47,309 nucleotides of DNA from Thermoplasmata archaeon (lineage in GTDB: Archaea > Thermoplasmatota > Thermoplasmata > RBG-16-68-12 > JAGMCJ01), in contig JAGMAI010000020.1 in assembly GCA_023130895.1 (NCBI GenBank), positions 1 to 47,309 of the forward strand. The letters are read 5' to 3'. The position numbers and the translations under genes are program-made. Below the pieces are notes generated by a model, which saw nothing but the letters and a program-made list of their open reading frames with translations, did not search any database and had not been told where the DNA came from. This document shows, one piece after another, positions 1-47,309 of this stretch. How positions within the stretch are numbered: position 1 is the stretch's first letter; the number at the start of each line of letters is the position of its first letter.

Positions 1-914
1 AGCATAGGGACGATTGGTGAGTGAGATTTATTGATTTCTGTGGGACTCGGAGCACCCATATAATCACTCCAGAATAATCGTTCAGAGTGTTCATGTGATA
101 CTGCAATAGGCCATGTCTGGCTAATTGGCGTTTCGATGTCCGTATTGTCCTATGCTCGTTTGTGAGAGAGATGGGTTGGAGCTCTCTAGGTTCGTGTTGA
201 GGCTTGTCTGAAGCCACAGGTAGGTTTTGCACTAGGTTCGGAGCCATTCTCGATATGCAGACTGCCGGGGCAATGCAGGATGAAATCGAGGGCCTGGATG
301 AAAAGCTCTCGACATTACTTCATGATGAAGACGTTCAGAGGTTGCTGAAGAGGAGAATGATCGAACGCGGGATTAGGTGATTGTTTTCTCTTTTCATCCA
401 ACCGGGGTCTCAACCGAGTTCAACGGTCCATGTGCCGAGAGCGTTGAGATGTCGCTTAGATATTCCCTTCTATTGCCAGTCGTTGACATGGGTCGTGCTC
501 GGATGAGGACTGACTTTCTGAAAACCTCAGGATAGTTCAGCGAAGCTTCGGATGATAGTCTTCTGACGATAGGCCTTCATGAGGGGACATACAGGAGCTT
601 GAGTTTCCAGACATTCCTAGGGAGAGATGGACAAGAATCCGATGCTCAACCTCGTCGAATGCTGTCGCGCTCCTGAATGCGCTTGTTCTCTGTCTTGAGG
701 GCTTAATCCATCTGCAGAGCACACCACGAAAACAACAGGGACGGATGGCTCAATATCGACTACGAATGTCTCCAAAACAAATAAAAGGAGGAAACGGATG
801 CAGGACACGGAGGAGACAAGGGGATGTACTTCTGGATGTCTGGCTGGCGTGACGTGGCAGCGAAGAGCATTCCCCTCTGATGGCCTGGTATCACCAGTAT
901 GCGGGGTATGACTC

Positions 915-3053
915 ATGAGTAGATATGACGGACTAGATGCGAGGTCGGAACTGGAGCAGACCGTCGCAGAAGACCTCGAATCCGCACTCAAGAAGAGGAG
1001 ATTCGAGGTGAGACATAATGGGACAAAAACACAACCAGCTAAGGCAGGACTGCCAGACATTGAGGTCTGGAATGCCAAGAACCACATCAACGTTGAGGTG
1101 ACCAAGACGACGAAATCAAGTTCTGACCGGGAATACTTAGCGATCAAAGACCATCTCGACCAATCAAAGGAGAAGCACCCGAATAAGAGTTGCTTTGTCT
1201 GGTACATATCACCAGAGACTCACTATCGAATGATGGGAGCCATGAGAGCACATAACCTCTCAAGGGAGGATATCCCAGATCTTGTGATGATGCCAGTCTG
1301 CTTTTCCACATTTGAGCTGTTTGTTGGCAAACTCGTTCAGGCCACGAAAGATGAATACAAGGCACCTCAGATTGTCCAACTGTTCTCCCGATGCAAGGAT
1401 TTCGCGGACGATGAGAGTGTCTTGAGAATCTTCTACGAAGAGCTGTTTCCGACCGACAATGAATTGAGGAAGAGACTTGAGGCAAGAGAAGACAACAGAC
1501 ATCAAACCATTGTCCAAGATCTAATCAGAGATCTCACGAGACTTGAACAGGACTTGAGGGACTATAGAATAGCTTTGTCTACGGACGCTATCAAGAATGT
1601 CATCTACCTTGTCTTCATCAAACTCTATGAGGAAAAGCGAGAGTACGAGGGAAAGGAGAATCGCTTCACGAAGGAGACCTTCTTGAGGTTTCAGGAATAC
1701 GCAGGGCAAGAGGAGAAGAAGTTGGCTATCCACGAGCTGTTCAAGAAGATTAGGGACGACCCCGAATTAAGGAAGGCGAACCTATTCACAGACATGGATA
1801 GGTTATCGGAAAAGTTGAAAGATGATTTTGTCGTTAAGTATTTCATCGAACCCTTCTCGCAGTATCATTTCTACACCACGAAGGTGGATGGTTTGGGTGC
1901 AGCCTATGAAGTCCTTGGAAAACTATCGGGAAAGGATGTGAAAGTGGGGCAATTCTTCACGCCAGAGTATGTTGTGAAGTTCATGGTCAAGCTTGCTGGG
2001 CTTGAGAGCACTGACATTGTGCTCGACCCGGCCTGCGGGACTGGAAGATTCTTGATATATGCTATGGAGGACATGCTTTCCAGGGTCACTGGAGTGAACG
2101 TTGACAAGCAGAAGAAGAATGTCAAGACGAAGCAACTCTTGGGATCAGACGACGACACGAATGTAGCGAAGCTGGCAAAAATGAACATGTACATACACGG
2201 CGATGGAAAAGCGAACATCTTCGATCGAGACGGGCTGTTGCTGTCTGACTTCGACAAGAAAATCGATGTTGTTCTCACCAACCCTCCGTTGGGTAATCTG
2301 ACATACATGAAGGATACTTATGATGACGACTTCAGGCTCAAAAGAATGGAAACAATACCCAGAAAAAACCAGACAGAAGAGAGTCTCACGGTCTTTGAGG
2401 AGAGACTTGTCCGCTTCAGAGAGAAGCTAAAAGAAGCCAAGAAGACAGAGAAGAAAGTCAAGTACTTCGAGAAGAAGGTCAAAGAGTATGAGGAGAAGGT
2501 AAGTGAATGCAGACTCCAAATAAGAGACGGAAAGGAGGAATATAAGACTACGGGCAATCTGATGAAGGGTGGAGCCCTCTTCGTCAACGCAACGAAGCAC
2601 TATTTGAAGGATGTTAGAGATGAGGATGCTCTGCCCGAATGGCGTGGAGGGAAACTGCTTATTATCCTTGACGAAGGCATCCTGAACACGGACAACTACA
2701 GACAAGCTAGGCAGTTCATCAGGACGCACTTCTACATCAAGGCAGTCATATCACTAACCAAAGACGCATTCGTGCCTGTGTCAAATACGACTACGAAAAC
2801 GTCAATTCTGTATGCAATCAAGAAGGAGGATCCAGATGCGATTCAGAAAGAGCCAGTATTCTTTGCTCATGCAGAAAAAGTTGGGATTAATACGAGGAAG
2901 AAGACCTGTCCGAATCACCTGTACAACGATCGTACTAGCATTCTGTCGAAGTATTCAGAGTTCAAGAAATGCGTACTTGAGTCCTATGATGAGGTCCATT
3001 TCAACAGAGAACGCTTCTTGGAGCACGGCTTTGAAAAGGGGATAATAGGTTGA
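915..3053 (+). CDS. Fused PD-(D/E)xK endonuclease / gamma-class N6-adenine DNA methyltransferase (BcgI-A-like, Type IIB/IIG RM subunit)
   Basis: 712-aa ORF. The N-terminus has a nuclease-like pattern (GLPDIEVW...INVEVTK). It is followed by HsdM-type motifs: GQFFTPEYVVKFMV (motif X), VLDPACGTGRFL (motif I, SAM binding), NMYIHGDG and VVLTNPPLG (motif IV). The stop overlaps the start of the next gene. Confidence 0.75.
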   Translation: MSRYDGLDARSELEQTVAEDLESALKKRRFEVRHNGTKTQPAKAGLPDIEVWNAKNHINVEVTKTTKSSSDREYLAIKDHLDQSKEKHPNKSCFVWYISPETHYRMMGAMRAHNLSREDIPDLVMMPVCFSTFELFVGKLVQATKDEYKAPQIVQLFSRCKDFADDESVLRIFYEELFPTDNELRKRLEAREDNRHQTIVQDLIRDLTRLEQDLRDYRIALSTDAIKNVIYLVFIKLYEEKREYEGKENRFTKETFLRFQEYAGQEEKKLAIHELFKKIRDDPELRKANLFTDMDRLSEKLKDDFVVKYFIEPFSQYHFYTTKVDGLGAAYEVLGKLSGKDVKVGQFFTPEYVVKFMVKLAGLESTDIVLDPACGTGRFLIYAMEDMLSRVTGVNVDKQKKNVKTKQLLGSDDDTNVAKLAKMNMYIHGDGKANIFDRDGLLLSDFDKKIDVVLTNPPLGNLTYMKDTYDDDFRLKRMETIPRKNQTEESLTVFEERLVRFREKLKEAKKTEKKVKYFEKKVKEYEEKVSECRLQIRDGKEEYKTTGNLMKGGALFVNATKHYLKDVRDEDALPEWRGGKLLIILDEGILNTDNYRQARQFIRTHFYIKAVISLTKDAFVPVSNTTTKTSILYAIKKEDPDAIQKEPVFFAHAEKVGINTRKKTCPNHLYNDRTSILSKYSEFKKCVLESYDEVHFNRERFLEHGFEKGIIG

Positions 3054-4471
3054 CACTGGACGCATCCAACTATTACATATCATATCCAGCAGAGAAAGAA
3101 GACGAACGCCTAGACTTCAATTATAATCATCCCATCTACAGAGAGATGGAGAGTAGGATAAGGCAGCTTGGGAGCTGTTACGAACTGAATGAAATCATTC
3201 GAGCAGCAGGATTGACCAACGGAGTGGAGATAAGGAATTTCGTGGAAAAAGAGGAAGGCAACCCTTATTTGCGGGTGTCGGATTTCCGGGATGTAGGCGT
3301 GTCGCTTGAGAATGTGGCTTACGTCTCAGCTTCTATCGATGACCTAGCCAAGGATATTGGGCTTGAGAATGGGGACTTGTTGGTTACAAGGTCTGGAACT
3401 CTCGGTTTGGTTGTTACTGTCGATGACATCTTTCCTAAATCCCTCATAATCTCGTCTGACATCATTAGAGTCAGGCTGAAATCGAGAATAGGGAGTGTGA
3501 GAATCGTACCGAAGTATGTTGAGGTCTACTTGAGGACAAGTCTGGGTCAGTATCAGTTTCGGAGAATCGACCACGGTTCATCCATACCCAAGATAAACCA
3601 GCCGTCCCTATCATCGATCTCGGTATTAATACCAACAGCAGACAAGCAGCAACGTATTGTTAATGCTTTCAACAGTGCTTTGAAGCAATACTGCAATAGA
3701 TTGCACACGTCAAGAGAACTCATTGCTCACGCGTTTGAAAAGCTTCTAGATGAGCTGGGAGTGGAACTGGTTGATGAGAAGGCTGACTACTATTACAGTT
3801 GGTTTGATGAGCTGAATGATAGACTCTCGTATGGAACCTATCATCCATCTGTAGAGCAACTCAGAACCTCCTTGGACAACTCAAAGCACGGATCAAGAAC
3901 CCTAGGACAACTCATAGAGCTCCGATACGACACGATAGAACCAACAAAACAACCAGAAGAGGAGTACTTGTACATCGGTCTCGAAGACATCGAGCGAAAC
4001 ACCGGCAGTTTGTCCAATGTCCGTAGGATGAGAGGACAAGATATTTCGAGCAAATCGAATGTGTTCAGAAAGGGTCAACTGATGTTCGCTGGATTGAGAC
4101 CGTATTTGAACAAGTGCTTCATCCTAGAGCATCACGATGATGCGATAGGATCAGCAGAGTTGTTTGTGTGTGACCCGAAAGAAGGTGTATCGTTGAAGTA
4201 TCTGAAATGGTTCCTGCTTAGCGATGCCACTCTGAGGCAGACCGAATGGATCCTTTCAGGGGCAAGCTATCCACGGCTTGATGAATCGGATTTCCTCAAC
4301 TTGAAAGTGGTTATTCCCGAGGAGTATGAAGAGCAAGTGAGGATATCGAAGGCAGTAGACGTGGAAATGAGAAATGCTGAGACCGAGAAACAAGAGGCAG
4401 AGAAGAAATGGGAAGCGGCTATGAATTCTCTTGAAGGAATGATACGAGACGCTGTCAGAAGGGGAAGATAG
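3050..4471 (+). CDS. hsdS: HsdS-family DNA specificity subunit with two target-recognition domains
   Basis: 473 aa, with a TTG start inside a TTGA overlap with the upstream stop. There are two similar halves. Each ends in the conserved HsdS helical region (IPTADKQQRIVNAFNSALKQ, and VIPEEYEEQVRISKAVDVEMRNAETEKQEAEKKW). Confidence 0.85.
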   Translation: MTLDASNYYISYPAEKEDERLDFNYNHPIYREMESRIRQLGSCYELNEIIRAAGLTNGVEIRNFVEKEEGNPYLRVSDFRDVGVSLENVAYVSASIDDLAKDIGLENGDLLVTRSGTLGLVVTVDDIFPKSLIISSDIIRVRLKSRIGSVRIVPKYVEVYLRTSLGQYQFRRIDHGSSIPKINQPSLSSISVLIPTADKQQRIVNAFNSALKQYCNRLHTSRELIAHAFEKLLDELGVELVDEKADYYYSWFDELNDRLSYGTYHPSVEQLRTSLDNSKHGSRTLGQLIELRYDTIEPTKQPEEEYLYIGLEDIERNTGSLSNVRRMRGQDISSKSNVFRKGQLMFAGLRPYLNKCFILEHHDDAIGSAELFVCDPKEGVSLKYLKWFLLSDATLRQTEWILSGASYPRLDESDFLNLKVVIPEEYEEQVRISKAVDVEMRNAETEKQEAEKKWEAAMNSLEGMIRDAVRRGR

Positions 4472-4707
4472 GCAACACTCAGTAAATACCGAGCTGTCTG
4501 ATTCTCACTGAGACCGTTCCGTACGTCCAGATTCATCCTCCACTGAGGCTAGGAAGACTCAGGTTGTCATAAGGAAGGTTCTATGCGAGCCTTTGCCCAC
4601 AACTGGTCTTGACCTGACCTCCTCAAAGATGTTCTCTGAAGAGGAGAATACTACAGGTCTCCGAAATCGTTGAGTTCTATTGACATATTCAGTCAGTGGG
4701 GAGAGGA

Positions 4708-5943
4708 ATGCTTAAGAGCGTATTTCTCAAGAATCTCAAGTGCTTCGAGGAAGTTAGTCTTCCAGACCTTAGGGACATCAGCATATTGTGCGGAGCGAAT
4801 AACGTGGGCAAGTCCTCTATATTCCAATCCTTGGTGTTTCTGAAGGATTCGATTCGGAAGGGAGAACTCGATTGGAGTAAGGTCGAGCCTCAACTCGGGG
4901 ACTTCACCGACATGGTCCACAAGCATGACCTGAGAAGGAGCATCACAATCTCGTGTTCGTTTGCGATCTCAAAGGAGGACGAAGTCCTTCTGAAAGGACT
5001 GACGAAGATGCCTCGTGAGATATCCTACACAATTCGGTTCAACAGAGACCTCAGGTTGGTCGAGGAAAGCGTTGACTTCGATGGTGGCACCCCCGTCATT
5101 GTGATCGACCATCGTTCCGGACGTGGATCGACATTCCTCTATTCGGATTTCACTCAGTCGGTCGGTGAAGATTCTGCATTGACAGAAGTATCTCCCAATC
5201 GCTTTGCTCCCCTAGCTTGGGGGTTTCGCGTGACAGAGATGAAGGATCCAAGAGTTGCCGTTGTTGAGAGCTTGAGAAATGTCTTGACCAGAAACTTCGA
5301 GAATATGTATTTCTTGTCACCCAGACGAGGAATATCTGACTGGTCTTCTCGGCCTTCAGGTGCTCCAGCTCACGTTGGCTACCAAGGGGAGAGCACGAAC
5401 CCAATGTTGCACTATATGTTCTCAGAAAGGGACAAGACCTTTGACAAGATAGAAAAATGGCTCAGGAAATTCGACAGCGAAATCAAGATGCTCAAATCTC
5501 CAATGAGGGGAGATTCCACGGCTATCGTGGTCTCAACGCCACTTGGCGATATGAACATAATGACCTCGGGATATGGGCTCAACGCAGCGCTCCCAATAGT
5601 CGTACAGTGTCTGTGCTCTCCCCCTGGGAGTTCCATACTTATTGAGGAACCAGAAATCCATTTACACTCTGGGGCTCAGAAGGTTCTCGTTGACATTTTC
5701 AGGAGTCTCCTTTCGGACAAGAAACAGGTGCTATTCACCACGCACTCTTTCGACATTCTCTTGGACTTCTATGAGAGATTGCGGGATAAGAAGATCGACG
5801 AGAACAAGGTCATCAGGTATGACATCCTCAAGACAAGAAAAGGAAAACGAAGAGTCAGAAAAACAGATGTTCATAGGTATGGATTTAGTGGTCATGGTAG
5901 CTGGAGAGAACAACTGCGACATCTGACCGAGAGACCTCCCTAG
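4708..5943 (+). CDS. ABC-type / AAA_15-AAA_21-like ATPase (OLD/RecF-like ATPase domain, no attached nuclease)
   Basis: Walker A is GANNVGKSS near the N-terminus. Walker B with the signature region is ILIEEPEIHLHSGAQ. The H-loop is FTTHS. The ATG at 4708 is preceded by GGGGAGAGG; the ORF track begins at a GTG at 4696. Confidence 0.75.
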   Translation: MLKSVFLKNLKCFEEVSLPDLRDISILCGANNVGKSSIFQSLVFLKDSIRKGELDWSKVEPQLGDFTDMVHKHDLRRSITISCSFAISKEDEVLLKGLTKMPREISYTIRFNRDLRLVEESVDFDGGTPVIVIDHRSGRGSTFLYSDFTQSVGEDSALTEVSPNRFAPLAWGFRVTEMKDPRVAVVESLRNVLTRNFENMYFLSPRRGISDWSSRPSGAPAHVGYQGESTNPMLHYMFSERDKTFDKIEKWLRKFDSEIKMLKSPMRGDSTAIVVSTPLGDMNIMTSGYGLNAALPIVVQCLCSPPGSSILIEEPEIHLHSGAQKVLVDIFRSLLSDKKQVLFTTHSFDILLDFYERLRDKKIDENKVIRYDILKTRKGKRRVRKTDVHRYGFSGHGSWREQLRHLTERPP

Positions 5944-6208
5944 GCAAGCCGTGTTCGGTTTTCCCGTGTAGGCAAGATAATCTTGACCGTTGGAACAGGT
6001 GATGCTATCCAAACCAAGAGACACTTTTCGGGGGCTCTCGAAGGCAGTTTGTGATGACTGGCGTTAGCGTCCCCAATGTTGCAGTGCGTCAATATGAATC
6101 GTTGGAGGAATGTCGCGCTCCTCATTGTTCTGCGACACTTCCTCTATGGTTCGAAATATCTTTGACGTCTTCGAAATCCTTATCTGGCATTAGTCTCTTA
6201 GTTGACTT

Positions 6209-7309
6209 GTGAACGGATTGAAGTGGTATGAACGCGACGCGACGTACAGAGTCGGTGCAATATTGCTGATAGCCAGCGGGGCTATTGTCTCTGCACTCTA
6301 CGACAAGTGGGTGCTCCCGACCTTTCTCCCATTCTTGGTGGGCTGGGGCTTAGGTTTCTTCGGCGGGATGTGGCTTAGCAAGCTTGTCAGGGACCGCGTA
6401 TGGCTAAAGCAGGAATCCGCCCTTCTCATTTACTTGTCTGCGATAGGGTTTTCATACGTACTCTTGTTGGCTTTTGGCATTGTCCAGAGCTGGGCGTTCC
6501 CTGCATCCGCCGCTCTTCAAGGCATCGGAACAGCCTTCGGCTTTCACTTGCCTTGGAACCTCTCATATATGTATGAGAAACACAAGAGAGAGGAAGTGGT
6601 GGACATGCTCACATCACTTGCCAAACGGGAGAACTTCGTCATCACAGGTCTCGATTCAATCGCTCAGCTCAACAAGATCGTTGAAGAGAACGATGAGACT
6701 TCAGTTTTCAGTGATTTGTACGAACGACAGCGGTACAAGATATTCCATGAGGTCTGGAACAGACAGCGAGAGGAAAGCCGCGGGGAGCTTTATGATATTG
6801 CTGGGATTTGGGAGAAAGCTATGAAGCTCCGAGCGAGCGTTCGTGAGAGGATGCAGACGCTGTATGGTTTCTCAATGATTCCCGAAAGGGAAAACCTGTA
6901 TCCAGCATTTGCGAAGCTGCCAACATTGCTGACCGAACTACGAAGTCTGGTCATTGACTTGGCTCAAATCATTGATGACTTCGACGCAACGAGTCTTGGT
7001 AAACTTACTGGAGTATCGGCCAAGGCAGGACACGTGGCTTGGCAAGCTGTACTCAACCATACTGGCCAGGAATACGATCCAAAGACTATCGAAATCCTGA
7101 GAAATCTCAGGCAGATTAGGCACGGCTTCGCGCACAGATGGGATGAGGGCTTTTATCAGGCGCTGGAGTACTTCGGCTTGCACCAAGCGTTTCTATCTGG
7201 AGTCTATACTCAAGTCTGGATAGGGCTGTCCAAGTCCTACCTCGAAAGCCTTGACCTGATTCTTTCTCACCTGACTAGATGGCAGTATCACTCATACCGC
7301 GAGGTCTAA
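6209..7309 (+). CDS. Membrane protein (about 4 TM helices) with a C-terminal soluble domain carrying a HEPN-like R-x4-H motif
   Basis: 366 aa with a GTG start. Hydrophobic segments are RVGAILLIASGAIVSALY, FLPFLVGWGLGFFGGMWL, LLIYLSAIGFSYVLLLAFGIV and ASAALQGIGTAFGFHL. The C-terminal region contains LRQIRHGFAHRWDEG, which resembles the RxxxxAH motifs of AbiU2/Abi-type HEPN domains. Confidence 0.5.
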   Translation: MNGLKWYERDATYRVGAILLIASGAIVSALYDKWVLPTFLPFLVGWGLGFFGGMWLSKLVRDRVWLKQESALLIYLSAIGFSYVLLLAFGIVQSWAFPASAALQGIGTAFGFHLPWNLSYMYEKHKREEVVDMLTSLAKRENFVITGLDSIAQLNKIVEENDETSVFSDLYERQRYKIFHEVWNRQREESRGELYDIAGIWEKAMKLRASVRERMQTLYGFSMIPERENLYPAFAKLPTLLTELRSLVIDLAQIIDDFDATSLGKLTGVSAKAGHVAWQAVLNHTGQEYDPKTIEILRNLRQIRHGFAHRWDEGFYQALEYFGLHQAFLSGVYTQVWIGLSKSYLESLDLILSHLTRWQYHSYREV

Positions 7310-7491
7310 TTGCCGACTCCGTTCACAAGAGAACAGAAAACGTCTTCATTCTCATCGGAGAACGACATTCTGGGACCCAAAAGCAAACCTCAGACCTCTG
7401 TCAACTAACCTGATTGAAGGGCGTGTCCATCTCCTTCGAAGCCATGGCTGCCGCTGCCCTTATGTAGGAATGTGACCTACTGGGTATCCCA

Positions 7492-7950
7492 ATGAAAGAT
7501 GATCTTGAGCATGTTGTCATCAGAAGAGTAGAATTCGTCGCTGGAACGAAAGAGGAACCTGAAGCCAGCGTGTATGTCCAAGCAAATAGGAAGAAGCCGC
7601 CGCTGAAAACAGATCTGTTCAGGGTTGGTCAAGTTGTCTGGATGAAATGGTCTGGTGGTCCGATAGTTGCTCGCTCAAGAATTCTATCTTGGCAGAGTGG
7701 AACGGTTGTTGGGGGAGATGTCAGCGAAGTTCGGGACAAAACGAAGGGAACGGGCCTTCACGACAAGAAGCGGTTCTGGGAGTTCCTTGCTGACAAGGGC
7801 TACTTCCACTTCACAGTCGTTCGACTTACCGATGAAGAATTGCTGGAAACTCCCATCCACTCTACTGCGAGATCTTTCGGTTCATCTTGGATATACTTGA
7901 GAAATCAGAGAGACAAAAAACGATGGCTGGTGGGCCTTCACGATAGTTGA
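7492..7950 (+). CDS. Hypothetical protein (a small beta-rich, PUA/ASCH-like fold is only a guess)
   Basis: 152-aa ORF, co-directional with the upstream genes. No diagnostic motif was recognised. Confidence 0.4.
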   Translation: MKDDLEHVVIRRVEFVAGTKEEPEASVYVQANRKKPPLKTDLFRVGQVVWMKWSGGPIVARSRILSWQSGTVVGGDVSEVRDKTKGTGLHDKKRFWEFLADKGYFHFTVVRLTDEELLETPIHSTARSFGSSWIYLRNQRDKKRWLVGLHDS

Positions 7951-8280
7951 TTCCGCACAGTAGGCTTTGTCAACACCTGTAGCGATGCAGTGTACCTCTG
8001 TGCGCAAGGTTGATCCGCTTGGCCTGGCTCTGTTCCGAATCGATTGTGCAGAGCATGCTCAAACCAGAGTCTGCTTCGCTAATCCGGAAATGTAGTCTAA
8101 TCTAATGTCTTTTTCCCGCGACATCGGCAAACCAAACCTAGAGAGAAAATGGCAGACTTCAATATGGTGTGCGACAATACTTAGTTCTCATCAGCTGGTT
8201 CCGCTTACGCTAATCATCGTGATGCAATGTCACTGCAATAGGCTTTTCAGAAGTATCACCGGGAGAACGAGGTCCCCATA

Positions 8281-9852
8281 TCACGGGAACTTTCTCAAGG
8301 ATGATGGGGGGCTTGTTGCCGGTTCTGCAGAGATTCTTGCGATGCAATTAGGGGGACCAATCGAGTATGTATCTTGACCCGAGCCCGTGTCAATCGGGAG
8401 AGGAATACTGTCGACACTGCCTGAGGCATCGAATTTGATCAACCATATGTCCGAGTCACCGGCGCCGTAGGACTTTGTGGACCCGACTACTGTGTACTCG
8501 TCATCGGAAATCTCGTGGACTGCATGTCCAAACCAATGCATAGAGGAAACATCCCATCGACTCCCGCCAAATGTCTTGTTCCATTCCTCATTGCCTGAGT
8601 TGTCGGTTTTGATCAACCACATGTCCATCTCGCCAGCACCGTATGAGCTTGTGGCTCCTGCTATGATGTACCCACTGTCAGAAGTCTGCTGAGCGGTCTG
8701 TCCCTCGTCCCGTCCTGCCCCACCAAATGTCCTGTTCCATTCTCCATTTCCTAGACTGTCAGTTTTGATCAGCCATAAATCCCAAGCACTAGCTTCAGAA
8801 TAGTACGTTCTCCCAGTCATTATGAATCCATCATCAGAAGTCTGTTGAACTGACATTCCATAGTCCCCCTCAGTCCCGCCAAAGGTTTTGTTCCATTCTT
8901 CATTGCCCAGACTGTCGGTCTTGATCAACCACGCATCGGAGTTGCCTTCACCGTAGGATCTCGTGCCCGCTGTCACAACGTACCCATCATCAGAGGTCTG
9001 CTGGACAACGAGTCCAAGCTCCCACTCGCTTCCGCCGAATGTCCTGTTCCATTCCTCGTTACCCAGACTGTCGGTCTTGATCAGCCACACGTCCTTGTTG
9101 CCTGCGCCATAGGACTCTGCAGTCCCTGCTATGACGTACCCGTTATCGGAGGTTTGCTGAACTGACATTCCATAGTCCCTTTCACTCCCGCCAAAGGTCC
9201 TATTCCATTCTTCATTGCCAGAACTATCAGTCTTGATCAGCCACGCATCCGACAAACCACCACCGAGGGTCATTGTAGCCCCCGCTATGATGTACCCCCA
9301 ATCAGAAGTCTGTTGGACCGAATATCCGTCATCCAATTCGCTCCCGCCGAATGTCTTGTTCCATTCCAGATTGCCCAGACTGTCGGTCTTGATCAGCCAC
9401 GCATCACGGTTCCCAGCACCGTAGGAAGCCGTATCCCCGACGATTATATAACCGCCGTCTGAAACCGGCTGGGCCGAGTGACCATAATCCTCTTCGGTCC
9501 CTCCATAGGTCTTGTTGATGAGGAGGCTGGTAGACCACGAGAGTCCAACCTCTCCCGTAGCGGCAGCAGAGCTTGCGTTCCTTCCATACCCTTGGGGTCC
9601 ACTCGGTCCGGGCAGTCCCATTGCACCCACGTCACTTTGTGGTCCTGCGGGATACTCCGAACCCATTGATCCGGGGAATCCGAGCATACCAATCAAGGCC
9701 AAAGCCAGCGCAATCACTGCGACAGATAGGGCAGCATTGGAGACATCGATCATTGGAGCGCGGACAACGAGAGGTGCAGGGGCGGCTGGGGATATTGCTT
9801 CCAGTGGGTTCTCGTTTGCCGGCTCTCTAGTACGACTGACTTCGCTATTCAC
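8281..9852 (-). CDS. Membrane-anchored / secreted repeat protein (beta-propeller-like repeats of about 50 aa)
   Basis: GTG start with GAGGAGGT upstream. There is an N-terminal TM segment (AALSVAVIALALALIGMLGF). Seven copies of D-x-WLIK(T/F)D-x-x-G-x-x-EWN(K/R)TFGG...SVQQTSD-x-GY(I/V)I(A/V)G...SYGAG follow. Confidence 0.8.
   Translation of the reverse strand: MNSEVSRTREPANENPLEAISPAAPAPLVVRAPMIDVSNAALSVAVIALALALIGMLGFPGSMGSEYPAGPQSDVGAMGLPGPSGPQGYGRNASSAAATGEVGLSWSTSLLINKTYGGTEEDYGHSAQPVSDGGYIIVGDTASYGAGNRDAWLIKTDSLGNLEWNKTFGGSELDDGYSVQQTSDWGYIIAGATMTLGGGLSDAWLIKTDSSGNEEWNRTFGGSERDYGMSVQQTSDNGYVIAGTAESYGAGNKDVWLIKTDSLGNEEWNRTFGGSEWELGLVVQQTSDDGYVVTAGTRSYGEGNSDAWLIKTDSLGNEEWNKTFGGTEGDYGMSVQQTSDDGFIMTGRTYYSEASAWDLWLIKTDSLGNGEWNRTFGGAGRDEGQTAQQTSDSGYIIAGATSSYGAGEMDMWLIKTDNSGNEEWNKTFGGSRWDVSSMHWFGHAVHEISDDEYTVVGSTKSYGAGDSDIWLIKFDASGSVDSIPLPIDTGSGQDTYSIGPPNCIARISAEPATSPPSSLRKFP
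8420..9520 (-). repeat. In-frame tandem coding repeats, period about 150 bp (about 7 units)
   Basis: The DNA periodicity corresponds to the WLIKTD...TFGG...QQTSD protein repeats inside CDS 8281-9852. The repeat boundaries are approximate. Confidence 0.75.
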
Positions 9853-10196
9853 AATTCGACCTCCTCAACAAAATGCCATACGACACTGGAGTTATAAATA
9901 TAGATTGGAACAACCTTCAATATGAATTGTACAATTTTGGATGGCTGCCAGTCTGCCGAGCAGTTGCTTGGTTCTCGGAGTCGATATTCCTTATGATCGC
10001 GGTCCAGGCCATATCGTAGAATAAGGCAGAGATGTGCTCTTCAAGATGTCGCACTTCCTTACGATGTGCGACATTGTTGCAGACCAATCCCAAGGAATGC
10101 TTGACTCCTTCAGAGATGCGGTCTCGCACTCATCATTCGCACCAATGCACTCACTCTGAGCGGTCAGTCCCTCGAGAGTGACACCTGATCGACCGT

Positions 10197-11261
10197 TCAC
10201 GTGGGTGCGCCGTCCAAGGCCTCCCCAATGATGTTGGAGAAATCGCAGTTTACTGGAACGTCCGCCTCGCTCAGGGCTACGAGTTCGATCTCGGGCCTAC
10301 GAACGACATGCCCTCCTCCGGCACAGAGAGAACCAAGGGCCTTCCTTGCTCCGTAGAATTCCTCATAATCCCTGTACGCTGAGCACCATATCGATTCGGA
10401 GTTCCCGACGGAAGTAAAGAACACTGGTGCGATCTCAAGTGTTCTTCGAATTCCCCCCATCCTTGACTTGAGAGGAGTCTTCGAACTGTGCGTCATGTGC
10501 ACGAAGGAGTAGATACTGTAGCCAACCTTTCTGAGATCGACCACTCTCGCGGTCCTTATCAGCCCAGCCCTCTCAAACCTCTTCTTCATGCTCGAGATGA
10601 CCTGTCTGGAGGCGTCGACTCTCTCTGACAGGGCGACGTCCGTGAACTCAGGATAGGCCACCAGTCCCTTCAGGACCGTTCTCTCTTTCTTCGTCAGTCT
10701 TCTCGCCTGAACCTTCTGGAACGTTGCCTCAGCAGCTATCTTCTCCTCTATCCCGAAAAGCAGGCTGAGCGCTCTCGAGTAGTCGAAGTGTCTCACCAGT
10801 CTTGCAGTCTCAAAGGGGAAGACCACCCATGTCTTCGTTGAATCGCTGAAGAGATTTGTGCCGCTGAACTCGAACTCGAGTTTCTCTGCCCATCTCCTGA
10901 AGGAAGTGTAGTTCTTCGATGCAGACATGAACAAGAAGAAATCCGGTGAGGTCAGGAAGTAGTAGAGACCCTTGTTCTCTCTCTTCAGCGTGTCCAGGAA
11001 TCGTTTTCTGAGTTCCTCATCCGCCGATGGATTGTATCTTCCGTATCCCACGACCGCAAGTTCATAACCTAGTCTGCTGACGGCTGGGATTCTGACAGTC
11101 TTGAAGTAACCCTCCTGATGCAACCTTCTCCTGATCGCCGTGATCGTCGAGTGTTTCACTCCCATCCTCTCGGAAAGCCCACGGTCATTCAAGGTTGGAT
11201 ACTTGGCCAATCCGTACAGGACTGTTCGTTCGTTCTTTGTCAGACCCTTCTTCACGAACAC
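10197..11261 (-). CDS. Transcriptional regulator with two tandem winged-helix modules
   Basis: 354 aa with a GTG start. An internal duplication is visible: KNERTVLYGLAKYPTLNDRGLSERMGVKHSTITAIRRRLHQEGYFKTVRI and TKKERTVLKGLVAYPEFTDVALSERVDASRQVISSMKKRFERAGLIRTARV. Confidence 0.7.
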   Translation of the reverse strand: MFVKKGLTKNERTVLYGLAKYPTLNDRGLSERMGVKHSTITAIRRRLHQEGYFKTVRIPAVSRLGYELAVVGYGRYNPSADEELRKRFLDTLKRENKGLYYFLTSPDFFLFMSASKNYTSFRRWAEKLEFEFSGTNLFSDSTKTWVVFPFETARLVRHFDYSRALSLLFGIEEKIAAEATFQKVQARRLTKKERTVLKGLVAYPEFTDVALSERVDASRQVISSMKKRFERAGLIRTARVVDLRKVGYSIYSFVHMTHSSKTPLKSRMGGIRRTLEIAPVFFTSVGNSESIWCSAYRDYEEFYGARKALGSLCAGGGHVVRRPEIELVALSEADVPVNCDFSNIIGEALDGAPT

Positions 11262-11695
11262 TTGAATGATTCTCTATTATAATATCGTTATGAAGATGTT
11301 AATGTTACGTCTGCAGGTCCGTATTTAACGCTTGTCCAGAGATGTCTGATTCACGTCAGTGTTTCAGGAGAGCAATTGAACAGTGGGCGATGGTTGCCCG
11401 AGTCATGGGGACGATCGATGATCGTCAGCCCAGACGGCTGGTCTGAGAAAATGTCTTGTCCAGGACGGTGTCCTGCATCAGGAGAGAATACTTGGTAGTT
11501 GTGCCGTCCTGGACAACCGACTGCATATTGGAGGGATAGATCGGGACATGTCCTGTCCCGCGTTGCAGTCGGGTATGACATGAACTCTATTGAGTGAGTC
11601 AAGTCTATTGGTACACTGTTTTGTGGAATGATTCCCGGAAACCAAGAGAGAATTGCAGCCGACAGCTGCTCTTGAAACGTCAGACCCTCATTGAA

Positions 11696-12290
11696 CTACG
11701 TCACTTCGATTATCCAGTCCACGTCAGACTCCACCTTCACCCAATACCCTTATCCTGGCTGAAGAACCTCCGCGTCTCCTGGCACTCTCAGATGATACGG
11801 AGGCGTGGGATTGTTGCCCTCCACACGCACCGCTCCCATCATCTTGACATCGTACACAGTATAAGAGGAATTGAACGAAGGGAAAGAGACAAGATTCCAT
11901 CCCTCGCACGGATGCATCATAGTCTGGGGAGGGACAATTCCTGCCACTGTGAGATTCGAGAGTCCTCTGTCACGTCTACCCATGCTCCTGTGGTGCGATT
12001 CACGCTCCACAGACCTCTCCTGTAGCCCTTGGAGGTCATGTGCCACCTCCATTCGTGGGAGGAGGAGTCGTAGAACCATGCATTGTCGTTGTCGTATTGC
12101 ACTGTCTGACGAACGGTCTGGATGCTCTCGTTGGACTGGATGAGCGGGACGGAGACGAGGTTCGGATCTCGAGAGAGAGCGGAAGCGTGACCTTGGCGGC
12201 TTGAACGTTGCAGCAAGCTACGTTGTTGTACGGTCCTAATGCAGATTGGACGCAGGTAGGTAATTCGCTTGTGGAGGGATCAAAACACGT
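11696..12290 (-). pseudogene. Decayed 3' fragment paralogous to the C-terminal domain of the beta-helix surface protein at 15101-16882
   Basis: Three reading frames together reproduce the C-terminal part of the paralogue. NVQAAKVTLPLSL / PNLVSVPLIQSNESIQTV / NLTVAGIVPPQT...GWNLVSFPSF...RVEGN...GDAEVL / GYWVKVESDVDWII correspond to QVAKFTRPLSLGPNLISIPLIQSNESIEAI...NLTVAGIVPTQT...GWNLVSFPSF...RVEGY...GDAEVLLAGEAYWIEVDADVDWMV. There are at least two frameshifts and one in-frame TAA. Confidence 0.75.
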
Positions 12291-12520
12291 GTGTTGCGCC
12301 TAGCCCAGTAAGAACAGAGTCCTTCTGGTTTTAATATGTGATTGGGCATCGAGAATGAGATCTCTCTTCAGGCGGACAAGATATGTCCCTGTTCTTATTG
12401 GATGACGTTAGAGAATTCTGTTAGAAGCCAGGACCAGTGGTAACAGGGCGTCATTTGCCCCGACGTTCGTCTGTATGCTTCCATGGCACTGTTAGTCACG
12501 GACTACCTAGGAGTGACACC

Positions 12521-12688
12521 TTATTCGTTTGCTATCTCTTCCAGCTCAAGCTCTTCTCCGGGTTTGACTTTCCTTTTGATGTGCTTGTCCATTATCACGA
12601 CTTTGGTTTTCTTTTGTCTCTTTTCAGGCAGCTCGCTCATTCTGACAACTTCAACTGGTGCCTCTTTCCTATCTTTTCTCTTGACCAT
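12521..12688 (-). CDS. Small ORF (55 aa) paralogous to the N-terminal module of the 208-aa protein upstream
   Basis: Not in the ORF track (under 60 aa). MVKRKDRKEAPVEVVRMSELPEKRQKKTKVVIMDKHIKRKVKPGEELELEEIANE aligns with MVREKLDIEAHRELVKMSELSDEKQEKTRVLVMDKKFRRKIGIGQELDL. GGAGAGG lies upstream of the ATG. Confidence 0.45.
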   Translation of the reverse strand: MVKRKDRKEAPVEVVRMSELPEKRQKKTKVVIMDKHIKRKVKPGEELELEEIANE

Positions 12689-12833
12689 TCTACATCATCC
12701 TCTCCCGCTTGGACATCCACGTCGCAGATCATCTTCTCGATGCTCTTTCCGATATCGGGCGGAGATACTTATAGTCTCGACTGCAGCTTGCGTCCTCTCT
12801 ACACGAATGCGAAAGGGGGAGCGTATTCGAATC

Positions 12834-13460
12834 CTATATCATGGCAAGTACGGGAACCCAATTCGTCTTGTTGAAGTCGTAGATTGCATCGTTTTGGGGC
12901 TCCACTAGCTTCATCTTCTTCTGGTCTCTGCTATAGTAGCAGTTGACTGCGTGATAGAAGCCTGGGCCTCTGAACCACAGTACTCCAAATGGAACGCCCT
13001 TCAACTTGTCATTCATGAGTCCGGAGACCACCTGTGCGAAGTCGTCGCAATCGAAATAGGTGTTTATCCACATCTGCAGGTCTGTGAGGTCCTCGGACAA
13101 CACCTTCTTGACTTGCGTATCTGGGTATAGGAAGTAGAAGCCATCAGAGATAAACACACCACCTGATGTGGAGAACGCTCCGAAATCCCGGATTATTGCA
13201 CTTGAAAGGTCTCCACCCGATATGGTCGGGCCTCTGATCACAGTCTGACCCCCTGGAACGTCTTCAGGTGCATCAACAAATTCCAGGACACCTTCATCTT
13301 CCACCATCTTCGTGAGATCCAGCTCCTGCCCAATTCCGATTTTCCTTCTGAACTTCTTGTCCATCACCAATACTCTTGTTTTCTCCTGTTTCTCATCGGA
13401 CAGTTCGCTCATCTTCACTAGCTCACGATGTGCCTCTATGTCAAGCTTTTCTCTTACCAT
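12834..13460 (-). CDS. Hypothetical protein with a possible papain-fold Cys-His-Glu domain (MOA agglutinin C-terminal-like)
   Basis: 208 aa, with a strong SD (GGAGGGAGGT) before the ATG. Candidate triad: YFDCDDFA (Cys138), FYHAVN (His170), VEPQ (Glu187). The function is inferred only from this pattern. Confidence 0.6.
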   Translation of the reverse strand: MVREKLDIEAHRELVKMSELSDEKQEKTRVLVMDKKFRRKIGIGQELDLTKMVEDEGVLEFVDAPEDVPGGQTVIRGPTISGGDLSSAIIRDFGAFSTSGGVFISDGFYFLYPDTQVKKVLSEDLTDLQMWINTYFDCDDFAQVVSGLMNDKLKGVPFGVLWFRGPGFYHAVNCYYSRDQKKMKLVEPQNDAIYDFNKTNWVPVLAMI

Positions 13461-13711
13461 ATTACCTCCCTCCTACTCTTGGATGTTTGTCGCATATACT
13501 AGATGTCTTATTTAACATTTTCTAGGAATTGCAGAATTCTTCAACGGTCTACCATTCCTAATGGACATCCCGAGGATAGGATTGACAAATGATCACCTTC
13601 AATATGAAGGTCGACATTCGCCTGCCACATCATCGAGCTGAATCATCGGTCATGGGCAGACACCGAATCTCCTTGGGCACCTGGCCAGGTGAGTGACCTT
13701 CCAGACCTTCC

Positions 13712-14641
13712 TTACGAAACTAGGGGAATATCCGCAGATTGTCTGATGGAGGCGCTCTTCTTGGACAGTATCCATTGCGCCAGTTCGTGGAATCCCCTCT
13801 CCACGTTCATTCCGGTTTTGGCGCTAGTGAAGATGAACGGAGAGCCGATCCTTCGCGAATACTTTGCCACATCCTTCCTGTCAAAATCGAACTGATCCTC
13901 CAGGTCCGTCTTGTTGGCAACGATGCACACAGGCACCTTTCCCGTCGCATGGAAGATGGAAGACTTCCAGCCCTCCAGGCTTCTCAGAGTCTCGTTTCGC
14001 GTGACATCGCAGACGGCGAGGATGCCCTGCATCCCCTTGAAATGGGACTCCATGTAGAGGTCTGCGATGCTCCTCTTCCCCATTATGTCCCAGACCATCA
14101 TGACGACTCTCATTTGCTTTCCTCTCGGGAGGGGAACCAACATCTCCTTCTTTGACACCTTTGCTCCTATCGTCTTCACGTACTTGTCATCGAACTGATC
14201 CAAGACGAATTTTCTGATGAGACTGGTCTTCCCCACCCCCGCATCACCAACAATGCCCACCTTGAACTTGGCAACTTCCCACTTGCGGTTCCTCGTCTCT
14301 TCTGCGGCCTCTGAGACCATCCTCATCTCGTAGTCCATTCCTGCAACCTTCAAGAGGTACTTCATCTTGGTGATTGCCGAGTGAACTGCCCGTATCATGT
14401 TCTCGTCTTTCGACAGAGCGTCCTTGGGAACAGTAAGAATGAGCCTGTCTTCCTCGAGTATCCAACCCTCGGATTCCAGGACATTCGAGAGCATCGCCAG
14501 TCTCATGTCCTCTCGTTTCACGAGAACCTCGAAGGTTATCCTTCCCTCCTTGCTCGTCTCTCTCAGATCACGGCCCCTGGGAATCCCGTCCAGCAGTATC
14601 TTCTTGCTCCCAGGTTTCATTGACATCACCGATGGCATCAC
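13712..14641 (-). CDS. Ras-superfamily (Rab/Ras-like) small GTPase with an N-terminal extension of about 125 aa
   Basis: G1 is GDAGVGKTS, G2 is YVKTIG, G3 is WDIMGKR, G4 is NKTD and G5 is TSAKTG, all in canonical order and spacing. GTG at 14641 or ATG at 14638 could be the start. Confidence 0.85.
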   Translation of the reverse strand: MMPSVMSMKPGSKKILLDGIPRGRDLRETSKEGRITFEVLVKREDMRLAMLSNVLESEGWILEEDRLILTVPKDALSKDENMIRAVHSAITKMKYLLKVAGMDYEMRMVSEAAEETRNRKWEVAKFKVGIVGDAGVGKTSLIRKFVLDQFDDKYVKTIGAKVSKKEMLVPLPRGKQMRVVMMVWDIMGKRSIADLYMESHFKGMQGILAVCDVTRNETLRSLEGWKSSIFHATGKVPVCIVANKTDLEDQFDFDRKDVAKYSRRIGSPFIFTSAKTGMNVERGFHELAQWILSKKSASIRQSADIPLVS

Positions 14642-14825
14642 GCCAATGGATCGTCTTGGCGGGCCCTCGCAAATCGAGCAGGAAACACGTCAGGCCGAAA
14701 CAGAGAAGAAGGTTTCTACCAGATTATCAGATGTGAGACTGTGTCGCAGTTCCCTATGCAGTGCGACAAGAGACTTTATGCAACACGTGTGATTGTGCAC
14801 TCTGATTGCTGAGGAGGGAATCCTG

Positions 14826-15089
14826 TTGAGCGGCAATGTCGTGAAGGCAAAGAAGAGAAGAAGACGGAGAATTGGGGAAAGGCTGTACGCTCCGTCAAAG
14901 TGGTGGCACTGGATACTCCTGTTTCTCACCATGTATACTCTGGCCTTCGTGTTCATTTGGTTCTTTGTGGCCGCGTTCATATGTCTTCTAGTGGAGGCGG
15001 CGGTAGTCGCTTTGATTGTGGCAATTCCCATCGCCGCATATCATTGCCTGCAGACAAGAAAGGAAAGGACCCAGCAGAATTCGACGTAG
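14826..15089 (+). CDS. Possible small 2-TM membrane protein with a poly-basic N-terminus
   Basis: The ORF is open from 14793. GAGGAGGG at 14811-14818 precedes an in-frame TTG at 14826. Content is KKRRRRR, then WHWILLFLTMYTLAFVFIWFFVAAFICLLVEAAVVALIVAIPIAAY. No homology was recognised. Confidence 0.3.
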   Translation: MSGNVVKAKKRRRRRIGERLYAPSKWWHWILLFLTMYTLAFVFIWFFVAAFICLLVEAAVVALIVAIPIAAYHCLQTRKERTQQNST

Positions 15090-15100
15090 TCCTTTTCGCA

Positions 15101-16882
15101 CTATGACCCTTCCACCATCCAGTCCACGTCCGCATCCACTTCTATCCAGTACGCCTCTCCCGCCAGAAGCACTTCCGCGTCTCCAAGCGTCCTCAGGAAG
15201 TAAGGGGGGGCAAGGTCATATCCCTCTACTCTCATGGCACCAATCTCCGCCTTCAGGTCTGCAACGGTGTATGTAGTGCTGAATGAGGGAAATGACACAA
15301 GATTCCATCCTGCTGTCAGGTGAATCGAGGTTTGAGTGGGAACGATTCCTGCCACAGTGAGGTTCGAGTCCTCTGTCACGTTGACCCATATACCCTGGGT
15401 GTGATCCATATTCCATAAGCCTCTCCTATATTCCTTTTGTTTCATGAACCACGTCCATTCTTGGGAGGAAGAATTGCAGGACCAGACCTTATCGTACTTG
15501 ACCGTCTGAAGGATTGCCTCGATACTCTCATTGGATTGGATGAGAGGAATGGAGATGAGGTTCGGACCCAGAGAGAGTGGGCGGGTGAATTTGGCTACCT
15601 GGGTCTCTGGACAACTCTGATTGTGGTAGACATCTGCTGCACATACCTGATAGAAGTAGTTGGCCTGATCCCCTTCTCCGACTGAAGCGTCCGTGAAGGT
15701 TGTTGTGCCATTGGGAAGAGCGGTGATGAACTGGTAGCTTAGTCCAGAGGAATCGTATACTTTTCCCCTGTAGACCTCGTAGCCGACAACAGATTTCAAT
15801 CCCTGTCCATCATCAGGAGAGAGAGCCCATGCTATTGTGACGTTCTCCAGGTCGGTGCCGCTGAGAGTGGCTCGGAGAATTGCTGGCGGGCGCATGGGAA
15901 GAGGCGTCACGGGGGACATAAGCGGGTACCTGTCCTGAGTGTCCACATCCACATCATAAGGAGTGTCACCTATACCATCGCTCCCCGGCAGATCCTGATC
16001 AGGACCACTTAGAAAGTCATTTCCCGAATAATCACTCCAGTAGTTGCCTCCGTTGGGATAGCCATCATCCCAGTAGTCGTTGAATCCTTGCACATCGAGA
16101 CCTTGTTGAGTGTTGTTTATGAAAACATTGTGATAGACATGGCATCCAGCGGGCTGAATCAAATACATCCCCACATCGTTGTCAATCAGAACGTTCTCTG
16201 TAACGGTTACGTTAGTGGGAAACTGAATAAGGGTTATGCCCCAATAGCTGTTCATGATGTAGTTCTTGATTATAGTAACGTTAGTCCCCCACCCCGTCAG
16301 CCAAATTGCGGCTTGAAAGATAGTGGTAAACCAGTTGTTGGCGATGGTGACGTTCTCCCCCCAATCGACGAGAACGCCATGCCTACAGTATGGGTTAGTC
16401 TCATTATCCCTGACACCGTAGAAAGTATTGTTGACGATTGAGATATTGGAGACAACTATAGCATCTATGTTGTTCTGACTGTTGAAGAAAGTAGATTGCT
16501 CTATTGACCCATTGGATACGTTCCACAAGTGGATGCCAGCATACTGAGGCCAGTCCCCGTAGAAGCCGTCATGGATATTGACATCGCGGATGACGAAATG
16601 TGCGTCGGTGCGGCGTATTTCTATGCCATGACCCGTTGAAGCATTGATTTCCCATCCTTCTATGATGTAAGGGTCCGATACCGTTCCGCTTCCACCAGTT
16701 ACGCCGTTGTCCGGCGTGAAGTCTCCATTTCCGTCAATGAAGATTGGGGCATGTGGTGCATGGGCAGAAGCTTCTTCTATCTGAGAAACGACTGGGCACA
16801 TGGAGATAATCGTGAGCACGGCAAAGAGAGTTGCTGCTTTGATTCGTCTATTCATTCCATCGATCATAACGTCATGACTCAA
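15101..16882 (-). CDS. Secreted right-handed parallel beta-helix (NosD/PbH1-like) protein with a C-terminal domain shared with the pseudogene at 11.7-12.3 kb
   Basis: There is an N-terminal signal/TM segment (AATLFAVLTIISMCPVV). DPYIIEGWEIN is followed by a periodic series of N-x-(S/T)-I-x-(N/D)N-type turns (VSNISIVNNTF, ENVTIANNWF, TNVTIIKNYI, TNVTVTENVL). Confidence 0.8.
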   Translation of the reverse strand: MSHDVMIDGMNRRIKAATLFAVLTIISMCPVVSQIEEASAHAPHAPIFIDGNGDFTPDNGVTGGSGTVSDPYIIEGWEINASTGHGIEIRRTDAHFVIRDVNIHDGFYGDWPQYAGIHLWNVSNGSIEQSTFFNSQNNIDAIVVSNISIVNNTFYGVRDNETNPYCRHGVLVDWGENVTIANNWFTTIFQAAIWLTGWGTNVTIIKNYIMNSYWGITLIQFPTNVTVTENVLIDNDVGMYLIQPAGCHVYHNVFINNTQQGLDVQGFNDYWDDGYPNGGNYWSDYSGNDFLSGPDQDLPGSDGIGDTPYDVDVDTQDRYPLMSPVTPLPMRPPAILRATLSGTDLENVTIAWALSPDDGQGLKSVVGYEVYRGKVYDSSGLSYQFITALPNGTTTFTDASVGEGDQANYFYQVCAADVYHNQSCPETQVAKFTRPLSLGPNLISIPLIQSNESIEAILQTVKYDKVWSCNSSSQEWTWFMKQKEYRRGLWNMDHTQGIWVNVTEDSNLTVAGIVPTQTSIHLTAGWNLVSFPSFSTTYTVADLKAEIGAMRVEGYDLAPPYFLRTLGDAEVLLAGEAYWIEVDADVDWMVEGS

Positions 16883-17055
16883 ATTGCCTTTGCGCCTTAA
16901 ATTCCTTTCTCTTGGTCATCTGTCCAGATATGGAAATGTCGTTCTTCATTATCATCTGCGACGAAATTGAGAAGCTGTAAGAACTCCTTCCCGTGTGAGA
17001 TCAATCGCCCTGCTCACTCAGAGTCTCACATACGACAAAAACGGGAGATCCAAGG

Positions 17056-17223
17056 CTATCTCCTCAACTTCCTTACTACCAGCTCTTTGCCTGCGATCTC
17101 AACCTCAACCTCCTCTTTTGCCTTGAAGGGGAATGCTGAATCCTTGTGCACGTCCGTCGGAATGTATAGCATGAATCGCCCTTTCACTGGTTCGTGCAGT
17201 CTACCTTTTCCCTTTAATGCCAT
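17056..17223 (-). CDS. Small AbrB/SpoVT/MazE-like swapped-hairpin DNA-binding protein (55 aa)
   Basis: Not in the ORF track. The sequence is MALKGKGRLHEPVKGRFMLYIPTDVHKDSAFPFKAKEEVEVEIAGKELVVRKLRR. The pattern (x-IP-x-x-V-x-x-x-x-x-F-x-x-x-x-x-V-x-V-x-I-x-G-x-x-LVV-x-K) fits AbrB-type domains. Confidence 0.4.
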   Translation of the reverse strand: MALKGKGRLHEPVKGRFMLYIPTDVHKDSAFPFKAKEEVEVEIAGKELVVRKLRR

Positions 17224-17388
17224 TCTATCACTCTGTGCTGAGGTTACGATTAGTAATAATGGATTGTAGCTACTTCAACACATATAAGTTTCAGCAGTAG
17301 GTATCCCTAATGAGTACAGAGAATACTTATAGGCAAACAACGCATCGCAATTGCCTGAGGTACCCACAAGGGAAGCAGGGCAAAGGTG

Positions 17389-17949
17389 ATGCAGATGGTG
17401 GCTAGGTCATTCTGGTTCAACGCTGACGAGATAGAAAAGGAGACCAAATCGCCTGACTACGGTTCGTATGTCGACATTGAGATGTTCAAGATCCTTCTAC
17501 CTGAGAACGTCCTCGACAAGTCCAGGGTCAGGAAGTATCCGGAAACAATAGATGTCTTCAGAGGGGATATTGACCCCTATCTCATGATGGATTCCCCATA
17601 TGCTGGACATGGACTTCCAGACTACCGTGTTGATGCCTTTCTTGTGAGGACAGGAAGCAAGGCCTTCGCAGAAGCTTTGGCGCGACTGGTTGAATCTGAG
17701 AACATCAATGGGTACTTGAAGTTCATGGACTTCTACTGGGACAAGCGTCGTCTTTACTTCTATCGCCGGACGGACGAGGTGGTGCATCTTGTCTGGGTAT
17801 ATTCAGTCAGGAATGGGACAGTCTACCCAGTAGTCGAGCTCTCTGAGGAAGAGGATTGGGATAGCGAGAAGCTCAAGGACCTCGAGAAGATTGGCTGGAA
17901 AACATCTACGAAGCCGGTGGTTGCAGGAATCGGTGGCGCACCGCAATGA
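17389..17949 (+). CDS. Hypothetical protein
   Basis: 186-aa ORF from the ATG at 17389 (a GTG lies at 17386). No motif was recognised. Confidence 0.5.
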   Translation: MQMVARSFWFNADEIEKETKSPDYGSYVDIEMFKILLPENVLDKSRVRKYPETIDVFRGDIDPYLMMDSPYAGHGLPDYRVDAFLVRTGSKAFAEALARLVESENINGYLKFMDFYWDKRRLYFYRRTDEVVHLVWVYSVRNGTVYPVVELSEEEDWDSEKLKDLEKIGWKTSTKPVVAGIGGAPQ

Positions 17950-18063
17950 TGTGTGAAATGGAGATGCCTTCATAGCTCATTCGACCCTGCAAATCGACGT
18001 GACTGATAATCGGACTCGGATTTGGGCAACATGTTTGGCGGTTCTTCTGGAGTGGGCTGTGTC

Positions 18064-18288
18064 TCACGCCTCGTAGTCGAGAAGAACCAGCCACGCCTGC
18101 AACTTCGCGAGGAGCTCTTCGGGCGTCAGGTGCTCCTTTTCCCTGAGAATGACTAGCCGGAGGGGGTGATCAAGCGGGAACTTGCCAGATACCAGCTCCT
18201 TGAGGTTGTCGGTAGAGATGGTCCTCGGGTTGTCACGTTCATGCTGGACTCTCCTGACAGGTTCACGATCCGCATTCCGCTTTGGCAT
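18064..18288 (-). CDS. Hypothetical small protein (74 aa)
   Basis: An internal ATG at 18288 is preceded by GGAGGTGATGGG. The longer 112-aa version in the ORF track has a low-complexity leader. Confidence 0.4.
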   Translation of the reverse strand: MPKRNADREPVRRVQHERDNPRTISTDNLKELVSGKFPLDHPLRLVILREKEHLTPEELLAKLQAWLVLLDYEA

Positions 18289-18438
18289 TCTCCCATCACC
18301 TCCTAGGCGATCCTGAGAGCAGGCTACTTGGTATATCGTTGATTGACTAGATAGCCTTGACGTGGGACTCAAACGCGAACTACTCCATCGTCCAGTTGGC
18401 ACAAAGGGTTAATACCTCAGAGTGCATTTAGTATTCCC

Positions 18439-19227
18439 ATGAAGCAGAAGAGAAGAAGGAAGGTGGGACGCAGGACGATTACTGGAGCGAACTTCAAGGA
18501 GACAATGGCGCTCTACTTCCTCATTGAAAGTGAGAACGAGCCCACACACGCTTCAGGAATTGCCCAGGGACTCGGAGACCTGGGGCTTTCTGTCCTTCTC
18601 CCAGATGGCAGCGCTCCTCTGTCGATTAGCCGGAGATGGAGCCGGGCGGTTTGTGAGAAGCTCGTGAAGGATGGTATCTTGACCTATGAAGAACGCAAGG
18701 TTCCACGCCAGAAACAGCCAGTGAAGTTCTACAAGATTATCGAGAGCCTGGATGCACTGAGGGATCTGGTTCCGAGGGTAATGCCTCTCTTTGGTAGCAA
18801 GGTCATCACGAAGGAATTCGTGCAGGAAATCTTGGAGAAGGAACTCATAGGGGACCTCGAAAGCCACTACTCTGTCCGTCTCCACGATGAGGCTAGAGAG
18901 AGCATATTGACTCTGGTCTTCTCGTCCACGCGAGCTCTTGAGCTAGCTCTCCGTCGACCTGAACTTCCTCCATATGAAGACTTGACCGAGGAGGAACGCG
19001 ACGAACAGATTGCCAATGACCTTGTCGGAGTACTTCTCGCTGGTCTTGTTAGTGATCTCTCGGAACGGGACCTCTGGTGGAGAGAGCAACTCGTGGATAG
19101 TATCGACCTGTACATACAAGCGACGTTCAGAATCGGGAAGGCAAAGGCAACGATAGAATCATCCCTTGCCTACGCTAGCAAGAAGAAACCCAGGATACTG
19201 GACAAGTTGAGAGGAAGGGGGTCTTGA
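18439..19227 (+). CDS. Possible PadR-like winged-helix protein
   Basis: 262 aa. ALYFLIESENEPTHASGIAQGL ... CEKLVKDGILTYEERKVPRQKQPVKFYKI resembles the PadR recognition helix and wing. The stop overlaps the next start. Confidence 0.45.
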   Translation: MKQKRRRKVGRRTITGANFKETMALYFLIESENEPTHASGIAQGLGDLGLSVLLPDGSAPLSISRRWSRAVCEKLVKDGILTYEERKVPRQKQPVKFYKIIESLDALRDLVPRVMPLFGSKVITKEFVQEILEKELIGDLESHYSVRLHDEARESILTLVFSSTRALELALRRPELPPYEDLTEEERDEQIANDLVGVLLAGLVSDLSERDLWWREQLVDSIDLYIQATFRIGKAKATIESSLAYASKKKPRILDKLRGRGS

Positions 19228-20729
19228 TGTTTCTGACAGGTCGCAGGAAAAGGAAGAAGGAGCGGAAGAAAGAGGAGAACAGTGGCAAGGTCTCCAAGAA
19301 GGAATCCAGAGGTCAAACCTCGGGGAAATGGTTGGTTCGGCGACGCCTTCCCAACGGCACATTGAAACACGTGGTCACACTCCCGTACAAACCAACAGCG
19401 AAGGACCTGGCCAGTTATGGTCCGGCCGAATTCATGATTCAGAGAACGGGTCGTCGGTTCTCGAAAGCCGAGAAAATCGTGATCCCTGGAAAGCCAGCGA
19501 ACGACGATTCGGTCGACAGGGTTGTGACCAACCAGATGTCCACCGAGTTCGATCGAGATGAGAAACACAGATTACAGAGACCAGTCATCACAACTAGGAG
19601 ACCGTTTTCCGAGACTGCAAGTAGAAGTGTTGTTGACAACGAGAAGGACAGTGAAGGTCAAGTTAGTTCTGGTAAGCCCCAGTTCAGTTCAAGTCAATCA
19701 TTCGCAGATAGGGCGGGCAAAGCCAGTGAGAAAAAGAAAACATTGGCAATGGAAAGGAAGACACCATCCAAACATAAGAAAGTCCGAGCCCTATCAGGTT
19801 TCGACAAGTTGAATACCGCTTTGGAGGAACTCAACGCTGCAGTGAAGCAAGCGCTGGAAGAAAAGAAGCGGACAAGAAACCGCTCGGGGCATCCTCGAGA
19901 GGGAACGTCCAACCAAACCAGAGACGTAGGCCTAGCGAAGCCGGATAGGTCATCCGAACGCCTCAGTCCGCGCGACGCGCAAGTCATCAGAAGAGGGAGG
20001 ACAAGTAGCAGAGAGTGGGTCGAAAGGAGCGAAGTTGATGGGTTTGCAGAGAGTGGTTCGGAACGGTCGAATGTTGAACACGTCTCAGACAAACGGGGTC
20101 ATATTGCCCTGGGCTCAACACACACTGACCGAGGGAGAACTGAAGATGAGCTAGCAACGTTGGAGGAACATCACAGAGTGAATCTCTCCAATGATGCTCA
20201 ATCAACCACCAAGAGGAGAGTCGTCTCATGCTCACGATGTAACAAGACTCTCATCGATGAAACTGACCTTTGGCTATCGGGAGATGAGGTGGTGAAGTGC
20301 GAGTTCTGCAGCCGTCCCTATTGCCCAGAATGTTATCGAGAACACCGATGCCCCAAGTCCGGAGTCTGCTTCCACTGCAAGGAAAGGGTGCCGAGTGATT
20401 CAGTCCACATAGAAGGATATTGCTCGAAGACCTTCTGCTCCATTCGTTGCCGAGACCTGTGCCGTCGAAAGAATGAGGACGATCCAGACTGTAAGGGATG
20501 CAAAGACACTGAGACGGATAGACAAGAGTGTCTCAAATGTGAGACCATAGTGACGGATGAGGATGGCAACATTCTCGATGATGCTATCGTGTGCCTGGAC
20601 GATGACTGTGAGTCCGTCTACTGCTCTAGGCGTTGCTTCCTTCTTGATCACAAGAGGAAAGGGCTTGACCACGAACATGTGACTTGGAAGGAGTATCTTG
20701 AGTTGGCTGATGAGGATGAGAGGGAGTAA
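19224..20729 (+). CDS. Basic / disordered protein with a C-terminal multi-CxxC zinc-finger region
   Basis: 501 aa (TTG at 19224 or ATG at 19227). The Lys/Arg/Ser-rich N-terminal 330 aa are followed by CSRCNKTL, CEFCSRPYCPECYREHRC, CFHCKE, CSIRCRDLC, CKGCKD, CLKCE and CSRRC. Confidence 0.6.
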   Translation: MMFLTGRRKRKKERKKEENSGKVSKKESRGQTSGKWLVRRRLPNGTLKHVVTLPYKPTAKDLASYGPAEFMIQRTGRRFSKAEKIVIPGKPANDDSVDRVVTNQMSTEFDRDEKHRLQRPVITTRRPFSETASRSVVDNEKDSEGQVSSGKPQFSSSQSFADRAGKASEKKKTLAMERKTPSKHKKVRALSGFDKLNTALEELNAAVKQALEEKKRTRNRSGHPREGTSNQTRDVGLAKPDRSSERLSPRDAQVIRRGRTSSREWVERSEVDGFAESGSERSNVEHVSDKRGHIALGSTHTDRGRTEDELATLEEHHRVNLSNDAQSTTKRRVVSCSRCNKTLIDETDLWLSGDEVVKCEFCSRPYCPECYREHRCPKSGVCFHCKERVPSDSVHIEGYCSKTFCSIRCRDLCRRKNEDDPDCKGCKDTETDRQECLKCETIVTDEDGNILDDAIVCLDDDCESVYCSRRCFLLDHKRKGLDHEHVTWKEYLELADEDERE

Positions 20730-20802
20730 AGTCGTTGTGATTCGAGGGCGAACTCTCGAGTAACTAGAGATTTCAGGATTGCAGACTGCACTACCACGGT
20801 AC

Positions 20803-20888
20803 GTGGGCTCGCGTTGCATTGCGATTTGTCTGCGTGGTTTCTGCGTGGTCATTTTACCACGGCCAGCATACGGTGGTCAACGTGGTAA
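20803..20888. promoter_or_regulatory. Cluster of CGTGG/CCACG-core repeats (iteron- or operator-like) in a 540-bp intergenic region
   Basis: Cores lie at 20804, 20812, 20833, 20844, 20857 and 20881. There is a tandem CTGCGTGGT at 20830-20838 and 20841-20849, an 8-bp inverted repeat TTACCACG (20854-20861) / CGTGGTAA (20881-20888), and the palindrome CCACG-GTA-CGTGG at 20804-20816. Confidence 0.4.
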
Positions 20889-21269
20889 GGAGCATGTGTT
20901 GTGCAGGCGATCCACCCCCCACTCTCCGAGCGCCTAGGATATAGGAAGCCCTGTAGAGAAGCTGCATTTGCCTGCACACTCGTGGGCAGCAAATTGGCTC
21001 TAGTTCTCTCAGTGACCACGCTAACAAGAGGACCCACGGTCACGACATCAATGGGGGGATTGTTCCTGCTTTGGGAGTACAGTGCATACAGGTCCTTCCT
21101 TTCGAGGCCCGGTCTCTCTATGCACCTCAAGAGAATCATGCTAGTCGTCTGAGTGAGACATCTTCGCGTTGAGCAATACAACAGGTTTTGTCCTCTGGTC
21201 TCAACTAGGATTCGAGGCCTAATGAATCTTCTAGGACTTCTCCATCAAACGGTCAGCAGAGGAAGATAT

Positions 21270-22457
21270 ATGAGTCTTCCTCTCATTCGTGAAGTCAGCA
21301 TATCGGTGAGTCGCATGCCATGGATATTCGTCTATGGGTCTCTCATGTGGGACGAGGTTCCATTTCGTTTCGAGGAGAGAACTGATGGAGCAATTCTCAA
21401 GGGTTACCATAGAGAGTTCAACAAAGGCTCTTGGAAACGTTGGGGCACAAGAATCCTTCCTGGTCCCACTCTCGGCCTCGAGGAAGGCGGCGAATGCGTG
21501 GGAACACTGTTTGAGGTCTCTGAGGATGAAGTCCCTCACGCGGTTGAGGCTTTGAAAGAACGTGAAGGACCCTCATTCATAGAGGAACCCCTGGATGTTG
21601 TTGCCGGCAACAAAAGAGTGAAAGCAACTGTTCTTGTGAACAGGAAAGATAGGAAGACCTACATTGGAGATGTTCCGGTTGAGACAAGAGTCCTCATGAT
21701 AAGAGAGGCCAAAGGCACTGCTGGTCGATGTTTGGACTACGTTCGCAACCTTACGGAGAAGTTGGACGAGTTGGGAATTGTCGATTCTTATGTTCGTCGA
21801 ATTGTAGGTCTTCTTGAGAGTATCCCGCACGCGTCAATCTGCAAGCGGGGAGACTTGCTCTTGGAGTCCTTCACGAATGGCTCAGGACCTGCCTATGAGG
21901 AATATCAAGAGGAATTTCGCGGAAGAGAAGAGAAATACCTCAGAGTGGTGCTTCGTAGCGACCTAATCTTGTTCAAACACTACTTCTCTGAGTGTCAAGT
22001 GGACTATTGGCTATACAGATGCGCACATTCCTCGGAGGATTGTGGCGGCTCATTCCCCAGGGAAGACCTTGTCGAGTGGATTGATAGCGAACTTGAGCGG
22101 GTCAAGGAGGTAGGGCATGCCACTTCCCTATTTCGAGAGGACAACTCAATCTGTCTTGCCCATACGGAGGTGGATCCGGTGTTTAGGCGAAGAGGAGTGG
22201 CGACCTGGCTGACCAAATTCCACATCGATTACTACTATCCTGGACAGAGCTATCATTCAGTCTGGGCAGAGGCCAGAACCGATGAATCGAAGAGATTCTC
22301 AGAGAAGATTGGTTTGGTGAGAGTTGGAGAGGACCCTGGGTTTGGCCACTGGTATATGCGTCTAGATCCCCCAAGGAGACTGAGTTTCTCAACGGATTGC
22401 ACGGTAGAAGCCCTGTCTGAAAGAATCAAGAACATCACCCCGAGGATCTTCCATTGA
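21270..22457 (+). CDS. ChaC-like gamma-glutamylcyclotransferase domain fused to a C-terminal GNAT acetyltransferase-like domain
   Basis: The N-terminus has WIFVYGSLMWDE, ILKGYHREFNK, GTRILPGPTLGLEEGGECVG and ALKEREG, the ChaC/GGCT pattern. The C-terminus has VDPVFRRRGVATWL, the GNAT motif A. The ATG at 21270 follows GAGGAA; the ORF track starts at a GTG at 21153. Confidence 0.65.
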   Translation: MSLPLIREVSISVSRMPWIFVYGSLMWDEVPFRFEERTDGAILKGYHREFNKGSWKRWGTRILPGPTLGLEEGGECVGTLFEVSEDEVPHAVEALKEREGPSFIEEPLDVVAGNKRVKATVLVNRKDRKTYIGDVPVETRVLMIREAKGTAGRCLDYVRNLTEKLDELGIVDSYVRRIVGLLESIPHASICKRGDLLLESFTNGSGPAYEEYQEEFRGREEKYLRVVLRSDLILFKHYFSECQVDYWLYRCAHSSEDCGGSFPREDLVEWIDSELERVKEVGHATSLFREDNSICLAHTEVDPVFRRRGVATWLTKFHIDYYYPGQSYHSVWAEARTDESKRFSEKIGLVRVGEDPGFGHWYMRLDPPRRLSFSTDCTVEALSERIKNITPRIFH

Positions 22458-22773
22458 CTAGGGGCTCCTGACTGTGCATTCGGTCTGGTGTGATGCGAGT
22501 ATATTCGATATAGCCAGACTTACTGTGAGGTGGCTGAGATGGGAATGGCCTATGAAGATTGGCCACTCGAAGGGCAACCAATGAGCAAGCCTTGCAGAGA
22601 ACATGGATTCCACAAGCTCCTCAGCTTGATGACCTTCGATGAGGAGGCAAGTGTGGTCTTGGATACGTGTCTAACGCACGGAAATGAGTGTGTTGGAACT
22701 AGTGATGTGATTAGATTGTTGCATTCCCACCGCATGCTCGAAGGGGTCCTATTCCTTTCCGTAGCGATTGGTC

Positions 22774-23709
22774 TCAGATCTCACAGGAGAATCGGGGATT
22801 CTCGGCATAGGACGTGATAGTTGTTCTGAGCAAATCGAAAAGCAATGAGCTGCATCCGATATAGAAGTCACGAGCTTCCAAGAGACCCCTACCTCCATGG
22901 AATACTTGGTTTCGAACGACATAGAGGCAGAGAGCCACCTTCTTCAGCTGGTCCCTGTAGTTGTCAGTCTTCAAAGACTCCTGCAGTTTCTCGCTGTAGG
23001 ATGTTCTCTCATGCCAATCAGTAAGCTCAGCACCCGCAAGAATGTCTACTGTCTCTCCATGCTTGTTCAGAATGTGAGTTATGCTTTCCTTTTCTCTCGG
23101 ATGGCCATTTAGGAGTTCATTAATCGAGACTCTATCCGTCTGTTTCCCCCGATCAGATAAGAGTCCGTAGAGAACATTGAATGAAATCCAGTACATCAGG
23201 AATTGGTCCACAGGGTCTGACAGGGAGTGACCCTTCTTGAGCCACTTGACGCATCTGTCTATCTCATCCCTCTTGTCGAGAGTGAACCTTCTCTGGTGTA
23301 ATGTGAAGGCTTTTCTTATTCTCGACGCATCCAGTGGCGCACATATTATTACGTTTCCTGCCAGTGTAGCGTATCCCGTTTTCTTTCTGTTCTCAACCTC
23401 CGCCTCATTCACTAGCTCAGGGTCAGAAAAACTCATGCCACTAGATCCCAGACTTCTCCCATCAAGTATGAGGAAATTCTCCACAAGCACGTCTTGTACG
23501 ATTTCCTGCGCAATTCTCTTTGCTTTCGCAGAGTCCACTACATCATCAATCAGTGTAAGAAAGACGTGACCTTCCGAGTCGTGCTCGCCCTTCGGACCTA
23601 GGACTATCCTCTCTCCGGAAGGAGTGGTGTGCTCTATCACCTCATTGACATGCCAATAGGTGATCTGAAAGGGGACATCCCATTCGATTCTGAACTTCCC
23701 CTCGGTCAT
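22774..23709 (-). CDS. HEPN-domain protein (Abi/Apea-like), putative RNase
   Basis: 311 aa. The C-terminal half has DQFLMYWISFNVLYG and LYVVRNQVFHGG (R-N-x-x-x-H, the HEPN catalytic motif). The start is 15 nt downstream of the preceding gene's stop. Confidence 0.55.
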   Translation of the reverse strand: MTEGKFRIEWDVPFQITYWHVNEVIEHTTPSGERIVLGPKGEHDSEGHVFLTLIDDVVDSAKAKRIAQEIVQDVLVENFLILDGRSLGSSGMSFSDPELVNEAEVENRKKTGYATLAGNVIICAPLDASRIRKAFTLHQRRFTLDKRDEIDRCVKWLKKGHSLSDPVDQFLMYWISFNVLYGLLSDRGKQTDRVSINELLNGHPREKESITHILNKHGETVDILAGAELTDWHERTSYSEKLQESLKTDNYRDQLKKVALCLYVVRNQVFHGGRGLLEARDFYIGCSSLLFDLLRTTITSYAENPRFSCEI

Positions 23710-23724
23710 GACAGATTACCACGC

Positions 23725-25788
23725 CTAATCCTCAAAGGCAGCACCACAACTAGGGCATTCAGTGGCGTCTGCGTCTACTTCATTACTGCATATTGGACAG
23801 ACATAAGAGAACGTCTCTTCGGTTTCTGGCTCTTTCGAGGATTCAGTCTCTTCTTCTCTCAGTCTCTCCAAGTTCGATTCGTAGACCTTCTCTGAGATGA
23901 ATCCATCCTCGAAGGCCCTTTCGATCCTCTCGATTCTAGCATCCGAAGCTATCTCTGGCTTCGCCTCCTCTGGTCTCTCAACGGCCATCTCATCATCTCT
24001 CTTCTTTTTGCGCTTTCTCCAGTAAGCTATCGATAAAATGAGAACCAGGAATGGGACAGTGAGGAGAATCCAGAGATAGGGAAGACCGATGTCCGAATCC
24101 TCTGCAATGACAGTATCTTCATTCTCCACATTCACCGTAATAGAGTGCGTGAAATTCTCAAGGCAATCATCCACAGCTCTGGCGGTCAGGTTGTGTTCTC
24201 CATTGGGGTGTTGTGTTGTGTCCCATTGATAGGACCATACAGACCAATTGGATGCCAACATCGTTACTGTTTGCCAGGAGCTATTATCGATTCGGATCTC
24301 AACCCCTGTCACAACACCATTCTCGTCAAAAGACGTTCCGGAGACAGTGATGGCACCATCTACCATTTCCCCGTCAGATGGTGACGTGATGTTCACGGTG
24401 GGTTTGGTGTTCACCTTGAACACCTCAGTATGAGACGTGCTCATGTCCACATCTCTAGGATTGTCAGGAAATGGAAGCGTATCATAGGACACACCCACTG
24501 TGGTGACGTTCTCAGCGGCAATGTCGACACCTTCGTAGATCCTATCAGTCACGATTATCCACTCGGATAAGCCGTGTACATCCGTTGACAATTCGTGTAG
24601 AGTCGTGAAATTGTCCTCAACCCCAACACTTGCGTTGGGAAGAGCAAAACCATTCTTGTTCTCAACCTTTACTGCCAGGAAATTCTTGACCGTGAGAGTA
24701 GAACCACTTGACATCAAGACTTTGCTGCCATCGAAACTAGTGTTCAAGGTGACCAGGTGAGATTCGCCTGCAATGTGGAAGTCCTTATGTTGAGAGATCA
24801 GGATCGTAGAATTCTCAATAAAAAGCGAAGAAGACATAATGTACAAACCAAAATCGATTTCGACCATTGTGGTGTTACTGACAACTGTTGAATTGGAGAA
24901 CGCCAAGTAGATTCCATATCCGCTTTCTTCTACACGATTGTCCAGAATGACGGTTCCCGGAGCGTGCTCCAAATAGATGCCATATCCGGTCGATAGTACT
25001 CTGTTCCCCAGTATCGTTGCAGTCGACTCTTTGAGATAGAGTCCATTGACCGCATCGGAAATCGTATTGTTGGTGATAATGGCAGAAGACCCGTAGCATT
25101 TGATGCCATAGTATGTGGTGTTCCCGATTGTGTTGCCCACAACCGAAGGAGAAGAGTGAAGAATGTCGATTCCTTTGTTTGAAACATTGACTATCCTGTT
25201 ATTCACAATGGTTGCGTTTGACTCCTGGAGGTATATTCCCTTCGTCTTGGCGTTGTCAATGATGCTGTTCTCAATTGTCGGTGACGACCGTATGCACCAT
25301 ACGCCGTAGATGGCATACTCAATCCTTGCGTATCTTATCACGCTGGAATTGCTGCTATTCTCATTGAATCTTATACTACTCCAGTCACCTGGTGCTGGTA
25401 GAGACCTATTGGAGGTAAAGATGATCCTGTTTACATCGCTACCGATGGCGAGAAGAGTCCCGTTCACCATCAATCGGGTAAAGGGGTTGAGTTTGATCAC
25501 CGTACCTGCTTCGATAACTAGGGCAACTCCATCTTCGATTGTGACGTTCGCTACTGCTACGTAGGGGCTTTCTGAGATGTTCCAAGTCGTGTCAGAGAGC
25601 ATACTACCACCTACATAAGTTGGTCCTCCTGCATCGGCACAAGGCGACTGTATCGTTATGACCATGAGAAAGAAGGACACGAAGATCAATAACATGCCTG
25701 CCCTTGTCTTGCCCTTGAGTGACTGGTGAGAATAGTCACACTCTGAATCTCCGCGAAGATCCTGTGTCATGATTATCTGGTTGGACAT
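23725..25788 (-). CDS. Type-I membrane surface protein: beta-helix (NosD/PbH1-like) ectodomain, Ig-like region, one TM helix, cytoplasmic SHOCT-like segment and zinc ribbon
   Basis: There is an N-terminal TM/signal (AGMLLIFVSFFLMVITIQ). Repeated (S/T)-x-x-I-x-(N/D)N turns follow (SPTIENSIIDN, ATIVNNRIVN, SAIITNNTISD, ATILGNRVL). The C-terminal TM is LWILLTVPFLVLILSIAYW, followed by KRKKKR. The tail is IERIERAFEDGFISEKVYESNLERL and CPICSNEVDADATECPSCG. Confidence 0.8.
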   Translation of the reverse strand: MSNQIIMTQDLRGDSECDYSHQSLKGKTRAGMLLIFVSFFLMVITIQSPCADAGGPTYVGGSMLSDTTWNISESPYVAVANVTIEDGVALVIEAGTVIKLNPFTRLMVNGTLLAIGSDVNRIIFTSNRSLPAPGDWSSIRFNENSSNSSVIRYARIEYAIYGVWCIRSSPTIENSIIDNAKTKGIYLQESNATIVNNRIVNVSNKGIDILHSSPSVVGNTIGNTTYYGIKCYGSSAIITNNTISDAVNGLYLKESTATILGNRVLSTGYGIYLEHAPGTVILDNRVEESGYGIYLAFSNSTVVSNTTMVEIDFGLYIMSSSLFIENSTILISQHKDFHIAGESHLVTLNTSFDGSKVLMSSGSTLTVKNFLAVKVENKNGFALPNASVGVEDNFTTLHELSTDVHGLSEWIIVTDRIYEGVDIAAENVTTVGVSYDTLPFPDNPRDVDMSTSHTEVFKVNTKPTVNITSPSDGEMVDGAITVSGTSFDENGVVTGVEIRIDNSSWQTVTMLASNWSVWSYQWDTTQHPNGEHNLTARAVDDCLENFTHSITVNVENEDTVIAEDSDIGLPYLWILLTVPFLVLILSIAYWRKRKKKRDDEMAVERPEEAKPEIASDARIERIERAFEDGFISEKVYESNLERLREEETESSKEPETEETFSYVCPICSNEVDADATECPSCGAAFED

Positions 25789-28700
25789 ATGTGGTCTGTG
25801 TGGATAGCATCGATGTCAAGAGTGTCTTCATTTATGCCATTATCGTCGTCGTGGATTGTCAACGTAACGATGAAATCGCCCTCTTCTCCGTAGATGTGAT
25901 AGAACTTCTTCGTAAGATCAACCGGGTATACACCCTCCTCTTTGTCATATGGACTGGGATATGGGTCTGTTGCACCACTTGGGCGGTATGTAAACAGCCA
26001 ATCTTGGGGTGATGTTGCATCTCCCCAATCCCAGGTGAAGGTCTCGTCATCGGTTCCAGGATCGAATGTACTGCTCTCGAATGTGACTATGTGACCCACA
26101 AACCAAGGACTCAAGTCCACACACCACGGCTCAACGTGAACCCAAAGCTCACTGTCTCTCACAAGAGACTGCTGTACGTTAAAATTGTGATGTATCCTCT
26201 CCGTACTGCCATCCTCGAAAGTCAGTATTATCCAGATGGGGTTTGACCCCCAGAGTTGCCCGCTAATCGGGTTATCGTCCTCGTAAGGATTATATGTCGC
26301 GGTGAAACAGTAGATCTTCTCCATGTCTACATACACATCGTACACTGTGTCACTCTGTCTATCTGGGTCTCCCGGATAGCGCTCTATCTCAAGGTGGGCC
26401 ATCTCATTGCTCTCAATGATTCTCCCACCGTCGCTTTCCCAGTCTTTCTCATAAAGAGTCCAGTAGATATTGTGCCATTTCTCGCCAGCTCCACGGAGAG
26501 TGAAGTCGACGTGCATGTACGCTCTATCGATGGAAGCTGTCGGTTCCACGTTGAGGACAGTAACCACCATCGTGTCTGTGGAGGTGCCTACATAGGTTTC
26601 GATGACAGGATTCCCATCCTCGTCAACGCTTTCATATGTGATTTCGTATGTGACAGTAAGTGTTACAGTGGCGACAATGTTGTCGTACCATGTGAATGTT
26701 GTCTTGCTACCTGTTCTGTCCGCAATGCCGTCTCCATCGAAGTCCCAAGCATGTTCTACGACCGTGGCGCCCTGGGGAACGTATGTGCCTGAGGCATCAA
26801 AGGAGACTATATCTCCCTCGTAGACAGTTTGATCAGCACCAGCGTCCGCGATTGGGAGCTGTGCCAACCCAGACTCTCTAACCTCATCAGGTTGCCTAGA
26901 GATCCCATCGACGTACATGGTGTAGTCTGGTGAGGGACGATTCACCTCGACAACTGCAGTAGTAGTTGGAGTGATAGAAACATTCTCATAGCGTACGTAG
27001 GTGTAGGAATCATGTCCAATCTCAATGATTTCAAGAGTGAACTCCCCCACATCTCTTCCTCTTGCCTCGATGATAACTCTGCCACTCGGATGCAAAATGG
27101 TCATCAATTCTGGATCCGAGTCAGGGCCCAGATAGAGTGTGTCAGGTATATCAACAATCCAGTTGCCAAACTCGTCTACACCGACGTGATTACCAGATTC
27201 GTCATAAGCATGCAAATCTACTGGGGATTTTGCCATAATCCAAACTACGTCTGATGAGAATCGTCCAATAAGGTCCTTTGTGGACATGGGGTTGTACGCA
27301 CCAAAGCGAGTAAGCTCCCAGCCAAACCAGGTCATATAGTCAACGTTCTTGTCGTAGTCGACAAAAGACCAAGCGCTAGTATTCACCGTGAGTATCGATT
27401 GCAGACCTTGGAAATTACTATCATAGATTTTGATTCTGATCATGTCTCCTGGTCCCATCTCATAGTCGTAAGCCAACACTGCATGATAGCCTTCAAGAGG
27501 ATTCTTTTCCGATGGGGCCTTCATGAGGACAACTATAGGAATATCACTGTCCAAGGATTCTCTTATTGTGGCAACTTCATGTTCGATCGATGTCCACCCG
27601 AAATACAGGGAGGCATATTTGAACACAATACCCGGGTCCTTAGCTGCTTGGTTCTCGGCTTCACATATCTCTAGGACAACATCACCCATTTGGAGCTCGT
27701 AAACCGTCTTTCCACCTGGTATGTCTTCAGGATGAAGATAGTAGTGACGGGCTAGCATGCTCATGGCTTCACAATGTCCTTGCATGTTCCATTCTTGAAG
27801 GTATCCATACTCAAGGCTGCCAATGAAGGGCTTCAGTTCCATGGGGGCTGTGGCAAATGAGGGATTTGCAATGACATCCGTGATAACCTCTAGTAGTGTT
27901 GGGAGAACACATGCAGGTATGTGGCCTGGGTTTGAAAAACTGAAACCATGTGTCAGTGGGTCGAAACTGGGCTTCTTCCAGAACACCTCATCGTTCTTCG
28001 CAAAACTGTCGTAGTAGACAATCTCGCAATTCTCGAATCGTTGAGAGTAGTATTTCTGCAAGATGTGAATCTTGAAGTCTCTGAATCTATCGAACGATTC
28101 CGAGTCGACCTCATCGACGTAGTTGCTGAAGAAATCATCTGGAACAAGGTCCAGACTTGGGTCACCAAAATCATTCGAGGGTTTCTTGAAATAGTCCCAG
28201 CTTGGCAAGGGCCACTCCTGCCCACACCCTCCATAGGGCGGTTTCTTGTAGTGAATGAGGTAGTAGTAGACGTCAGCGTTCAGGCCTTCCTGAGCCATTG
28301 CTTCTAGCACGAAGGACGCTGTCCTCGCATGGTCTCCATGAGTGTCCTCCGAGTGGGAAACATAGACCGTATCAGGGTTCGTACTCCCAAGTATGTCTCC
28401 GATATCTTCCAGAACCGAGTCCTTGCGGTAGAGTTTGTTGGATTCAGAATCTGGATAAGGGGATTCGTATGCATCTGTGAAGTCGGAGCGGTATACAGGG
28501 ATGCCACCTACGTTGTGGTTGTAGTTCTCTTGCCACAATGAGTCCAATCCGCCATCTGGGTACCCTAGGAACTTAATATCACCTAGGTCTAAGCCAAGGG
28601 ACGCCATTGCATCCCTTGTCTCATCTTCCCTCGCCTCACCCAAGCCGATATAGTAGGTCGATGTTCCAGGGAACGTTGGGTCCAGGTCTCTCTCGATCTT

Positions 28701-29345
28701 GACCCATGCTATGTCTGACTCATCCCAAGCATCAGCTCCGACTAGAATCTCAACATCTCCTGATGTATTGATATATTTTCCACCGTCGATCTCCTTTCGC
28801 CATATGTTTTCGCCGTCGACTTGTGTTTCCTCGATCTCATCCAAGTCACCTGTGACTTGATTCCTTGCCCAGATGCCGACGTCGTGCAATCCCCAGCCAG
28901 TCTCATGGTGTTTCATCGACAAGGTGATTTGGTCCTTATTTGGTATTCCAGTGAACAAGTAGCCCGCTCCTCCGCCTCCCTCGTTGTAGACACCAGGACT
29001 CAGGACGACGCCATTTGGATATGTCGAATCTGGACTCACCTCTCCCACCGTGTACCAATGGTCGCTGCCATTCTTGTGATATGCGAAGTGGACCTCAGCT
29101 GACGATTGGTATCCGTCTCCATTCGTAACCACAACCACGGTGACGTCGAGTCCATCTTGGACAGCCTTGTGTATTACGCCAGCTGCACCAAGCGCTTCAT
29201 CATCGGGATGAGGTGCAAAAACTACAATACTCGAACTACTCCGGACCTGGTCGGATTGTGGAGTATGTGTATCAGCATAGACGCCTAAGAGCCACAAACT
29301 TACCATCATCGTTGCTATCACGATTGCAGACAACTTGTTACACAT
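25773..29345 (-). CDS. Large secreted multidomain protein: PIG-L/LmbE-family deacetylase (with insertion), papain-like Cys peptidase-like domain, two PKD-like domains
   Basis: Signal/TM is MCNKLSAIVIATMMVSLWLLGVYA. The PIG-L motifs VVFAPHPDDEALGAAG and HGDHARTA are separated by about 270 aa. GHCEAMSMLARHYY plus GYHAVLAYDY plus IYDSN gives a Cys/His/Asp-Asn pattern. PKD-like signatures are DAGADQTVYEGDIVSFDAS...WDFDGDG and FTWDWGD...FIVTLTIHDDDNG. The ORF track starts 17 codons further upstream. Confidence 0.8.
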   Translation of the reverse strand: MCNKLSAIVIATMMVSLWLLGVYADTHTPQSDQVRSSSSIVVFAPHPDDEALGAAGVIHKAVQDGLDVTVVVVTNGDGYQSSAEVHFAYHKNGSDHWYTVGEVSPDSTYPNGVVLSPGVYNEGGGGAGYLFTGIPNKDQITLSMKHHETGWGLHDVGIWARNQVTGDLDEIEETQVDGENIWRKEIDGGKYINTSGDVEILVGADAWDESDIAWVKIERDLDPTFPGTSTYYIGLGEAREDETRDAMASLGLDLGDIKFLGYPDGGLDSLWQENYNHNVGGIPVYRSDFTDAYESPYPDSESNKLYRKDSVLEDIGDILGSTNPDTVYVSHSEDTHGDHARTASFVLEAMAQEGLNADVYYYLIHYKKPPYGGCGQEWPLPSWDYFKKPSNDFGDPSLDLVPDDFFSNYVDEVDSESFDRFRDFKIHILQKYYSQRFENCEIVYYDSFAKNDEVFWKKPSFDPLTHGFSFSNPGHIPACVLPTLLEVITDVIANPSFATAPMELKPFIGSLEYGYLQEWNMQGHCEAMSMLARHYYLHPEDIPGGKTVYELQMGDVVLEICEAENQAAKDPGIVFKYASLYFGWTSIEHEVATIRESLDSDIPIVVLMKAPSEKNPLEGYHAVLAYDYEMGPGDMIRIKIYDSNFQGLQSILTVNTSAWSFVDYDKNVDYMTWFGWELTRFGAYNPMSTKDLIGRFSSDVVWIMAKSPVDLHAYDESGNHVGVDEFGNWIVDIPDTLYLGPDSDPELMTILHPSGRVIIEARGRDVGEFTLEIIEIGHDSYTYVRYENVSITPTTTAVVEVNRPSPDYTMYVDGISRQPDEVRESGLAQLPIADAGADQTVYEGDIVSFDASGTYVPQGATVVEHAWDFDGDGIADRTGSKTTFTWYDNIVATVTLTVTYEITYESVDEDGNPVIETYVGTSTDTMVVTVLNVEPTASIDRAYMHVDFTLRGAGEKWHNIYWTLYEKDWESDGGRIIESNEMAHLEIERYPGDPDRQSDTVYDVYVDMEKIYCFTATYNPYEDDNPISGQLWGSNPIWIILTFEDGSTERIHHNFNVQQSLVRDSELWVHVEPWCVDLSPWFVGHIVTFESSTFDPGTDDETFTWDWGDATSPQDWLFTYRPSGATDPYPSPYDKEEGVYPVDLTKKFYHIYGEEGDFIVTLTIHDDDNGINEDTLDIDAIHTDHICPTR

Positions 29346-29930
29346 GACGGTTGTGTTGCGTCCTTCATCTCCCCCAATCACTATCGTTCCCTCCAACGAT
29401 ATTATCCTGGCATTTCGTTATCTCCGCATTCCCATTTAAGCCTTTGCTAGAATATTCCATTGTTGAGGCTTCTTGCCAGCACGAAAGGAGCTCTTCGATA
29501 GTCCGGTACAGAGAACATTCATAGAGTTCTAACCTCGAGACATCGAGTCCATTCTGGATTCGTCCATCCAAGGTTACTAACTTCTTCGTATCAGGCTCGG
29601 AGAAGTAGGGTCGTCAACTTGCATTTCCATTTCAGAGATAGCGCAGTGGAAGTTTCGTTTCTCAATCCAACAGCCTTCCCGAGAACCATCACGATTGACC
29701 TCTCAAGCATATCCGCTGGATATGGAATGAGTGGTGCTATCGAAAACGAAGGGATTGCTCACTGCCACTGTGAATGGATGGCAGAATGTCTCGTCTCGAT
29801 TCTCTGCAACGGCCATTCCTGCAGACCTCTCTGCTTCTTTGGCACTGCGCTTCTCGTTGGTCGAGGCTTCTCAAATGCACGCGTCCGTCATGTTCTCGAT
29901 CATCGTCAATATCCTCACATCCCAGGCTAT

Positions 29931-32477
29931 TCAGTAGAATATCCCACAGAGATCATTGATTGCTCTACGGAAATCGTCTACGACTTCTGATATGTCTTCA
30001 CGCTTCACTCTTATTTCGTGTACGCTACCACTCCGGCTAGGTGAGAGTCTCTCAGAATGAGAACGAATTCTCTCTACGTCATCTTCGCCAAGAGACCAGA
30101 CATGACTCATGAAATCCTGGGTGATCTTGTCTTCGGATTCAACATCATAAGTCTCGTATTTCGATATCATTGCATTCCACTGACCAACTCCGATGGAATG
30201 ATGCCTGTAGAACTTCCATGGAAACAGATTTCGGACTCGATGATCGGTAATGCTTTTCACTTCTTCTTCTTTGAGGGGGCCCACTCTTCCCATGAATGGC
30301 TTGCTTATCTTGTTGTCCAAGATGACTTCAAAGGCTTTGGCATAGCCCAGAATCACTCCAGAGAAGTCAGATTCTTCATGGTTTGCCAGAAGCTGGAATT
30401 CAGAAGTTTGGATGAATGTCTGAACGTTGCGCGGCAACTTCGCATATTTCGGAATCAATCTTCTGACGTCCTCCTCGCTTTTCTGCCACAGGTTCCGTTT
30501 GGTTCTTTTGAGAAGAGCAACATGAGCTTTGTCGTTCGTCTCAATCTCATCAAAGAATGCTTCAAGATCCTCCTCCACAGAAAGATCCAGCTTACGATAT
30601 CTCTCCTTGATGGCCTGCAGTTCACCCTCCAATTTCTCAACCTCGTTGCGAAGCCTTTCCTTCTCCAGTTGCTCTTGCCTGAGCTCCATTGAGAATATCG
30701 ATGAGCTAACCCAAAGATCCAAACCATCTAGAGTTGAATCCACTCTCCTCCTCAGCTTCCTACATTTCTTGGAGATGAACCTCAGGAAGCCCAGATCCTT
30801 CTGCATCTGAGCTTCTCTCTCTATCTGGAACCCGCCGTAGAGAAGGGACCTTTCAGGTCGGTCATATCTCTCGAACCATTCTGCAGCCCATTCACATCCT
30901 TTGCCTTCTTTGCCCAGAGTGAAATAAGCTAAAGAAATCTCCACAAACGCATTGATATACTGGAGCGTCACCTCATTGTTTGCGACGAACTTTTCCAGCG
31001 TTTTGATACACTTCCTTAACTCACCCGCATTTGCATAACATACGCCGATGAAGTACTCGGGTGCCACACCCTCGATTTCTGCATTTTTCCTCGCGTAGTA
31101 GACTGCTTCGTCGAGGTCAAGATGCTCTTTGATGTTCATATCGGAGTAGAATTCAGACAGCTTTCCGTATCCTCCGGGGTACTCAGGGAATCTCTCAATG
31201 ATCTCCTCCAGTACCGATACATGCTTTGGATAGTTCTTCTTGTGGAAGTAGTACTGAGAGAGTAGTAGAAGATAATTGTAGTGGCCATATTCGTCCTTCT
31301 CTTGTTCTCCTTTCAAGTATGTCTTGTCGTAGTAGTCAAGAAGGAACTTCGCGAATTCTACATCGACAACGAAGGTTTTGTGAGCCAAAGCCAGAACGTG
31401 CGGTTCCTCCAAAGGTGTTACGATTTCCTCTAGATGCTTTCTTATTGTATCCTTGGCTTTTACAGGGTCCATTATGAAGAGTGCATCGCAGTAGTTCAAG
31501 AAGTATCTTGAATCCCTTCCAGACTGATGATAGGCCTTCTCCAAGAACCCAGTGCCTTCCGGGATGTTTCCTTCGGCGACCTTGGCAATGCCGAGATTCA
31601 TCTTCAGGTATGGATCCTCATCGATTTCTTCATCAGTGTATTCTTGGCTCAGGAATTCGATGATGTCTCTGAACTTGTTGTTCAGCACTTTCGCTTGAAG
31701 ATAATACTGGGGAATTATCGACTCGTCTTTGAAATCGTCCACTATCGTCTCGACGATGGATTCGGCCTTCTCATAGTCGTATTCCATAAGGGACCGGTCA
31801 ATGAGTGTGACGAAACTCAGCAAGAGGACGTTTCTAGCAACCTTCTTCTCGAGTACCGACTTGAGGGCCATTTCATATACTTTCTTGAAGACGTCCTCGA
31901 AATCCTTTCGACGAGAATCGGACATGAGATACTCCGCGACTTCGGAACCTCCTCTGCCTTCTTTCTTGGAGAATTCCATGGTTCTTCGTATGAAGTCCTT
32001 GTCCACATTCTTGAATCGCTCCAGGCTTTCTGGTTCCAATCTGCCATATCTCGGTTGGCCAGCGAAGACCGCTGGATCGAGACAAAGAATCTCTGTCTGG
32101 GAGAATTCTGTCTGGAGTCTGAATTGATACAGAGTCTGAGAATAGAGAAGGTACAGATCCAGAAGCCGCTGTTTTCTCTTTCCTTTGGAGTTCTCGATGA
32201 GCTGTTGTACGTGAGTCAGAAGCAGCTCCAAATCCAGATGTGGCATTAGCTCTGAAGCGAATTCGTATGCTCCTGTCTCACGGATGAATATTGTGGAGAA
32301 TACGTTCTTGTAGAAGTCCGGTCTTTCTCCACAAAGCCAATCAAGAATAGACTCCCGTCCCTCATCCTTGGCTTCTCGCAGGTCTTGCGATAGGAACAGA
32401 CCTATGTAGTAGTCTTCTTTCGACCTGAATTCTTTTTCGAGATAGCGAATCGCCTTCTCGTGATCCTGACGTCTCAT
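29931..32477 (-). CDS. TPR-like / coiled-coil protein with a possible C-terminal HEPN-like domain
   Basis: 848 aa from the ATG at 32477. The N-terminal two thirds are helical-repeat, Tyr/Leu/Glu-rich and TPR-like. A coiled coil follows (LRQEQLEKERLRNEVEKLEGELQAIKERYRKL). The C-terminus has ILGYAKAFEVILDNKI and SRSGSVHE (R-x4-H). Confidence 0.55.
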   Translation of the reverse strand: MRRQDHEKAIRYLEKEFRSKEDYYIGLFLSQDLREAKDEGRESILDWLCGERPDFYKNVFSTIFIRETGAYEFASELMPHLDLELLLTHVQQLIENSKGKRKQRLLDLYLLYSQTLYQFRLQTEFSQTEILCLDPAVFAGQPRYGRLEPESLERFKNVDKDFIRRTMEFSKKEGRGGSEVAEYLMSDSRRKDFEDVFKKVYEMALKSVLEKKVARNVLLLSFVTLIDRSLMEYDYEKAESIVETIVDDFKDESIIPQYYLQAKVLNNKFRDIIEFLSQEYTDEEIDEDPYLKMNLGIAKVAEGNIPEGTGFLEKAYHQSGRDSRYFLNYCDALFIMDPVKAKDTIRKHLEEIVTPLEEPHVLALAHKTFVVDVEFAKFLLDYYDKTYLKGEQEKDEYGHYNYLLLLSQYYFHKKNYPKHVSVLEEIIERFPEYPGGYGKLSEFYSDMNIKEHLDLDEAVYYARKNAEIEGVAPEYFIGVCYANAGELRKCIKTLEKFVANNEVTLQYINAFVEISLAYFTLGKEGKGCEWAAEWFERYDRPERSLLYGGFQIEREAQMQKDLGFLRFISKKCRKLRRRVDSTLDGLDLWVSSSIFSMELRQEQLEKERLRNEVEKLEGELQAIKERYRKLDLSVEEDLEAFFDEIETNDKAHVALLKRTKRNLWQKSEEDVRRLIPKYAKLPRNVQTFIQTSEFQLLANHEESDFSGVILGYAKAFEVILDNKISKPFMGRVGPLKEEEVKSITDHRVRNLFPWKFYRHHSIGVGQWNAMISKYETYDVESEDKITQDFMSHVWSLGEDDVERIRSHSERLSPSRSGSVHEIRVKREDISEVVDDFRRAINDLCGIFY

Positions 32478-32623
32478 GGTCGTCTTCCTCTTTTTGCAGG
32501 GTGTCTTGCCAGGCGAGCGAGTACGTTGGCTATAAATGTAATCCTCGCGTGTTGCTGATTCTGGGGAAATGGACCTGTGCCAAGCCTGTATACAGGCACT
32601 GCTCAACCTACGTCGCCGGAGGC

Positions 32624-32999
32624 ATGAACATCACAGCCGCCATTACCCTCCCAACGGGATTCATTGCGGGTGCTGATGTCTACTACGTCCCAGAGAGGCC
32701 TATTGACGGTGGAGAATCGGGAATCGAGGACTTAGTGGTTGAGCTGCCTGTGCCGAGGGTCACCTGGGAAAGCCTCCGGGAGACTCATAAAACGATTCTG
32801 AAGGCCATTCTGAATGAAGGCGGGTCCTTAGAAGCTCCAAGGGGTAAGGCTGGCAGATATGCTGTCTACGACCCCTCAGAACGTCTCCTATCATCTGAGA
32901 GCCCTGGAGTCCAAGGGTCTTGTGGAAATCACCGAGCACCGCAGGGCAAAAACAGTTGTCCTGAGCAGCACTGGGCGGCTTTTCGCAAGGATATTCTAG
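32624..32999 (+). pseudogene. Frameshifted ArsR/TrmB-like winged-helix regulator
   Basis: One frame gives ...SLRETHKTILKAILNEGGS, ending in unrelated sequence. The +1 frame, from 32832, gives LADMLSTTPQNVSYHLRALESKGLVEITEHRRAKTVVLSSTGRLFARIF and a stop at 32997-32999. Together they form a canonical wHTH, so a 1-nt indel lies at about 32826-32850. Confidence 0.4.
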
Positions 33000-33075
33000 C
33001 ATCCTCACCGCCTGATGGAATCGCAACATGCAGATATTAGGAGGGGATAACGTCATTTGAGGTGGGAGGCAACCA

Positions 33076-33573
33076 ATGACAGAAGAACTCAGTGATGAAA
33101 GGAAGGATGAAATCAAGAGATACCTGTGGGAGAAGTTCTCGATCAAGACCGAAAACATCAGTGTGTATGACGAAACTTTCACTCACAGCACGTGTGGGAT
33201 TCCCAACAATCAGAGACTCGCGTTTCTTGGTGATCGCGTCTTTGACCTCATTGTAGCTGAGCATCTACTCAACACGCATCCCGGCTGTGTGAGTGGAATG
33301 CTCGATGGTGAGAGACAGAGAATCCACAATGAGACTGCTCAGACTGCAATGGCGAAGGAGATAGGTCTGATTGGACCCATGGTCTTCGGGAAGACCTATG
33401 AGAACATCCCGAAGGAAGAGCTTGAGAAGAACACAACGATCATGTCCGAAGCTCTGGAAGCAATGCTCGGAGCTATGTACTCCGACAAGGGGTTGGAGAA
33501 AGCGAGAGGAGTCTTAGTTGGACTCGTCCCCCAATCAAGGAATACCAATAAGCCAGGACTGAGAGTTCGTTAG
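33076..33573 (+). CDS. RNase III catalytic-domain protein without a dsRBD (Mini-III-like)
   Basis: 165 aa. The RNase III signature is NQRLAFLGDRVFDLIV (Mini-III-type LA-x-x-GD rather than LEFLGD). The second catalytic motif is MSEALEAMLGAMYSDKG. No C-terminal dsRNA-binding domain is present. Confidence 0.75.
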   Translation: MTEELSDERKDEIKRYLWEKFSIKTENISVYDETFTHSTCGIPNNQRLAFLGDRVFDLIVAEHLLNTHPGCVSGMLDGERQRIHNETAQTAMAKEIGLIGPMVFGKTYENIPKEELEKNTTIMSEALEAMLGAMYSDKGLEKARGVLVGLVPQSRNTNKPGLRVR

Positions 33574-33577
33574 GCAG

Positions 33578-36500
33578 CTAGCCTCCCTTGGATTCAACAT
33601 CAACAACGGTCTTGTCTGAAGTTTCCCATCCCTCTATCAAGACCTCCCCTTTGTGGACAAGACGGATCTTCGGATTATCTATCGGATTCTTGACTATCTC
33701 AATGCGCGGTGTGCTTCCCTTTTTCAGATTCTCAACCTTGTAGATGTAGTATTTCTTCTTGTCCTTGCGAGCTCTGTCGTATTGAGAGGGTCGAAGCTTG
33801 ATGTTGGACCTCCTTCCTTTCGAAGCCTTGATTTCGATTAGACGATCCCCTCCTTTGCCCGACGAAATCAAATCGCAACCTTCCTCATCATATTCCCTTA
33901 CGTCCATGACGTTCTCTCGGCGTTGAGATTGCTCGAACAGTCTCACGACTTCGACGGCAATGTCTTCCGTCATCCGGGACGAAAACGGAGTATATGTCGT
34001 TGAGATATCCTTCTTTCTACGCCTCTTCTGGGCCCTGGGTTTTCTTCTCCTAACTGGGATGTTTGTGGTCTTCCCTGTCTTGATGCCTTTCACGATGAAA
34101 CCGTGTATCGTCTCAATCGGGAAGACCTCCTCCTCTTTGCTCTCGGGTGTTGGTGCTTTGGGCGGTTTCGTGACGACGTCGACAACTTCACCTATCTCTT
34201 CTTCTAAATACTCCTCAGGGACCTCAGGTTCTTCTGCGGCTGTAGGGAGCTTGACCACTTGGCTCACATCCTCGACGTATTTTTTGAATACCGGGCCCTT
34301 TTCTAGTCCCCATTTCTTGATGACGATGTCGAGGTCATCTGGGTTCTGGTGCAGGTCATTGACCAAGGGCTCCAAATGAGGGCTCAAGGGTCCGAAGATT
34401 GAGGCAACACATCTTGAGAAGTCGCCTCTTGCGGCCTCAAGCCAGGGGTCGTTGTCTGCATTGGACACTGCGAGTTCTCCTCCAGACAAGAATACGGACA
34501 CGTTGCCTCTCATCCGTCGCTTTCCATCCAAGTAGTATGCCACCTTGATATTCCGTGCCGTGAAAATCCTCAGTTGCTCGAGTCTCGAGATGTTGTCCCT
34601 TTGCTCGTCGTATGAAGTGCTGAACCGGTTCTCGATGAATGCTTCAATGATCTCACAGAATTCCCTGAACTTCTCTTGATCATCCTCGTGAATGGCCTTC
34701 TTCTCAACGTATTTGGCCTTTCTTCTCTTCCTGAGGCTCCGTAGTGATTTGAAGCCGATTCTCATCAGTGATGATGAAATGGATGTTATCTCGGCATTGT
34801 ACCACAGAGTATTGACTACGTCTTTGAAGACATTATGGATTTTATCATCATCCATCAGGTAGGTCTCACTCGGCCTCGGGAATTCATCCTTCTCGGTCAG
34901 AAACACGCTTTCGTCAAGCGTCCTGAGGTCATCATCAGAGGTGGATTCGTCCTGAATCAGTCGACTCAGTCCCTCCAGGGCATAAATGATTCTCCCTTTG
35001 AGTTCTTGTTTCCTGTCGGTGGAGGCCTCTCCATACTCCTTCTTGATTCGCTCAAGGATGACTTTGTATTCCAAGAGAGCCGGAGCGCCTCTTACACCCA
35101 AGGACGTGAAGACCTTTGCGAGTGCTGTATCGTACGCTCCCTCTTGGAACAGTGGCTGATAGTGCGGTTTGAGTGAGTAGTCAATTGCCTCAGCAGCAAA
35201 GACCTGATCCCTGTGCCACCAGAGCTTCATCCTTCCTCCCACTCTTGCGGGGAGGAAGACTAGGAATTTCTTGGAGAATACATCTTCTATCGCATCTTTC
35301 AAATCACCCTCAGCCTCAGATTTCTCGATCAGATACTCATAATGTGATTCCGTTATGCGAAAACCATCCGATGGTATCTTCCGAATACTGTCCCACCGTG
35401 CTTTTGTCTCTTGCAGCCTCTTAAGCACATCCTCGGGCCTTGGCTCTTCGACGACTCCAATCTCTCGATAGAACTCCTTTGACCCGGACGGTATACGAAT
35501 GAAATCGCAGCCTGGTGGTGCTAGATGTCTGTTCCGTGTAGTGTCAACGTATACCATGGAAGGAGGTATTAGTCTTCCATCTGCAGATCTCGGGAACCAA
35601 GGTCTCCTGAGTTCTTGCAGGAGGGACGAGTCCATCTTGAAGTCACCTGGTGAGTAGTGGAAATAGAAAACCTGGACCCTTCGAAAAGGCTGGTATTTCT
35701 TCCAGTTCCTCGCAATGCTTTCACGGATCAGAACCAACTGGTGCTTCAAACGCCTTCTCTTGGCTGTGTCTTTCTCCTCGTTGTATTTCCGCACCGTCTC
35801 TGTCAACTCGGGCATTGTCCAGTCTTCAAACTCATATCCACGCGTTGAGTCGTATTCACCGGACCAATTGACGCCCGAGAAGTCTTTCTTCAGTCTTGAG
35901 TCCCATCGACTATAACGCCTATTGATACAAACCACTCGCGGAGTGTCCCAACAGCCCATTAGCTCAAAGAAATCATCCCAAGAATACGTTTTGCGTCTCT
36001 TCTTTGCCCCTGAGATCGGTATGCTGGTAAAACCACCTATGACTCTCTTCGAGAAGTACTTCCTCGATAGAAAGGGTACGTCAGTCAGACTCCGGAACTG
36101 GTTCTCGTGCAACAGTCTCCTCTTCTCACCACGTCTGTAGACCTCTACCGGTGGCAGGAAGACATTCCTCTTCTTGCCCCCCGAGTCTCTCATCTCTGCG
36201 ATTAGGAGGATTCTCGACCTGATGTCCGAAAAAATGTCCCAATCATCCGTCTTCCTAAGGCTTCTTCCATACTCGCTTCGATAGTATGATAGGTTCTCAA
36301 CGATGTACTTTGTGAAAAGAACAGCTCTCTTGTAGCTCATACGCTTTCCATCTCGCACTTCCTCGAATCTCGGCAGAATGAGTCTTGTGATGATGTGGTG
36401 TGCTTCAACCGTCCCTATTACACCGAGCGTCTCGAAGAGCCTGTGCACCTTATCGAGTCGCGGGTCGTAGTTCTTGTTCCTCTTCTGACTTCGCGATATC

Positions 36501-38119
36501 CTGAACGCTCTGTGGAGGAATATCAATTCGTGCTTGCCAAATAGCTCGGTGAAGAACGCCGTCTGTCTGTTCATGTACTGATTGGCGATTAGCCTGGGCT
36601 TTTCCGTTTTGATTGGATCCCGGGGTTGAACAAGCTCACCATTCTCGGATAGGAGAATCGGGATGTCCATCAAGCTCCTCTTGTCAAATTCATCGAGATT
36701 CTCATACACGTAAGAATAGACGGATACAAACCAATCAGGGTTGGAGGTCTTCGTCTTTATGTTCTTGCCATTACTGAAGAAGGTCTGGATATCTTCAGGT
36801 CCGAATTCATCGAGACCTAGCAGAGACAGGCTATCTCTTTCCGACTCAGTATATTCATCAGATATCGCGGCTTTGTCGCTTCCGTAGATGTCCCTGAGGT
36901 CGTCATTGTTGAGTAAATCCCACAGTTCATGAGGAAGGTTCACAGATTCTCTGGGTGTCCTGAAATCCTTGTCTCTGGTATATGATGTCCTTTTCCCTTT
37001 CAGATTCTCATAGATGTCCTCGATGTATCTGCTGAACAGCTCGTCATGACACCTGTCTTCTAGGGGAAGGAATGACATGATTCGGATTCTGAGAGCCGAG
37101 TCGGCCTTGAGGGCCTCAAATGCGTCCCCCACCAATTGCGGCAAGTGGCTCAGCAGATGCTTGTTCCAAGGGTGGTCTTCATCGATGTTGCTTCTGCCCA
37201 GTATTGGCAGGAAATCGCCCTGAACTACGAAAGCGTACCCAGTCAATCGCTCTGTCGGCAAATAGCAGAATAGCTTCTGAGGAGGGCGAGGGTCTTCGGA
37301 ACCCAGAGGGAATGCCAAAGCCATCTCGGTTTCCCTCACTTCTTCTTTTCCTGTCGGTCTTAGAATGCTCTCTGGCACGTCGATTGTCTTCTTGAACACT
37401 CTCCATCTCGATTCGCTTCCTGTGAACGAATTCCTCAGAATACCACGTCTGAGGTCGTAGGATAGGGTGTAGGTCTCTTCTTCCTCTCCTCTCCTGTCAA
37501 CGATGTAAATCCTTCTAGTTCGGTCAAGAAACAGCAATAGGTACTCCTTTGTCTCTTCTAGGAGCCTTTCAAGTACTCTGTCGCATTCCTCCTGAGATTT
37601 CGATGTCAGGACGAAAATCGCGCCCTTCTTGGAATTAAATTCTACATCCTTAGGAATTCTGTTGCAGGGCTCTGGATGATAGTAGTCATCAATCACGAAA
37701 TTGAATCTTCCGGATATTATGTGGGGGCTATCCGTCACTCTCTTAACCGACTTGAATCCGATTCCAAAGAATCCCTTTTTGTTCTTCTTTAGGCTATGTC
37801 CCGCATAACATATCGTTCTGACATCGTCTCTTGAGAACTTCCTTCCGTTGTTCGTCACAACAATCCTGGCATCCTTTTCGAAGTAGAATCTGATTTCCGT
37901 AGCTTTCTCGTCGTCAGCATTCTGTATCATTTCCAGTGCGAAATGAGAAGGTGATGAGTAGACACTCTGAGAGACGAAATCTGTCAGTCTCCTGACCAAT
38001 GGATCGTCTCGATATTTCTCATTCTCATTGGCGACCTTCCGAATGAAATCGTGGTCCCATTCCCATTCAAAGACTATTGCCTCACCCCCACACGCTTTTG
38101 GAGCGGCAAGTTGAATCAT
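33578..38119 (-). CDS. Giant sacsin-like GHKL (HATPase_c) ATPase with a C-terminal DUF3883-type PD-(D/E)xK nuclease-like domain
   Basis: 1513 aa. The N-terminus is HFALEMIQNADDEKATEIRFYF...VVTNNGRKFSRDDVRTI...KKGFFGIGFKSV...SPHIISG, the sacsin/MORC-type Bergerat fold. The C-terminus is EEGCDLISSGKGGDRLIEIKASKGRRSNIKLRPSQYDRARKDKKKYYIYKVENL, the DUF3883 pattern. No P-loop was found in the roughly 1100 aa between them. Confidence 0.8.
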   Translation of the reverse strand: MIQLAAPKACGGEAIVFEWEWDHDFIRKVANENEKYRDDPLVRRLTDFVSQSVYSSPSHFALEMIQNADDEKATEIRFYFEKDARIVVTNNGRKFSRDDVRTICYAGHSLKKNKKGFFGIGFKSVKRVTDSPHIISGRFNFVIDDYYHPEPCNRIPKDVEFNSKKGAIFVLTSKSQEECDRVLERLLEETKEYLLLFLDRTRRIYIVDRRGEEEETYTLSYDLRRGILRNSFTGSESRWRVFKKTIDVPESILRPTGKEEVRETEMALAFPLGSEDPRPPQKLFCYLPTERLTGYAFVVQGDFLPILGRSNIDEDHPWNKHLLSHLPQLVGDAFEALKADSALRIRIMSFLPLEDRCHDELFSRYIEDIYENLKGKRTSYTRDKDFRTPRESVNLPHELWDLLNNDDLRDIYGSDKAAISDEYTESERDSLSLLGLDEFGPEDIQTFFSNGKNIKTKTSNPDWFVSVYSYVYENLDEFDKRSLMDIPILLSENGELVQPRDPIKTEKPRLIANQYMNRQTAFFTELFGKHELIFLHRAFRISRSQKRNKNYDPRLDKVHRLFETLGVIGTVEAHHIITRLILPRFEEVRDGKRMSYKRAVLFTKYIVENLSYYRSEYGRSLRKTDDWDIFSDIRSRILLIAEMRDSGGKKRNVFLPPVEVYRRGEKRRLLHENQFRSLTDVPFLSRKYFSKRVIGGFTSIPISGAKKRRKTYSWDDFFELMGCWDTPRVVCINRRYSRWDSRLKKDFSGVNWSGEYDSTRGYEFEDWTMPELTETVRKYNEEKDTAKRRRLKHQLVLIRESIARNWKKYQPFRRVQVFYFHYSPGDFKMDSSLLQELRRPWFPRSADGRLIPPSMVYVDTTRNRHLAPPGCDFIRIPSGSKEFYREIGVVEEPRPEDVLKRLQETKARWDSIRKIPSDGFRITESHYEYLIEKSEAEGDLKDAIEDVFSKKFLVFLPARVGGRMKLWWHRDQVFAAEAIDYSLKPHYQPLFQEGAYDTALAKVFTSLGVRGAPALLEYKVILERIKKEYGEASTDRKQELKGRIIYALEGLSRLIQDESTSDDDLRTLDESVFLTEKDEFPRPSETYLMDDDKIHNVFKDVVNTLWYNAEITSISSSLMRIGFKSLRSLRKRRKAKYVEKKAIHEDDQEKFREFCEIIEAFIENRFSTSYDEQRDNISRLEQLRIFTARNIKVAYYLDGKRRMRGNVSVFLSGGELAVSNADNDPWLEAARGDFSRCVASIFGPLSPHLEPLVNDLHQNPDDLDIVIKKWGLEKGPVFKKYVEDVSQVVKLPTAAEEPEVPEEYLEEEIGEVVDVVTKPPKAPTPESKEEEVFPIETIHGFIVKGIKTGKTTNIPVRRRKPRAQKRRRKKDISTTYTPFSSRMTEDIAVEVVRLFEQSQRRENVMDVREYDEEGCDLISSGKGGDRLIEIKASKGRRSNIKLRPSQYDRARKDKKKYYIYKVENLKKGSTPRIEIVKNPIDNPKIRLVHKGEVLIEGWETSDKTVVDVESKGG

Positions 38120-38341
38120 GATTGGACTTCATATTGTTTTCGACTTGACCACGAATGTAGCAGGGGATTCTCAGGAGTCAAGTGTGAATTGAAGTGAGAG
38201 AGGTCTTGATGAACCTGCTCCGTTCACTTCGTCTCCTGTCTGCCGTCCTTGAATTGTCGATGGGTGGGCCTTGTCTCGGAACAGGGTAGCCCTTCACGAA
38301 AACTCTAAGATGTTCAAACCGATTGGACAATCGAGGATCTC

Positions 38342-38911
38342 ATGATGAACAAGCAAGAGATGATTGAGGCAATGATGGCCTTCTTTGAGACAGGACAAGA
38401 AATCTACGGCGTTTGTCCCTGCTGCAGCGAAATCTTCAGAGTCAGCGAGATGCAGATCTTCTATGGAAAGGAGCCTCCCGTTGACTGGCTAGGCAGACTA
38501 AGAGATAGAGAAGGAAAACTCGAGGAGAGCAAGAAGCTGTTTGAACAAGATAAGAAGAGAATCATCGAGAAGGCAATCGAGCAGTCTCTCGCAATTCGAA
38601 TCGGAAAAACGCTGGAGCATATTGCACCAATCATCCCGCAGCTTGGGCACCATCCTAGCGATGTCAGAGCCTTGTTCAACCCGATTGACTACGTCGCATT
38701 CAACGGAATGTTTGAGAAGAAGGATATCGACAACATCTCGTTCATAGAAATCAAGACCGGGAAGTCATCGTTGACGACTATCCAAAGAAGAATCCGTGAT
38801 GCCATCAACGATGGACGCGTCGAATGGAAGCTGTACAACATAACAGACCTCATTGAAGATGAACTGAAGAGGTCGAATCAGGATAGTCGCATCCTGAAGG
38901 ATTTCATGTAA
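38342..38911 (+). CDS. Endonuclease related to the archaeal Holliday junction resolvase (COG4741-like), with an N-terminal CxxC and coiled coil
   Basis: 189 aa. CPCCSEIF and a coiled coil are followed by PSDVRALFNPIDYVAFNG...ISFIEIKTGKSSLTTIQRRIRDAINDGRVEW, a D...E-x-K nuclease core with the family-typical tail. Confidence 0.6.
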   Translation: MMNKQEMIEAMMAFFETGQEIYGVCPCCSEIFRVSEMQIFYGKEPPVDWLGRLRDREGKLEESKKLFEQDKKRIIEKAIEQSLAIRIGKTLEHIAPIIPQLGHHPSDVRALFNPIDYVAFNGMFEKKDIDNISFIEIKTGKSSLTTIQRRIRDAINDGRVEWKLYNITDLIEDELKRSNQDSRILKDFM

Positions 38912-38939
38912 CAGGTGCAGGTTCGCAGAAGGGTTATCC

Positions 38940-39545
38940 ATGATCGGTCGCGATGATGTGGAAAAGCGGCTTGGAACGCTGGACGCCGAGATAAGACAAT
39001 GCAATCTCTGTCCAGAAAGAGACCAGTTTCCTGCGACTTCCAGGACATTTCAGCTTGGCAGTCAGAAGAACGTCCTTTTCATTGGCAGGGACCCTGCAAA
39101 GGAAGGTTGGCGGAAGTCGGGGACAGCCTTCTTCAAGACTGACGGCAGCATGCTTCAATCAGGAAAGATCTTCAGCAATCAGCTGAAGGAAGTCGGGATG
39201 GAAATCGAAGACATCACATTCGTGGAGCTCATCAAGTGTTTTCCGGTTGGCGATAAGATGCGAAATCCCAGAAGAAGCGAAATCGAGAATTGTAGACGCT
39301 GGCTTGACCGCCAAATGGGCATTCTCAGGCCAAAGGTCATAGTTCCCATGGGAAAGGAGTGCTATGAGTTCTTCCGCAGGAAAAGAGTGAGTTCTCTCTC
39401 AGCGTGTATCGAGAGAACGGAAAGTGTGTCCTACCACGGCATTCCTGTTGTTCCGATCTTTCACCCATCTAGTGCAAATCAGAAGTGCAATTGGAGGAAT
39501 GTTGTCATTCTGAAGGGTATCATGGAGGAATTCGGAGGTGACTGA
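38940..39545 (+). CDS. Uracil-DNA glycosylase superfamily protein (family 4/5-like Fe-S scaffold, atypical motif A)
   Basis: 201 aa. Four Cys sit in the family-4 arrangement (QCNLC ... IKCFP ... x16 ... ENCRRWL). Motif A is VLFIGRDPAKEG instead of GE(A/G)PG. Motif B is VVPIFHPSS. The order and spacing of the motifs match UDG family 4. Confidence 0.7.
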   Translation: MIGRDDVEKRLGTLDAEIRQCNLCPERDQFPATSRTFQLGSQKNVLFIGRDPAKEGWRKSGTAFFKTDGSMLQSGKIFSNQLKEVGMEIEDITFVELIKCFPVGDKMRNPRRSEIENCRRWLDRQMGILRPKVIVPMGKECYEFFRRKRVSSLSACIERTESVSYHGIPVVPIFHPSSANQKCNWRNVVILKGIMEEFGGD

Positions 39546-39986
39546 TTGGTGCTTGTAATAGGTGAGGACGATCTGAGGAGAATAAGGGAAATTCTGGAAC
39601 AAGGATGGTCAGAGGAGACAGCACACAACCGTGAGGAATGGCGAAAGTCGCTGTGCAGGAGCAACGGACAGTGCTATGGTACAGCTAGGACGGTGAATCG
39701 TGTGTTTGAGTGGGAGATTATACGTATACGGGTTCCAGGGAAAGGTGTCGACCACTATTGGAATCGAATGCCCGATGGAAGAGACATTGATTTCACGTCT
39801 GACCAGTTCGGAGGTGACGGCATTCACAAAGTCGAAGATTGGCAAGGTACACTGGTAAGAAGGGGCTACAAGACCATCAATCCGCGGTTAAGGAGATATC
39901 TGAAGGTAGTCGAAGGACCTTTGAGGATATTCAAACAAGAACTGGAGTCAAGAGAACCAGGGAAAGACGAAGGAGGAAAGACATGA
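39546..39986 (+). CDS. YunG-like protein (function unknown)
   Basis: 146 aa (TTG at 39546 or GTG at 39549), abutting the UDG stop. SNGQCYGTARTV...VDHYWNRMPDGRDIDFTSDQF resembles the GQC...HYWN...D-x-T-x-x-QF pattern that I recall for YunG-family proteins. Confidence 0.4.
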   Translation: MVLVIGEDDLRRIREILEQGWSEETAHNREEWRKSLCRSNGQCYGTARTVNRVFEWEIIRIRVPGKGVDHYWNRMPDGRDIDFTSDQFGGDGIHKVEDWQGTLVRRGYKTINPRLRRYLKVVEGPLRIFKQELESREPGKDEGGKT

Positions 39987-40531
39987 ATGACATAGATGCG
40001 GCAATCAACAAGGCAAAGACCGACCTGTTTGAATACTTCTCAATGTCGCCAAGTGTGGTCTGGAAAGAAGAGGATCTGCAGTCGTACCTCTATCATCGAT
40101 TGCTGATTTACGAGCCAAGGCTGAAGAAGAGACTACATCGAGAGTTCCCAGTTGTCAGGTCGTTTAAGAATCGTGACTGGGCGGGAATGCTGGACCTGGC
40201 CATCACAGAAGAGAGCAATAGCAACTTCAGGGTTTTGGATGTCAAAGTCGAATACGCCATTGAACTGAAATTCCTGAGGAATTGGGAAACTGGGTCGAGC
40301 CCCAGAAGCCTCGCCAAGTTCGAGAAAGAGTGCAGGGAGGATGTTGGAAAGCTGAGAACGAGGGCAGTGAACTTCAATGATGATACGAAGAAGTACTTCT
40401 TCGCGCTCAGACTCACGGATGTCCGACAGACTCATGAGGTTCGGAGGATCTTCGAAGAAATGGACTGGGGCGGCATTGAGCACGGCTACATTGAGTGCTA
40501 CACTGACGGTTCAGAATCTCAAGTGCTATAA
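39983..40531 (+). CDS. Hypothetical protein with a PD-(D/E)xK-like motif
   Basis: 182 aa from the ATG at 39983, in an ATGA overlap with the upstream stop. GMLDLAITEE...VEYAIELKF gives a D...E-x-K arrangement. The ORF track extends the frame upstream to 39839. Confidence 0.45.
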   Translation: MNDIDAAINKAKTDLFEYFSMSPSVVWKEEDLQSYLYHRLLIYEPRLKKRLHREFPVVRSFKNRDWAGMLDLAITEESNSNFRVLDVKVEYAIELKFLRNWETGSSPRSLAKFEKECREDVGKLRTRAVNFNDDTKKYFFALRLTDVRQTHEVRRIFEEMDWGGIEHGYIECYTDGSESQVL

Positions 40532-40606
40532 AGAGTCCGCTCTCTTGCTCTCCTCAGAATCGTCGCACAGGCAGTGTTAAAGCGATAAAGGAGCTATACC
40601 GCGGGG

Positions 40607-40894
40607 ATGAAGGACAAGAAACCGAGGTATGGAGAGAAAACCATTGAACTGACTGTAAGGTTCTGGACGAATGACATCTCGAGGAAGGAAAACCACATCG
40701 TTCCGAGGGTCTGCTGGGAGCATGGCATGATTACTCTGAAGAAGAACGAGAGCCACGGCCTGGCAGTGAAAAGGAAACCCTTCAAATCGATTGCGCACCT
40801 ATCTAGGGCCGTAGAAGAACTCCTCAAGGCTTCCAACGTGGAAGTCCTTCACGGACGATATACCAAACCTCTGTATTCTGACAAGTTGAAGTAG
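40607..40894 (+). CDS. Hypothetical small protein (95 aa)
   Basis: ORF with an ATG start. No motif was recognised. Confidence 0.35.
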   Translation: MKDKKPRYGEKTIELTVRFWTNDISRKENHIVPRVCWEHGMITLKKNESHGLAVKRKPFKSIAHLSRAVEELLKASNVEVLHGRYTKPLYSDKLK

Positions 40895-41045
40895 TAGTCA
40901 GAAGTTCACGTACAACAGTGCTCCACTCCAGAGGCAACTAGAAGTAGTTGGGCGGGGGGGGACGTCAATGGAGATTCGTAGATTGGAGAGTGTGCCAGAA
41001 AGGGACATATGGCGATCGTAGCTAGCTGTCCTCGGGACCCTTTCT

Positions 41046-42335
41046 CTAGCGCGGAAGCCTAAGGACCACCTTCTCGTTCGGAAGAGATGTGACGAACTCC
41101 CATCCTTCCTCAAGATACCCCTCAATCTCATCAATTGAGATTGCCTTCTGACTGCAGTTGCTGTTCCCCTTTGTGCTGAGCAGTCGGTCACGAACAGTTT
41201 CCCTGAGCTTGTCTTCTGCCAGATCAAGAAGATCGTCCTTCTCCATCTCTTCATCGGTGAAACCAGCCATCCGAAGCAATTCTGCACGAAACATTCGCTT
41301 CAGGTCTTCTCCTTTGGGAGACTCGGGCACTGTGGTCTGGAGGTGCTCTTGGCTTTTTCTGTATGCTTCCCGCATGTCGTCTATTATGTGAGGCGGAAGT
41401 CTGTTCTTGTTCGTGGTATATGTGTGCTCGATATCACCTTTATGTCCCATCCACAGTGTACGATAGTCCCTGAGGACGAGACCCTTTGATTCCGCGAACA
41501 TCAGTTGGGTGTCGAAATAGGAACGCAACACGTAGGGCCGCCAAGAGAAGCCTGCCTTTCTTATCGACCTTCGAATGGTCTCGCTCACCTTCGTTGTGGA
41601 AATGAACCTCTTGGCTGCTGTCTTCGGCTTGAGTATCGAAGAGCGTCTGCCAAACTTCTCGCCCTCCCTGAGCCTCTCTTCCAGGTAGTCCTTCAGATAA
41701 TCACAGCCCTCTTCGGAGAGGAAGGTGATGTACTTGTGTCCTGCCTTGCTGAGCTCTGGTCTCACGACAATCATTGCTGGTACCTCTGAGAACTCTATAG
41801 TGTCTCCTTTGATCTGGAGTTCGGGGATGTCGCCTATCCGAAGACCATCGTCACCCAGATATGCCCCCAATGACTGGAGCCTCAACCCTGAATGAGCCAC
41901 CAAAACACAAGCAACTCTGCTCTTCTTGTCTCCAGAGAGGAGTATCTTCTTCAGTTCTTGGGGCGTTGGAACTCTCTCATCCTTCAGTGTTGGGAACGTG
42001 TTTCCGCCTCTAATCTTTATCTTCTTCGTCAGGACCTTGTCATTGTGTGTAAGCCACGATTTGAGCGCTCGCATTATCGATCCGATATAGGAACCCGCCT
42101 TTCCCTCTCCTTCGAGTTCGCTTACATAGTCTAGCAGGATCGCATAGAGTTCCTTCTCGCTCTTCCCAGCGAGTTCCTTGGGAGTCGTCTCTTGTCTCAC
42201 ACAGAAGTTCCCGAGACGTCTGAGGTAAACATCAGCTGTTACAACAGAACCCCTAGCGTTGTTATCATACCACCTTCGGACTTCCGGGTCCTCGAGCAGT
42301 TCTCTGTAACGCAGTCCCCTTGCTTTTTTCGTCAC
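41046..42335 (-). CDS. Tyrosine recombinase / integrase
   Basis: 429 aa. The catalytic-core pattern is VAHSGLRLQSL (Arg I), SKAGHKY (Lys), RPYVLRSYF (Arg II), LWMGHKG (His) and IEHTYT (Tyr nucleophile). The gene lies next to the tRNA 3' end. Confidence 0.85.
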   Translation of the reverse strand: MTKKARGLRYRELLEDPEVRRWYDNNARGSVVTADVYLRRLGNFCVRQETTPKELAGKSEKELYAILLDYVSELEGEGKAGSYIGSIMRALKSWLTHNDKVLTKKIKIRGGNTFPTLKDERVPTPQELKKILLSGDKKSRVACVLVAHSGLRLQSLGAYLGDDGLRIGDIPELQIKGDTIEFSEVPAMIVVRPELSKAGHKYITFLSEEGCDYLKDYLEERLREGEKFGRRSSILKPKTAAKRFISTTKVSETIRRSIRKAGFSWRPYVLRSYFDTQLMFAESKGLVLRDYRTLWMGHKGDIEHTYTTNKNRLPPHIIDDMREAYRKSQEHLQTTVPESPKGEDLKRMFRAELLRMAGFTDEEMEKDDLLDLAEDKLRETVRDRLLSTKGNSNCSQKAISIDEIEGYLEEGWEFVTSLPNEKVVLRLPR

Positions 42336-42385
42336 AAGACGTAATCGGCGTCCTCATATTAGAGCGTTTCGAACCGCTATCAGTA

Positions 42386-42458
42386 TGGGCTCAGCCGGAT
42401 TCGAACCGGCGACCTTCTCTGTGTGAGAGAGACGTCATAACCGCTAGACCATGAGCCC
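42386..42458 (-). tRNA. tRNA-Val: tRNA-Val (anticodon CAC)
   Basis: The reverse complement reads GGGCTCA TG GTCT AGCGGTTA TGAC G TCTCT CTCACAC AGAGA AGGTC GCCGG TTCGAAT CCGGC TGAGCCC A. It forms a 73-nt cloverleaf with a 7-bp acceptor stem, 5-bp anticodon and T stems, a T-loop TTCGAAT, and anticodon CAC at positions 34-36. No CCA is encoded. Confidence 0.85.
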
Positions 42459-42537
42459 TTACGTCCGACAAAAGGGGAGGGGATTTCTTAAAGCTAACGG
42501 AAGAGGCCCCTCAGAAGCTATATCTAACCAGCTGCCC

Positions 42538-42747
42538 ATGACGCAAATAGTGGATGAGATAGACAATATCGACCAGAGGATAAAGGAGCTGACGTTGAAA
42601 CTGAGAGAGCTGAGGCTTAACCTCCCCGCTCACTCGGTGAAACGGGAAATGCTCATGACGATCGAGGAGACCGAAGAAGAGATCCAGGATTTGAGGGAGA
42701 GGCGAAGAGATCTCAAGCGCGAGAGGGAGGGTTCCGGAAGCAGCTAG
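42538..42747 (+). CDS. Possible small coiled-coil protein (69 aa)
   Basis: MTQIVDEIDNIDQRIKELTLKLRELRL...EEEIQDLRERRRDLKRERE. The ORF-track version (from 42451) would start inside the tRNA gene. Confidence 0.35.
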   Translation: MTQIVDEIDNIDQRIKELTLKLRELRLNLPAHSVKREMLMTIEETEEEIQDLRERRRDLKREREGSGSS

Positions 42748-42757
42748 CCGATGTCAG

Positions 42758-42946
42758 GTGGATATCATGAAGGCCAAGGTAATCGAGGAGCTCTGTTTTG
42801 GCGGATGCGGCTTCTGCGCCAAGGTTTGCCCAAAAGGCGCGATAAGAATCGTCGCGGCCAAGGCCTTTCTTGACTACGAGAAATGCAAGGGGTGCGCGGT
42901 GTGCGCGGAGGAGTGCCCGCGAGGCGCCATTGTCCTCTCCGAATAG
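42758..42946 (+). CDS. 2x[4Fe-4S] ferredoxin-type protein
   Basis: 62 aa with two cluster motifs, CFGGCGFCAKVCP and CKGCAVCAEECP. Confidence 0.8.
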   Translation: MDIMKAKVIEELCFGGCGFCAKVCPKGAIRIVAAKAFLDYEKCKGCAVCAEECPRGAIVLSE

Positions 42947-43033
42947 GCGTTCATCCCCGCTCTCAGATACCTTTATAAGAATGGTAATGCTATCGACGAG
43001 CATCTCGGGATGCACCTTTGAGGAGGTGGGAAA

Positions 43034-43861
43034 TTGGCTGATATATTTGCTGAAATAATAGAGTGGACTTGGAACGGGATGAAGTGGTTGTGGGAGTTCG
43101 TCGTCGTCTTTCTCCTCTTGGCCATAGCCATCATAATCCTTGGATACATCGTGTCCAAGATCGTGAAGTGGCTTGTGGTCAAGATGCTCTACAAGCTGAG
43201 ATTCGACGACTTCTTCAGAGACACAGGACTTGTGGAGACCGTCAGGAGCATAGGATTCCGAGGACTACCGGACATATTGGGTCTGCTGATCTTCTGGTTC
43301 GTGTTCCTTTTCTTCGTTGCCATGACCTTAGAGTACCTTGATATGCCGAATATCGCTGCGTTCGTTACGCTGATAATCGAGTATCTGCCGAAGGTCTTTG
43401 GAGCCGTCCTCATTGCCCTGGGCGGCCTCTGGCTGGGAACTTGGCTGTCACAGAAAGTCGAGATGCCCATGAAGGAGGCCGATGTCCCGCTAACGGCAGA
43501 GACGACCGCGACTCTGATCAGGTGGCTGGTGATCTTCATAGCTATCGTGATGGCGCTCGGGCTGGTCGGAATCGACACGACCCTTCTGATATGGACCTTC
43601 ATCATTCTCATTGGGGCTCTTGGCCTGGGTCTGGCGATTTCCTTTGGAATCGGCGGCAGGGATGTTGCGGCGAACGTCAGCGCCTACTCTTCCGTCTCGA
43701 AGACGCTCAGCATAGGCGACGAGATAATGGCGGGAGAGTACAGCGGGACCGTGCTCCTGGTGGGCAGGTACGCCACCGTGCTGAAGAAGGCTACGGGTGA
43801 GCAGATCACTCTGCCGAACTCGATGCTCGTAAACACGGTGATTACGAAGAAGCCGAAGTAG
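43034..43861 (+). CDS. MscS-like mechanosensitive channel family membrane protein
   Basis: 275 aa with a TTG start after GGAGGTGGG. There are several TM helices. The C-terminal beta domain is IGDEIMAGEYSGTVLLVGRYATVLKKATGEQITLPNSMLVNTVI, typical of MscS-family proteins. Confidence 0.65.
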   Translation: MADIFAEIIEWTWNGMKWLWEFVVVFLLLAIAIIILGYIVSKIVKWLVVKMLYKLRFDDFFRDTGLVETVRSIGFRGLPDILGLLIFWFVFLFFVAMTLEYLDMPNIAAFVTLIIEYLPKVFGAVLIALGGLWLGTWLSQKVEMPMKEADVPLTAETTATLIRWLVIFIAIVMALGLVGIDTTLLIWTFIILIGALGLGLAISFGIGGRDVAANVSAYSSVSKTLSIGDEIMAGEYSGTVLLVGRYATVLKKATGEQITLPNSMLVNTVITKKPK

Positions 43862-43947
43862 CCGCTCCGGACATCTGGGACAAGTCTATCCACCCAGCGT
43901 TGCCCTTCGCAATGACCGCACAGCCTCTTAGCCCAGGCCGAGGATAG

Positions 43948-44646
43948 GTGACCAGCGGATGCGTGAACGGAGGACGTGAGATATTGGCGGCTCGAGGCAG
44001 GACTGCAAGGGTCAATCCCCGGAATCTGAGAGAGAAGTCAGACGAATGGTTGACGAGGATCGAGAAGTTCAATGTCCACAGGTCTCCTGTAGGAGTGGAG
44101 CGTTCCGCGCTCCTCGTCATAGACATGCAGAAGTTCTTCCTGGGCTCGAGGATTGCATCGCTCTTGGACTCCGGAACCGCGATTCTCCCAAATGTGAAGA
44201 GGCTCATAGACCACTACCACGAGAAGGGGAGACCGGTAATCTACACGCGCCACGCTCACAGCCCGGACGGTTCCGATCTGGGCATACTGGGAGAGTGGTG
44301 GGACGAGCACTGTCTGGAGGGGACGGAGGAAGCGGAGATACACGACTCGATCGCTCCCGGGCCCGAGGATTCGGTGATTCTCAAGCATCGATACAGTGCG
44401 TTCTATGGCACGGATCTGGATGACGTCCTGGTGGAACGTCAAGTTGAGGAGGTCGTCATCAGCGGCGTGATGACCAACATATGCTGCGAGTCGACCGCCA
44501 GGGACGCCTTCTTCAGAGACATGTGGGTGAGGTTCGTGGCGGACGCCACCGCAAGCGTAAATGAGGAGATGCACGTGGCGACGCTCCAAAGCCTGGCATA
44601 TGCGTTCGCGGAGGTCTGCCTGACGGAGGATGTTCTCCGCGGGTAG
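43948..44646 (+). CDS. Isochorismatase-family cysteine hydrolase
   Basis: ALLVIDMQKFF (Asp), PVIYTRH, KHRYSAFYGTDLD (Lys) and VVISGVMTNICCESTARDA (nucleophile Cys). The start is uncertain (GTG at 43948). Confidence 0.85.
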   Translation: MTSGCVNGGREILAARGRTARVNPRNLREKSDEWLTRIEKFNVHRSPVGVERSALLVIDMQKFFLGSRIASLLDSGTAILPNVKRLIDHYHEKGRPVIYTRHAHSPDGSDLGILGEWWDEHCLEGTEEAEIHDSIAPGPEDSVILKHRYSAFYGTDLDDVLVERQVEEVVISGVMTNICCESTARDAFFRDMWVRFVADATASVNEEMHVATLQSLAYAFAEVCLTEDVLRG

Positions 44647-44740
44647 GACGACATTGACGGGCTGCTCAGCGCCGACTGACGACAGGAGCGGATGGCGGTA
44701 TGCTTTTATACCTCGAAACATGATTGGACCGGGAGAGAAT

Positions 44741-44971
44741 ATGCCCGTCAAGAGCGTTCTGATAACTCTGGAAGAGCAGAAGAAGTGGAAGAGACGAAGG
44801 GACTTCCTGCAGAACAAGCTGGAGAGTGTCAAAAGAAGGAAGCAAGGTGTCCTGCGGGAACTTGAGCGGGTCAGCAAGCGAATGGCCCGTTTCGACAAGA
44901 GGATGGCTTCGCTCAAGGAAGCGGCGGTTCCGCGGGAGATATCCACCGTGAGAATCGAGTCGATGAGGTGA
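44741..44971 (+). CDS. Small coiled-coil protein
   Basis: The ATG at 44741 follows GGGAGAG. The sequence is MPVKSVLITLEEQKKWKRRRDFLQNKLESVKRRKQGVLRELERVSKRMARFDKRMASLKE. Confidence 0.4.
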   Translation: MPVKSVLITLEEQKKWKRRRDFLQNKLESVKRRKQGVLRELERVSKRMARFDKRMASLKEAAVPREISTVRIESMR

Positions 44972-44974
44972 ACT

Positions 44975-45202
44975 ATGAAGGAGCTCGACGCGCTGCAGGA
45001 GGAATACGAGCGATGGAGGTTCAGGCGGAAGGACCTCGAGGGAAATCTCAGAGAACTGGCACGGGAAGAGAGTGATGTTCTTAGGGAGCTCGCGAGAGTG
45101 GAGGGTCAGATATCGTACTACGACTCCCTGGAGAGCGATATGAAGAAGGAGCTCGAACCGCCCCGGCTCTCAGACCTCCTGAGTTCGTTGAGGAAGAGGT
45201 GA
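44975..45202 (+). CDS. Small coiled-coil protein (75 aa)
   Basis: The sequence is MKELDALQEEYERWRFRRKDLEGNLRELAREESDVLRELARVEGQISYYD. The stop overlaps the GTG start of mtnA. Confidence 0.45.
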   Translation: MKELDALQEEYERWRFRRKDLEGNLRELAREESDVLRELARVEGQISYYDSLESDMKKELEPPRLSDLLSSLRKR

Positions 45203-46209
45203 GCTTCTTGCGGGTCGTTGTCGACGGCAGGGTCCGCGACATCAAGACGGTATGGATGTCGAACGGTGTCGTATGGCTGATCGAGCAGAACCTTCTACCG
45301 TTCGAGGTCCAGTTCTTCAAGGCGGAGACGGTAGAGGACGTTGCCAGGGCGATAGAGACCATGGTTGTGCGGGGCGCTCCGGCCATCGGAGCTACGGCGG
45401 CCTACGGGATCGCTCTTGCGGCCTTGAAGAGAGAACCGCTGGATGAAGCCGCCGAGAGATTGAGGGCCACCCGACCCACGGCCTACGACCTGTTCTATGC
45501 CATTGACCACGTGCTCGAGGAGATTGAGAAGGGGACTCCTCCAGTCAAGGCGGCCGACGACTATGCCGCTCGGATTTCGGACATGTGCAAGAGGATCGGT
45601 GAGAACGGCGATGAAGTGATAAGGAACGGGGATTCCATCCTCACACACTGCAACGCTGGAGCGTTGGCGACAGTTGACCACGGAACCGCCCTCGCGCCCA
45701 TGAGAGAGGCGCACAGGAACGGCAAGAAGATCTTCGTCTATGTCGACGAGACCCGCCCAAGATTGCAGGGAGCGAAGCTGACCGCCTGGGAGCTGTCCAA
45801 CGAGGGCATAAACTATGCGATCATCGTGGACAACGCGGCGGGGCGACTGATGCAGTCGGGAGAGGTGGACGTCGTCATCGTTGGGGCGGACAGAATAGCG
45901 GCGAACGGAGATGTCGCGAACAAGATAGGGACGTACGAGAAGGCCCTTATCGCCAAGGACAACAGTGTACCGTTCTACGTCGCAGCACCCACGAGCACGA
46001 TAGACTTCTCTCTCCCGGAGGGTCAGAGCATCCCCATTGAGGAGAGGAGCGAGAGCGAGGTCCTGTACATCGGTGGGAGGAGCATAGCCCCGAAAGGATC
46101 AAAGGCAAGGAACCCGGCGTTCGACGTCACATCCAAAGATCTGATCACGGGCATAATCACTGAGAGGGGAATATACAAACCGTATGAACTGAGGAACTTG
46201 CAGGGGTAG
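45199..46209 (+). CDS. mtnA: S-methyl-5-thioribose-1-phosphate isomerase (eIF-2B alpha/beta/delta family)
   Basis: LIEQNLLPFE, MVVRGAPAIGATAAYG, RPTAYDLFYAI, THCNAGALATVDHGTAL, VYVDETRPRLQGAKLTAWEL, VIVGADRIAANGDVANKIGTY and PFYVAAPTSTID. Confidence 0.85.
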   Translation: MSFLRVVVDGRVRDIKTVWMSNGVVWLIEQNLLPFEVQFFKAETVEDVARAIETMVVRGAPAIGATAAYGIALAALKREPLDEAAERLRATRPTAYDLFYAIDHVLEEIEKGTPPVKAADDYAARISDMCKRIGENGDEVIRNGDSILTHCNAGALATVDHGTALAPMREAHRNGKKIFVYVDETRPRLQGAKLTAWELSNEGINYAIIVDNAAGRLMQSGEVDVVIVGADRIAANGDVANKIGTYEKALIAKDNSVPFYVAAPTSTIDFSLPEGQSIPIEERSESEVLYIGGRSIAPKGSKARNPAFDVTSKDLITGIITERGIYKPYELRNLQG

Positions 46210-46245
46210 CCAAAGCTCGAAAACCTCTATAACGACGTTGCCGAT

Positions 46246-46746
46246 GTGGGTACAATGACGAAATGTCCCGTGTGCGACTTTGACTTGGAGGACGCATCGG
46301 TCTGTCCGCGTTGCGGGACGGCCATCGCCGGACTTCTCAATCCCACCCCAGCACTTTCTGTGGAAGGCGTTGAGGGGCCGCTCGTCGACCTGCGATGCGA
46401 ACGTTGCGGCGAGGGCGACCTGATGCTAGTCACAGACGAGACGGACATACCGAGATACAGATGCCCGAAGTGCGAGTCATACAGGGGAGAGTTCCTACAT
46501 ACGGGGAGGGAGACCTACTACTCCACGACGGAGCTGCGGGTAGGTCAATTCATCGACACGCGACTCAAGATGACCGGTGACCTCCTCCTCCCCATGGAGG
46601 ATCACATGGCGTATCTCTCCCGAAAGATATCTGAGGCCACGAACATCGACCCAGAGCAGGTCGTGAAGGCGGTCGAGTACCTCAAGGAGCGGGAGATCAT
46701 CATGATAATGCACAAGGGAGACCACTTCGAGGTTGAGTTCAGATGA
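46246..46746 (+). CDS. Zinc-ribbon protein, function unknown
   Basis: CPVCDF...CPRCG and CERCGE...CPKCES pairs are followed by a C-terminal domain of about 80 aa. GTG at 46246 or ATG at 46255 could be the start. Confidence 0.55.
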   Translation: MGTMTKCPVCDFDLEDASVCPRCGTAIAGLLNPTPALSVEGVEGPLVDLRCERCGEGDLMLVTDETDIPRYRCPKCESYRGEFLHTGRETYYSTTELRVGQFIDTRLKMTGDLLLPMEDHMAYLSRKISEATNIDPEQVVKAVEYLKEREIIMIMHKGDHFEVEFR

Positions 46747-46767
46747 GTCCTATTCGGCGGAGGTAAG

Positions 46768-47309
46768 ATGATCCTTGTCACGACCTGGTTTGGATCCTTC
46801 CTGCTTGACGGAGACCGAGTCTCGGAGTACAAGCTGTTCCCGAAGAACGCCCGGGACATCGCAGCGAGGATGCGAAGGGCGAACGATTCCAGGATCATTG
46901 GAGAGGAAAGGGAGCTTGTCAAGGACCTTGACGAGTTCTTCGTCGTGGAGAAGAGGCTGGAGAAGATTGGAGGTACCAACATTAGCGTTGAACCTCCTTT
47001 CATACGCCCCGAGGACTACGACTTCGGCCGTGACCTGCTCCATGAGGCCATGATTCTCGTGGCGAAGGAGAGCATGACCCGGGCCGTGGGCAGGGACGAT
47101 CATGTCTCGCAGGCCGTGAACGCGCTGGACGACATGGAGAAGACCGCCAACATCCTGTACGGCAGACTGAAGGAGTGGTACGGCCTCCATTTCCCTGAGC
47201 TGGAGAAACTCGTCGACGGAGACAGCTATGTGCGCCTGATATCCGAGTTCGGGAGCAAGGACAAGATGGCAGATATGAAGGATGTGGAGTCCATTGGGTT
47301 CGAACTCAC
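46768..47309 (+). CDS. nop5: Nop5/Nop56/58 C/D-box snoRNP protein, 5' partial (runs off the window)
   Basis: This ORF is not in the ORF track. I translated it myself from the ATG at 46768: MILVTTWFGSFLLDGDRVSEYKLFPK...HVSQAVNALDDMEKTANILYGRLKEWYGLHFPELEKLV. The last part is the Nop-domain hallmark. The frame stays open to the window end. Confidence 0.9.
   Translation, partial: MILVTTWFGSFLLDGDRVSEYKLFPKNARDIAARMRRANDSRIIGEERELVKDLDEFFVVEKRLEKIGGTNISVEPPFIRPEDYDFGRDLLHEAMILVAKESMTRAVGRDDHVSQAVNALDDMEKTANILYGRLKEWYGLHFPELEKLVDGDSYVRLISEFGSKDKMADMKDVESIGFEL

Follow-up and report, generated by a model that had tools for sequence, protein, structure and literature searches.

An orphan NsnB/AriA-like ATPase, a candidate membrane-anchored HEPN-like protein and a stand-alone ASCH/PUA-like protein, probably separate modules of an archaeal defence island

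Introduction

The Menshen defence system (NsnA-NsnB-NsnC) draws its sensor from a family of modified-DNA sensors and its effector from the RNase-type nucleases (PMC12065111). Its ATPase, NsnB, is an OLD-type ABC protein with a variant Walker B motif and a GxG-like signature, and the ATPase of the archaeal locus described here resembles it in each of these respects. An ABC ATPase of the AAA_15/21 type is also common to PARIS, Septu, Gabija/OLD and AbiL/RloAB, as it is to this locus, which differs from them in having no Toprim/DUF4435, RloB or HNH partner.

Two further groups of proteins provide the closest comparisons for the genes that follow the ATPase. Modification-dependent restriction enzymes made of fused PUA and HNH domains are established (PMC6765204, PMC7897488), an example being the EVE-HNH protein VcaM4I (Lutz et al. 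2019). The published rule for HEPN proteins is an Rx4-6H motif with a polar residue (N, D or H) immediately after the R, and membrane-fused HEPN proteins, DUF4145-type included, have already been described (Anantharaman et al. 2013, PMC3710099). TM-HEPN (DUF4145-type) proteins and Csx28 have membrane segments at the N terminus, an all-alpha domain in the cytoplasm and an R-x4-H motif whose R is followed by a polar residue, and their predicted site of action is the inner face of the membrane. To our knowledge, Csx28 is the only membrane-anchored HEPN effector to have been studied experimentally.

The locus lies on the contig JAGMAI010000020.1 of a Thermoplasmata archaeon (assembly GCA_023130895.1), and the window is the whole stretch of 47,309 nucleotides that was analysed.

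The locus and its variable hotspot

Three intact reading frames on the + strand, at 4696/4708-5943 (415/411 amino acids), 6209-7309 (366 amino acids) and 7492-7950 (152 amino acids), come after a methylase gene (915-3053) and a specificity gene (3050-4471), and all five share the strand. The layout and the presence of the motifs that had been quoted bear out the sequence-only reading of three + strand genes directly 3' of RM genes. The methylase is a BcgI-like N6-adenine methyltransferase (N6_Mtase 2.5e-31; MTase_I 4e-37) with an N-terminal extension (PDIEV...VEVTK) that is possibly a nuclease, judging by its sequence; the specificity subunit has two TRDs and overlaps the methylase stop (Methylase_S 1.1e-11; Specificity_I 2.6e-36). 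Assignment of the locus to MADS was rejected: the methylase scores 140.7 bits against MAD2 (cut-off 720), the ATPase 44.8 against MAD3 (cut-off 420), and no other mad genes were found.

The ATPase gene begins 236 nt past the S gene and is separated by 265 nt from the membrane-protein gene, which is separated in turn by 182 nt from the 152-residue gene. A bacterial-type promoter and terminator scan, which is uninformative for an archaeon, detected no clear terminators between the genes; with this and the shared strand, co-transcription of all five is conceivable. Scans of bases 1-13000 for tRNA and Rfam families gave no match. Neither Toprim nor HNH is encoded in 4472-8280. The earlier statement that no HNH partner is present is literally true of the window, but the 152-residue gene stems from a PUA-HNH family (see below).

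Bases 900-8200 have no DNA match in seven same-genus genomes, and the membrane protein was not found in 60 relatives. To their left stands a conserved + strand element (150-510) with 70-83% nucleotide matches in four related genomes (G005, G003, G014 and G019); its alignment reveals a small conserved reading frame, and it marks the left edge of a variable hotspot, standing upstream of differing cargo in the related genomes and preceding a different M-S operon in G019 (contig C35). A second, intergenic element at 6001-6127 is a possible right edge of a cargo segment comprising the RM genes and the ATPase: together with 419-509 it flanks M, S and ATPase here, and the same pair forms both ends of contig C1 of G019, around unrelated cargo. 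Bases 900-8200 probably form a defence island that is specific to the strain, sits at a hotspot of variable cargo and consists of separate modules lying side by side, which do not make up one system. The modules, with a putative role in defence, would be a BcgI-like methylase/specificity pair, an NsnB/AriA-like ATPase, a membrane protein and an ASCH/PUA-like protein.

The ATPase

Of the two possible starts, the one at 4708 is favoured, because a GGGGAGAGG stretch sits just 5' of that ATG and because the gene call in L003 is 411 amino acids long. The product (4708-5943, + strand) is an orphan NsnB/AriA-like ABC ATPase of the AAA_15/AAA_21 kind (Pfam 5.2e-26 and 4.6e-19, respectively), in which the motifs GANNVGKSS, EEPEIHLH and TTHS are present. 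Its best PADLOC match, nearly full length, is NsnB (PDLC03878, E = 2.8e-42; residues 5-393 align with model positions 1-319 of 345), followed by PDC-M55A (7.5e-32) and AriA (3.8e-28); similarities to PtuA, GajA and AbiLi are weaker than that to AriA, and those to MAD3 and mad5 are weak.

Membership in Menshen was nevertheless rejected. Searches of the window and of the assembled genome found neither a ParB-DUF262 (+ ParBDB) NsnA nor an inPIN-nuclease NsnC, and the ATPase differs further from its Menshen counterpart in having no DUF3696 match and in not standing in a tight operon. Neighbouring genes gave no PADLOC or Pfam match to NsnA, and the NsnA model finds nothing genome-wide; the NsnC model has no match in the window or genome, and gave no signal in control genomes either. 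DUF4435 (AriB) and RloB, like NsnA and NsnC, were not found in the assembled genome, which is 83.7% complete. PARIS (AriAB) was rejected in spite of the AriA-like score, with DUF4435 not found in the genome; Septu (PtuAB) was rejected on an NCBIfam PtuA score of 25.1 bits, where the cut-off is 500, and on a 152-residue protein without HNH; membership in Gabija was likewise rejected.

The sole close relative of the ATPase (P0020, 55% identity) has an unknown gene on one side and integrase genes on the other, and its 310-residue neighbour has no similarity to the membrane protein. In more distant relatives the ATPase gene is closely coupled to a small partner gene for about 150 residues: a 148-residue gene 10 nt 3' of the ATPase in L019, without similarity to the 152-residue protein, and PIN-like genes of about 155 residues directly 3' in G050 (4-nt overlap) and G028. 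A scan of genome contigs with the ATPase gave no match. The ATPase here would be one without its usual signalling partners, and it is probably carried along with the RM cargo segment.

Alternatively, the ATPase could be an accessory to the RM pair next to it, modulating restriction or methylation in the manner of the ATPases that form part of type I RM or MADS loci. The 236-nt distance from the S gene, the bracketing of M, S and ATPase by 419-509 and 6001-6127 (a pair that also brackets unrelated cargo in G019), the large methyltransferase-like ORF that adjoins a distant relative in G035, and the weak MAD3 and mad5 similarities speak for this role. However, the 5.7-kb contig of the sole close relative holds no RM gene, the MAD2 and MAD3 scores fall far under their cut-offs, and no ATPase accompanies the RM operon that G019 carries at this hotspot, so an accessory role is doubtful.

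The membrane protein

The gene at 6209-7309 (+ strand) encodes a protein with four N-terminal helices predicted at residues 10-31, 35-63, 68-89 and 96-140 and a C-terminal all-alpha domain with a helix-motif-helix arrangement in its AF2 model (pLDDT 80.8). Positively charged stretches are found in the loop at 58-69 and beyond residue 117, a distribution that would place the C-terminal domain in the cytoplasm. The protein, a candidate membrane-anchored HEPN-like effector, belongs to a very rare orphan family, with 7 relatives among 1.84 billion representatives, in Thermoplasmata-type archaea and soil metagenomes. It has no match in Pfam, PADLOC, NCBIfam or PHROGs; a word-indexed homology search returned only the protein itself, and a scan of genome contigs with the family alignment gave no match.

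The sequence-only reading had called the protein HEPN-like on one short motif, LRQIRHGFAH (7106-7135, + strand), and the motif has fared better than the fold. Its residues R301, R304, G306, A308 and H309 are invariant, and the pattern [LI]R-x-[IL]-R-[NH]-G-x-A-H is found in 6/6 full-length family members; the R304-[H/N]305-G-x-A-H309 portion, kept in all of them, agrees with the published rule. Foldseek, Pfam and hhalign did not confirm the fold. Against PDB and BFVD, Foldseek with the full-length model gave no match with E < 0.4, and PDB sequence searches with family profiles yielded chance matches only (transporters, a phosphatase). Pfam searches with the C-terminal domains of the family gave two weak matches, HTH_50 (E = 0.034) and, in one member, DUF4145 (E = 0.2), the latter the sole one to the HEPN clan. 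In hhalign comparisons with small alignments of HepT, RiboL-PSP and DUF4145 built from genomes of the class, only DUF4145 reached P = 0.01-0.02, with the motif in register; HepT gave P = 0.26. The DUF4145, Abi_2 and RiboL-PSP Pfam models, run on the archaeon's own genome, did not pick out the membrane gene.

The protein also departs from known membrane HEPN proteins in its architecture, with four TM helices bearing conserved Q, G and P where TM-HEPN has one WP helix and where the layout of Csx28 also differs; unlike Csx28, which belongs to type VI-B CRISPR, it has no Cas13b association. It has no significant homology or fold match to these proteins, and it has extra invariant PERE and DDFD blocks. 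It is possible, though on balance rather unlikely, that the protein is neither a HEPN RNase nor a defence effector but a rare sensor, regulator or scaffold in which the R/H cluster has a binding or structural role. That no HEPN family matches the protein significantly, in sequence or in structure, favours this reading, as do the invariant blocks IPERE[SN] and [YI][IL]DDF[DE], which are not HEPN features, and the alignment, in which no Ex3[KR] motif was seen. Against it, invariant residues are packed most densely in R-[NH]-x3-H, which conforms to the HEPN rule, and the gene is of patchy and strain-specific occurrence, stands alone and has RM, TIR and Schlafen-like genes around it. Such a distribution is typical of defence and toxin genes and not of housekeeping membrane proteins. 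The likeliest role of the invariant R-[N/H]-G-x-A-H cluster is that of a metal-independent RNase site of the HEPN type, in a protein with a putative HEPN fold and putative RNase activity.

In six genomic contexts the membrane-protein gene is solitary, being the only gene common to all six, and neighbours of family members include TIR, SLFN_AlbA_2 and AAA_22-TPR genes, which are of defence type. The protein would be a solitary single-gene module, an effector at the inner membrane face, whether toxic or of the abortive-infection kind, that may act by RNA cleavage and/or membrane perturbation upon oligomerisation. An inverted repeat surrounds the gene here, its left arm (6201-6217, + strand) covering the GTG start and its right arm (7318-7334, + strand) lying 9 nt past the stop codon; a local shuffle test gave 0/200, and the pairing is present in both MFE and centroid RNA folds. 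The repeat is absent at the start codon in five homologous loci. In this copy, pairing of the mRNA ends would bury the start codon and hold off translation, and the RNA folds are consistent with such fold-back control.

The 152-residue protein

The last of the genes (7492-7950, + strand) had been credited with no recognisable fold. Its AF2 model (pLDDT 92.8) shows an ASCH/PUA-like fold: Foldseek matches it to ZmASCH (5y6c, E = 4e-4, probability 1.00, TM 0.62/0.65) and further to the McrB N-terminal domain (6n0s), TTHA0113, AF2351, YqfB and YTH. No Pfam family, the ASCH model included, matches at E <= 0.1, and the resemblance to ASCH is thus a structural one only. Most relatives are longer (225-235 residues) and end in a C-terminal, PtuB-like HNH (P0005, P0007, P0008, P0010-P0018); P0003, P0004, P0006 and P0009 are HNH-less like the protein here. 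The protein thus matches the N-terminal PUA-like (ASCH-like) part of the PUA-HNH enzymes, the sensor domain of a family similar to type IV restriction enzymes, and differs from them in having no fused nuclease, and hence cannot cut unaided. No HNH remnant or frameshift is found 3' of the ORF. Relatives occur alone or in RM/type IV islands, and the PUA-HNH forms are not adjacent to ATPases. All family-invariant residues are retained; dN/dS against L011 is 0.84, a value that marks the gene as being under relaxed selection, and in the related copy L013 the reading frame is split by a stop. The protein would be a stand-alone candidate reader of modified nucleic acid, descended from PUA-HNH modification-dependent nucleases by loss of the HNH under relaxed constraint.

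A harsher reading has a lesser, though appreciable, likelihood: the ATPase and the ASCH gene may be functionless leftovers, an NsnB-like ATPase minus its partner and a PUA-HNH enzyme minus its nuclease. The partners that lie directly 3' in more distant ATPase relatives are absent here, the HNH has gone without remnant, and the dN/dS and the split L013 copy point the same way. Yet both frames are intact, the ATPase retains Walker A, Walker B and H-loop, and the ASCH copy keeps its invariant residues in a confidently modelled fold, of which several HNH-less forms exist.

One system or several modules

The notion that ATPase, membrane HEPN-like protein and small protein constitute one new defence system did not survive a co-occurrence test set in advance: a tblastn table covers 24 loci that each hold a relative of at least one of these genes, and 0/24 hold more than one of the three families. 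The comparative sample was small and comprised one close context and four distant ones for the ATPase, six for the membrane protein and about six for the ASCH protein, chiefly on short metagenome contigs. Since their relatives are never together elsewhere, the three genes look like separate modules.

The genes are consecutive, on the same strand and inside an island not found in relatives, with no terminators detected between them, and the ATPase is NsnB-like yet has neither NsnA nor NsnC, all of which speaks for a single system. By analogy with Menshen, the ASCH protein might be the sensor, the ABC ATPase the transducer and the membrane HEPN the effector, and given the kinds of sensor and effector in Menshen these roles would map neatly; this layout must be considered improbable. 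Each family is alone elsewhere, the gaps of 265 and 182 nt are wide of a tight operon, the repeated element at 6001-6127, a cargo boundary in G019, separates the ATPase from the membrane gene, and the ASCH gene has a dN/dS of 0.84; a single system is, on these grounds, very unlikely. Slightly less probable still is a Menshen-like system from non-homologous parts, with an ASCH reader of modified nucleic acid for NsnA, the NsnB-like ATPase kept as transducer and the membrane-anchored HEPN-like protein for NsnC, or, in a weaker version, a 4-TM HEPN-like protein that would by itself represent a new archaeal single-gene abortive-infection family silenced by mRNA fold-back.

Implications

That the proposed pairing of an ATPase with a membrane HEPN is not upheld saves effort on a false lead, and separate modules in a strain-specific island are the preferred reading. 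The partners of NsnB-like ATPases are not confined to NsnA and NsnC, and some of these ATPases have none, which suggests a wider modularity of the Menshen type; PUA-HNH restriction-like enzymes can apparently drop the nuclease and survive as reader domains alone. The membrane protein represents an uncharacterised 4-TM family with an invariant HEPN-type motif and with no entry in any of the family libraries searched. It would be an archaeal addition to the small number of membrane-anchored HEPN effectors.

The gene block

Five consecutive genes on the + strand lie within 915-7950: an N6-adenine methyltransferase (712 aa, 915-3053); a two-TRD specificity subunit (473 aa, 3050-4471) overlapping the methyltransferase stop; an ATPase (411/415 aa, 4708-5943); a membrane protein (366 aa, 6209-7309); and a protein of 152 aa (7492-7950). 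The membrane gene is separated from the ATPase gene by 265 nt and from the last gene by 182 nt. The ATG at 4708 is favoured as the ATPase start, as in the sequence-only reading, by the purine-rich GGGGAGAGG stretch immediately 5' of it and by the gene call made independently in a second assembly of this organism (L003). The Walker A, Walker B and H-loop strings quoted for the ATPase are all present, and LRQIRHGFAH of the membrane protein is encoded at 7106-7135. An archaeal RNase P RNA (214.6 bits) marks the genome as archaeal. What had been observed is therefore confirmed.

The further proposal, that the ATPase, the membrane protein and the small protein form one system, is without comparative support, because each of the three families is found without the other two everywhere else that it occurs (tblastn over 24 loci holding a relative of at least one of them). 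The region is best interpreted as a defence-island mosaic.

The ATPase

The ATPase matches AAA_15 (5.2e-26) and AAA_21 (4.6e-19) of Pfam, and PADLOC ranks NsnB of Menshen first (2.8e-42, almost full length), followed by PDC-M55A and AriA. Menshen consists of NsnA (a ParB-DUF262 sensor), the NsnB ATPase and NsnC (an inPIN-nuclease effector) (PMC12065111). The window ATPase is NsnB-like, but neither of its neighbours, the membrane protein and the 152-aa protein, matches any family in PADLOC, Pfam, NCBIfam or PHROG. In the window's own genome (83.7% complete), models of NsnA and DUF4435 (AriB) find no match, and neither do those of NsnC and RloB, for which control genomes are equally silent.

A search of 5.8 billion clustered proteins yields a single close relative, P0020 (55% identity). 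Its gene is flanked by a divergent unknown gene on one side and by two integrase genes and an HTH gene on the other, on a 5.7-kb contig that encodes neither a membrane-protein relative nor one of the 152-aa protein. Each of the more distant relatives (25-33% identity) is tightly coupled to a small partner, which in L019-L024 is a helical protein of 148 aa encoded 10 nt past the ATPase gene, in genomes G050 (where the genes overlap by 4 nt) and G028 one of two mutually homologous PIN-like proteins of ~155 aa encoded directly downstream, and in G035 an HTH protein. None of these partners is similar to anything in the window. The window ATPase thus belongs to a clade whose members normally signal to a small partner encoded downstream, but is itself an orphan.

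The pair of NsnB-like ATPase and 148-aa partner of unknown family (L019 3600-5195; also L020-L024) adjoins an IS (rve) transposase. The ~155-aa PIN-like genes at L039 5423-5896 and L040 5441-5908, directly 3' of NsnB-like ATPases in two archaeal genomes of the same order (with a 4-nt overlap in L039), could form with them a minimal two-gene Menshen-like pair lacking NsnA. The window's own genome encodes a second AAA_15 ATPase (G000:C155:9363-10478, E = 1.9e-38) within a 601-aa ORF that is possibly an OLD/Gabija-type fusion.

The membrane protein

A word-indexed homology search with the membrane protein returns only itself. Exhaustive phmmer of 1.84 billion representatives finds seven relatives, 4/7 of them near full length, and a metagenome scan adds one member (L018); one cluster includes an NCBI entry from a Thermoplasmata archaeon annotated solely "hypothetical protein". 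No copy of the protein turned up in 60 genomes from the same genus and order. Members are 28-45% identical; they have in common the four N-terminal helices, where Q104, G107 and P115 are conserved, and their soluble part contains three invariant blocks: IPERE[SN], [YI][IL]DDF[DE] and [LI]R-x-[IL]-R-[NH]-G-x-A-H. The third is R-x4-H with N or H right after the arginine, and so conforms to the rule for catalytic HEPN domains that a polar residue directly follows R (Anantharaman et al. 2013, PMC3710099). Membrane-fused HEPN proteins have been described in at least three groups, among them a DUF4145-type one (PMC3710099).

The AlphaFold2 model, built from a shallow alignment, is all-alpha (pLDDT 80.8, pTM 0.60) and places LRQIRHGFAH at the end of helix 291-308. 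Foldseek of the whole model against PDB and BFVD finds nothing, profile searches of PDB sequences with the family give chance matches alone, and HEPN models run on the window's own genome miss the gene. The C-terminal domains have two weak Pfam matches, in one member each: HTH_50 (E = 0.034) and DUF4145 (E = 0.2), the latter belonging to the HEPN clan. Aligned by hhalign with four archaeal DUF4145 sequences, the motifs are in register (P = 0.01-0.02); P is 0.26 against HepT. Conservation of the motif across the family strengthens the earlier HEPN call without proving it. Taking together the invariant motif, the weak profile signals and the failure of formal confirmation, HEPN identity is therefore the best hypothesis, at slightly better than even chances, without being established.

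In six independent contexts of the family, the sole common gene is the membrane gene itself, and none contains an AAA_15/21 ATPase. Among the proteins encoded nearby are one TIR, one Schlafen/AlbA_2 and one AAA_22-TPR protein, consistent with residence in defence islands; the gene behaves as a solitary module of patchy distribution. A 291-aa neighbour of the soil-metagenome member (L018 5469-6344, - strand) carries the R-x4-H string FRHPVLHG and has no Pfam match.

An inverted repeat of 17 nt (15/17 matches, 12-nt perfect core) brackets the window's membrane gene, the left arm (6201-6217) spanning the start codon and the right one (7318-7334) lying 9 nt past the stop; 0/200 local shuffles equal it, and it is absent from five homologous loci of the family. 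RNA folds of 6180-7360, MFE and centroid alike, predict a message closed by the inverted-repeat helix. Fold-back silencing is known for toxin mRNAs such as hok, and the predicted structure may, speculatively, resemble it.

The 152-aa protein

Relatives of the 152-aa protein are mostly 225-235 aa long, the same 150-aa domain being followed by an HNH nuclease (PF01844/PF14279) that PADLOC scores as PtuB-like. The window copy and four other sequences end after the first domain, and there is no HNH remnant downstream of the window gene. Foldseek of the AlphaFold2 model of the domain (pLDDT 92.8) matches a Zymomonas ASCH protein (E = 4e-4, TM 0.62-0.65) and further the YTH-like N-terminal domain of Staphylothermus McrB, other ASCH proteins, YqfB and YTH. 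Fusions of PUA-superfamily sensors with HNH are established modification-dependent restriction enzymes (PMC6765204, PMC7897488). A fold previously called unknown is accordingly replaced by a modelled one: the protein is a predicted ASCH-like reader derived from the PUA-HNH family, all of whose invariant residues it keeps.

Full-length, HNH-bearing relatives reside in RM/type IV-rich islands or alone, and the HNH-less ones have no ATPase or membrane-protein neighbour. Comparison with the HNH-less copy in L011 (75% identical) gives a dN/dS of 0.84 (dS 0.23), indicating relaxed or diversifying selection. A PUA-HNH relative (L013 1752-2480) is split into gene calls of 97 and 127 aa with tblastn continuous over the junction, and is either a broken gene or one with a recoded stop.

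The island and its flanks

In a set of 20 relatives searched at the DNA level, ~900-8200 has no match in seven genomes of the same genus, and the flanks at 150-510, 10043-11406 and 11670-12230 prove repeated or conserved. The first flank encloses a small conserved reading frame and, in G019, precedes another methylase-specificity operon (27% identity), itself followed by unrelated genes; it resembles the border of an integration or exchange hotspot. The two ends of contig C1 of G019 (L074, 4642 bp, another genus) match 419-509 and 6001-6127 of the window, ordered alike but enclosing unrelated genes, a single comparison that hints at one exchangeable cargo segment comprising the methylase, specificity and ATPase genes, with the membrane and ASCH-like genes outside.

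The 150-510 element recurs in related genomes at 70-83% nucleotide identity upstream of differing cargo (L076 4110-4409, L075 4086-4287, L074 4552-4641); its small ORF is zinc-ribbon-like, with CxxC changed to CxxF in the window copy. The ~500 bp at 11670-12230 occur dozens of times, at 65-78% identity, in the window's own genome and all same-genus genomes searched, and are a multi-copy element or domain family, not a single local duplicate. At 10043-11406 lies a 354-aa double wHTH (TrmB/MarR-like) gene of a multi-copy paralogue family, with one copy at 81% identity on contig C36 of the window's own genome and many 69-73% copies genus-wide. A Ras/Roc-family small GTPase (Ras 4.2e-30) with an N-terminal extension of ~125 aa is encoded at 13712-14641, in an archaeal accessory region.

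The interest of the region is modest, and rests mainly on its rare family of membrane-anchored, candidate HEPN-like proteins.

Follow-up and report, generated by a model that had tools for sequence, protein, structure and literature searches.

Does a gene for a 1513-aa protein, lying beside an integrase in the genome of an uncultured Thermoplasmata archaeon, encode an antiviral system, and if so does it act alone or with its neighbours? We address these questions in a window of 47,309 nucleotides, the whole stretch of DNA that was analysed, on which an earlier note had put the gene forward as a single-gene defence candidate. The features discussed are collected in Table 1.

Identity and extent of the gene

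The ORF list and translation confirm an ATG-initiated frame with all of the N- and C-terminal motifs that the earlier note had quoted. The public gene call (P0001) gives only 1450 aa and begins at M64. The longer start is the right one, because a start at M64 drops the conserved H59 and the catalytic E63.

The full-length protein matches the PADLOC TmtA model PDLC03972 with E 1.1e-102: aa 24-1481 (96% of the protein) align to positions 5-1286 of the 1302-position profile (98%). Of the nine TmtA models, eight score E below 1e-14. In addition, NCBIfam finds a sacsin N-terminal ATP-binding-like domain (E 1.5e-19), Pfam finds SACS at aa 40-145 (E 3.6e-14) and NOV_C (DUF3883) at aa 1385-1472 (E 9.2e-10), and profile matches to sacsin SR1 crystal structures reach E ~1e-18, all of them far beyond what chance would give. 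The PADLOC matches place the gene in Tiamat (TmtA), an already described single-gene anti-phage system, as a divergent representative from an archaeon. The PADLOC search that the earlier note had suggested thus bears out the assignment to defence, although the candidate is not new.

Tiamat was introduced as a defence system by Millman et al. (2022), with its mechanism recorded as unknown, and has models in both PADLOC and DefenseFinder. The literature lists it as a single-gene PD-(D/E)XK system and already reports archaeal genomes that carry it. The earlier note had seen an architecture without an established mechanism; the architecture turns out to have a name, while the Tiamat literature indeed offers no mechanism. 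The likeness to Tiamat is one of end-to-end profile, with a GHKL-type ATPase, a long middle region, a DUF3883/NOV_C nuclease and a stand-alone position in defence or mobile contexts. The difference is that the present protein is archaeal and belongs to a divergent clade; the experimentally validated Tiamat is bacterial.

The homologues collected are mostly about 1500 aa long. Close relatives all fall into one 50%-identity cluster, and the clade is sparsely sampled and divergent, with a per-domain identity to the next clusters of only 23-38%. The middle region, used as query, retrieved 49 clusters from 1.84 billion proteins.

Table 1. Features of the tmtA-like gene and its surroundings in the window
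Feature	Position	Strand	Basis or remarks
Complete tmtA-like gene	33578..38119	-	1513 aa plus stop codon (33578-33580); PADLOC TmtA match, 435 homologues
N-terminal segment, aa 1-39, possible GHKL 'strap'	38003..38119	-	Poorly conserved; strap suggested by GHKL enzymes generally
Bergerat-fold ATP-binding domain, aa 40-200	37520..38002	-	Pfam SACS, NCBIfam sacsin N-terminal, PDB sequence search
Second GHKL domain (Hsp90-middle/transducer-like), aa 201-345	37085..37519	-	AF2 structure matches; residue conservation
About 7 tandem alpha/beta repeats, aa 346-1285	34265..37084	-	Profile self-comparison, AF2
Approximate repeat units (aa)			346-455, 456-590, 591-785, 786-905, 906-1030, 1031-1140, 1141-1285
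'LGV-like' anchors of the repeats (aa)			433, 564, 720, 886, 1006, 1120, 1269
Disordered linker, aa 1286-1375 (~90 aa)	33995..34264	-	Acidic/proline-rich, then basic patch RRRKPRAQKRRRKK
Predicted NOV_C/DUF3883 PD-(D/E)xK nuclease domain, aa 1376-1513	33581..33994	-	Pfam NOV_C; conserved residues
Divergent intergenic spacer, 222 bp	38120..38341	.	Sequence read; expected place of the tmtA promoter
Tyrosine integrase (41046-42335) and tRNA-Val (42386-42458)	41046..42458	-	Mark the right-hand limit of the low-GC variable region that holds tmtA

Domain organisation of the protein

The ATP-binding motifs are EMIQNADDE (aa 63-71), NNGRKFSRDD (aa 89-98), FFGIGFKSV (aa 117-125) and SPHIISG (aa 131-137). 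Among 45-60 homologues, E63, N67, D70, N90, F95, K111, G116, G119, G121 and F122 are invariant or at least 90% conserved, and each has its counterpart in the sacsin/Hsp90 ATP site as tabulated in PMC9880540; the residues shared with sacsin include Phe95, the lid Lys and an Asn that replaces the Hsp90 Asp79-equivalent. Upstream, aa 1-25 are weakly conserved (gap fraction 0.57), and AF2 gives aa 1-11 a pLDDT below 50 and then predicts a short strand and a helix (aa 23-32). In the second domain R309 and N319 are invariant and D302, F303 and W318 are conserved; R309 would be the equivalent of Hsp90 R380 and sacsin R474.

A PDB sequence search with the N-terminus matched sacsin SR1, TRAP1 and HtpG, with sacsin best. 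The AF2 model of aa 1-350 (pLDDT 88.3, pTM 0.87) aligns over 370-400 columns (E 4e-11 to 1e-9) with two-domain GHKL ATPases: closed Hsc82/Hsp90, TRAP1, GyrB 43K, ParE and 3h4l, a MutL-family (GHKL) N-terminal domain from a DNA-repair protein. Sequence and model together show aa 40-345 to be a GHKL ATPase of the Hsp90/sacsin type, built of two domains and with its ATP site complete. Of the sacsin/MORC-type label given earlier, the sacsin-type Bergerat fold is recovered by Pfam, NCBIfam and PDB searches, but the MORC half finds no specific support: sacsin, Hsp90/TRAP1, GyrB/ParE and 3h4l match best, and no MORC stands in the top 50. Unlike sacsin, TmtA lacks DnaJ, HEPN and Ubl domains, and its ATPase is fused to a nuclease; the resemblance does not imply a chaperone function.

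The region between the two ends, in which the earlier note had recognised no motif, instead consists of tandem repeats. When the array profile is compared with itself, off-diagonal matches appear with 99% probability and E 3e-18 at a shift of ~110-125 aa, as well as at other shifts. The signal recurs in an independent, distant bacterial subset (E 1.8e-14), and the controls were clean (E 0.3-0.4), so by sequence criteria the repeats are real. AF2 modelling folded the array confidently (pLDDT 87.7). Repeats 3 and 4 are strongly basic, with net charges of +20 and +10, while most repeats are not. The array evolves faster than both enzymatic ends, with identities of 58/23/17% against 68/38/30% for the ATPase. 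No relative of the array turned up in BFVD or in the PDB, where the best match had E 0.54 and TM stayed below 0.1.

From about aa 1279 on, AF2 pLDDT falls below 50. The linker that follows is the least conserved segment of the protein, yet it has a similar length in all homologues, and its basic patch is retained in the close clade. The last ~110 aa contain CDLIS (D1416), RLIEIKASKG (E1429, K1431), LRPSQYDRA and YYIYKV, and E1385/E1390 supply the helix-1 Glu of the domain. The earlier note would have taken a loss of catalytic residues here as evidence against its proposal; across homologues D1416 and K1431 never vary and E1429 is kept in at least 90%. The only PDB sequence matches of this domain are sub-threshold ones to Hjc resolvase, with D and ExK in register. 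With its Pfam match and an intact D...ExK, the earlier assignment of aa 1376-1513 to a restriction-endonuclease-fold nuclease is supported. In HmaA, experiments have shown the NOV_C domain to be a nickase on which defence depends (PMC11232893).

Neighbours, mobility and defence context

The neighbours of tmtA lie where the earlier note had placed them. A convergent RNase III-domain gene (33076-33573, + strand) ends 4 bp from the tmtA stop, and a divergent Endonuc_Holl/UDG/YunG operon (38342-40531) lies across the intergenic spacer. The integrase is identified by Pfam Phage_integrase and a weak XerA-like NCBIfam match, and the tRNA-Val by ARAGORN and Rfam. GC content lies at 0.55-0.59 on the right-hand side of the tRNA and drops to about 0.46-0.53 on the left. 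Neither an att direct repeat nor a left border of the island was found in the window, which also carries a type I M and S pair with an NsnB/AriA-like ATPase.

Could tmtA be one component of a multi-gene system with the RNase III-like gene, the divergent operon, or both? The close spacing and shared divergent spacer would fit such an arrangement, and the earlier note had proposed looking for co-occurrence with the operon. However, tblastn of the tmtA neighbours against 90 homologue loci gave a single RNase III-like match, about 7 kb away (locus L059), and Endonuc_Holl, UDG, YunG, orf230 and the integrase were found at none of the 90. No neighbour matches any PADLOC model. Moreover, each of the six close homologues (58-62% identity) has its own, unrelated context, with entirely different neighbours: one with type I RM, Schlafen-AlbA2 and NYN, one each with a TIR-Mrr protein, an MmeI-type RM, a TIR protein and a serine recombinase, and the sixth on a bacterial contig alongside ORF6N. 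The RNase III-like gene and the operon thus appear not to be linked to tmtA, and we regard a multi-gene system as very improbable.

Proteins this similar in unrelated archaeal and bacterial contexts imply horizontal transfer. Neighbours across 33 genome loci include OLD/GajA/AriA, BrxL/PglZ, type III MTase and MADS genes as well as integrases, and overall RM, TIR, BREX and OLD/Gabija-like genes and recombinases adjoin homologues; a lack of such company was the other observation that the earlier note had said would count against it. These contexts support the view that tmtA acts by itself, amid mobile or defence genes. A different view is that TmtA is a cellular protein without a defence role which sits in a variable region by chance; it might, for instance, serve in chromatin or repair or as a chaperone, much as NO VEIN or sacsin do. 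Plasmids, phages and viral contigs carry few of the homologues, one survey found Tiamat almost always on chromosomes, and NO VEIN, which is collinear with the whole protein, has developmental roles and is not known as immune. Set against this are the patchy distribution and transfer between unrelated contexts, the defence-type neighbours, the low-GC position beside an integrase, and the match to models built from a defence system, and we consider a non-defence role improbable.

A candidate mechanism and related machines

The reading that we favour, and hold to be fairly probable, is that archaeal TmtA is a single-polypeptide anti-virus or anti-plasmid mobile cassette that works as an ATP-gated nuclease clamp. 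ATP binding would dimerise the N-terminal domains and close the clamp, as in the GHKL machines MutL, GyrB and Hsp90. The fast-evolving repeat array, with its basic central units, may serve as scaffold and as sensor for invader nucleic acid. Clamp closure would then deliver the two flexibly tethered nuclease domains to DNA, and nicking or cutting would destroy the invader or abort the infection. We infer dimerisation, DNA binding and ATP-nuclease coupling by analogy; the sensor role of the array is a guess, since neither the PDB nor BFVD yielded a characterised relative.

The ligand could also be a protein, because the nearest structural relatives of TmtA include the protein chaperones Hsp90 and sacsin. 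On this alternative a viral protein is the trigger, the ATPase and array form a chaperone-like 'client' sensor, and the nuclease is an indiscriminate abortive-infection effector. The best sequence and structure relatives (sacsin SR1, Hsc82/Hsp90, TRAP1, HtpG) are indeed protein chaperones, the rapid evolution of the array is what an arms-race sensor would show, and the majority of repeats are non-basic (R1 -10, R7 -6). However, GyrB, ParE and 3h4l score nearly as well as Hsp90, the central repeats and linker patch are strongly basic, and GHKL-nuclease fusions typically belong to machines that handle DNA (paraMORC3, MutL, VcSduA). A protein trigger therefore seems unlikely, if less so than the other alternatives.

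How does the proposed nucleic acid-sensing clamp compare with these machines? MutL has an N-terminal GHKL ATPase, a long disordered linker and a C-terminal endonuclease, and its ATP-driven N-terminal dimerisation licenses nicking. TmtA shares this ATPase-linker-nuclease layout; the endonuclease fold of MutL is unrelated, its role is repair rather than defence, and the repeat array belongs to TmtA. ParaMORC3 (Iyer, Abhiman & Aravind 2008) couples GHKL and S5 domains to a C-terminal RE-fold nuclease and resembles TmtA as a stand-alone fusion of GHKL to an E-D-ExK restriction-fold nuclease, patchy in bacteria and archaea. It differs in that the TmtA GHKL domain is SACS/Hsp90-like, with MORC absent among the top structural matches, a ~950-aa array separates ATPase and nuclease, and the nuclease is NOV_C, not RecB-like. 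VcSduA (Shedu type I-D) likewise combines a GHKL ATPase and a PD-(D/E)xK nuclease in one protein, and the hypothesis of its authors is that a dimeric clamp governs the nuclease; its nuclease is DUF4263, however, the protein is much shorter, and the TmtA gene matches no Shedu model in PADLOC. HmaA has the same NOV_C effector domain and D...ExK triad, but it carries a Snf2 helicase motor instead of a GHKL ATPase and belongs to the Hma locus.

A by-product of the comparisons concerns the collinearity of eukaryotic NO VEIN (NOV) and NO VEIN-like proteins with the whole TmtA module, which extends over the ATPase (E 1e-81 to 1e-90), the array (E up to 1e-82) and NOV_C (E 1e-14 to 1e-18). NOV proteins differ by an extra N-terminal extension of 800-1300 aa, with OST-HTH in animals, and resemble a distant group of bacterial TmtA proteins (~340 bits) more than the clade of the archaeal gene (116 bits).

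Family identity and the two enzymatic ends

The earlier note had put forward the ATG-initiated, 1513-codon ORF now called tmtA as a single-gene defence candidate whose architecture had no established mechanism. When compared with the profile models of PADLOC-DB, the protein matches PDLC03972, a model of the TmtA protein of the anti-phage system Tiamat, near full length (aa 24-1481 against profile positions 5-1286 of 1302; E 1.1e-102, 343 bits). Eight of the nine TmtA models match at E < 1e-14, the seven besides PDLC03972 spanning E 7e-95 to 6e-15 (PDLC03968, for example, at 6.9e-95). Judged by these profiles, the window gene is a divergent archaeal member of the Tiamat/TmtA family. It is probably a defence gene, as proposed, but not a new candidate: its architecture belongs to a kind already described, the mechanism alone being unexplained. 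The observation behind the note is confirmed and its interpretation partly supported. By itself the gene is one more Tiamat gene, here from an uncultured archaeon, so that the claim of a defence candidate adds little.

Tiamat was reportedly validated by phage challenge in the 2022 Cell Host Microbe study of Millman and colleagues. The literature lists it among the systems of Millman et al. 2022, gives its mechanism as unknown, and classes it as a single-gene PD-(D/E)XK system; Pseudomonas island hotspots often carry it as cargo, and it has been reported in 20 of 382 complete archaeal genomes. A literature search on the mechanism of Tiamat found no paper. Shedu (type I-D, VcSduA-like) was considered as another identity for the gene and rejected, as neither PADLOC nor Pfam gave a Shedu or DUF4263 match.

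The public prediction of this gene (P0001) has 1450 aa and starts at M64 (window positions 37928-38119 hold the codons from M1 to M64). Because a start at M64 loses the conserved H59 and the catalytic E63, the long start at M1 is the correct one, and automated annotation may have systematically truncated the N-terminus of the clade. On the numbering from M1, the motifs first quoted for the protein all lie at the expected positions: EMIQNADDE at aa 63-71, NNGRKFSRDD at 89-98, FFGIGFKSV at 117-125 and SPHIISG at 131-137, with CDLIS, RLIEIKASKG, LRPSQYDRA and YYIYKV within the final ~110 residues.

Two curated models identify the N-terminal ATPase above their thresholds, namely Pfam SACS (aa 40-145, E 3.6e-14, 53.6 bits against a cut-off of 32.8) and NCBIfam NF047352, the sacsin N-terminal ATP-binding-like domain (E 1.5e-19; 70.2 bits, the threshold being 50); Pfam HATPase_c scores under its cut-off. 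In alignments of 45-60 homologues, residues E63, Q66, N67, A68, D70, N90, F95, K111, G116, G119, G121, F122, K123, S124, V125 and S136 are invariant or at least 90% conserved, and the GxxGxGF motif is retained. The residues that PMC9880540 lists for the ATP sites of Hsp90 and sacsin map one to one onto this protein. Considering that the match to sacsin holds residue by residue, the replacement of DxGxG by NNG is a normal sacsin-type variant and not a defect.

Correspondence of ATP-site residues among Hsp90, sacsin (both from PMC9880540) and the TmtA-like protein
Hsp90	Sacsin	TmtA-like protein
E33	E116	E63
N37	N120	N67
D40	D123	D70
D79	N160	N90
M84	F164	F95
G100	K180	K111
G118	G188	G116
G121	G191	G119
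G123	G193	G121
F124	F194	F122

An AF2 model of aa 1-350 (pLDDT 88.3, pTM 0.87) aligns in Foldseek with two-domain GHKL ATPases over 370-400 columns (E 4e-11 to 1e-9, TM ~0.5), and the best 50 matches include closed Hsc82/Hsp90, TRAP1, GyrB 43K, ParE and sacsin SR1, as well as the MutL-family (GHKL) N-terminal domain of a DNA-repair protein (3h4l). The proposed sacsin-type ATPase therefore stands, while the MORC assignment made alongside it has been dropped, since SACS is the best Pfam family and no MORC protein appears among those 50 matches. In the second domain (aa 201-345), R309 is invariant within the consensus DFLPTxGRExI and is probably the counterpart of Hsp90 R380 and sacsin R474; a sub-profile of aa 265-345, searched against PDB sequences to tie R309 to Hsp90 R380, returned spurious matches only.

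At the other end of the protein, a linker that AF2 predicts to be disordered from about aa 1279 to 1375 leads into the nuclease domain. It is acidic and proline-rich at first and strongly basic thereafter (RRRKPRAQKRRRKK); its length is about the same in all homologues, and members of the close clade retain the basic patch. The C-terminus was correctly described as a DUF3883 domain resembling restriction endonucleases: Pfam NOV_C, the same family, matches aa 1385-1472 (E 9.2e-10), and the restriction-fold signature is present as G-x-D, with D1416 invariant, followed by I-E-x-K, with K1431 invariant and E1429 at least 90% conserved. The possibility that this domain lacks conserved catalytic residues is thereby removed. 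A further acidic residue in the first helix is either E1385 or E1390, the register being ambiguous. Against PDB sequences, a C-terminal profile gave sub-threshold matches to Hjc/ST1444 only (E 0.14-1), with the motifs in register with Hjc. For the NOV_C domain of HmaA, DNA nicking has been demonstrated, and phage defence depends on the D/E/K triad there (PMC11232893). For TmtA, these residues together provide a list of ATPase and nuclease sites for mutation.

The repeat array and its counterpart in NO VEIN

The region between the two ends had been described as carrying no recognisable motif. That description does not hold, in that aa 346-1285 consist of about seven tandem repeats. When the profile of aa 340-1300 is compared with itself, off-diagonal matches appear at a shift of ~110-125 residues (probability 99%, E 3e-18), with additional matches at larger shifts, and the signal is reproduced in an independent subset of distant bacterial sequences (E 1.8e-14). 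Controls with the reversed profile (E 0.36) and with the N-terminal profile against the middle (E 0.32) were clean. Each unit runs from a long helix and a second helix through a beta-hairpin (P-h-h-x-x-x-G-x-h-x-P) and short helices and strands to a closing helix that ends h-h-x-x-LGV-x-x-x-P, the LGV anchors falling at aa 433, 564, 720, 886, 1006, 1120 and 1269.

AF2 models the region with confidence (aa 330-1310, mean pLDDT 87.7), and Foldseek found no relative of it in the PDB (best E 0.54, TM < 0.1) or among the BFVD viral models. What had seemed a 950-aa spacer is hence a confidently folded seven-repeat array that resembles neither a solved structure nor a viral model. Two of its units are strongly basic: repeat 3 has a net charge of +20 and repeat 4 one of +10. 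Identities to the close, mid and far groups of homologues are 58, 23 and 17% for the array, 68, 38 and 30% for the ATPase, and 69, 29 and 21% for the nuclease; by this sequence measure the array evolves faster than both enzymatic ends. A query with the array only retrieved 49 cluster representatives from 1.84 billion proteins, nearly all of them proteins of ~1500 aa aligned at the same position.

Does this three-part architecture occur outside prokaryotes? Three HMMs cut from the prokaryotic alignment (ATPase, array and NOV_C) were searched against NO VEIN-like proteins, members of a eukaryotic family, and all three match, in the same order, proteins of fish, bivalve, hagfish and the oomycete Phytophthora. 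E values are 1e-81 to 1e-90 for the ATPase, up to 1e-82 for the array (profile positions 7-930) and 1e-14 to 1e-18 for NOV_C, and the collinear block is carried by proteins P0066, P0070, P0077, P0089, P0098, P0109, P0112 and P0114. NO VEIN differs from TmtA in having an extra N-terminal extension of 800-1300 aa ahead of this block, and the collinearity of the three parts implies that NO VEIN consists of that extension followed by an entire TmtA module. The block in eukaryotes scores ~340 bits to the distant bacterial TmtA group and 116 bits to the clade of the window gene, so the donor lineage lies outside this archaeal clade.

No paper that names Tiamat together with NO VEIN came up in a literature search; others may already have made the connection. 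The link ties an uncharacterised immune protein of prokaryotes to a factor in plant development, so that the structure or biochemistry of any TmtA would inform both fields. A far-reaching reading, which we consider rather unlikely, is that TmtA and NO VEIN are one ancient machine, shared by archaea, bacteria, plants and animals, in which a hitherto undescribed sensor fold of seven repeats joins an Hsp90-type ATPase to a NOV_C nuclease; NO VEIN would still survey nucleic acids or act in immunity, an activity inherited from a Tiamat-like system, and the archaeal clade would sense archaeal viruses through its own fast-evolving array. The significance of the work is modest and lies in a mechanism still to be solved, a repeat fold not yet characterised and the tie to NO VEIN, with no new system discovered.

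Homologue neighbourhoods and a possible mechanism

A protein search yielded 435 homologues at E <= 1e-5, most of them ~1500 aa long with both Pfam domains, and 60 sequences entered the full-length alignment. By identity, relatives form three groups: the close clade, which is small, is at 58-62%; another clade, with a Methanomassiliicoccales MAG among its members, is at 26-30%; and a broad set of bacterial sequences is at ~20-25%. Genome scanning with an alignment as query located at least 542 loci in bacteria and archaea; the scan with a single protein as query gave no match. Plasmids yielded few relatives (9 records), as did viral contigs (14) and phages (1); these are distant and match in the N-terminal part only.

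Six close homologues occupy six unrelated neighbourhoods. One follows a type I hsdMSR operon, in the company of Schlafen-AlbA2 and NYN genes; two others adjoin a TIR-Mrr protein and an MmeI-type RM enzyme, respectively; a TIR protein is near the fourth and a serine recombinase near the fifth; and the sixth follows an ORF6N gene on a bacterial contig (GreA present). Families that recur among 115 nearest neighbours, taken from 33 genome loci, are OLD/GajA/AriA ATPases, BrxL, PglZ, a type III methyltransferase, MADS components and integrases. Defence-type neighbours are frequent in these raw lists, and homologues may be enriched near defence or mobile genes.

If tmtA worked as a multi-gene system together with the genes that flank it in the window, those genes should accompany it elsewhere. 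In a tblastn search of 90 homologue loci, the Endonuc_Holl, UDG, YunG, orf230 and integrase genes were all unmatched, and a single RNase III-like gene turned up, 7 kb away in locus L059. Co-occurrence with the divergent operon, a check proposed in the note, is accordingly 0 of 90; functional linkage to the window neighbours is rejected on this search, and a multi-gene system of that kind is unlikely. Six unrelated contexts and the missing window neighbours, which do not belong to it, indicate that tmtA is a self-contained cassette, passed from one lineage to another and often inserted amid defence genes. The exception is a proteobacterial subclade in which a gene for a ~570-aa NERD+UvrD helicase lies directly downstream on the same strand (loci L023, L027, L030, L037, L042, L047, L053, L055 and L065; for example L027:14806-16509). 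It matches PADLOC C3a187 / RTasNERD-Hel in 9-10 loci, and a simple D..(E/D)xK pattern is absent from the C-termini of most of the TmtA-like proteins linked to it. This subclade may be a two-gene variant with the nuclease supplied in trans.

How might the parts work together? In the protein, the ATPase and nuclease sites are both intact and are separated by the folded repeats, and there is a flexible tether; the layout resembles both MutL (GHKL, linker, endonuclease) and the Shedu protein VcSduA (GHKL plus nuclease). By analogy with MutL, GyrB, Hsp90 and VcSduA, the N-terminal domains would dimerise on ATP binding and close a clamp; the array would engage invader nucleic acid through its basic centre; and clamp closure would put two tethered PD-(D/E)xK domains onto the DNA, with nicking or cleavage as the result. 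The outcome could be either direct restriction of the invader or abortive infection. In the main alternative, the protein belongs to the same TmtA family and is triggered by a viral protein, as the kinship of its ATPase with Hsp90 and sacsin might suggest. A non-defence cellular role is unlikely for a family with stand-alone mobility in defence contexts.

The candidate island and the other genes of the window

Features of the window
Feature	Position	Strand	Remark
Type I RM methylase, specificity subunit and ABC-type ATPase genes	915-5943	+	712, 473 and 415 aa
ORF of 523 aa	8281-9852	-	no Pfam match
Six tandem 156-bp (52-aa) units	8552-9516		inside ORF 8281-9852; ~70% identity
Small ORF	11594-12025		
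Segment of ~220 nt	11872-12089		72-73% identical to 15280-15495
Small GTPase-domain gene	13712-14641	-	309 aa; Ras/Roc type (Pfam Ras, E 4e-30)
Beta-helix/NosD gene	15101-16882		
Segment of ~220 nt	15280-15495		72-73% identical to 11872-12089
RNase III-domain gene	33076-33573	+	165 aa; convergent with tmtA, 4 bp between stop codons
tmtA	33578-38119	-	1513 aa
Four-gene operon	38342-40531	+	divergent from tmtA across a 222-bp spacer
Tyrosine integrase gene and tRNA-Val(CAC)	41046-42458		the integrase gene directly adjoins the tRNA; marked step in GC
S-methyl-5-thioribose-1-phosphate isomerase gene	45199-46209		core gene, right of the tRNA

The isomerase shares 91% identity with Thermoplasmata MAG proteins, which identifies the host as an uncultured archaeon of the Thermoplasmata. 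On the right-hand side of tRNA-Val the GC content is 0.55-0.59; on the left-hand side, where tmtA is located, it is ~0.46-0.53. An Rfam scan of the window found tRNA only. The idea of an integrase-bearing island is supported by the integrase, the tRNA flank and the distinct GC, but its left border is undefined and no att repeat was found: the 3' part of tRNA-Val is not directly repeated anywhere in the 47-kb window with up to 3 mismatches allowed, so the island either exceeds 42 kb or is degraded.

Both neighbours that had been described on either side of tmtA are present as stated. The convergent gene encodes an RNase III catalytic domain alone, without a dsRBD (mini-III-like), on an archaeal contig, and its score of 80.7 bits is far under the bacterial RNase III equivalog cut-off of 166 bits. 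The divergent operon comprises an Endonuc_Holl (Hjc-related) nuclease, a family-4-like uracil-DNA glycosylase (UDG) that falls short of the NCBIfam cut-offs, a member of the YunG family and an ORF of 230 aa (orf230) that overlaps and has no family. None of its genes has a PADLOC match, and the operon might be a repair module carried by the island or an anti-virus module in its own right.

The far-left cluster is a second defence cluster, ~28 kb from tmtA; its ATPase finds its best PADLOC matches in NsnB, PDC-M55A, AriA and AbiLi, and no HsdR gene for the cluster was seen in the window. Other features to the left of tmtA include the repeat-containing 523-aa ORF and the small GTPase-domain gene, and the identity of the two ~220-nt segments points to partial paralogy between the small ORF and the beta-helix/NosD gene.

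What the first reader, a model, noticed from the sequence alone, without database searches (positions are those of the whole stretch)
38342..40531. Four-gene operon: Hjc-related nuclease, Fe-S UDG-like glycosylase, YunG-like protein and PD-(D/E)xK-like protein
The four plus-strand genes are joined by a 28-nt spacer, a direct stop/start abutment (39545/39546) and an ATGA overlap (39983-39986). These junctions strongly suggest one transcript. Three of the four products are predicted DNA-acting enzymes: a COG4741-type resolvase-like endonuclease, a UDG-superfamily glycosylase, and a D...E-x-K protein. The cluster lies between the giant GHKL-DUF3883 gene and the integrase. Glycosylase-based anti-phage defence has been described recently (for example Brig1, which acts on glucosyl-hmC DNA). 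A glycosylase that creates abasic sites in modified or uracil-containing invader DNA, coupled to nucleases that cut at them, would be a coherent mechanism. I do not recognise this gene combination as a described system. An alternative explanation is a repair or replication module of the integrated element.
Basis: inference. Interest (0 to 1): 0.7.

Follow-up and report, generated by a model that had tools for sequence, protein, structure and literature searches.

The report
Composite archaeal glycosylase–nuclease gene cluster
Four tightly packed DNA-enzyme genes in a Thermoplasmata archaeon's defence island are three separate evolutionary units, and only one pairing recurs elsewhere: an atypical uracil-glycosylase-like enzyme with a YunG-family protein, which is a plausible but untested candidate for glycosylase-based antiviral defence.

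Summary
Four plus-strand genes at 38342-40531 have the stated junctions. Their products are a PF10107 nuclease (G1), a family-4-like Fe-S UDG-superfamily protein (G2), a YunG protein (G3) and a small PD-(D/E)xK-type protein (G4).

The reading as one conserved four-gene system does not hold. In three relatives, G1 sits directly behind an RNase III-like gene and has no G2-G4 downstream. In this window a Tiamat gene (TmtA) lies between that pair. Homology to relatives breaks exactly in the 28-nt G1|G2 spacer.

G4 stands alone in at least eight loci. It follows YunG only in a few close relatives.

G2 and G3 are the only obligate pair. They are adjacent in every G2-type locus that has downstream DNA. 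They are fused in one Thermoplasmata contig and in two CPR bacteria.

G2 is not a standard uracil enzyme. Motif A is GR[DE]PA, and the uracil-reading Asn is an invariant Glu, as in the defence glycosylase Brig1.

YunG has an invariant Cys/His/Asp set and no characterised relative.

Most loci lie among restriction or defence genes. The best reading is a Brig-like glycosylase with an accessory enzyme, by analogy with Brig3-BapA. This is inferred, not shown.

The parts
32501..33040 (+). CARF/wHTH-like ORF (179 aa). It is the first gene of a conserved trio with the RNase III-like gene and G1.
   Evidence: PADLOC CARF3--CARF, E 2.3e-9. DNA homology to L014 1152-1495, whose product carries HFX_2341_N and MarR/HTH domains.
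33076..33573 (+). RNase III-like gene (165 aa), the conserved upstream partner of G1 in relatives.
   Evidence: Pfam Ribonucleas_3_3, E 2e-17. It lies directly upstream of G1 homologues in L012, L014 and L015.
33578..38119 (-). TmtA (Tiamat-type GHKL/NOV_C giant protein, 1513 aa), lying between the RNase III-like gene and G1.
   Evidence: PADLOC TmtA, E 1e-102. Pfam SACS, NOV_C and HATPase_c. It is absent between the two genes in L012, L014 and L015.
38342..38911 (+). G1: Endonuc_Holl (PF10107/COG4741) PD-(D/E)xK nuclease, with P-I-D at residue 114 and E-I-K at residue 136.
   Evidence: Pfam E 3.7e-26. Motif positions. Homologues P0036-P0040 are 67-74% identical.
38912..38939 (.). The 28-nt G1|G2 spacer, which is the junction between two blocks of different ancestry.
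   Evidence: Homology to the G1 loci ends at 38912 (L012). Homology to the UDG loci begins at 38952-38979 (L004, L007).
38940..39545 (+). G2: divergent Fe-S UDG-superfamily glycosylase. Features: motif A G49-R-D51-P-A, stacking residue F64, E96 in place of the uracil-reading Asn, H175-P-S, and Cys 21/24/100/118.
   Evidence: Pfam UDG, E 2.4e-20. Below the NCBIfam cut-offs. Alignments to 1ui0 and 4zbx. Family conservation.
39546..39986 (+). G3: YunG-family protein with invariant C43, H70, N73, D82 and Q87. It is the obligate partner of G2-type UDGs.
   Evidence: Pfam YunG, E 8.3e-19. Conservation over 121 sequences. Adjacency or fusion to G2-type UDGs.
39983..40531 (+). G4: small PD-(D/E)xK-type nuclease (182 aa) that overlaps G3 by ATGA. 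Most of its homologues stand alone.
   Evidence: Invariant E54, D71 and E94xK96. AF2 model pLDDT 94. Foldseek best matches NucC, SduA and Cas4. Gene contexts.
40607..40894 (+). orf95: an unassigned small ORF on the same strand, 75 nt after G4, with no terminator in between.
   Evidence: No hit in Pfam, NCBIfam, PADLOC or PHROGs. No homologue in the related loci. No T-run.
41046..42335 (-). Tyrosine integrase.
   Evidence: Pfam Phage_integrase, E 6e-7. NCBIfam XerA-like, below cut-off.
42386..42458 (-). tRNA-Val(CAC), the probable integration hot spot that bounds the variable region.
   Evidence: ARAGORN. No att-like repeat of the tRNA region was found elsewhere in the window.

Best explanation
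The cluster is a mosaic inside a defence island of a Thermoplasmata archaeon. It is not one ancestral four-gene system. It contains three units.

(1) G1 is an Endonuc_Holl PD-(D/E)xK nuclease. Its conserved partners are the upstream RNase III-like gene and a CARF/wHTH gene. Here a Tiamat gene (TmtA) separates them.

(2) G2+G3 is the only conserved module. G2 is a family-4-derived Fe-S UDG-superfamily glycosylase. It has a family-1-like carboxylate in motif A (GR[D/E]PA) and a Glu in place of the uracil-reading Asn. G3 is a YunG-family protein with an invariant Cys-His-Asp set, and it is translationally coupled to G2.

(3) G4 is a small, usually solitary PD-(D/E)xK nuclease that joined YunG in one sub-lineage.

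Inferred mechanism. G2 flips out and excises a non-uracil base from invading DNA, most likely a modified pyrimidine of the cytosine type. This creates abasic sites that block replication, as Brig1, Brig2 and Brig3 do. YunG acts as an accessory enzyme on the modified base or its adduct, analogous in role to BapA with Brig3. It would either widen the substrate range or process the product. The neighbouring nucleases G1 and G4 may cut the damaged DNA, but nothing shows that they depend on the glycosylase.

Shown: gene order, domain identities, the active-site substitutions, and the co-occurrence and fusion pattern. Inferred: the substrate, the defence role, the chemistry of YunG, and any cooperation with the nucleases.
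For: Decomposition into three units:
- G1 homologues (69-74% identity) lie about 85 nt behind an RNase III-like gene in L012, L014 and L015, with unrelated genes downstream.
- DNA homology to those loci covers window 32655-33508 and 38292-38912 and skips TmtA.
- In one MAG the G1 homologue and the UDG-YunG-G4 trio are on different contigs.
- The close relative L001 shares 29931-32997 (87%) and 39527-40512 (75%). In between it carries HNH+GmrSD instead of RNaseIII-like+TmtA+G1+G2.

UDG-YunG linkage:
- The two genes are adjacent in the window, L007, L096 and L097.
- They are fused in P0027 (L004/L005) and in the CPR loci L053 and L062.
- The fused CPR UDG domains share the Glu, a K-DG insertion and H[PS]SGAN with the G2 family.

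G2 is not canonical:
- It scores 63 bits against a 250-bit family-4 cut-off.
- E96 aligns to Tth N80 and Sto N82, and F64 aligns to Sto F55.
- R50, P52, A53, F64, E96, H175 and four Cys are invariant in 10 family members, and residue 51 is always Asp or Glu.
- L062 carries a second UDG with the canonical Asn next door.
- Brig1 uses Glu E147 at this position (PMC11078745).

Precedent for a glycosylase with an overlapping accessory gene: Brig3-BapA (PMC13160076).

Defence context: TmtA; GmrSD, Mrr and SNF2/MmeI; ScoMcrA_N, RadC and type I RM; DndB and an MTase; DpnI x2, NERD and SACS; Mrr.

Rarity: no G2-type hit by pattern in GTDB species representatives, IMG/VR or JGI metagenomes.
Against: - No functional data exist.
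- PADLOC has no model for G1-G4.
- In L004 the UDG-YunG fusion follows an RNase HII gene by 26 nt, which would fit a repair role.
- YunG is a broad family (529 representative clusters). Most members are solitary in genomes and have no UDG neighbour. Its role need not concern modified DNA.
- The YunG model has no fold match to any characterised enzyme, so the thiol-hydrolase idea rests on the residue pattern alone.
- Only about 13 G2-type clusters are known, all from metagenomes and mostly on short contigs, so the co-occurrence statistics are small.
- No G2 structure was predicted and no Brig sequences were available for direct comparison.
- BapA, as its authors describe it, is not YunG-like.
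Confidence: 0.5

Rival explanations
1. All four genes form one dedicated defence system: the glycosylase makes abasic sites in modified or uracil-containing invader DNA, and the two nucleases (G1, G4) cut there.
For: The spacing is tight, there are no terminator-like T-runs, and internal SD-like motifs are present. Three products have intact catalytic motifs. The cluster lies in a defence island.
Against: The four families do not co-occur in any other locus examined. G1 is linked to the RNase III-like gene instead. G1 and the G2-G4 trio are on separate contigs in GCA_023130085.1. G4 is alone in at least 8 loci. UDG-YunG occurs without G1 or G4 in L004, L097 and L062. The G1|G2 spacer is a homology breakpoint.
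Confidence: 0.1
2. G2-G3 is a specialised housekeeping base-excision-repair pair. It removes a spontaneous lesion (for example a deaminated or oxidised base) from the cell's own DNA and happens to lie in variable regions.
For: G2 keeps the family-4 Fe-S scaffold typical of archaeal repair UDGs. In L004 the fusion sits 26 nt after RNase HII, a repair/replication enzyme. YunG is widespread as a chromosomal gene in actinomycetes.
Against: The G2 type is rare and patchy, with no pattern hit in 185,579 species-representative genomes. Its neighbours differ in every locus and are mostly restriction/defence or toxin-antitoxin genes. A canonical-type UDG sits beside the fusion in L062. The base-reading Asn and motif A are altered.
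Confidence: 0.2
3. The genes belong to an integrated mobile element at tRNA-Val and serve the element. They would act in replication or repair of its DNA, or in counter-defence or host takeover, given that YunG domains occur in polyvalent proteins of phages and conjugative elements.
For: An integrase and tRNA-Val lie 0.5-1.9 kb downstream. YunG is fused to ART-PolyVal, an Acb1-like 2H phosphoesterase with ChaB, and GNAT. It occurs in three IMG/VR contigs and one BFVD protein.
Against: No att repeat or element boundary was found in the window. G2-type UDG and G4 are absent from IMG/VR by pattern search. Viral YunG loci have no UDG. Related loci L001, L004 and L007 have no integrase within 7-10 kb. 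There are no PHROG hits for G1, G3 or G4.
Confidence: 0.15

Closest known systems
Brig1 / Brig2 (single-gene UDG-superfamily defence glycosylases; PMC11078745; bioRxiv 10.1101/2025.10.29.685425)
   Same: G2 has the UDG-superfamily fold and lies in defence islands. Its base-reading Asn is replaced by Glu, as in Brig1 E147. The aromatic stacking residue is kept (F64 here, Y121 in Brig1). G2 is predicted to be monofunctional and to generate abasic sites.
   Different: G2 keeps the four Fe-S cysteines of family 4. It is archaeal. It is always paired or fused with a YunG protein. No Brig sequence was available to compare, and no activity or phenotype is known.
Brig3-BapA two-gene operon (PMC13160076)
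   Same: A UDG-superfamily glycosylase is followed by an overlapping or abutting accessory gene of previously unknown function, inside a defence island. This gives a tested precedent for an accessory enzyme that prepares the glycosylase's substrate.
   Different: BapA is described as two beta-barrel domains with catalytic D101 and more than 252 residues. YunG is an alpha/beta domain of about 115-145 residues with invariant Cys/His/Asp. The two partners do not look related. Brig3 flips the base out with N225. The substrate here is unknown.
Family 4 uracil-DNA glycosylase (UDGa; T. thermophilus 1ui0, S. tokodaii 4zbx)
   Same: These are the best sequence matches (E about 3e-13). G2 shares the four-Cys Fe-S pattern, the HPS motif B and the stacking Phe.
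   Different: Motif A is GR[DE]PA, not GE[AG]PG. Asn80/82 is replaced by Glu. There is a 6-residue K-DG insertion. G2 scores far below the NCBIfam family-4 cut-offs.
NucC and other small PD-(D/E)xK defence nucleases (for G4); COG4741/PF10107 Endonuc_Holl (for G1)
   Same: G4 has the E...D...ExK catalytic signature and the alpha-beta-beta-beta core. G1 is a clear PF10107 member.
   Different: G4's similarity to NucC is weak (E 9e-3, TM 0.48). No cyclic-nucleotide system is adjacent to it, and it is mostly a solitary gene. G1's conserved neighbour is an RNase III-like gene, not the glycosylase.

Membership tests
Family 4 UDG (UDGa) | Score above the curated family cut-off (NCBIfam NF040953 at 250 bits; TIGR00758 at 125.3 bits) | tested here: not met
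   63.4 and 59.7 bits
Family 4 UDG (UDGa) | Motif A GE[A/G]PG | tested here: not met
   G49-R-D-P-A53 aligns to GEGPG/GEAPG of 1ui0 and 4zbx. GR[DE]PA is found in all 12 G2-type sequences.
Family 4 UDG (UDGa) | Asn that reads the uracil Watson-Crick face (Tth N80, Sto N82) | tested here: not met
   E96 aligns to that Asn in both HMMER alignments. E96 is invariant in A4. The canonical outlier P0034 keeps the Asn.
Family 4 UDG (UDGa) | Four Cys ligands of the 4Fe-4S cluster, and motif B HP[S/A] | tested here: met
   C21, C24, C100, C118 and H175-P176-S177 are invariant.
Brig-type defence glycosylases | UDG-superfamily fold with an altered base-recognition pocket (Glu instead of Asn in Brig1) | tested here: met
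   Pfam UDG, E 2.4e-20. E96 at the Asn position. Brig1 E147 is taken from PMC11078745.
Brig-type defence glycosylases | Sequence or structural homology to Brig1, Brig2 or Brig3 specifically | not testable with these tools
   No Brig sequences were at hand. The PDB sequence search with G2 returned only four family-4 UDG chains.
Brig-type defence glycosylases | Protection against viruses with modified bases; excision of the modified base in vitro | not testable with these tools
   Requires experiments.
Brig-type defence glycosylases | Location among defence genes or mobile elements | tested here: met
   TmtA, GmrSD, Mrr, ScoMcrA_N, type I RM, DndB, DpnI and NERD lie within 10 kb in the window and in L001, L004, L006, L007 and L062.
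Brig3-BapA system | The accessory protein is a BapA homologue | tested here: inconclusive
   No BapA sequence was available. The published description (two beta-barrels, D101, Q252) does not fit the YunG model (helices 6-17, 28-33, 42-53 and 112-134 with short strands).
YunG (PF24585) | Score above the Pfam gathering threshold (27 bits) | tested here: met
   68.3 bits, E 8.3e-19. The family-invariant residues C43, H70, N73, D82 and Q87 are present.
Endonuc_Holl (PF10107 / COG4741) | Score above the gathering threshold (23.8 bits) and an intact PD...ExK motif | tested here: met
   92.3 bits. P-I-D at 114 and E-I-K at 136.
PD-(D/E)xK nuclease superfamily (G4) | Conserved acidic/Lys catalytic signature on the alpha-beta-beta-beta core | tested here: met
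   E54, D71 and E94-x-K96 are invariant in 19 sequences. They lie on strands 51-60, 65-75 and 89-96 of the model.
PD-(D/E)xK nuclease superfamily (G4) | Significant fold match to a solved member | tested here: inconclusive
   The best matches are all PD-(D/E)xK nucleases (NucC, SduA, Cas4, McrC, HamA), but E is 9e-3 or worse and TM is at most 0.48. There was no PDB profile hit.
Any catalogued defence system (PADLOC-DB 2.0) | HMM match of G1-G4 to a system component | tested here: not met
   No hits for G1-G4 at E<=1. Only the neighbour TmtA matches.

The most novel reading that the evidence does not exclude
The UDG-like/YunG pair, separate or fused, is an undescribed two-enzyme antiviral module shared by Thermoplasmata archaea and CPR bacteria. 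YunG would be a new Cys-His-Asp hydrolase fold that strips a group from a hypermodified viral base, or resolves a glycosylase-DNA intermediate. The Glu-pocket Fe-S glycosylase would then excise the exposed base. If so, this would be an archaeal instance of glycosylase-based immunity (none turned up in the literature searched here) and would assign a function to the widespread YunG domain, which is also found in phage polyvalent proteins.
Probability: 0.25. Interest if true: 0.7.

Novelty: new variant of a known kind. Interest (0 to 1): 0.5.

Why it matters
Glycosylase-based immunity (Brig1, Brig2, Brig3 and the Dag enzymes) is a recent class, and the examples read here are bacterial.

A conserved and sometimes fused pairing of a pocket-altered Fe-S UDG with a YunG protein has three uses:
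- It gives a concrete and cheap experiment: express two genes and assay modified-base oligonucleotides.
- It could extend this class of immunity to archaea and to CPR bacteria.
- It could give a first functional handle on YunG (PF24585), for which no characterised relative was found. YunG also turns up fused to ART-PolyVal, GNAT, ASCH, DUF488 and 2H-phosphoesterase domains.

The analysis also carries a general caution. Tight spacing and overlapping stops in a defence island do not prove a system, because here a 28-nt spacer is a recombination junction.

Tried and rejected
- **Attachment sites.** I searched for att repeats of the tRNA-Val/integrase region, using direct repeats with a seed of 12 and any 12-mer of 42341-42500. 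Nothing was found, so the element's boundaries cannot be set.
- **Catalogue searches.** PADLOC, NCBIfam and PHROGs gave nothing useful for G1, G3 or G4.
- **Literature on YunG.** The searches returned only authors' surnames, or nothing.
- **Wider search for G2-type UDGs.** Pattern scans found none in GTDB genomes, IMG/VR or JGI metagenomes. These scans need near-exact peptide words, so distant relatives may have been missed.
- **YunG structure.** The model had no PDB match by Foldseek (best E 2.0) and none by profile. BFVD gave one unnamed viral homologue. My suggestion of a papain- or transglutaminase-like thiol enzyme is therefore unconfirmed. A weak phmmer hit to the CMP N-glycosidase MilB (E 0.23) was dismissed as noise.
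- **Conserved neighbours of YunG.** Clustering neighbours across 80 genome loci found none beyond close species.
- **Synteny of L004 with the window through IF-2B.** Rejected: the two IF-2B proteins are only 37% identical and nothing else matches.
- **The 52-aa ORF upstream of YunG in L001.** I tested whether it is a UDG remnant. It shows no similarity.
- **First YunG scan of genome contigs.** The diverse alignment A3 failed because it has no conserved 7-10-mer. I repeated the scan with the closer alignment A5.
Full report
**Observation**

The window comes from a Thermoplasmata archaeon MAG (locus tags KAW39_). Four plus-strand ORFs occupy these positions:
- G1: 38342-38911
- G2: 38940-39545
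- G3: 39546-39986
- G4: 39983-40531

- G1 is Endonuc_Holl (PF10107, E 3.7e-26).
- G2 is a UDG-superfamily protein (E 2.4e-20).
- G3 is YunG (PF24585, E 8.3e-19).

G4 has no family hit. However, 19 homologues share invariant E54, D71 and E94-x-K96. A confident AlphaFold2 model (pLDDT 94) finds only PD-(D/E)xK nucleases at the top of a PDB fold search, and only weakly. The best is NucC (E 9e-3, prob 0.94, TM 0.48), followed by SduA, Cas4, McrC and HamA.

The plus strand has no oligo-T runs from 38100 to 41060. GGAGGTGA, AGGAGG and AGGAG motifs precede G3, G4 and the following small ORF. A single transcript is therefore plausible in this genome, but it is not demonstrated.

**Surroundings**

- The giant minus-strand gene at 33578-38119 is a Tiamat TmtA homologue (PADLOC E 1e-102).
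- Downstream lie an unassigned 95-aa ORF, a tyrosine integrase and tRNA-Val.
- No att repeat could be found.
- The left end of the window carries a type I-like methylase and specificity subunit, and an NsnB/AriA-like ATPase.

The region is therefore a defence island next to a tRNA integration site.

**Do the four genes travel together?**

They do not.

*G1.* Close G1 homologues (69-74% identity) sit in three independent contigs (L012, L014, L015). Each lies about 85 nt behind an RNase III-like gene of roughly 150-170 aa. In L014 that gene is itself preceded by an HFX_2341_N/HTH gene. Downstream of G1 the three contigs carry three different, unrelated genes.

The window has the same HTH-like ORF (32501-33040, PADLOC CARF hit) and the same RNase III-like gene (33076-33573). 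TmtA lies between that gene and G1. DNA homology to L014 covers 32655-33508 and resumes at 38335.

Homology to the G1 loci stops at 38912. Homology to the UDG loci starts at 38952-38979. The 28-nt "operon spacer" is therefore a junction between blocks of different ancestry.

In MAG GCA_023130085.1 the G1 homologue and a UDG-YunG-G4 trio are on different contigs, each with other neighbours.

*The nearest syntenic relative.* L001 shares 29931-32997 at 87% identity and YunG+G4 at 75%. In between it has HNH+GmrSD where the window has RNaseIII-like+TmtA+G1+G2.

*G4.* It follows YunG, with a conserved 4-nt overlap, only in the window, L001/L003, L007/L008 and probably one 2-kb contig. It stands alone in L006, L009, L011 and L098. 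Ten further metagenome loci also lack YunG and UDG, though only about five of them have enough upstream DNA to tell. Its neighbours there include DpnI, NERD, Mrr, PIN, MNT and a NucS_C-like nuclease.

**The conserved unit**

Every G2-type UDG locus that has downstream sequence carries YunG next to it:
- the window (abutting)
- L007 (abutting)
- L096 (overlapping, contig ends)
- L097 (5-nt gap)
- P0027 in L004/L005, where the two are one 334-aa protein

Among 80 YunG loci from species-representative genomes, two CPR bacteria also encode UDG-YunG fusions confirmed by Pfam. They are a Saccharibacteria locus (L053) and a Dojkabacteria locus (L062). Their UDG domains share three features of the G2 family: the Glu, a K-DG insertion, and H[PS]SGAN. 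In L062 a second UDG with the canonical Asn lies next door, along with an Mrr-type endonuclease. This argues that the fused enzyme is not the housekeeping uracil glycosylase.

**What G2 is**

G2's nearest solved relatives are the family-4 UDGs 1ui0 and 4zbx (E about 3e-13). It keeps the four Fe-S cysteines, the stacking Phe (F64, equivalent to Sto F55) and the HPS motif B.

It differs in several respects:
- It misses the NCBIfam family-4 cut-offs by a wide margin.
- Motif A is G-R-[D/E]-P-A, not GE[A/G]PG. From my own knowledge of family 1, this puts a carboxylate in the register of the UNG GQDPY motif.
- The uracil-reading Asn (Tth N80, Sto N82) is an invariant Glu.

The Brig1 paper reports the same Asn-to-Glu change (E147) as essential for excising glucosyl-hydroxymethylcytosine (PMC11078745). 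I therefore infer a non-uracil substrate, probably a cytosine-type modified pyrimidine. This is inference only.

**What YunG is**

It is a broad family: 529 representative clusters at E<=1e-3. Members are mostly solitary proteins of 110-170 aa. C43, H70, N73, D82 and Q87 are essentially invariant.

In the confident model (pLDDT 94) the Cys opens a helix and the His lies on the following strand. This is the arrangement seen in papain- or transglutaminase-like thiol enzymes. No PDB fold or profile match supports the idea, so it remains a hypothesis.

Fusion partners are ART-PolyVal (three cases), GNAT, ASCH, DUF488, DUF5591, HAD, TPR, and an Acb1-like 2H phosphoesterase with ChaB. These point to nucleic-acid modification and conflict biology, but not to a specific reaction.

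**Mechanistic reading**

The best precedent is Brig3-BapA (PMC13160076). There a UDG-superfamily 5hmC glycosylase and an overlapping accessory gene act together: the accessory protein deglucosylates glc-5hmC so that Brig3 can excise it.

By analogy, YunG may prepare or process the substrate of G2. BapA as described (two beta-barrels, D101) does not look like YunG. The resemblance is therefore one of architecture and logic, not of family.

G1 and G4 are intact nucleases in the same island. They could act on abasic DNA, but comparative genomics gives no reason to tie them to the glycosylase.

**Rival explanations**

- *A specialised repair pair.* In its favour are the RNase HII neighbour in L004 and the family-4 scaffold. 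Against it are rarity, ever-changing neighbours, the altered pocket, and the second UDG in L062.
- *A mobile-element function.* In its favour are the integrase and the occurrence of YunG in polyvalent proteins. Against it: G2 and G4 are absent from IMG/VR by pattern search, and related loci lack integrases.

**Verdict**

The cluster is a mosaic, and its conserved core, a Glu-pocket Fe-S UDG with YunG, is a credible new variant of glycosylase-based defence.

All functional statements are inferences from sequence, models and gene context. The sample of G2-type loci is small (about 13 clusters, mostly on short metagenomic contigs).

Noticed in passing
window 32501-33573 and 38342-38911; L012 7404-8588; L014 848-2755; L015 7462-8588: A conserved trio or pair recurs in Thermoplasmata relatives: a CARF/wHTH-like gene, a mini RNase III-like gene, and an Endonuc_Holl PD-(D/E)xK nuclease. 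It always lies at the edge of variable DNA. It could be an unrecognised RNase+DNase defence pair, possibly regulated by cyclic oligoadenylate. PADLOC has no model for the two nucleases.
   Followed up: partly
window 33578-38119 (-): A Tiamat TmtA homologue (1513 aa, PADLOC E 1e-102) lies precisely between the RNase III-like gene (4 nt from its stop) and G1. Three relatives lack it at that position, which suggests a recent single-gene insertion.
   Followed up: partly
window 915-7309: A type I-like methylase (712 aa) and specificity subunit (473 aa), which also hit the PADLOC mad2/mad5 models, are followed by an NsnB/AriA-like ABC ATPase (415 aa) and an unassigned 366-aa gene. No restriction subunit was seen. 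This may be a second defence cluster at the left end of the window.
   Followed up: no
window 8552-9516 (inside ORF 8281-9852, minus strand): Six tandem copies of a 156-nt (52-codon) unit at about 70% identity lie inside a 523-aa ORF that has no clear Pfam domain. It is a repeat protein of unknown type.
   Followed up: no
window 11872-12089 versus 15280-15495: A segment of about 220 nt is duplicated at 72-73% identity, 3.4 kb apart. One copy lies in the beta-helix/NosD-like surface-protein gene 15101-16882. The other may be a gene fragment or paralogue remnant.
   Followed up: no
window 13712-14641 (-): A Ras/Roc-family small GTPase domain (Pfam Ras, E 4e-30) is encoded in an archaeal contig, with an N-terminal extension of about 120 aa.
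   Followed up: no
L062 5338-7071 (Dojkabacteria MAG) and L053 (Saccharibacteria MAG): CPR bacteria encode a 348-aa UDG-YunG fusion that lacks the Fe-S cysteines. In L062 it lies back-to-back with a second UDG that has the canonical Asn, and near Mrr_cat, NYN, radical SAM and HD genes.
   Followed up: partly
proteins P0071, P0073, P0083, P0095, P0157, P0081, P0074, P0070 (YunG representatives): The YunG domain is fused to ART-PolyVal, to ChaB plus an Acb1-like 2H phosphoesterase, and to ASCH, DUF488, GNAT and DUF5591. It also occurs in proteins of 2825 and 3064 aa (P0088, P0149), whose other domains were not examined. The domain appears to be a recurrent module of inter-genome conflict proteins.
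   Followed up: partly
L004 9124-11005: An unusually long RNase HII (283 aa) lies 26 nt upstream of the UDG-YunG fusion on the same strand, next to DndB-like and methyltransferase genes. It is unclear whether RNase HII is functionally linked to the fusion.
   Followed up: no
L097 3-1424 and 2903-3436: In this locus a 473-aa protein with no Pfam hit overlaps the UDG start codon, and a HIT-domain protein follows YunG. The accessory genes around the UDG-YunG core therefore differ between lineages.
   Followed up: no
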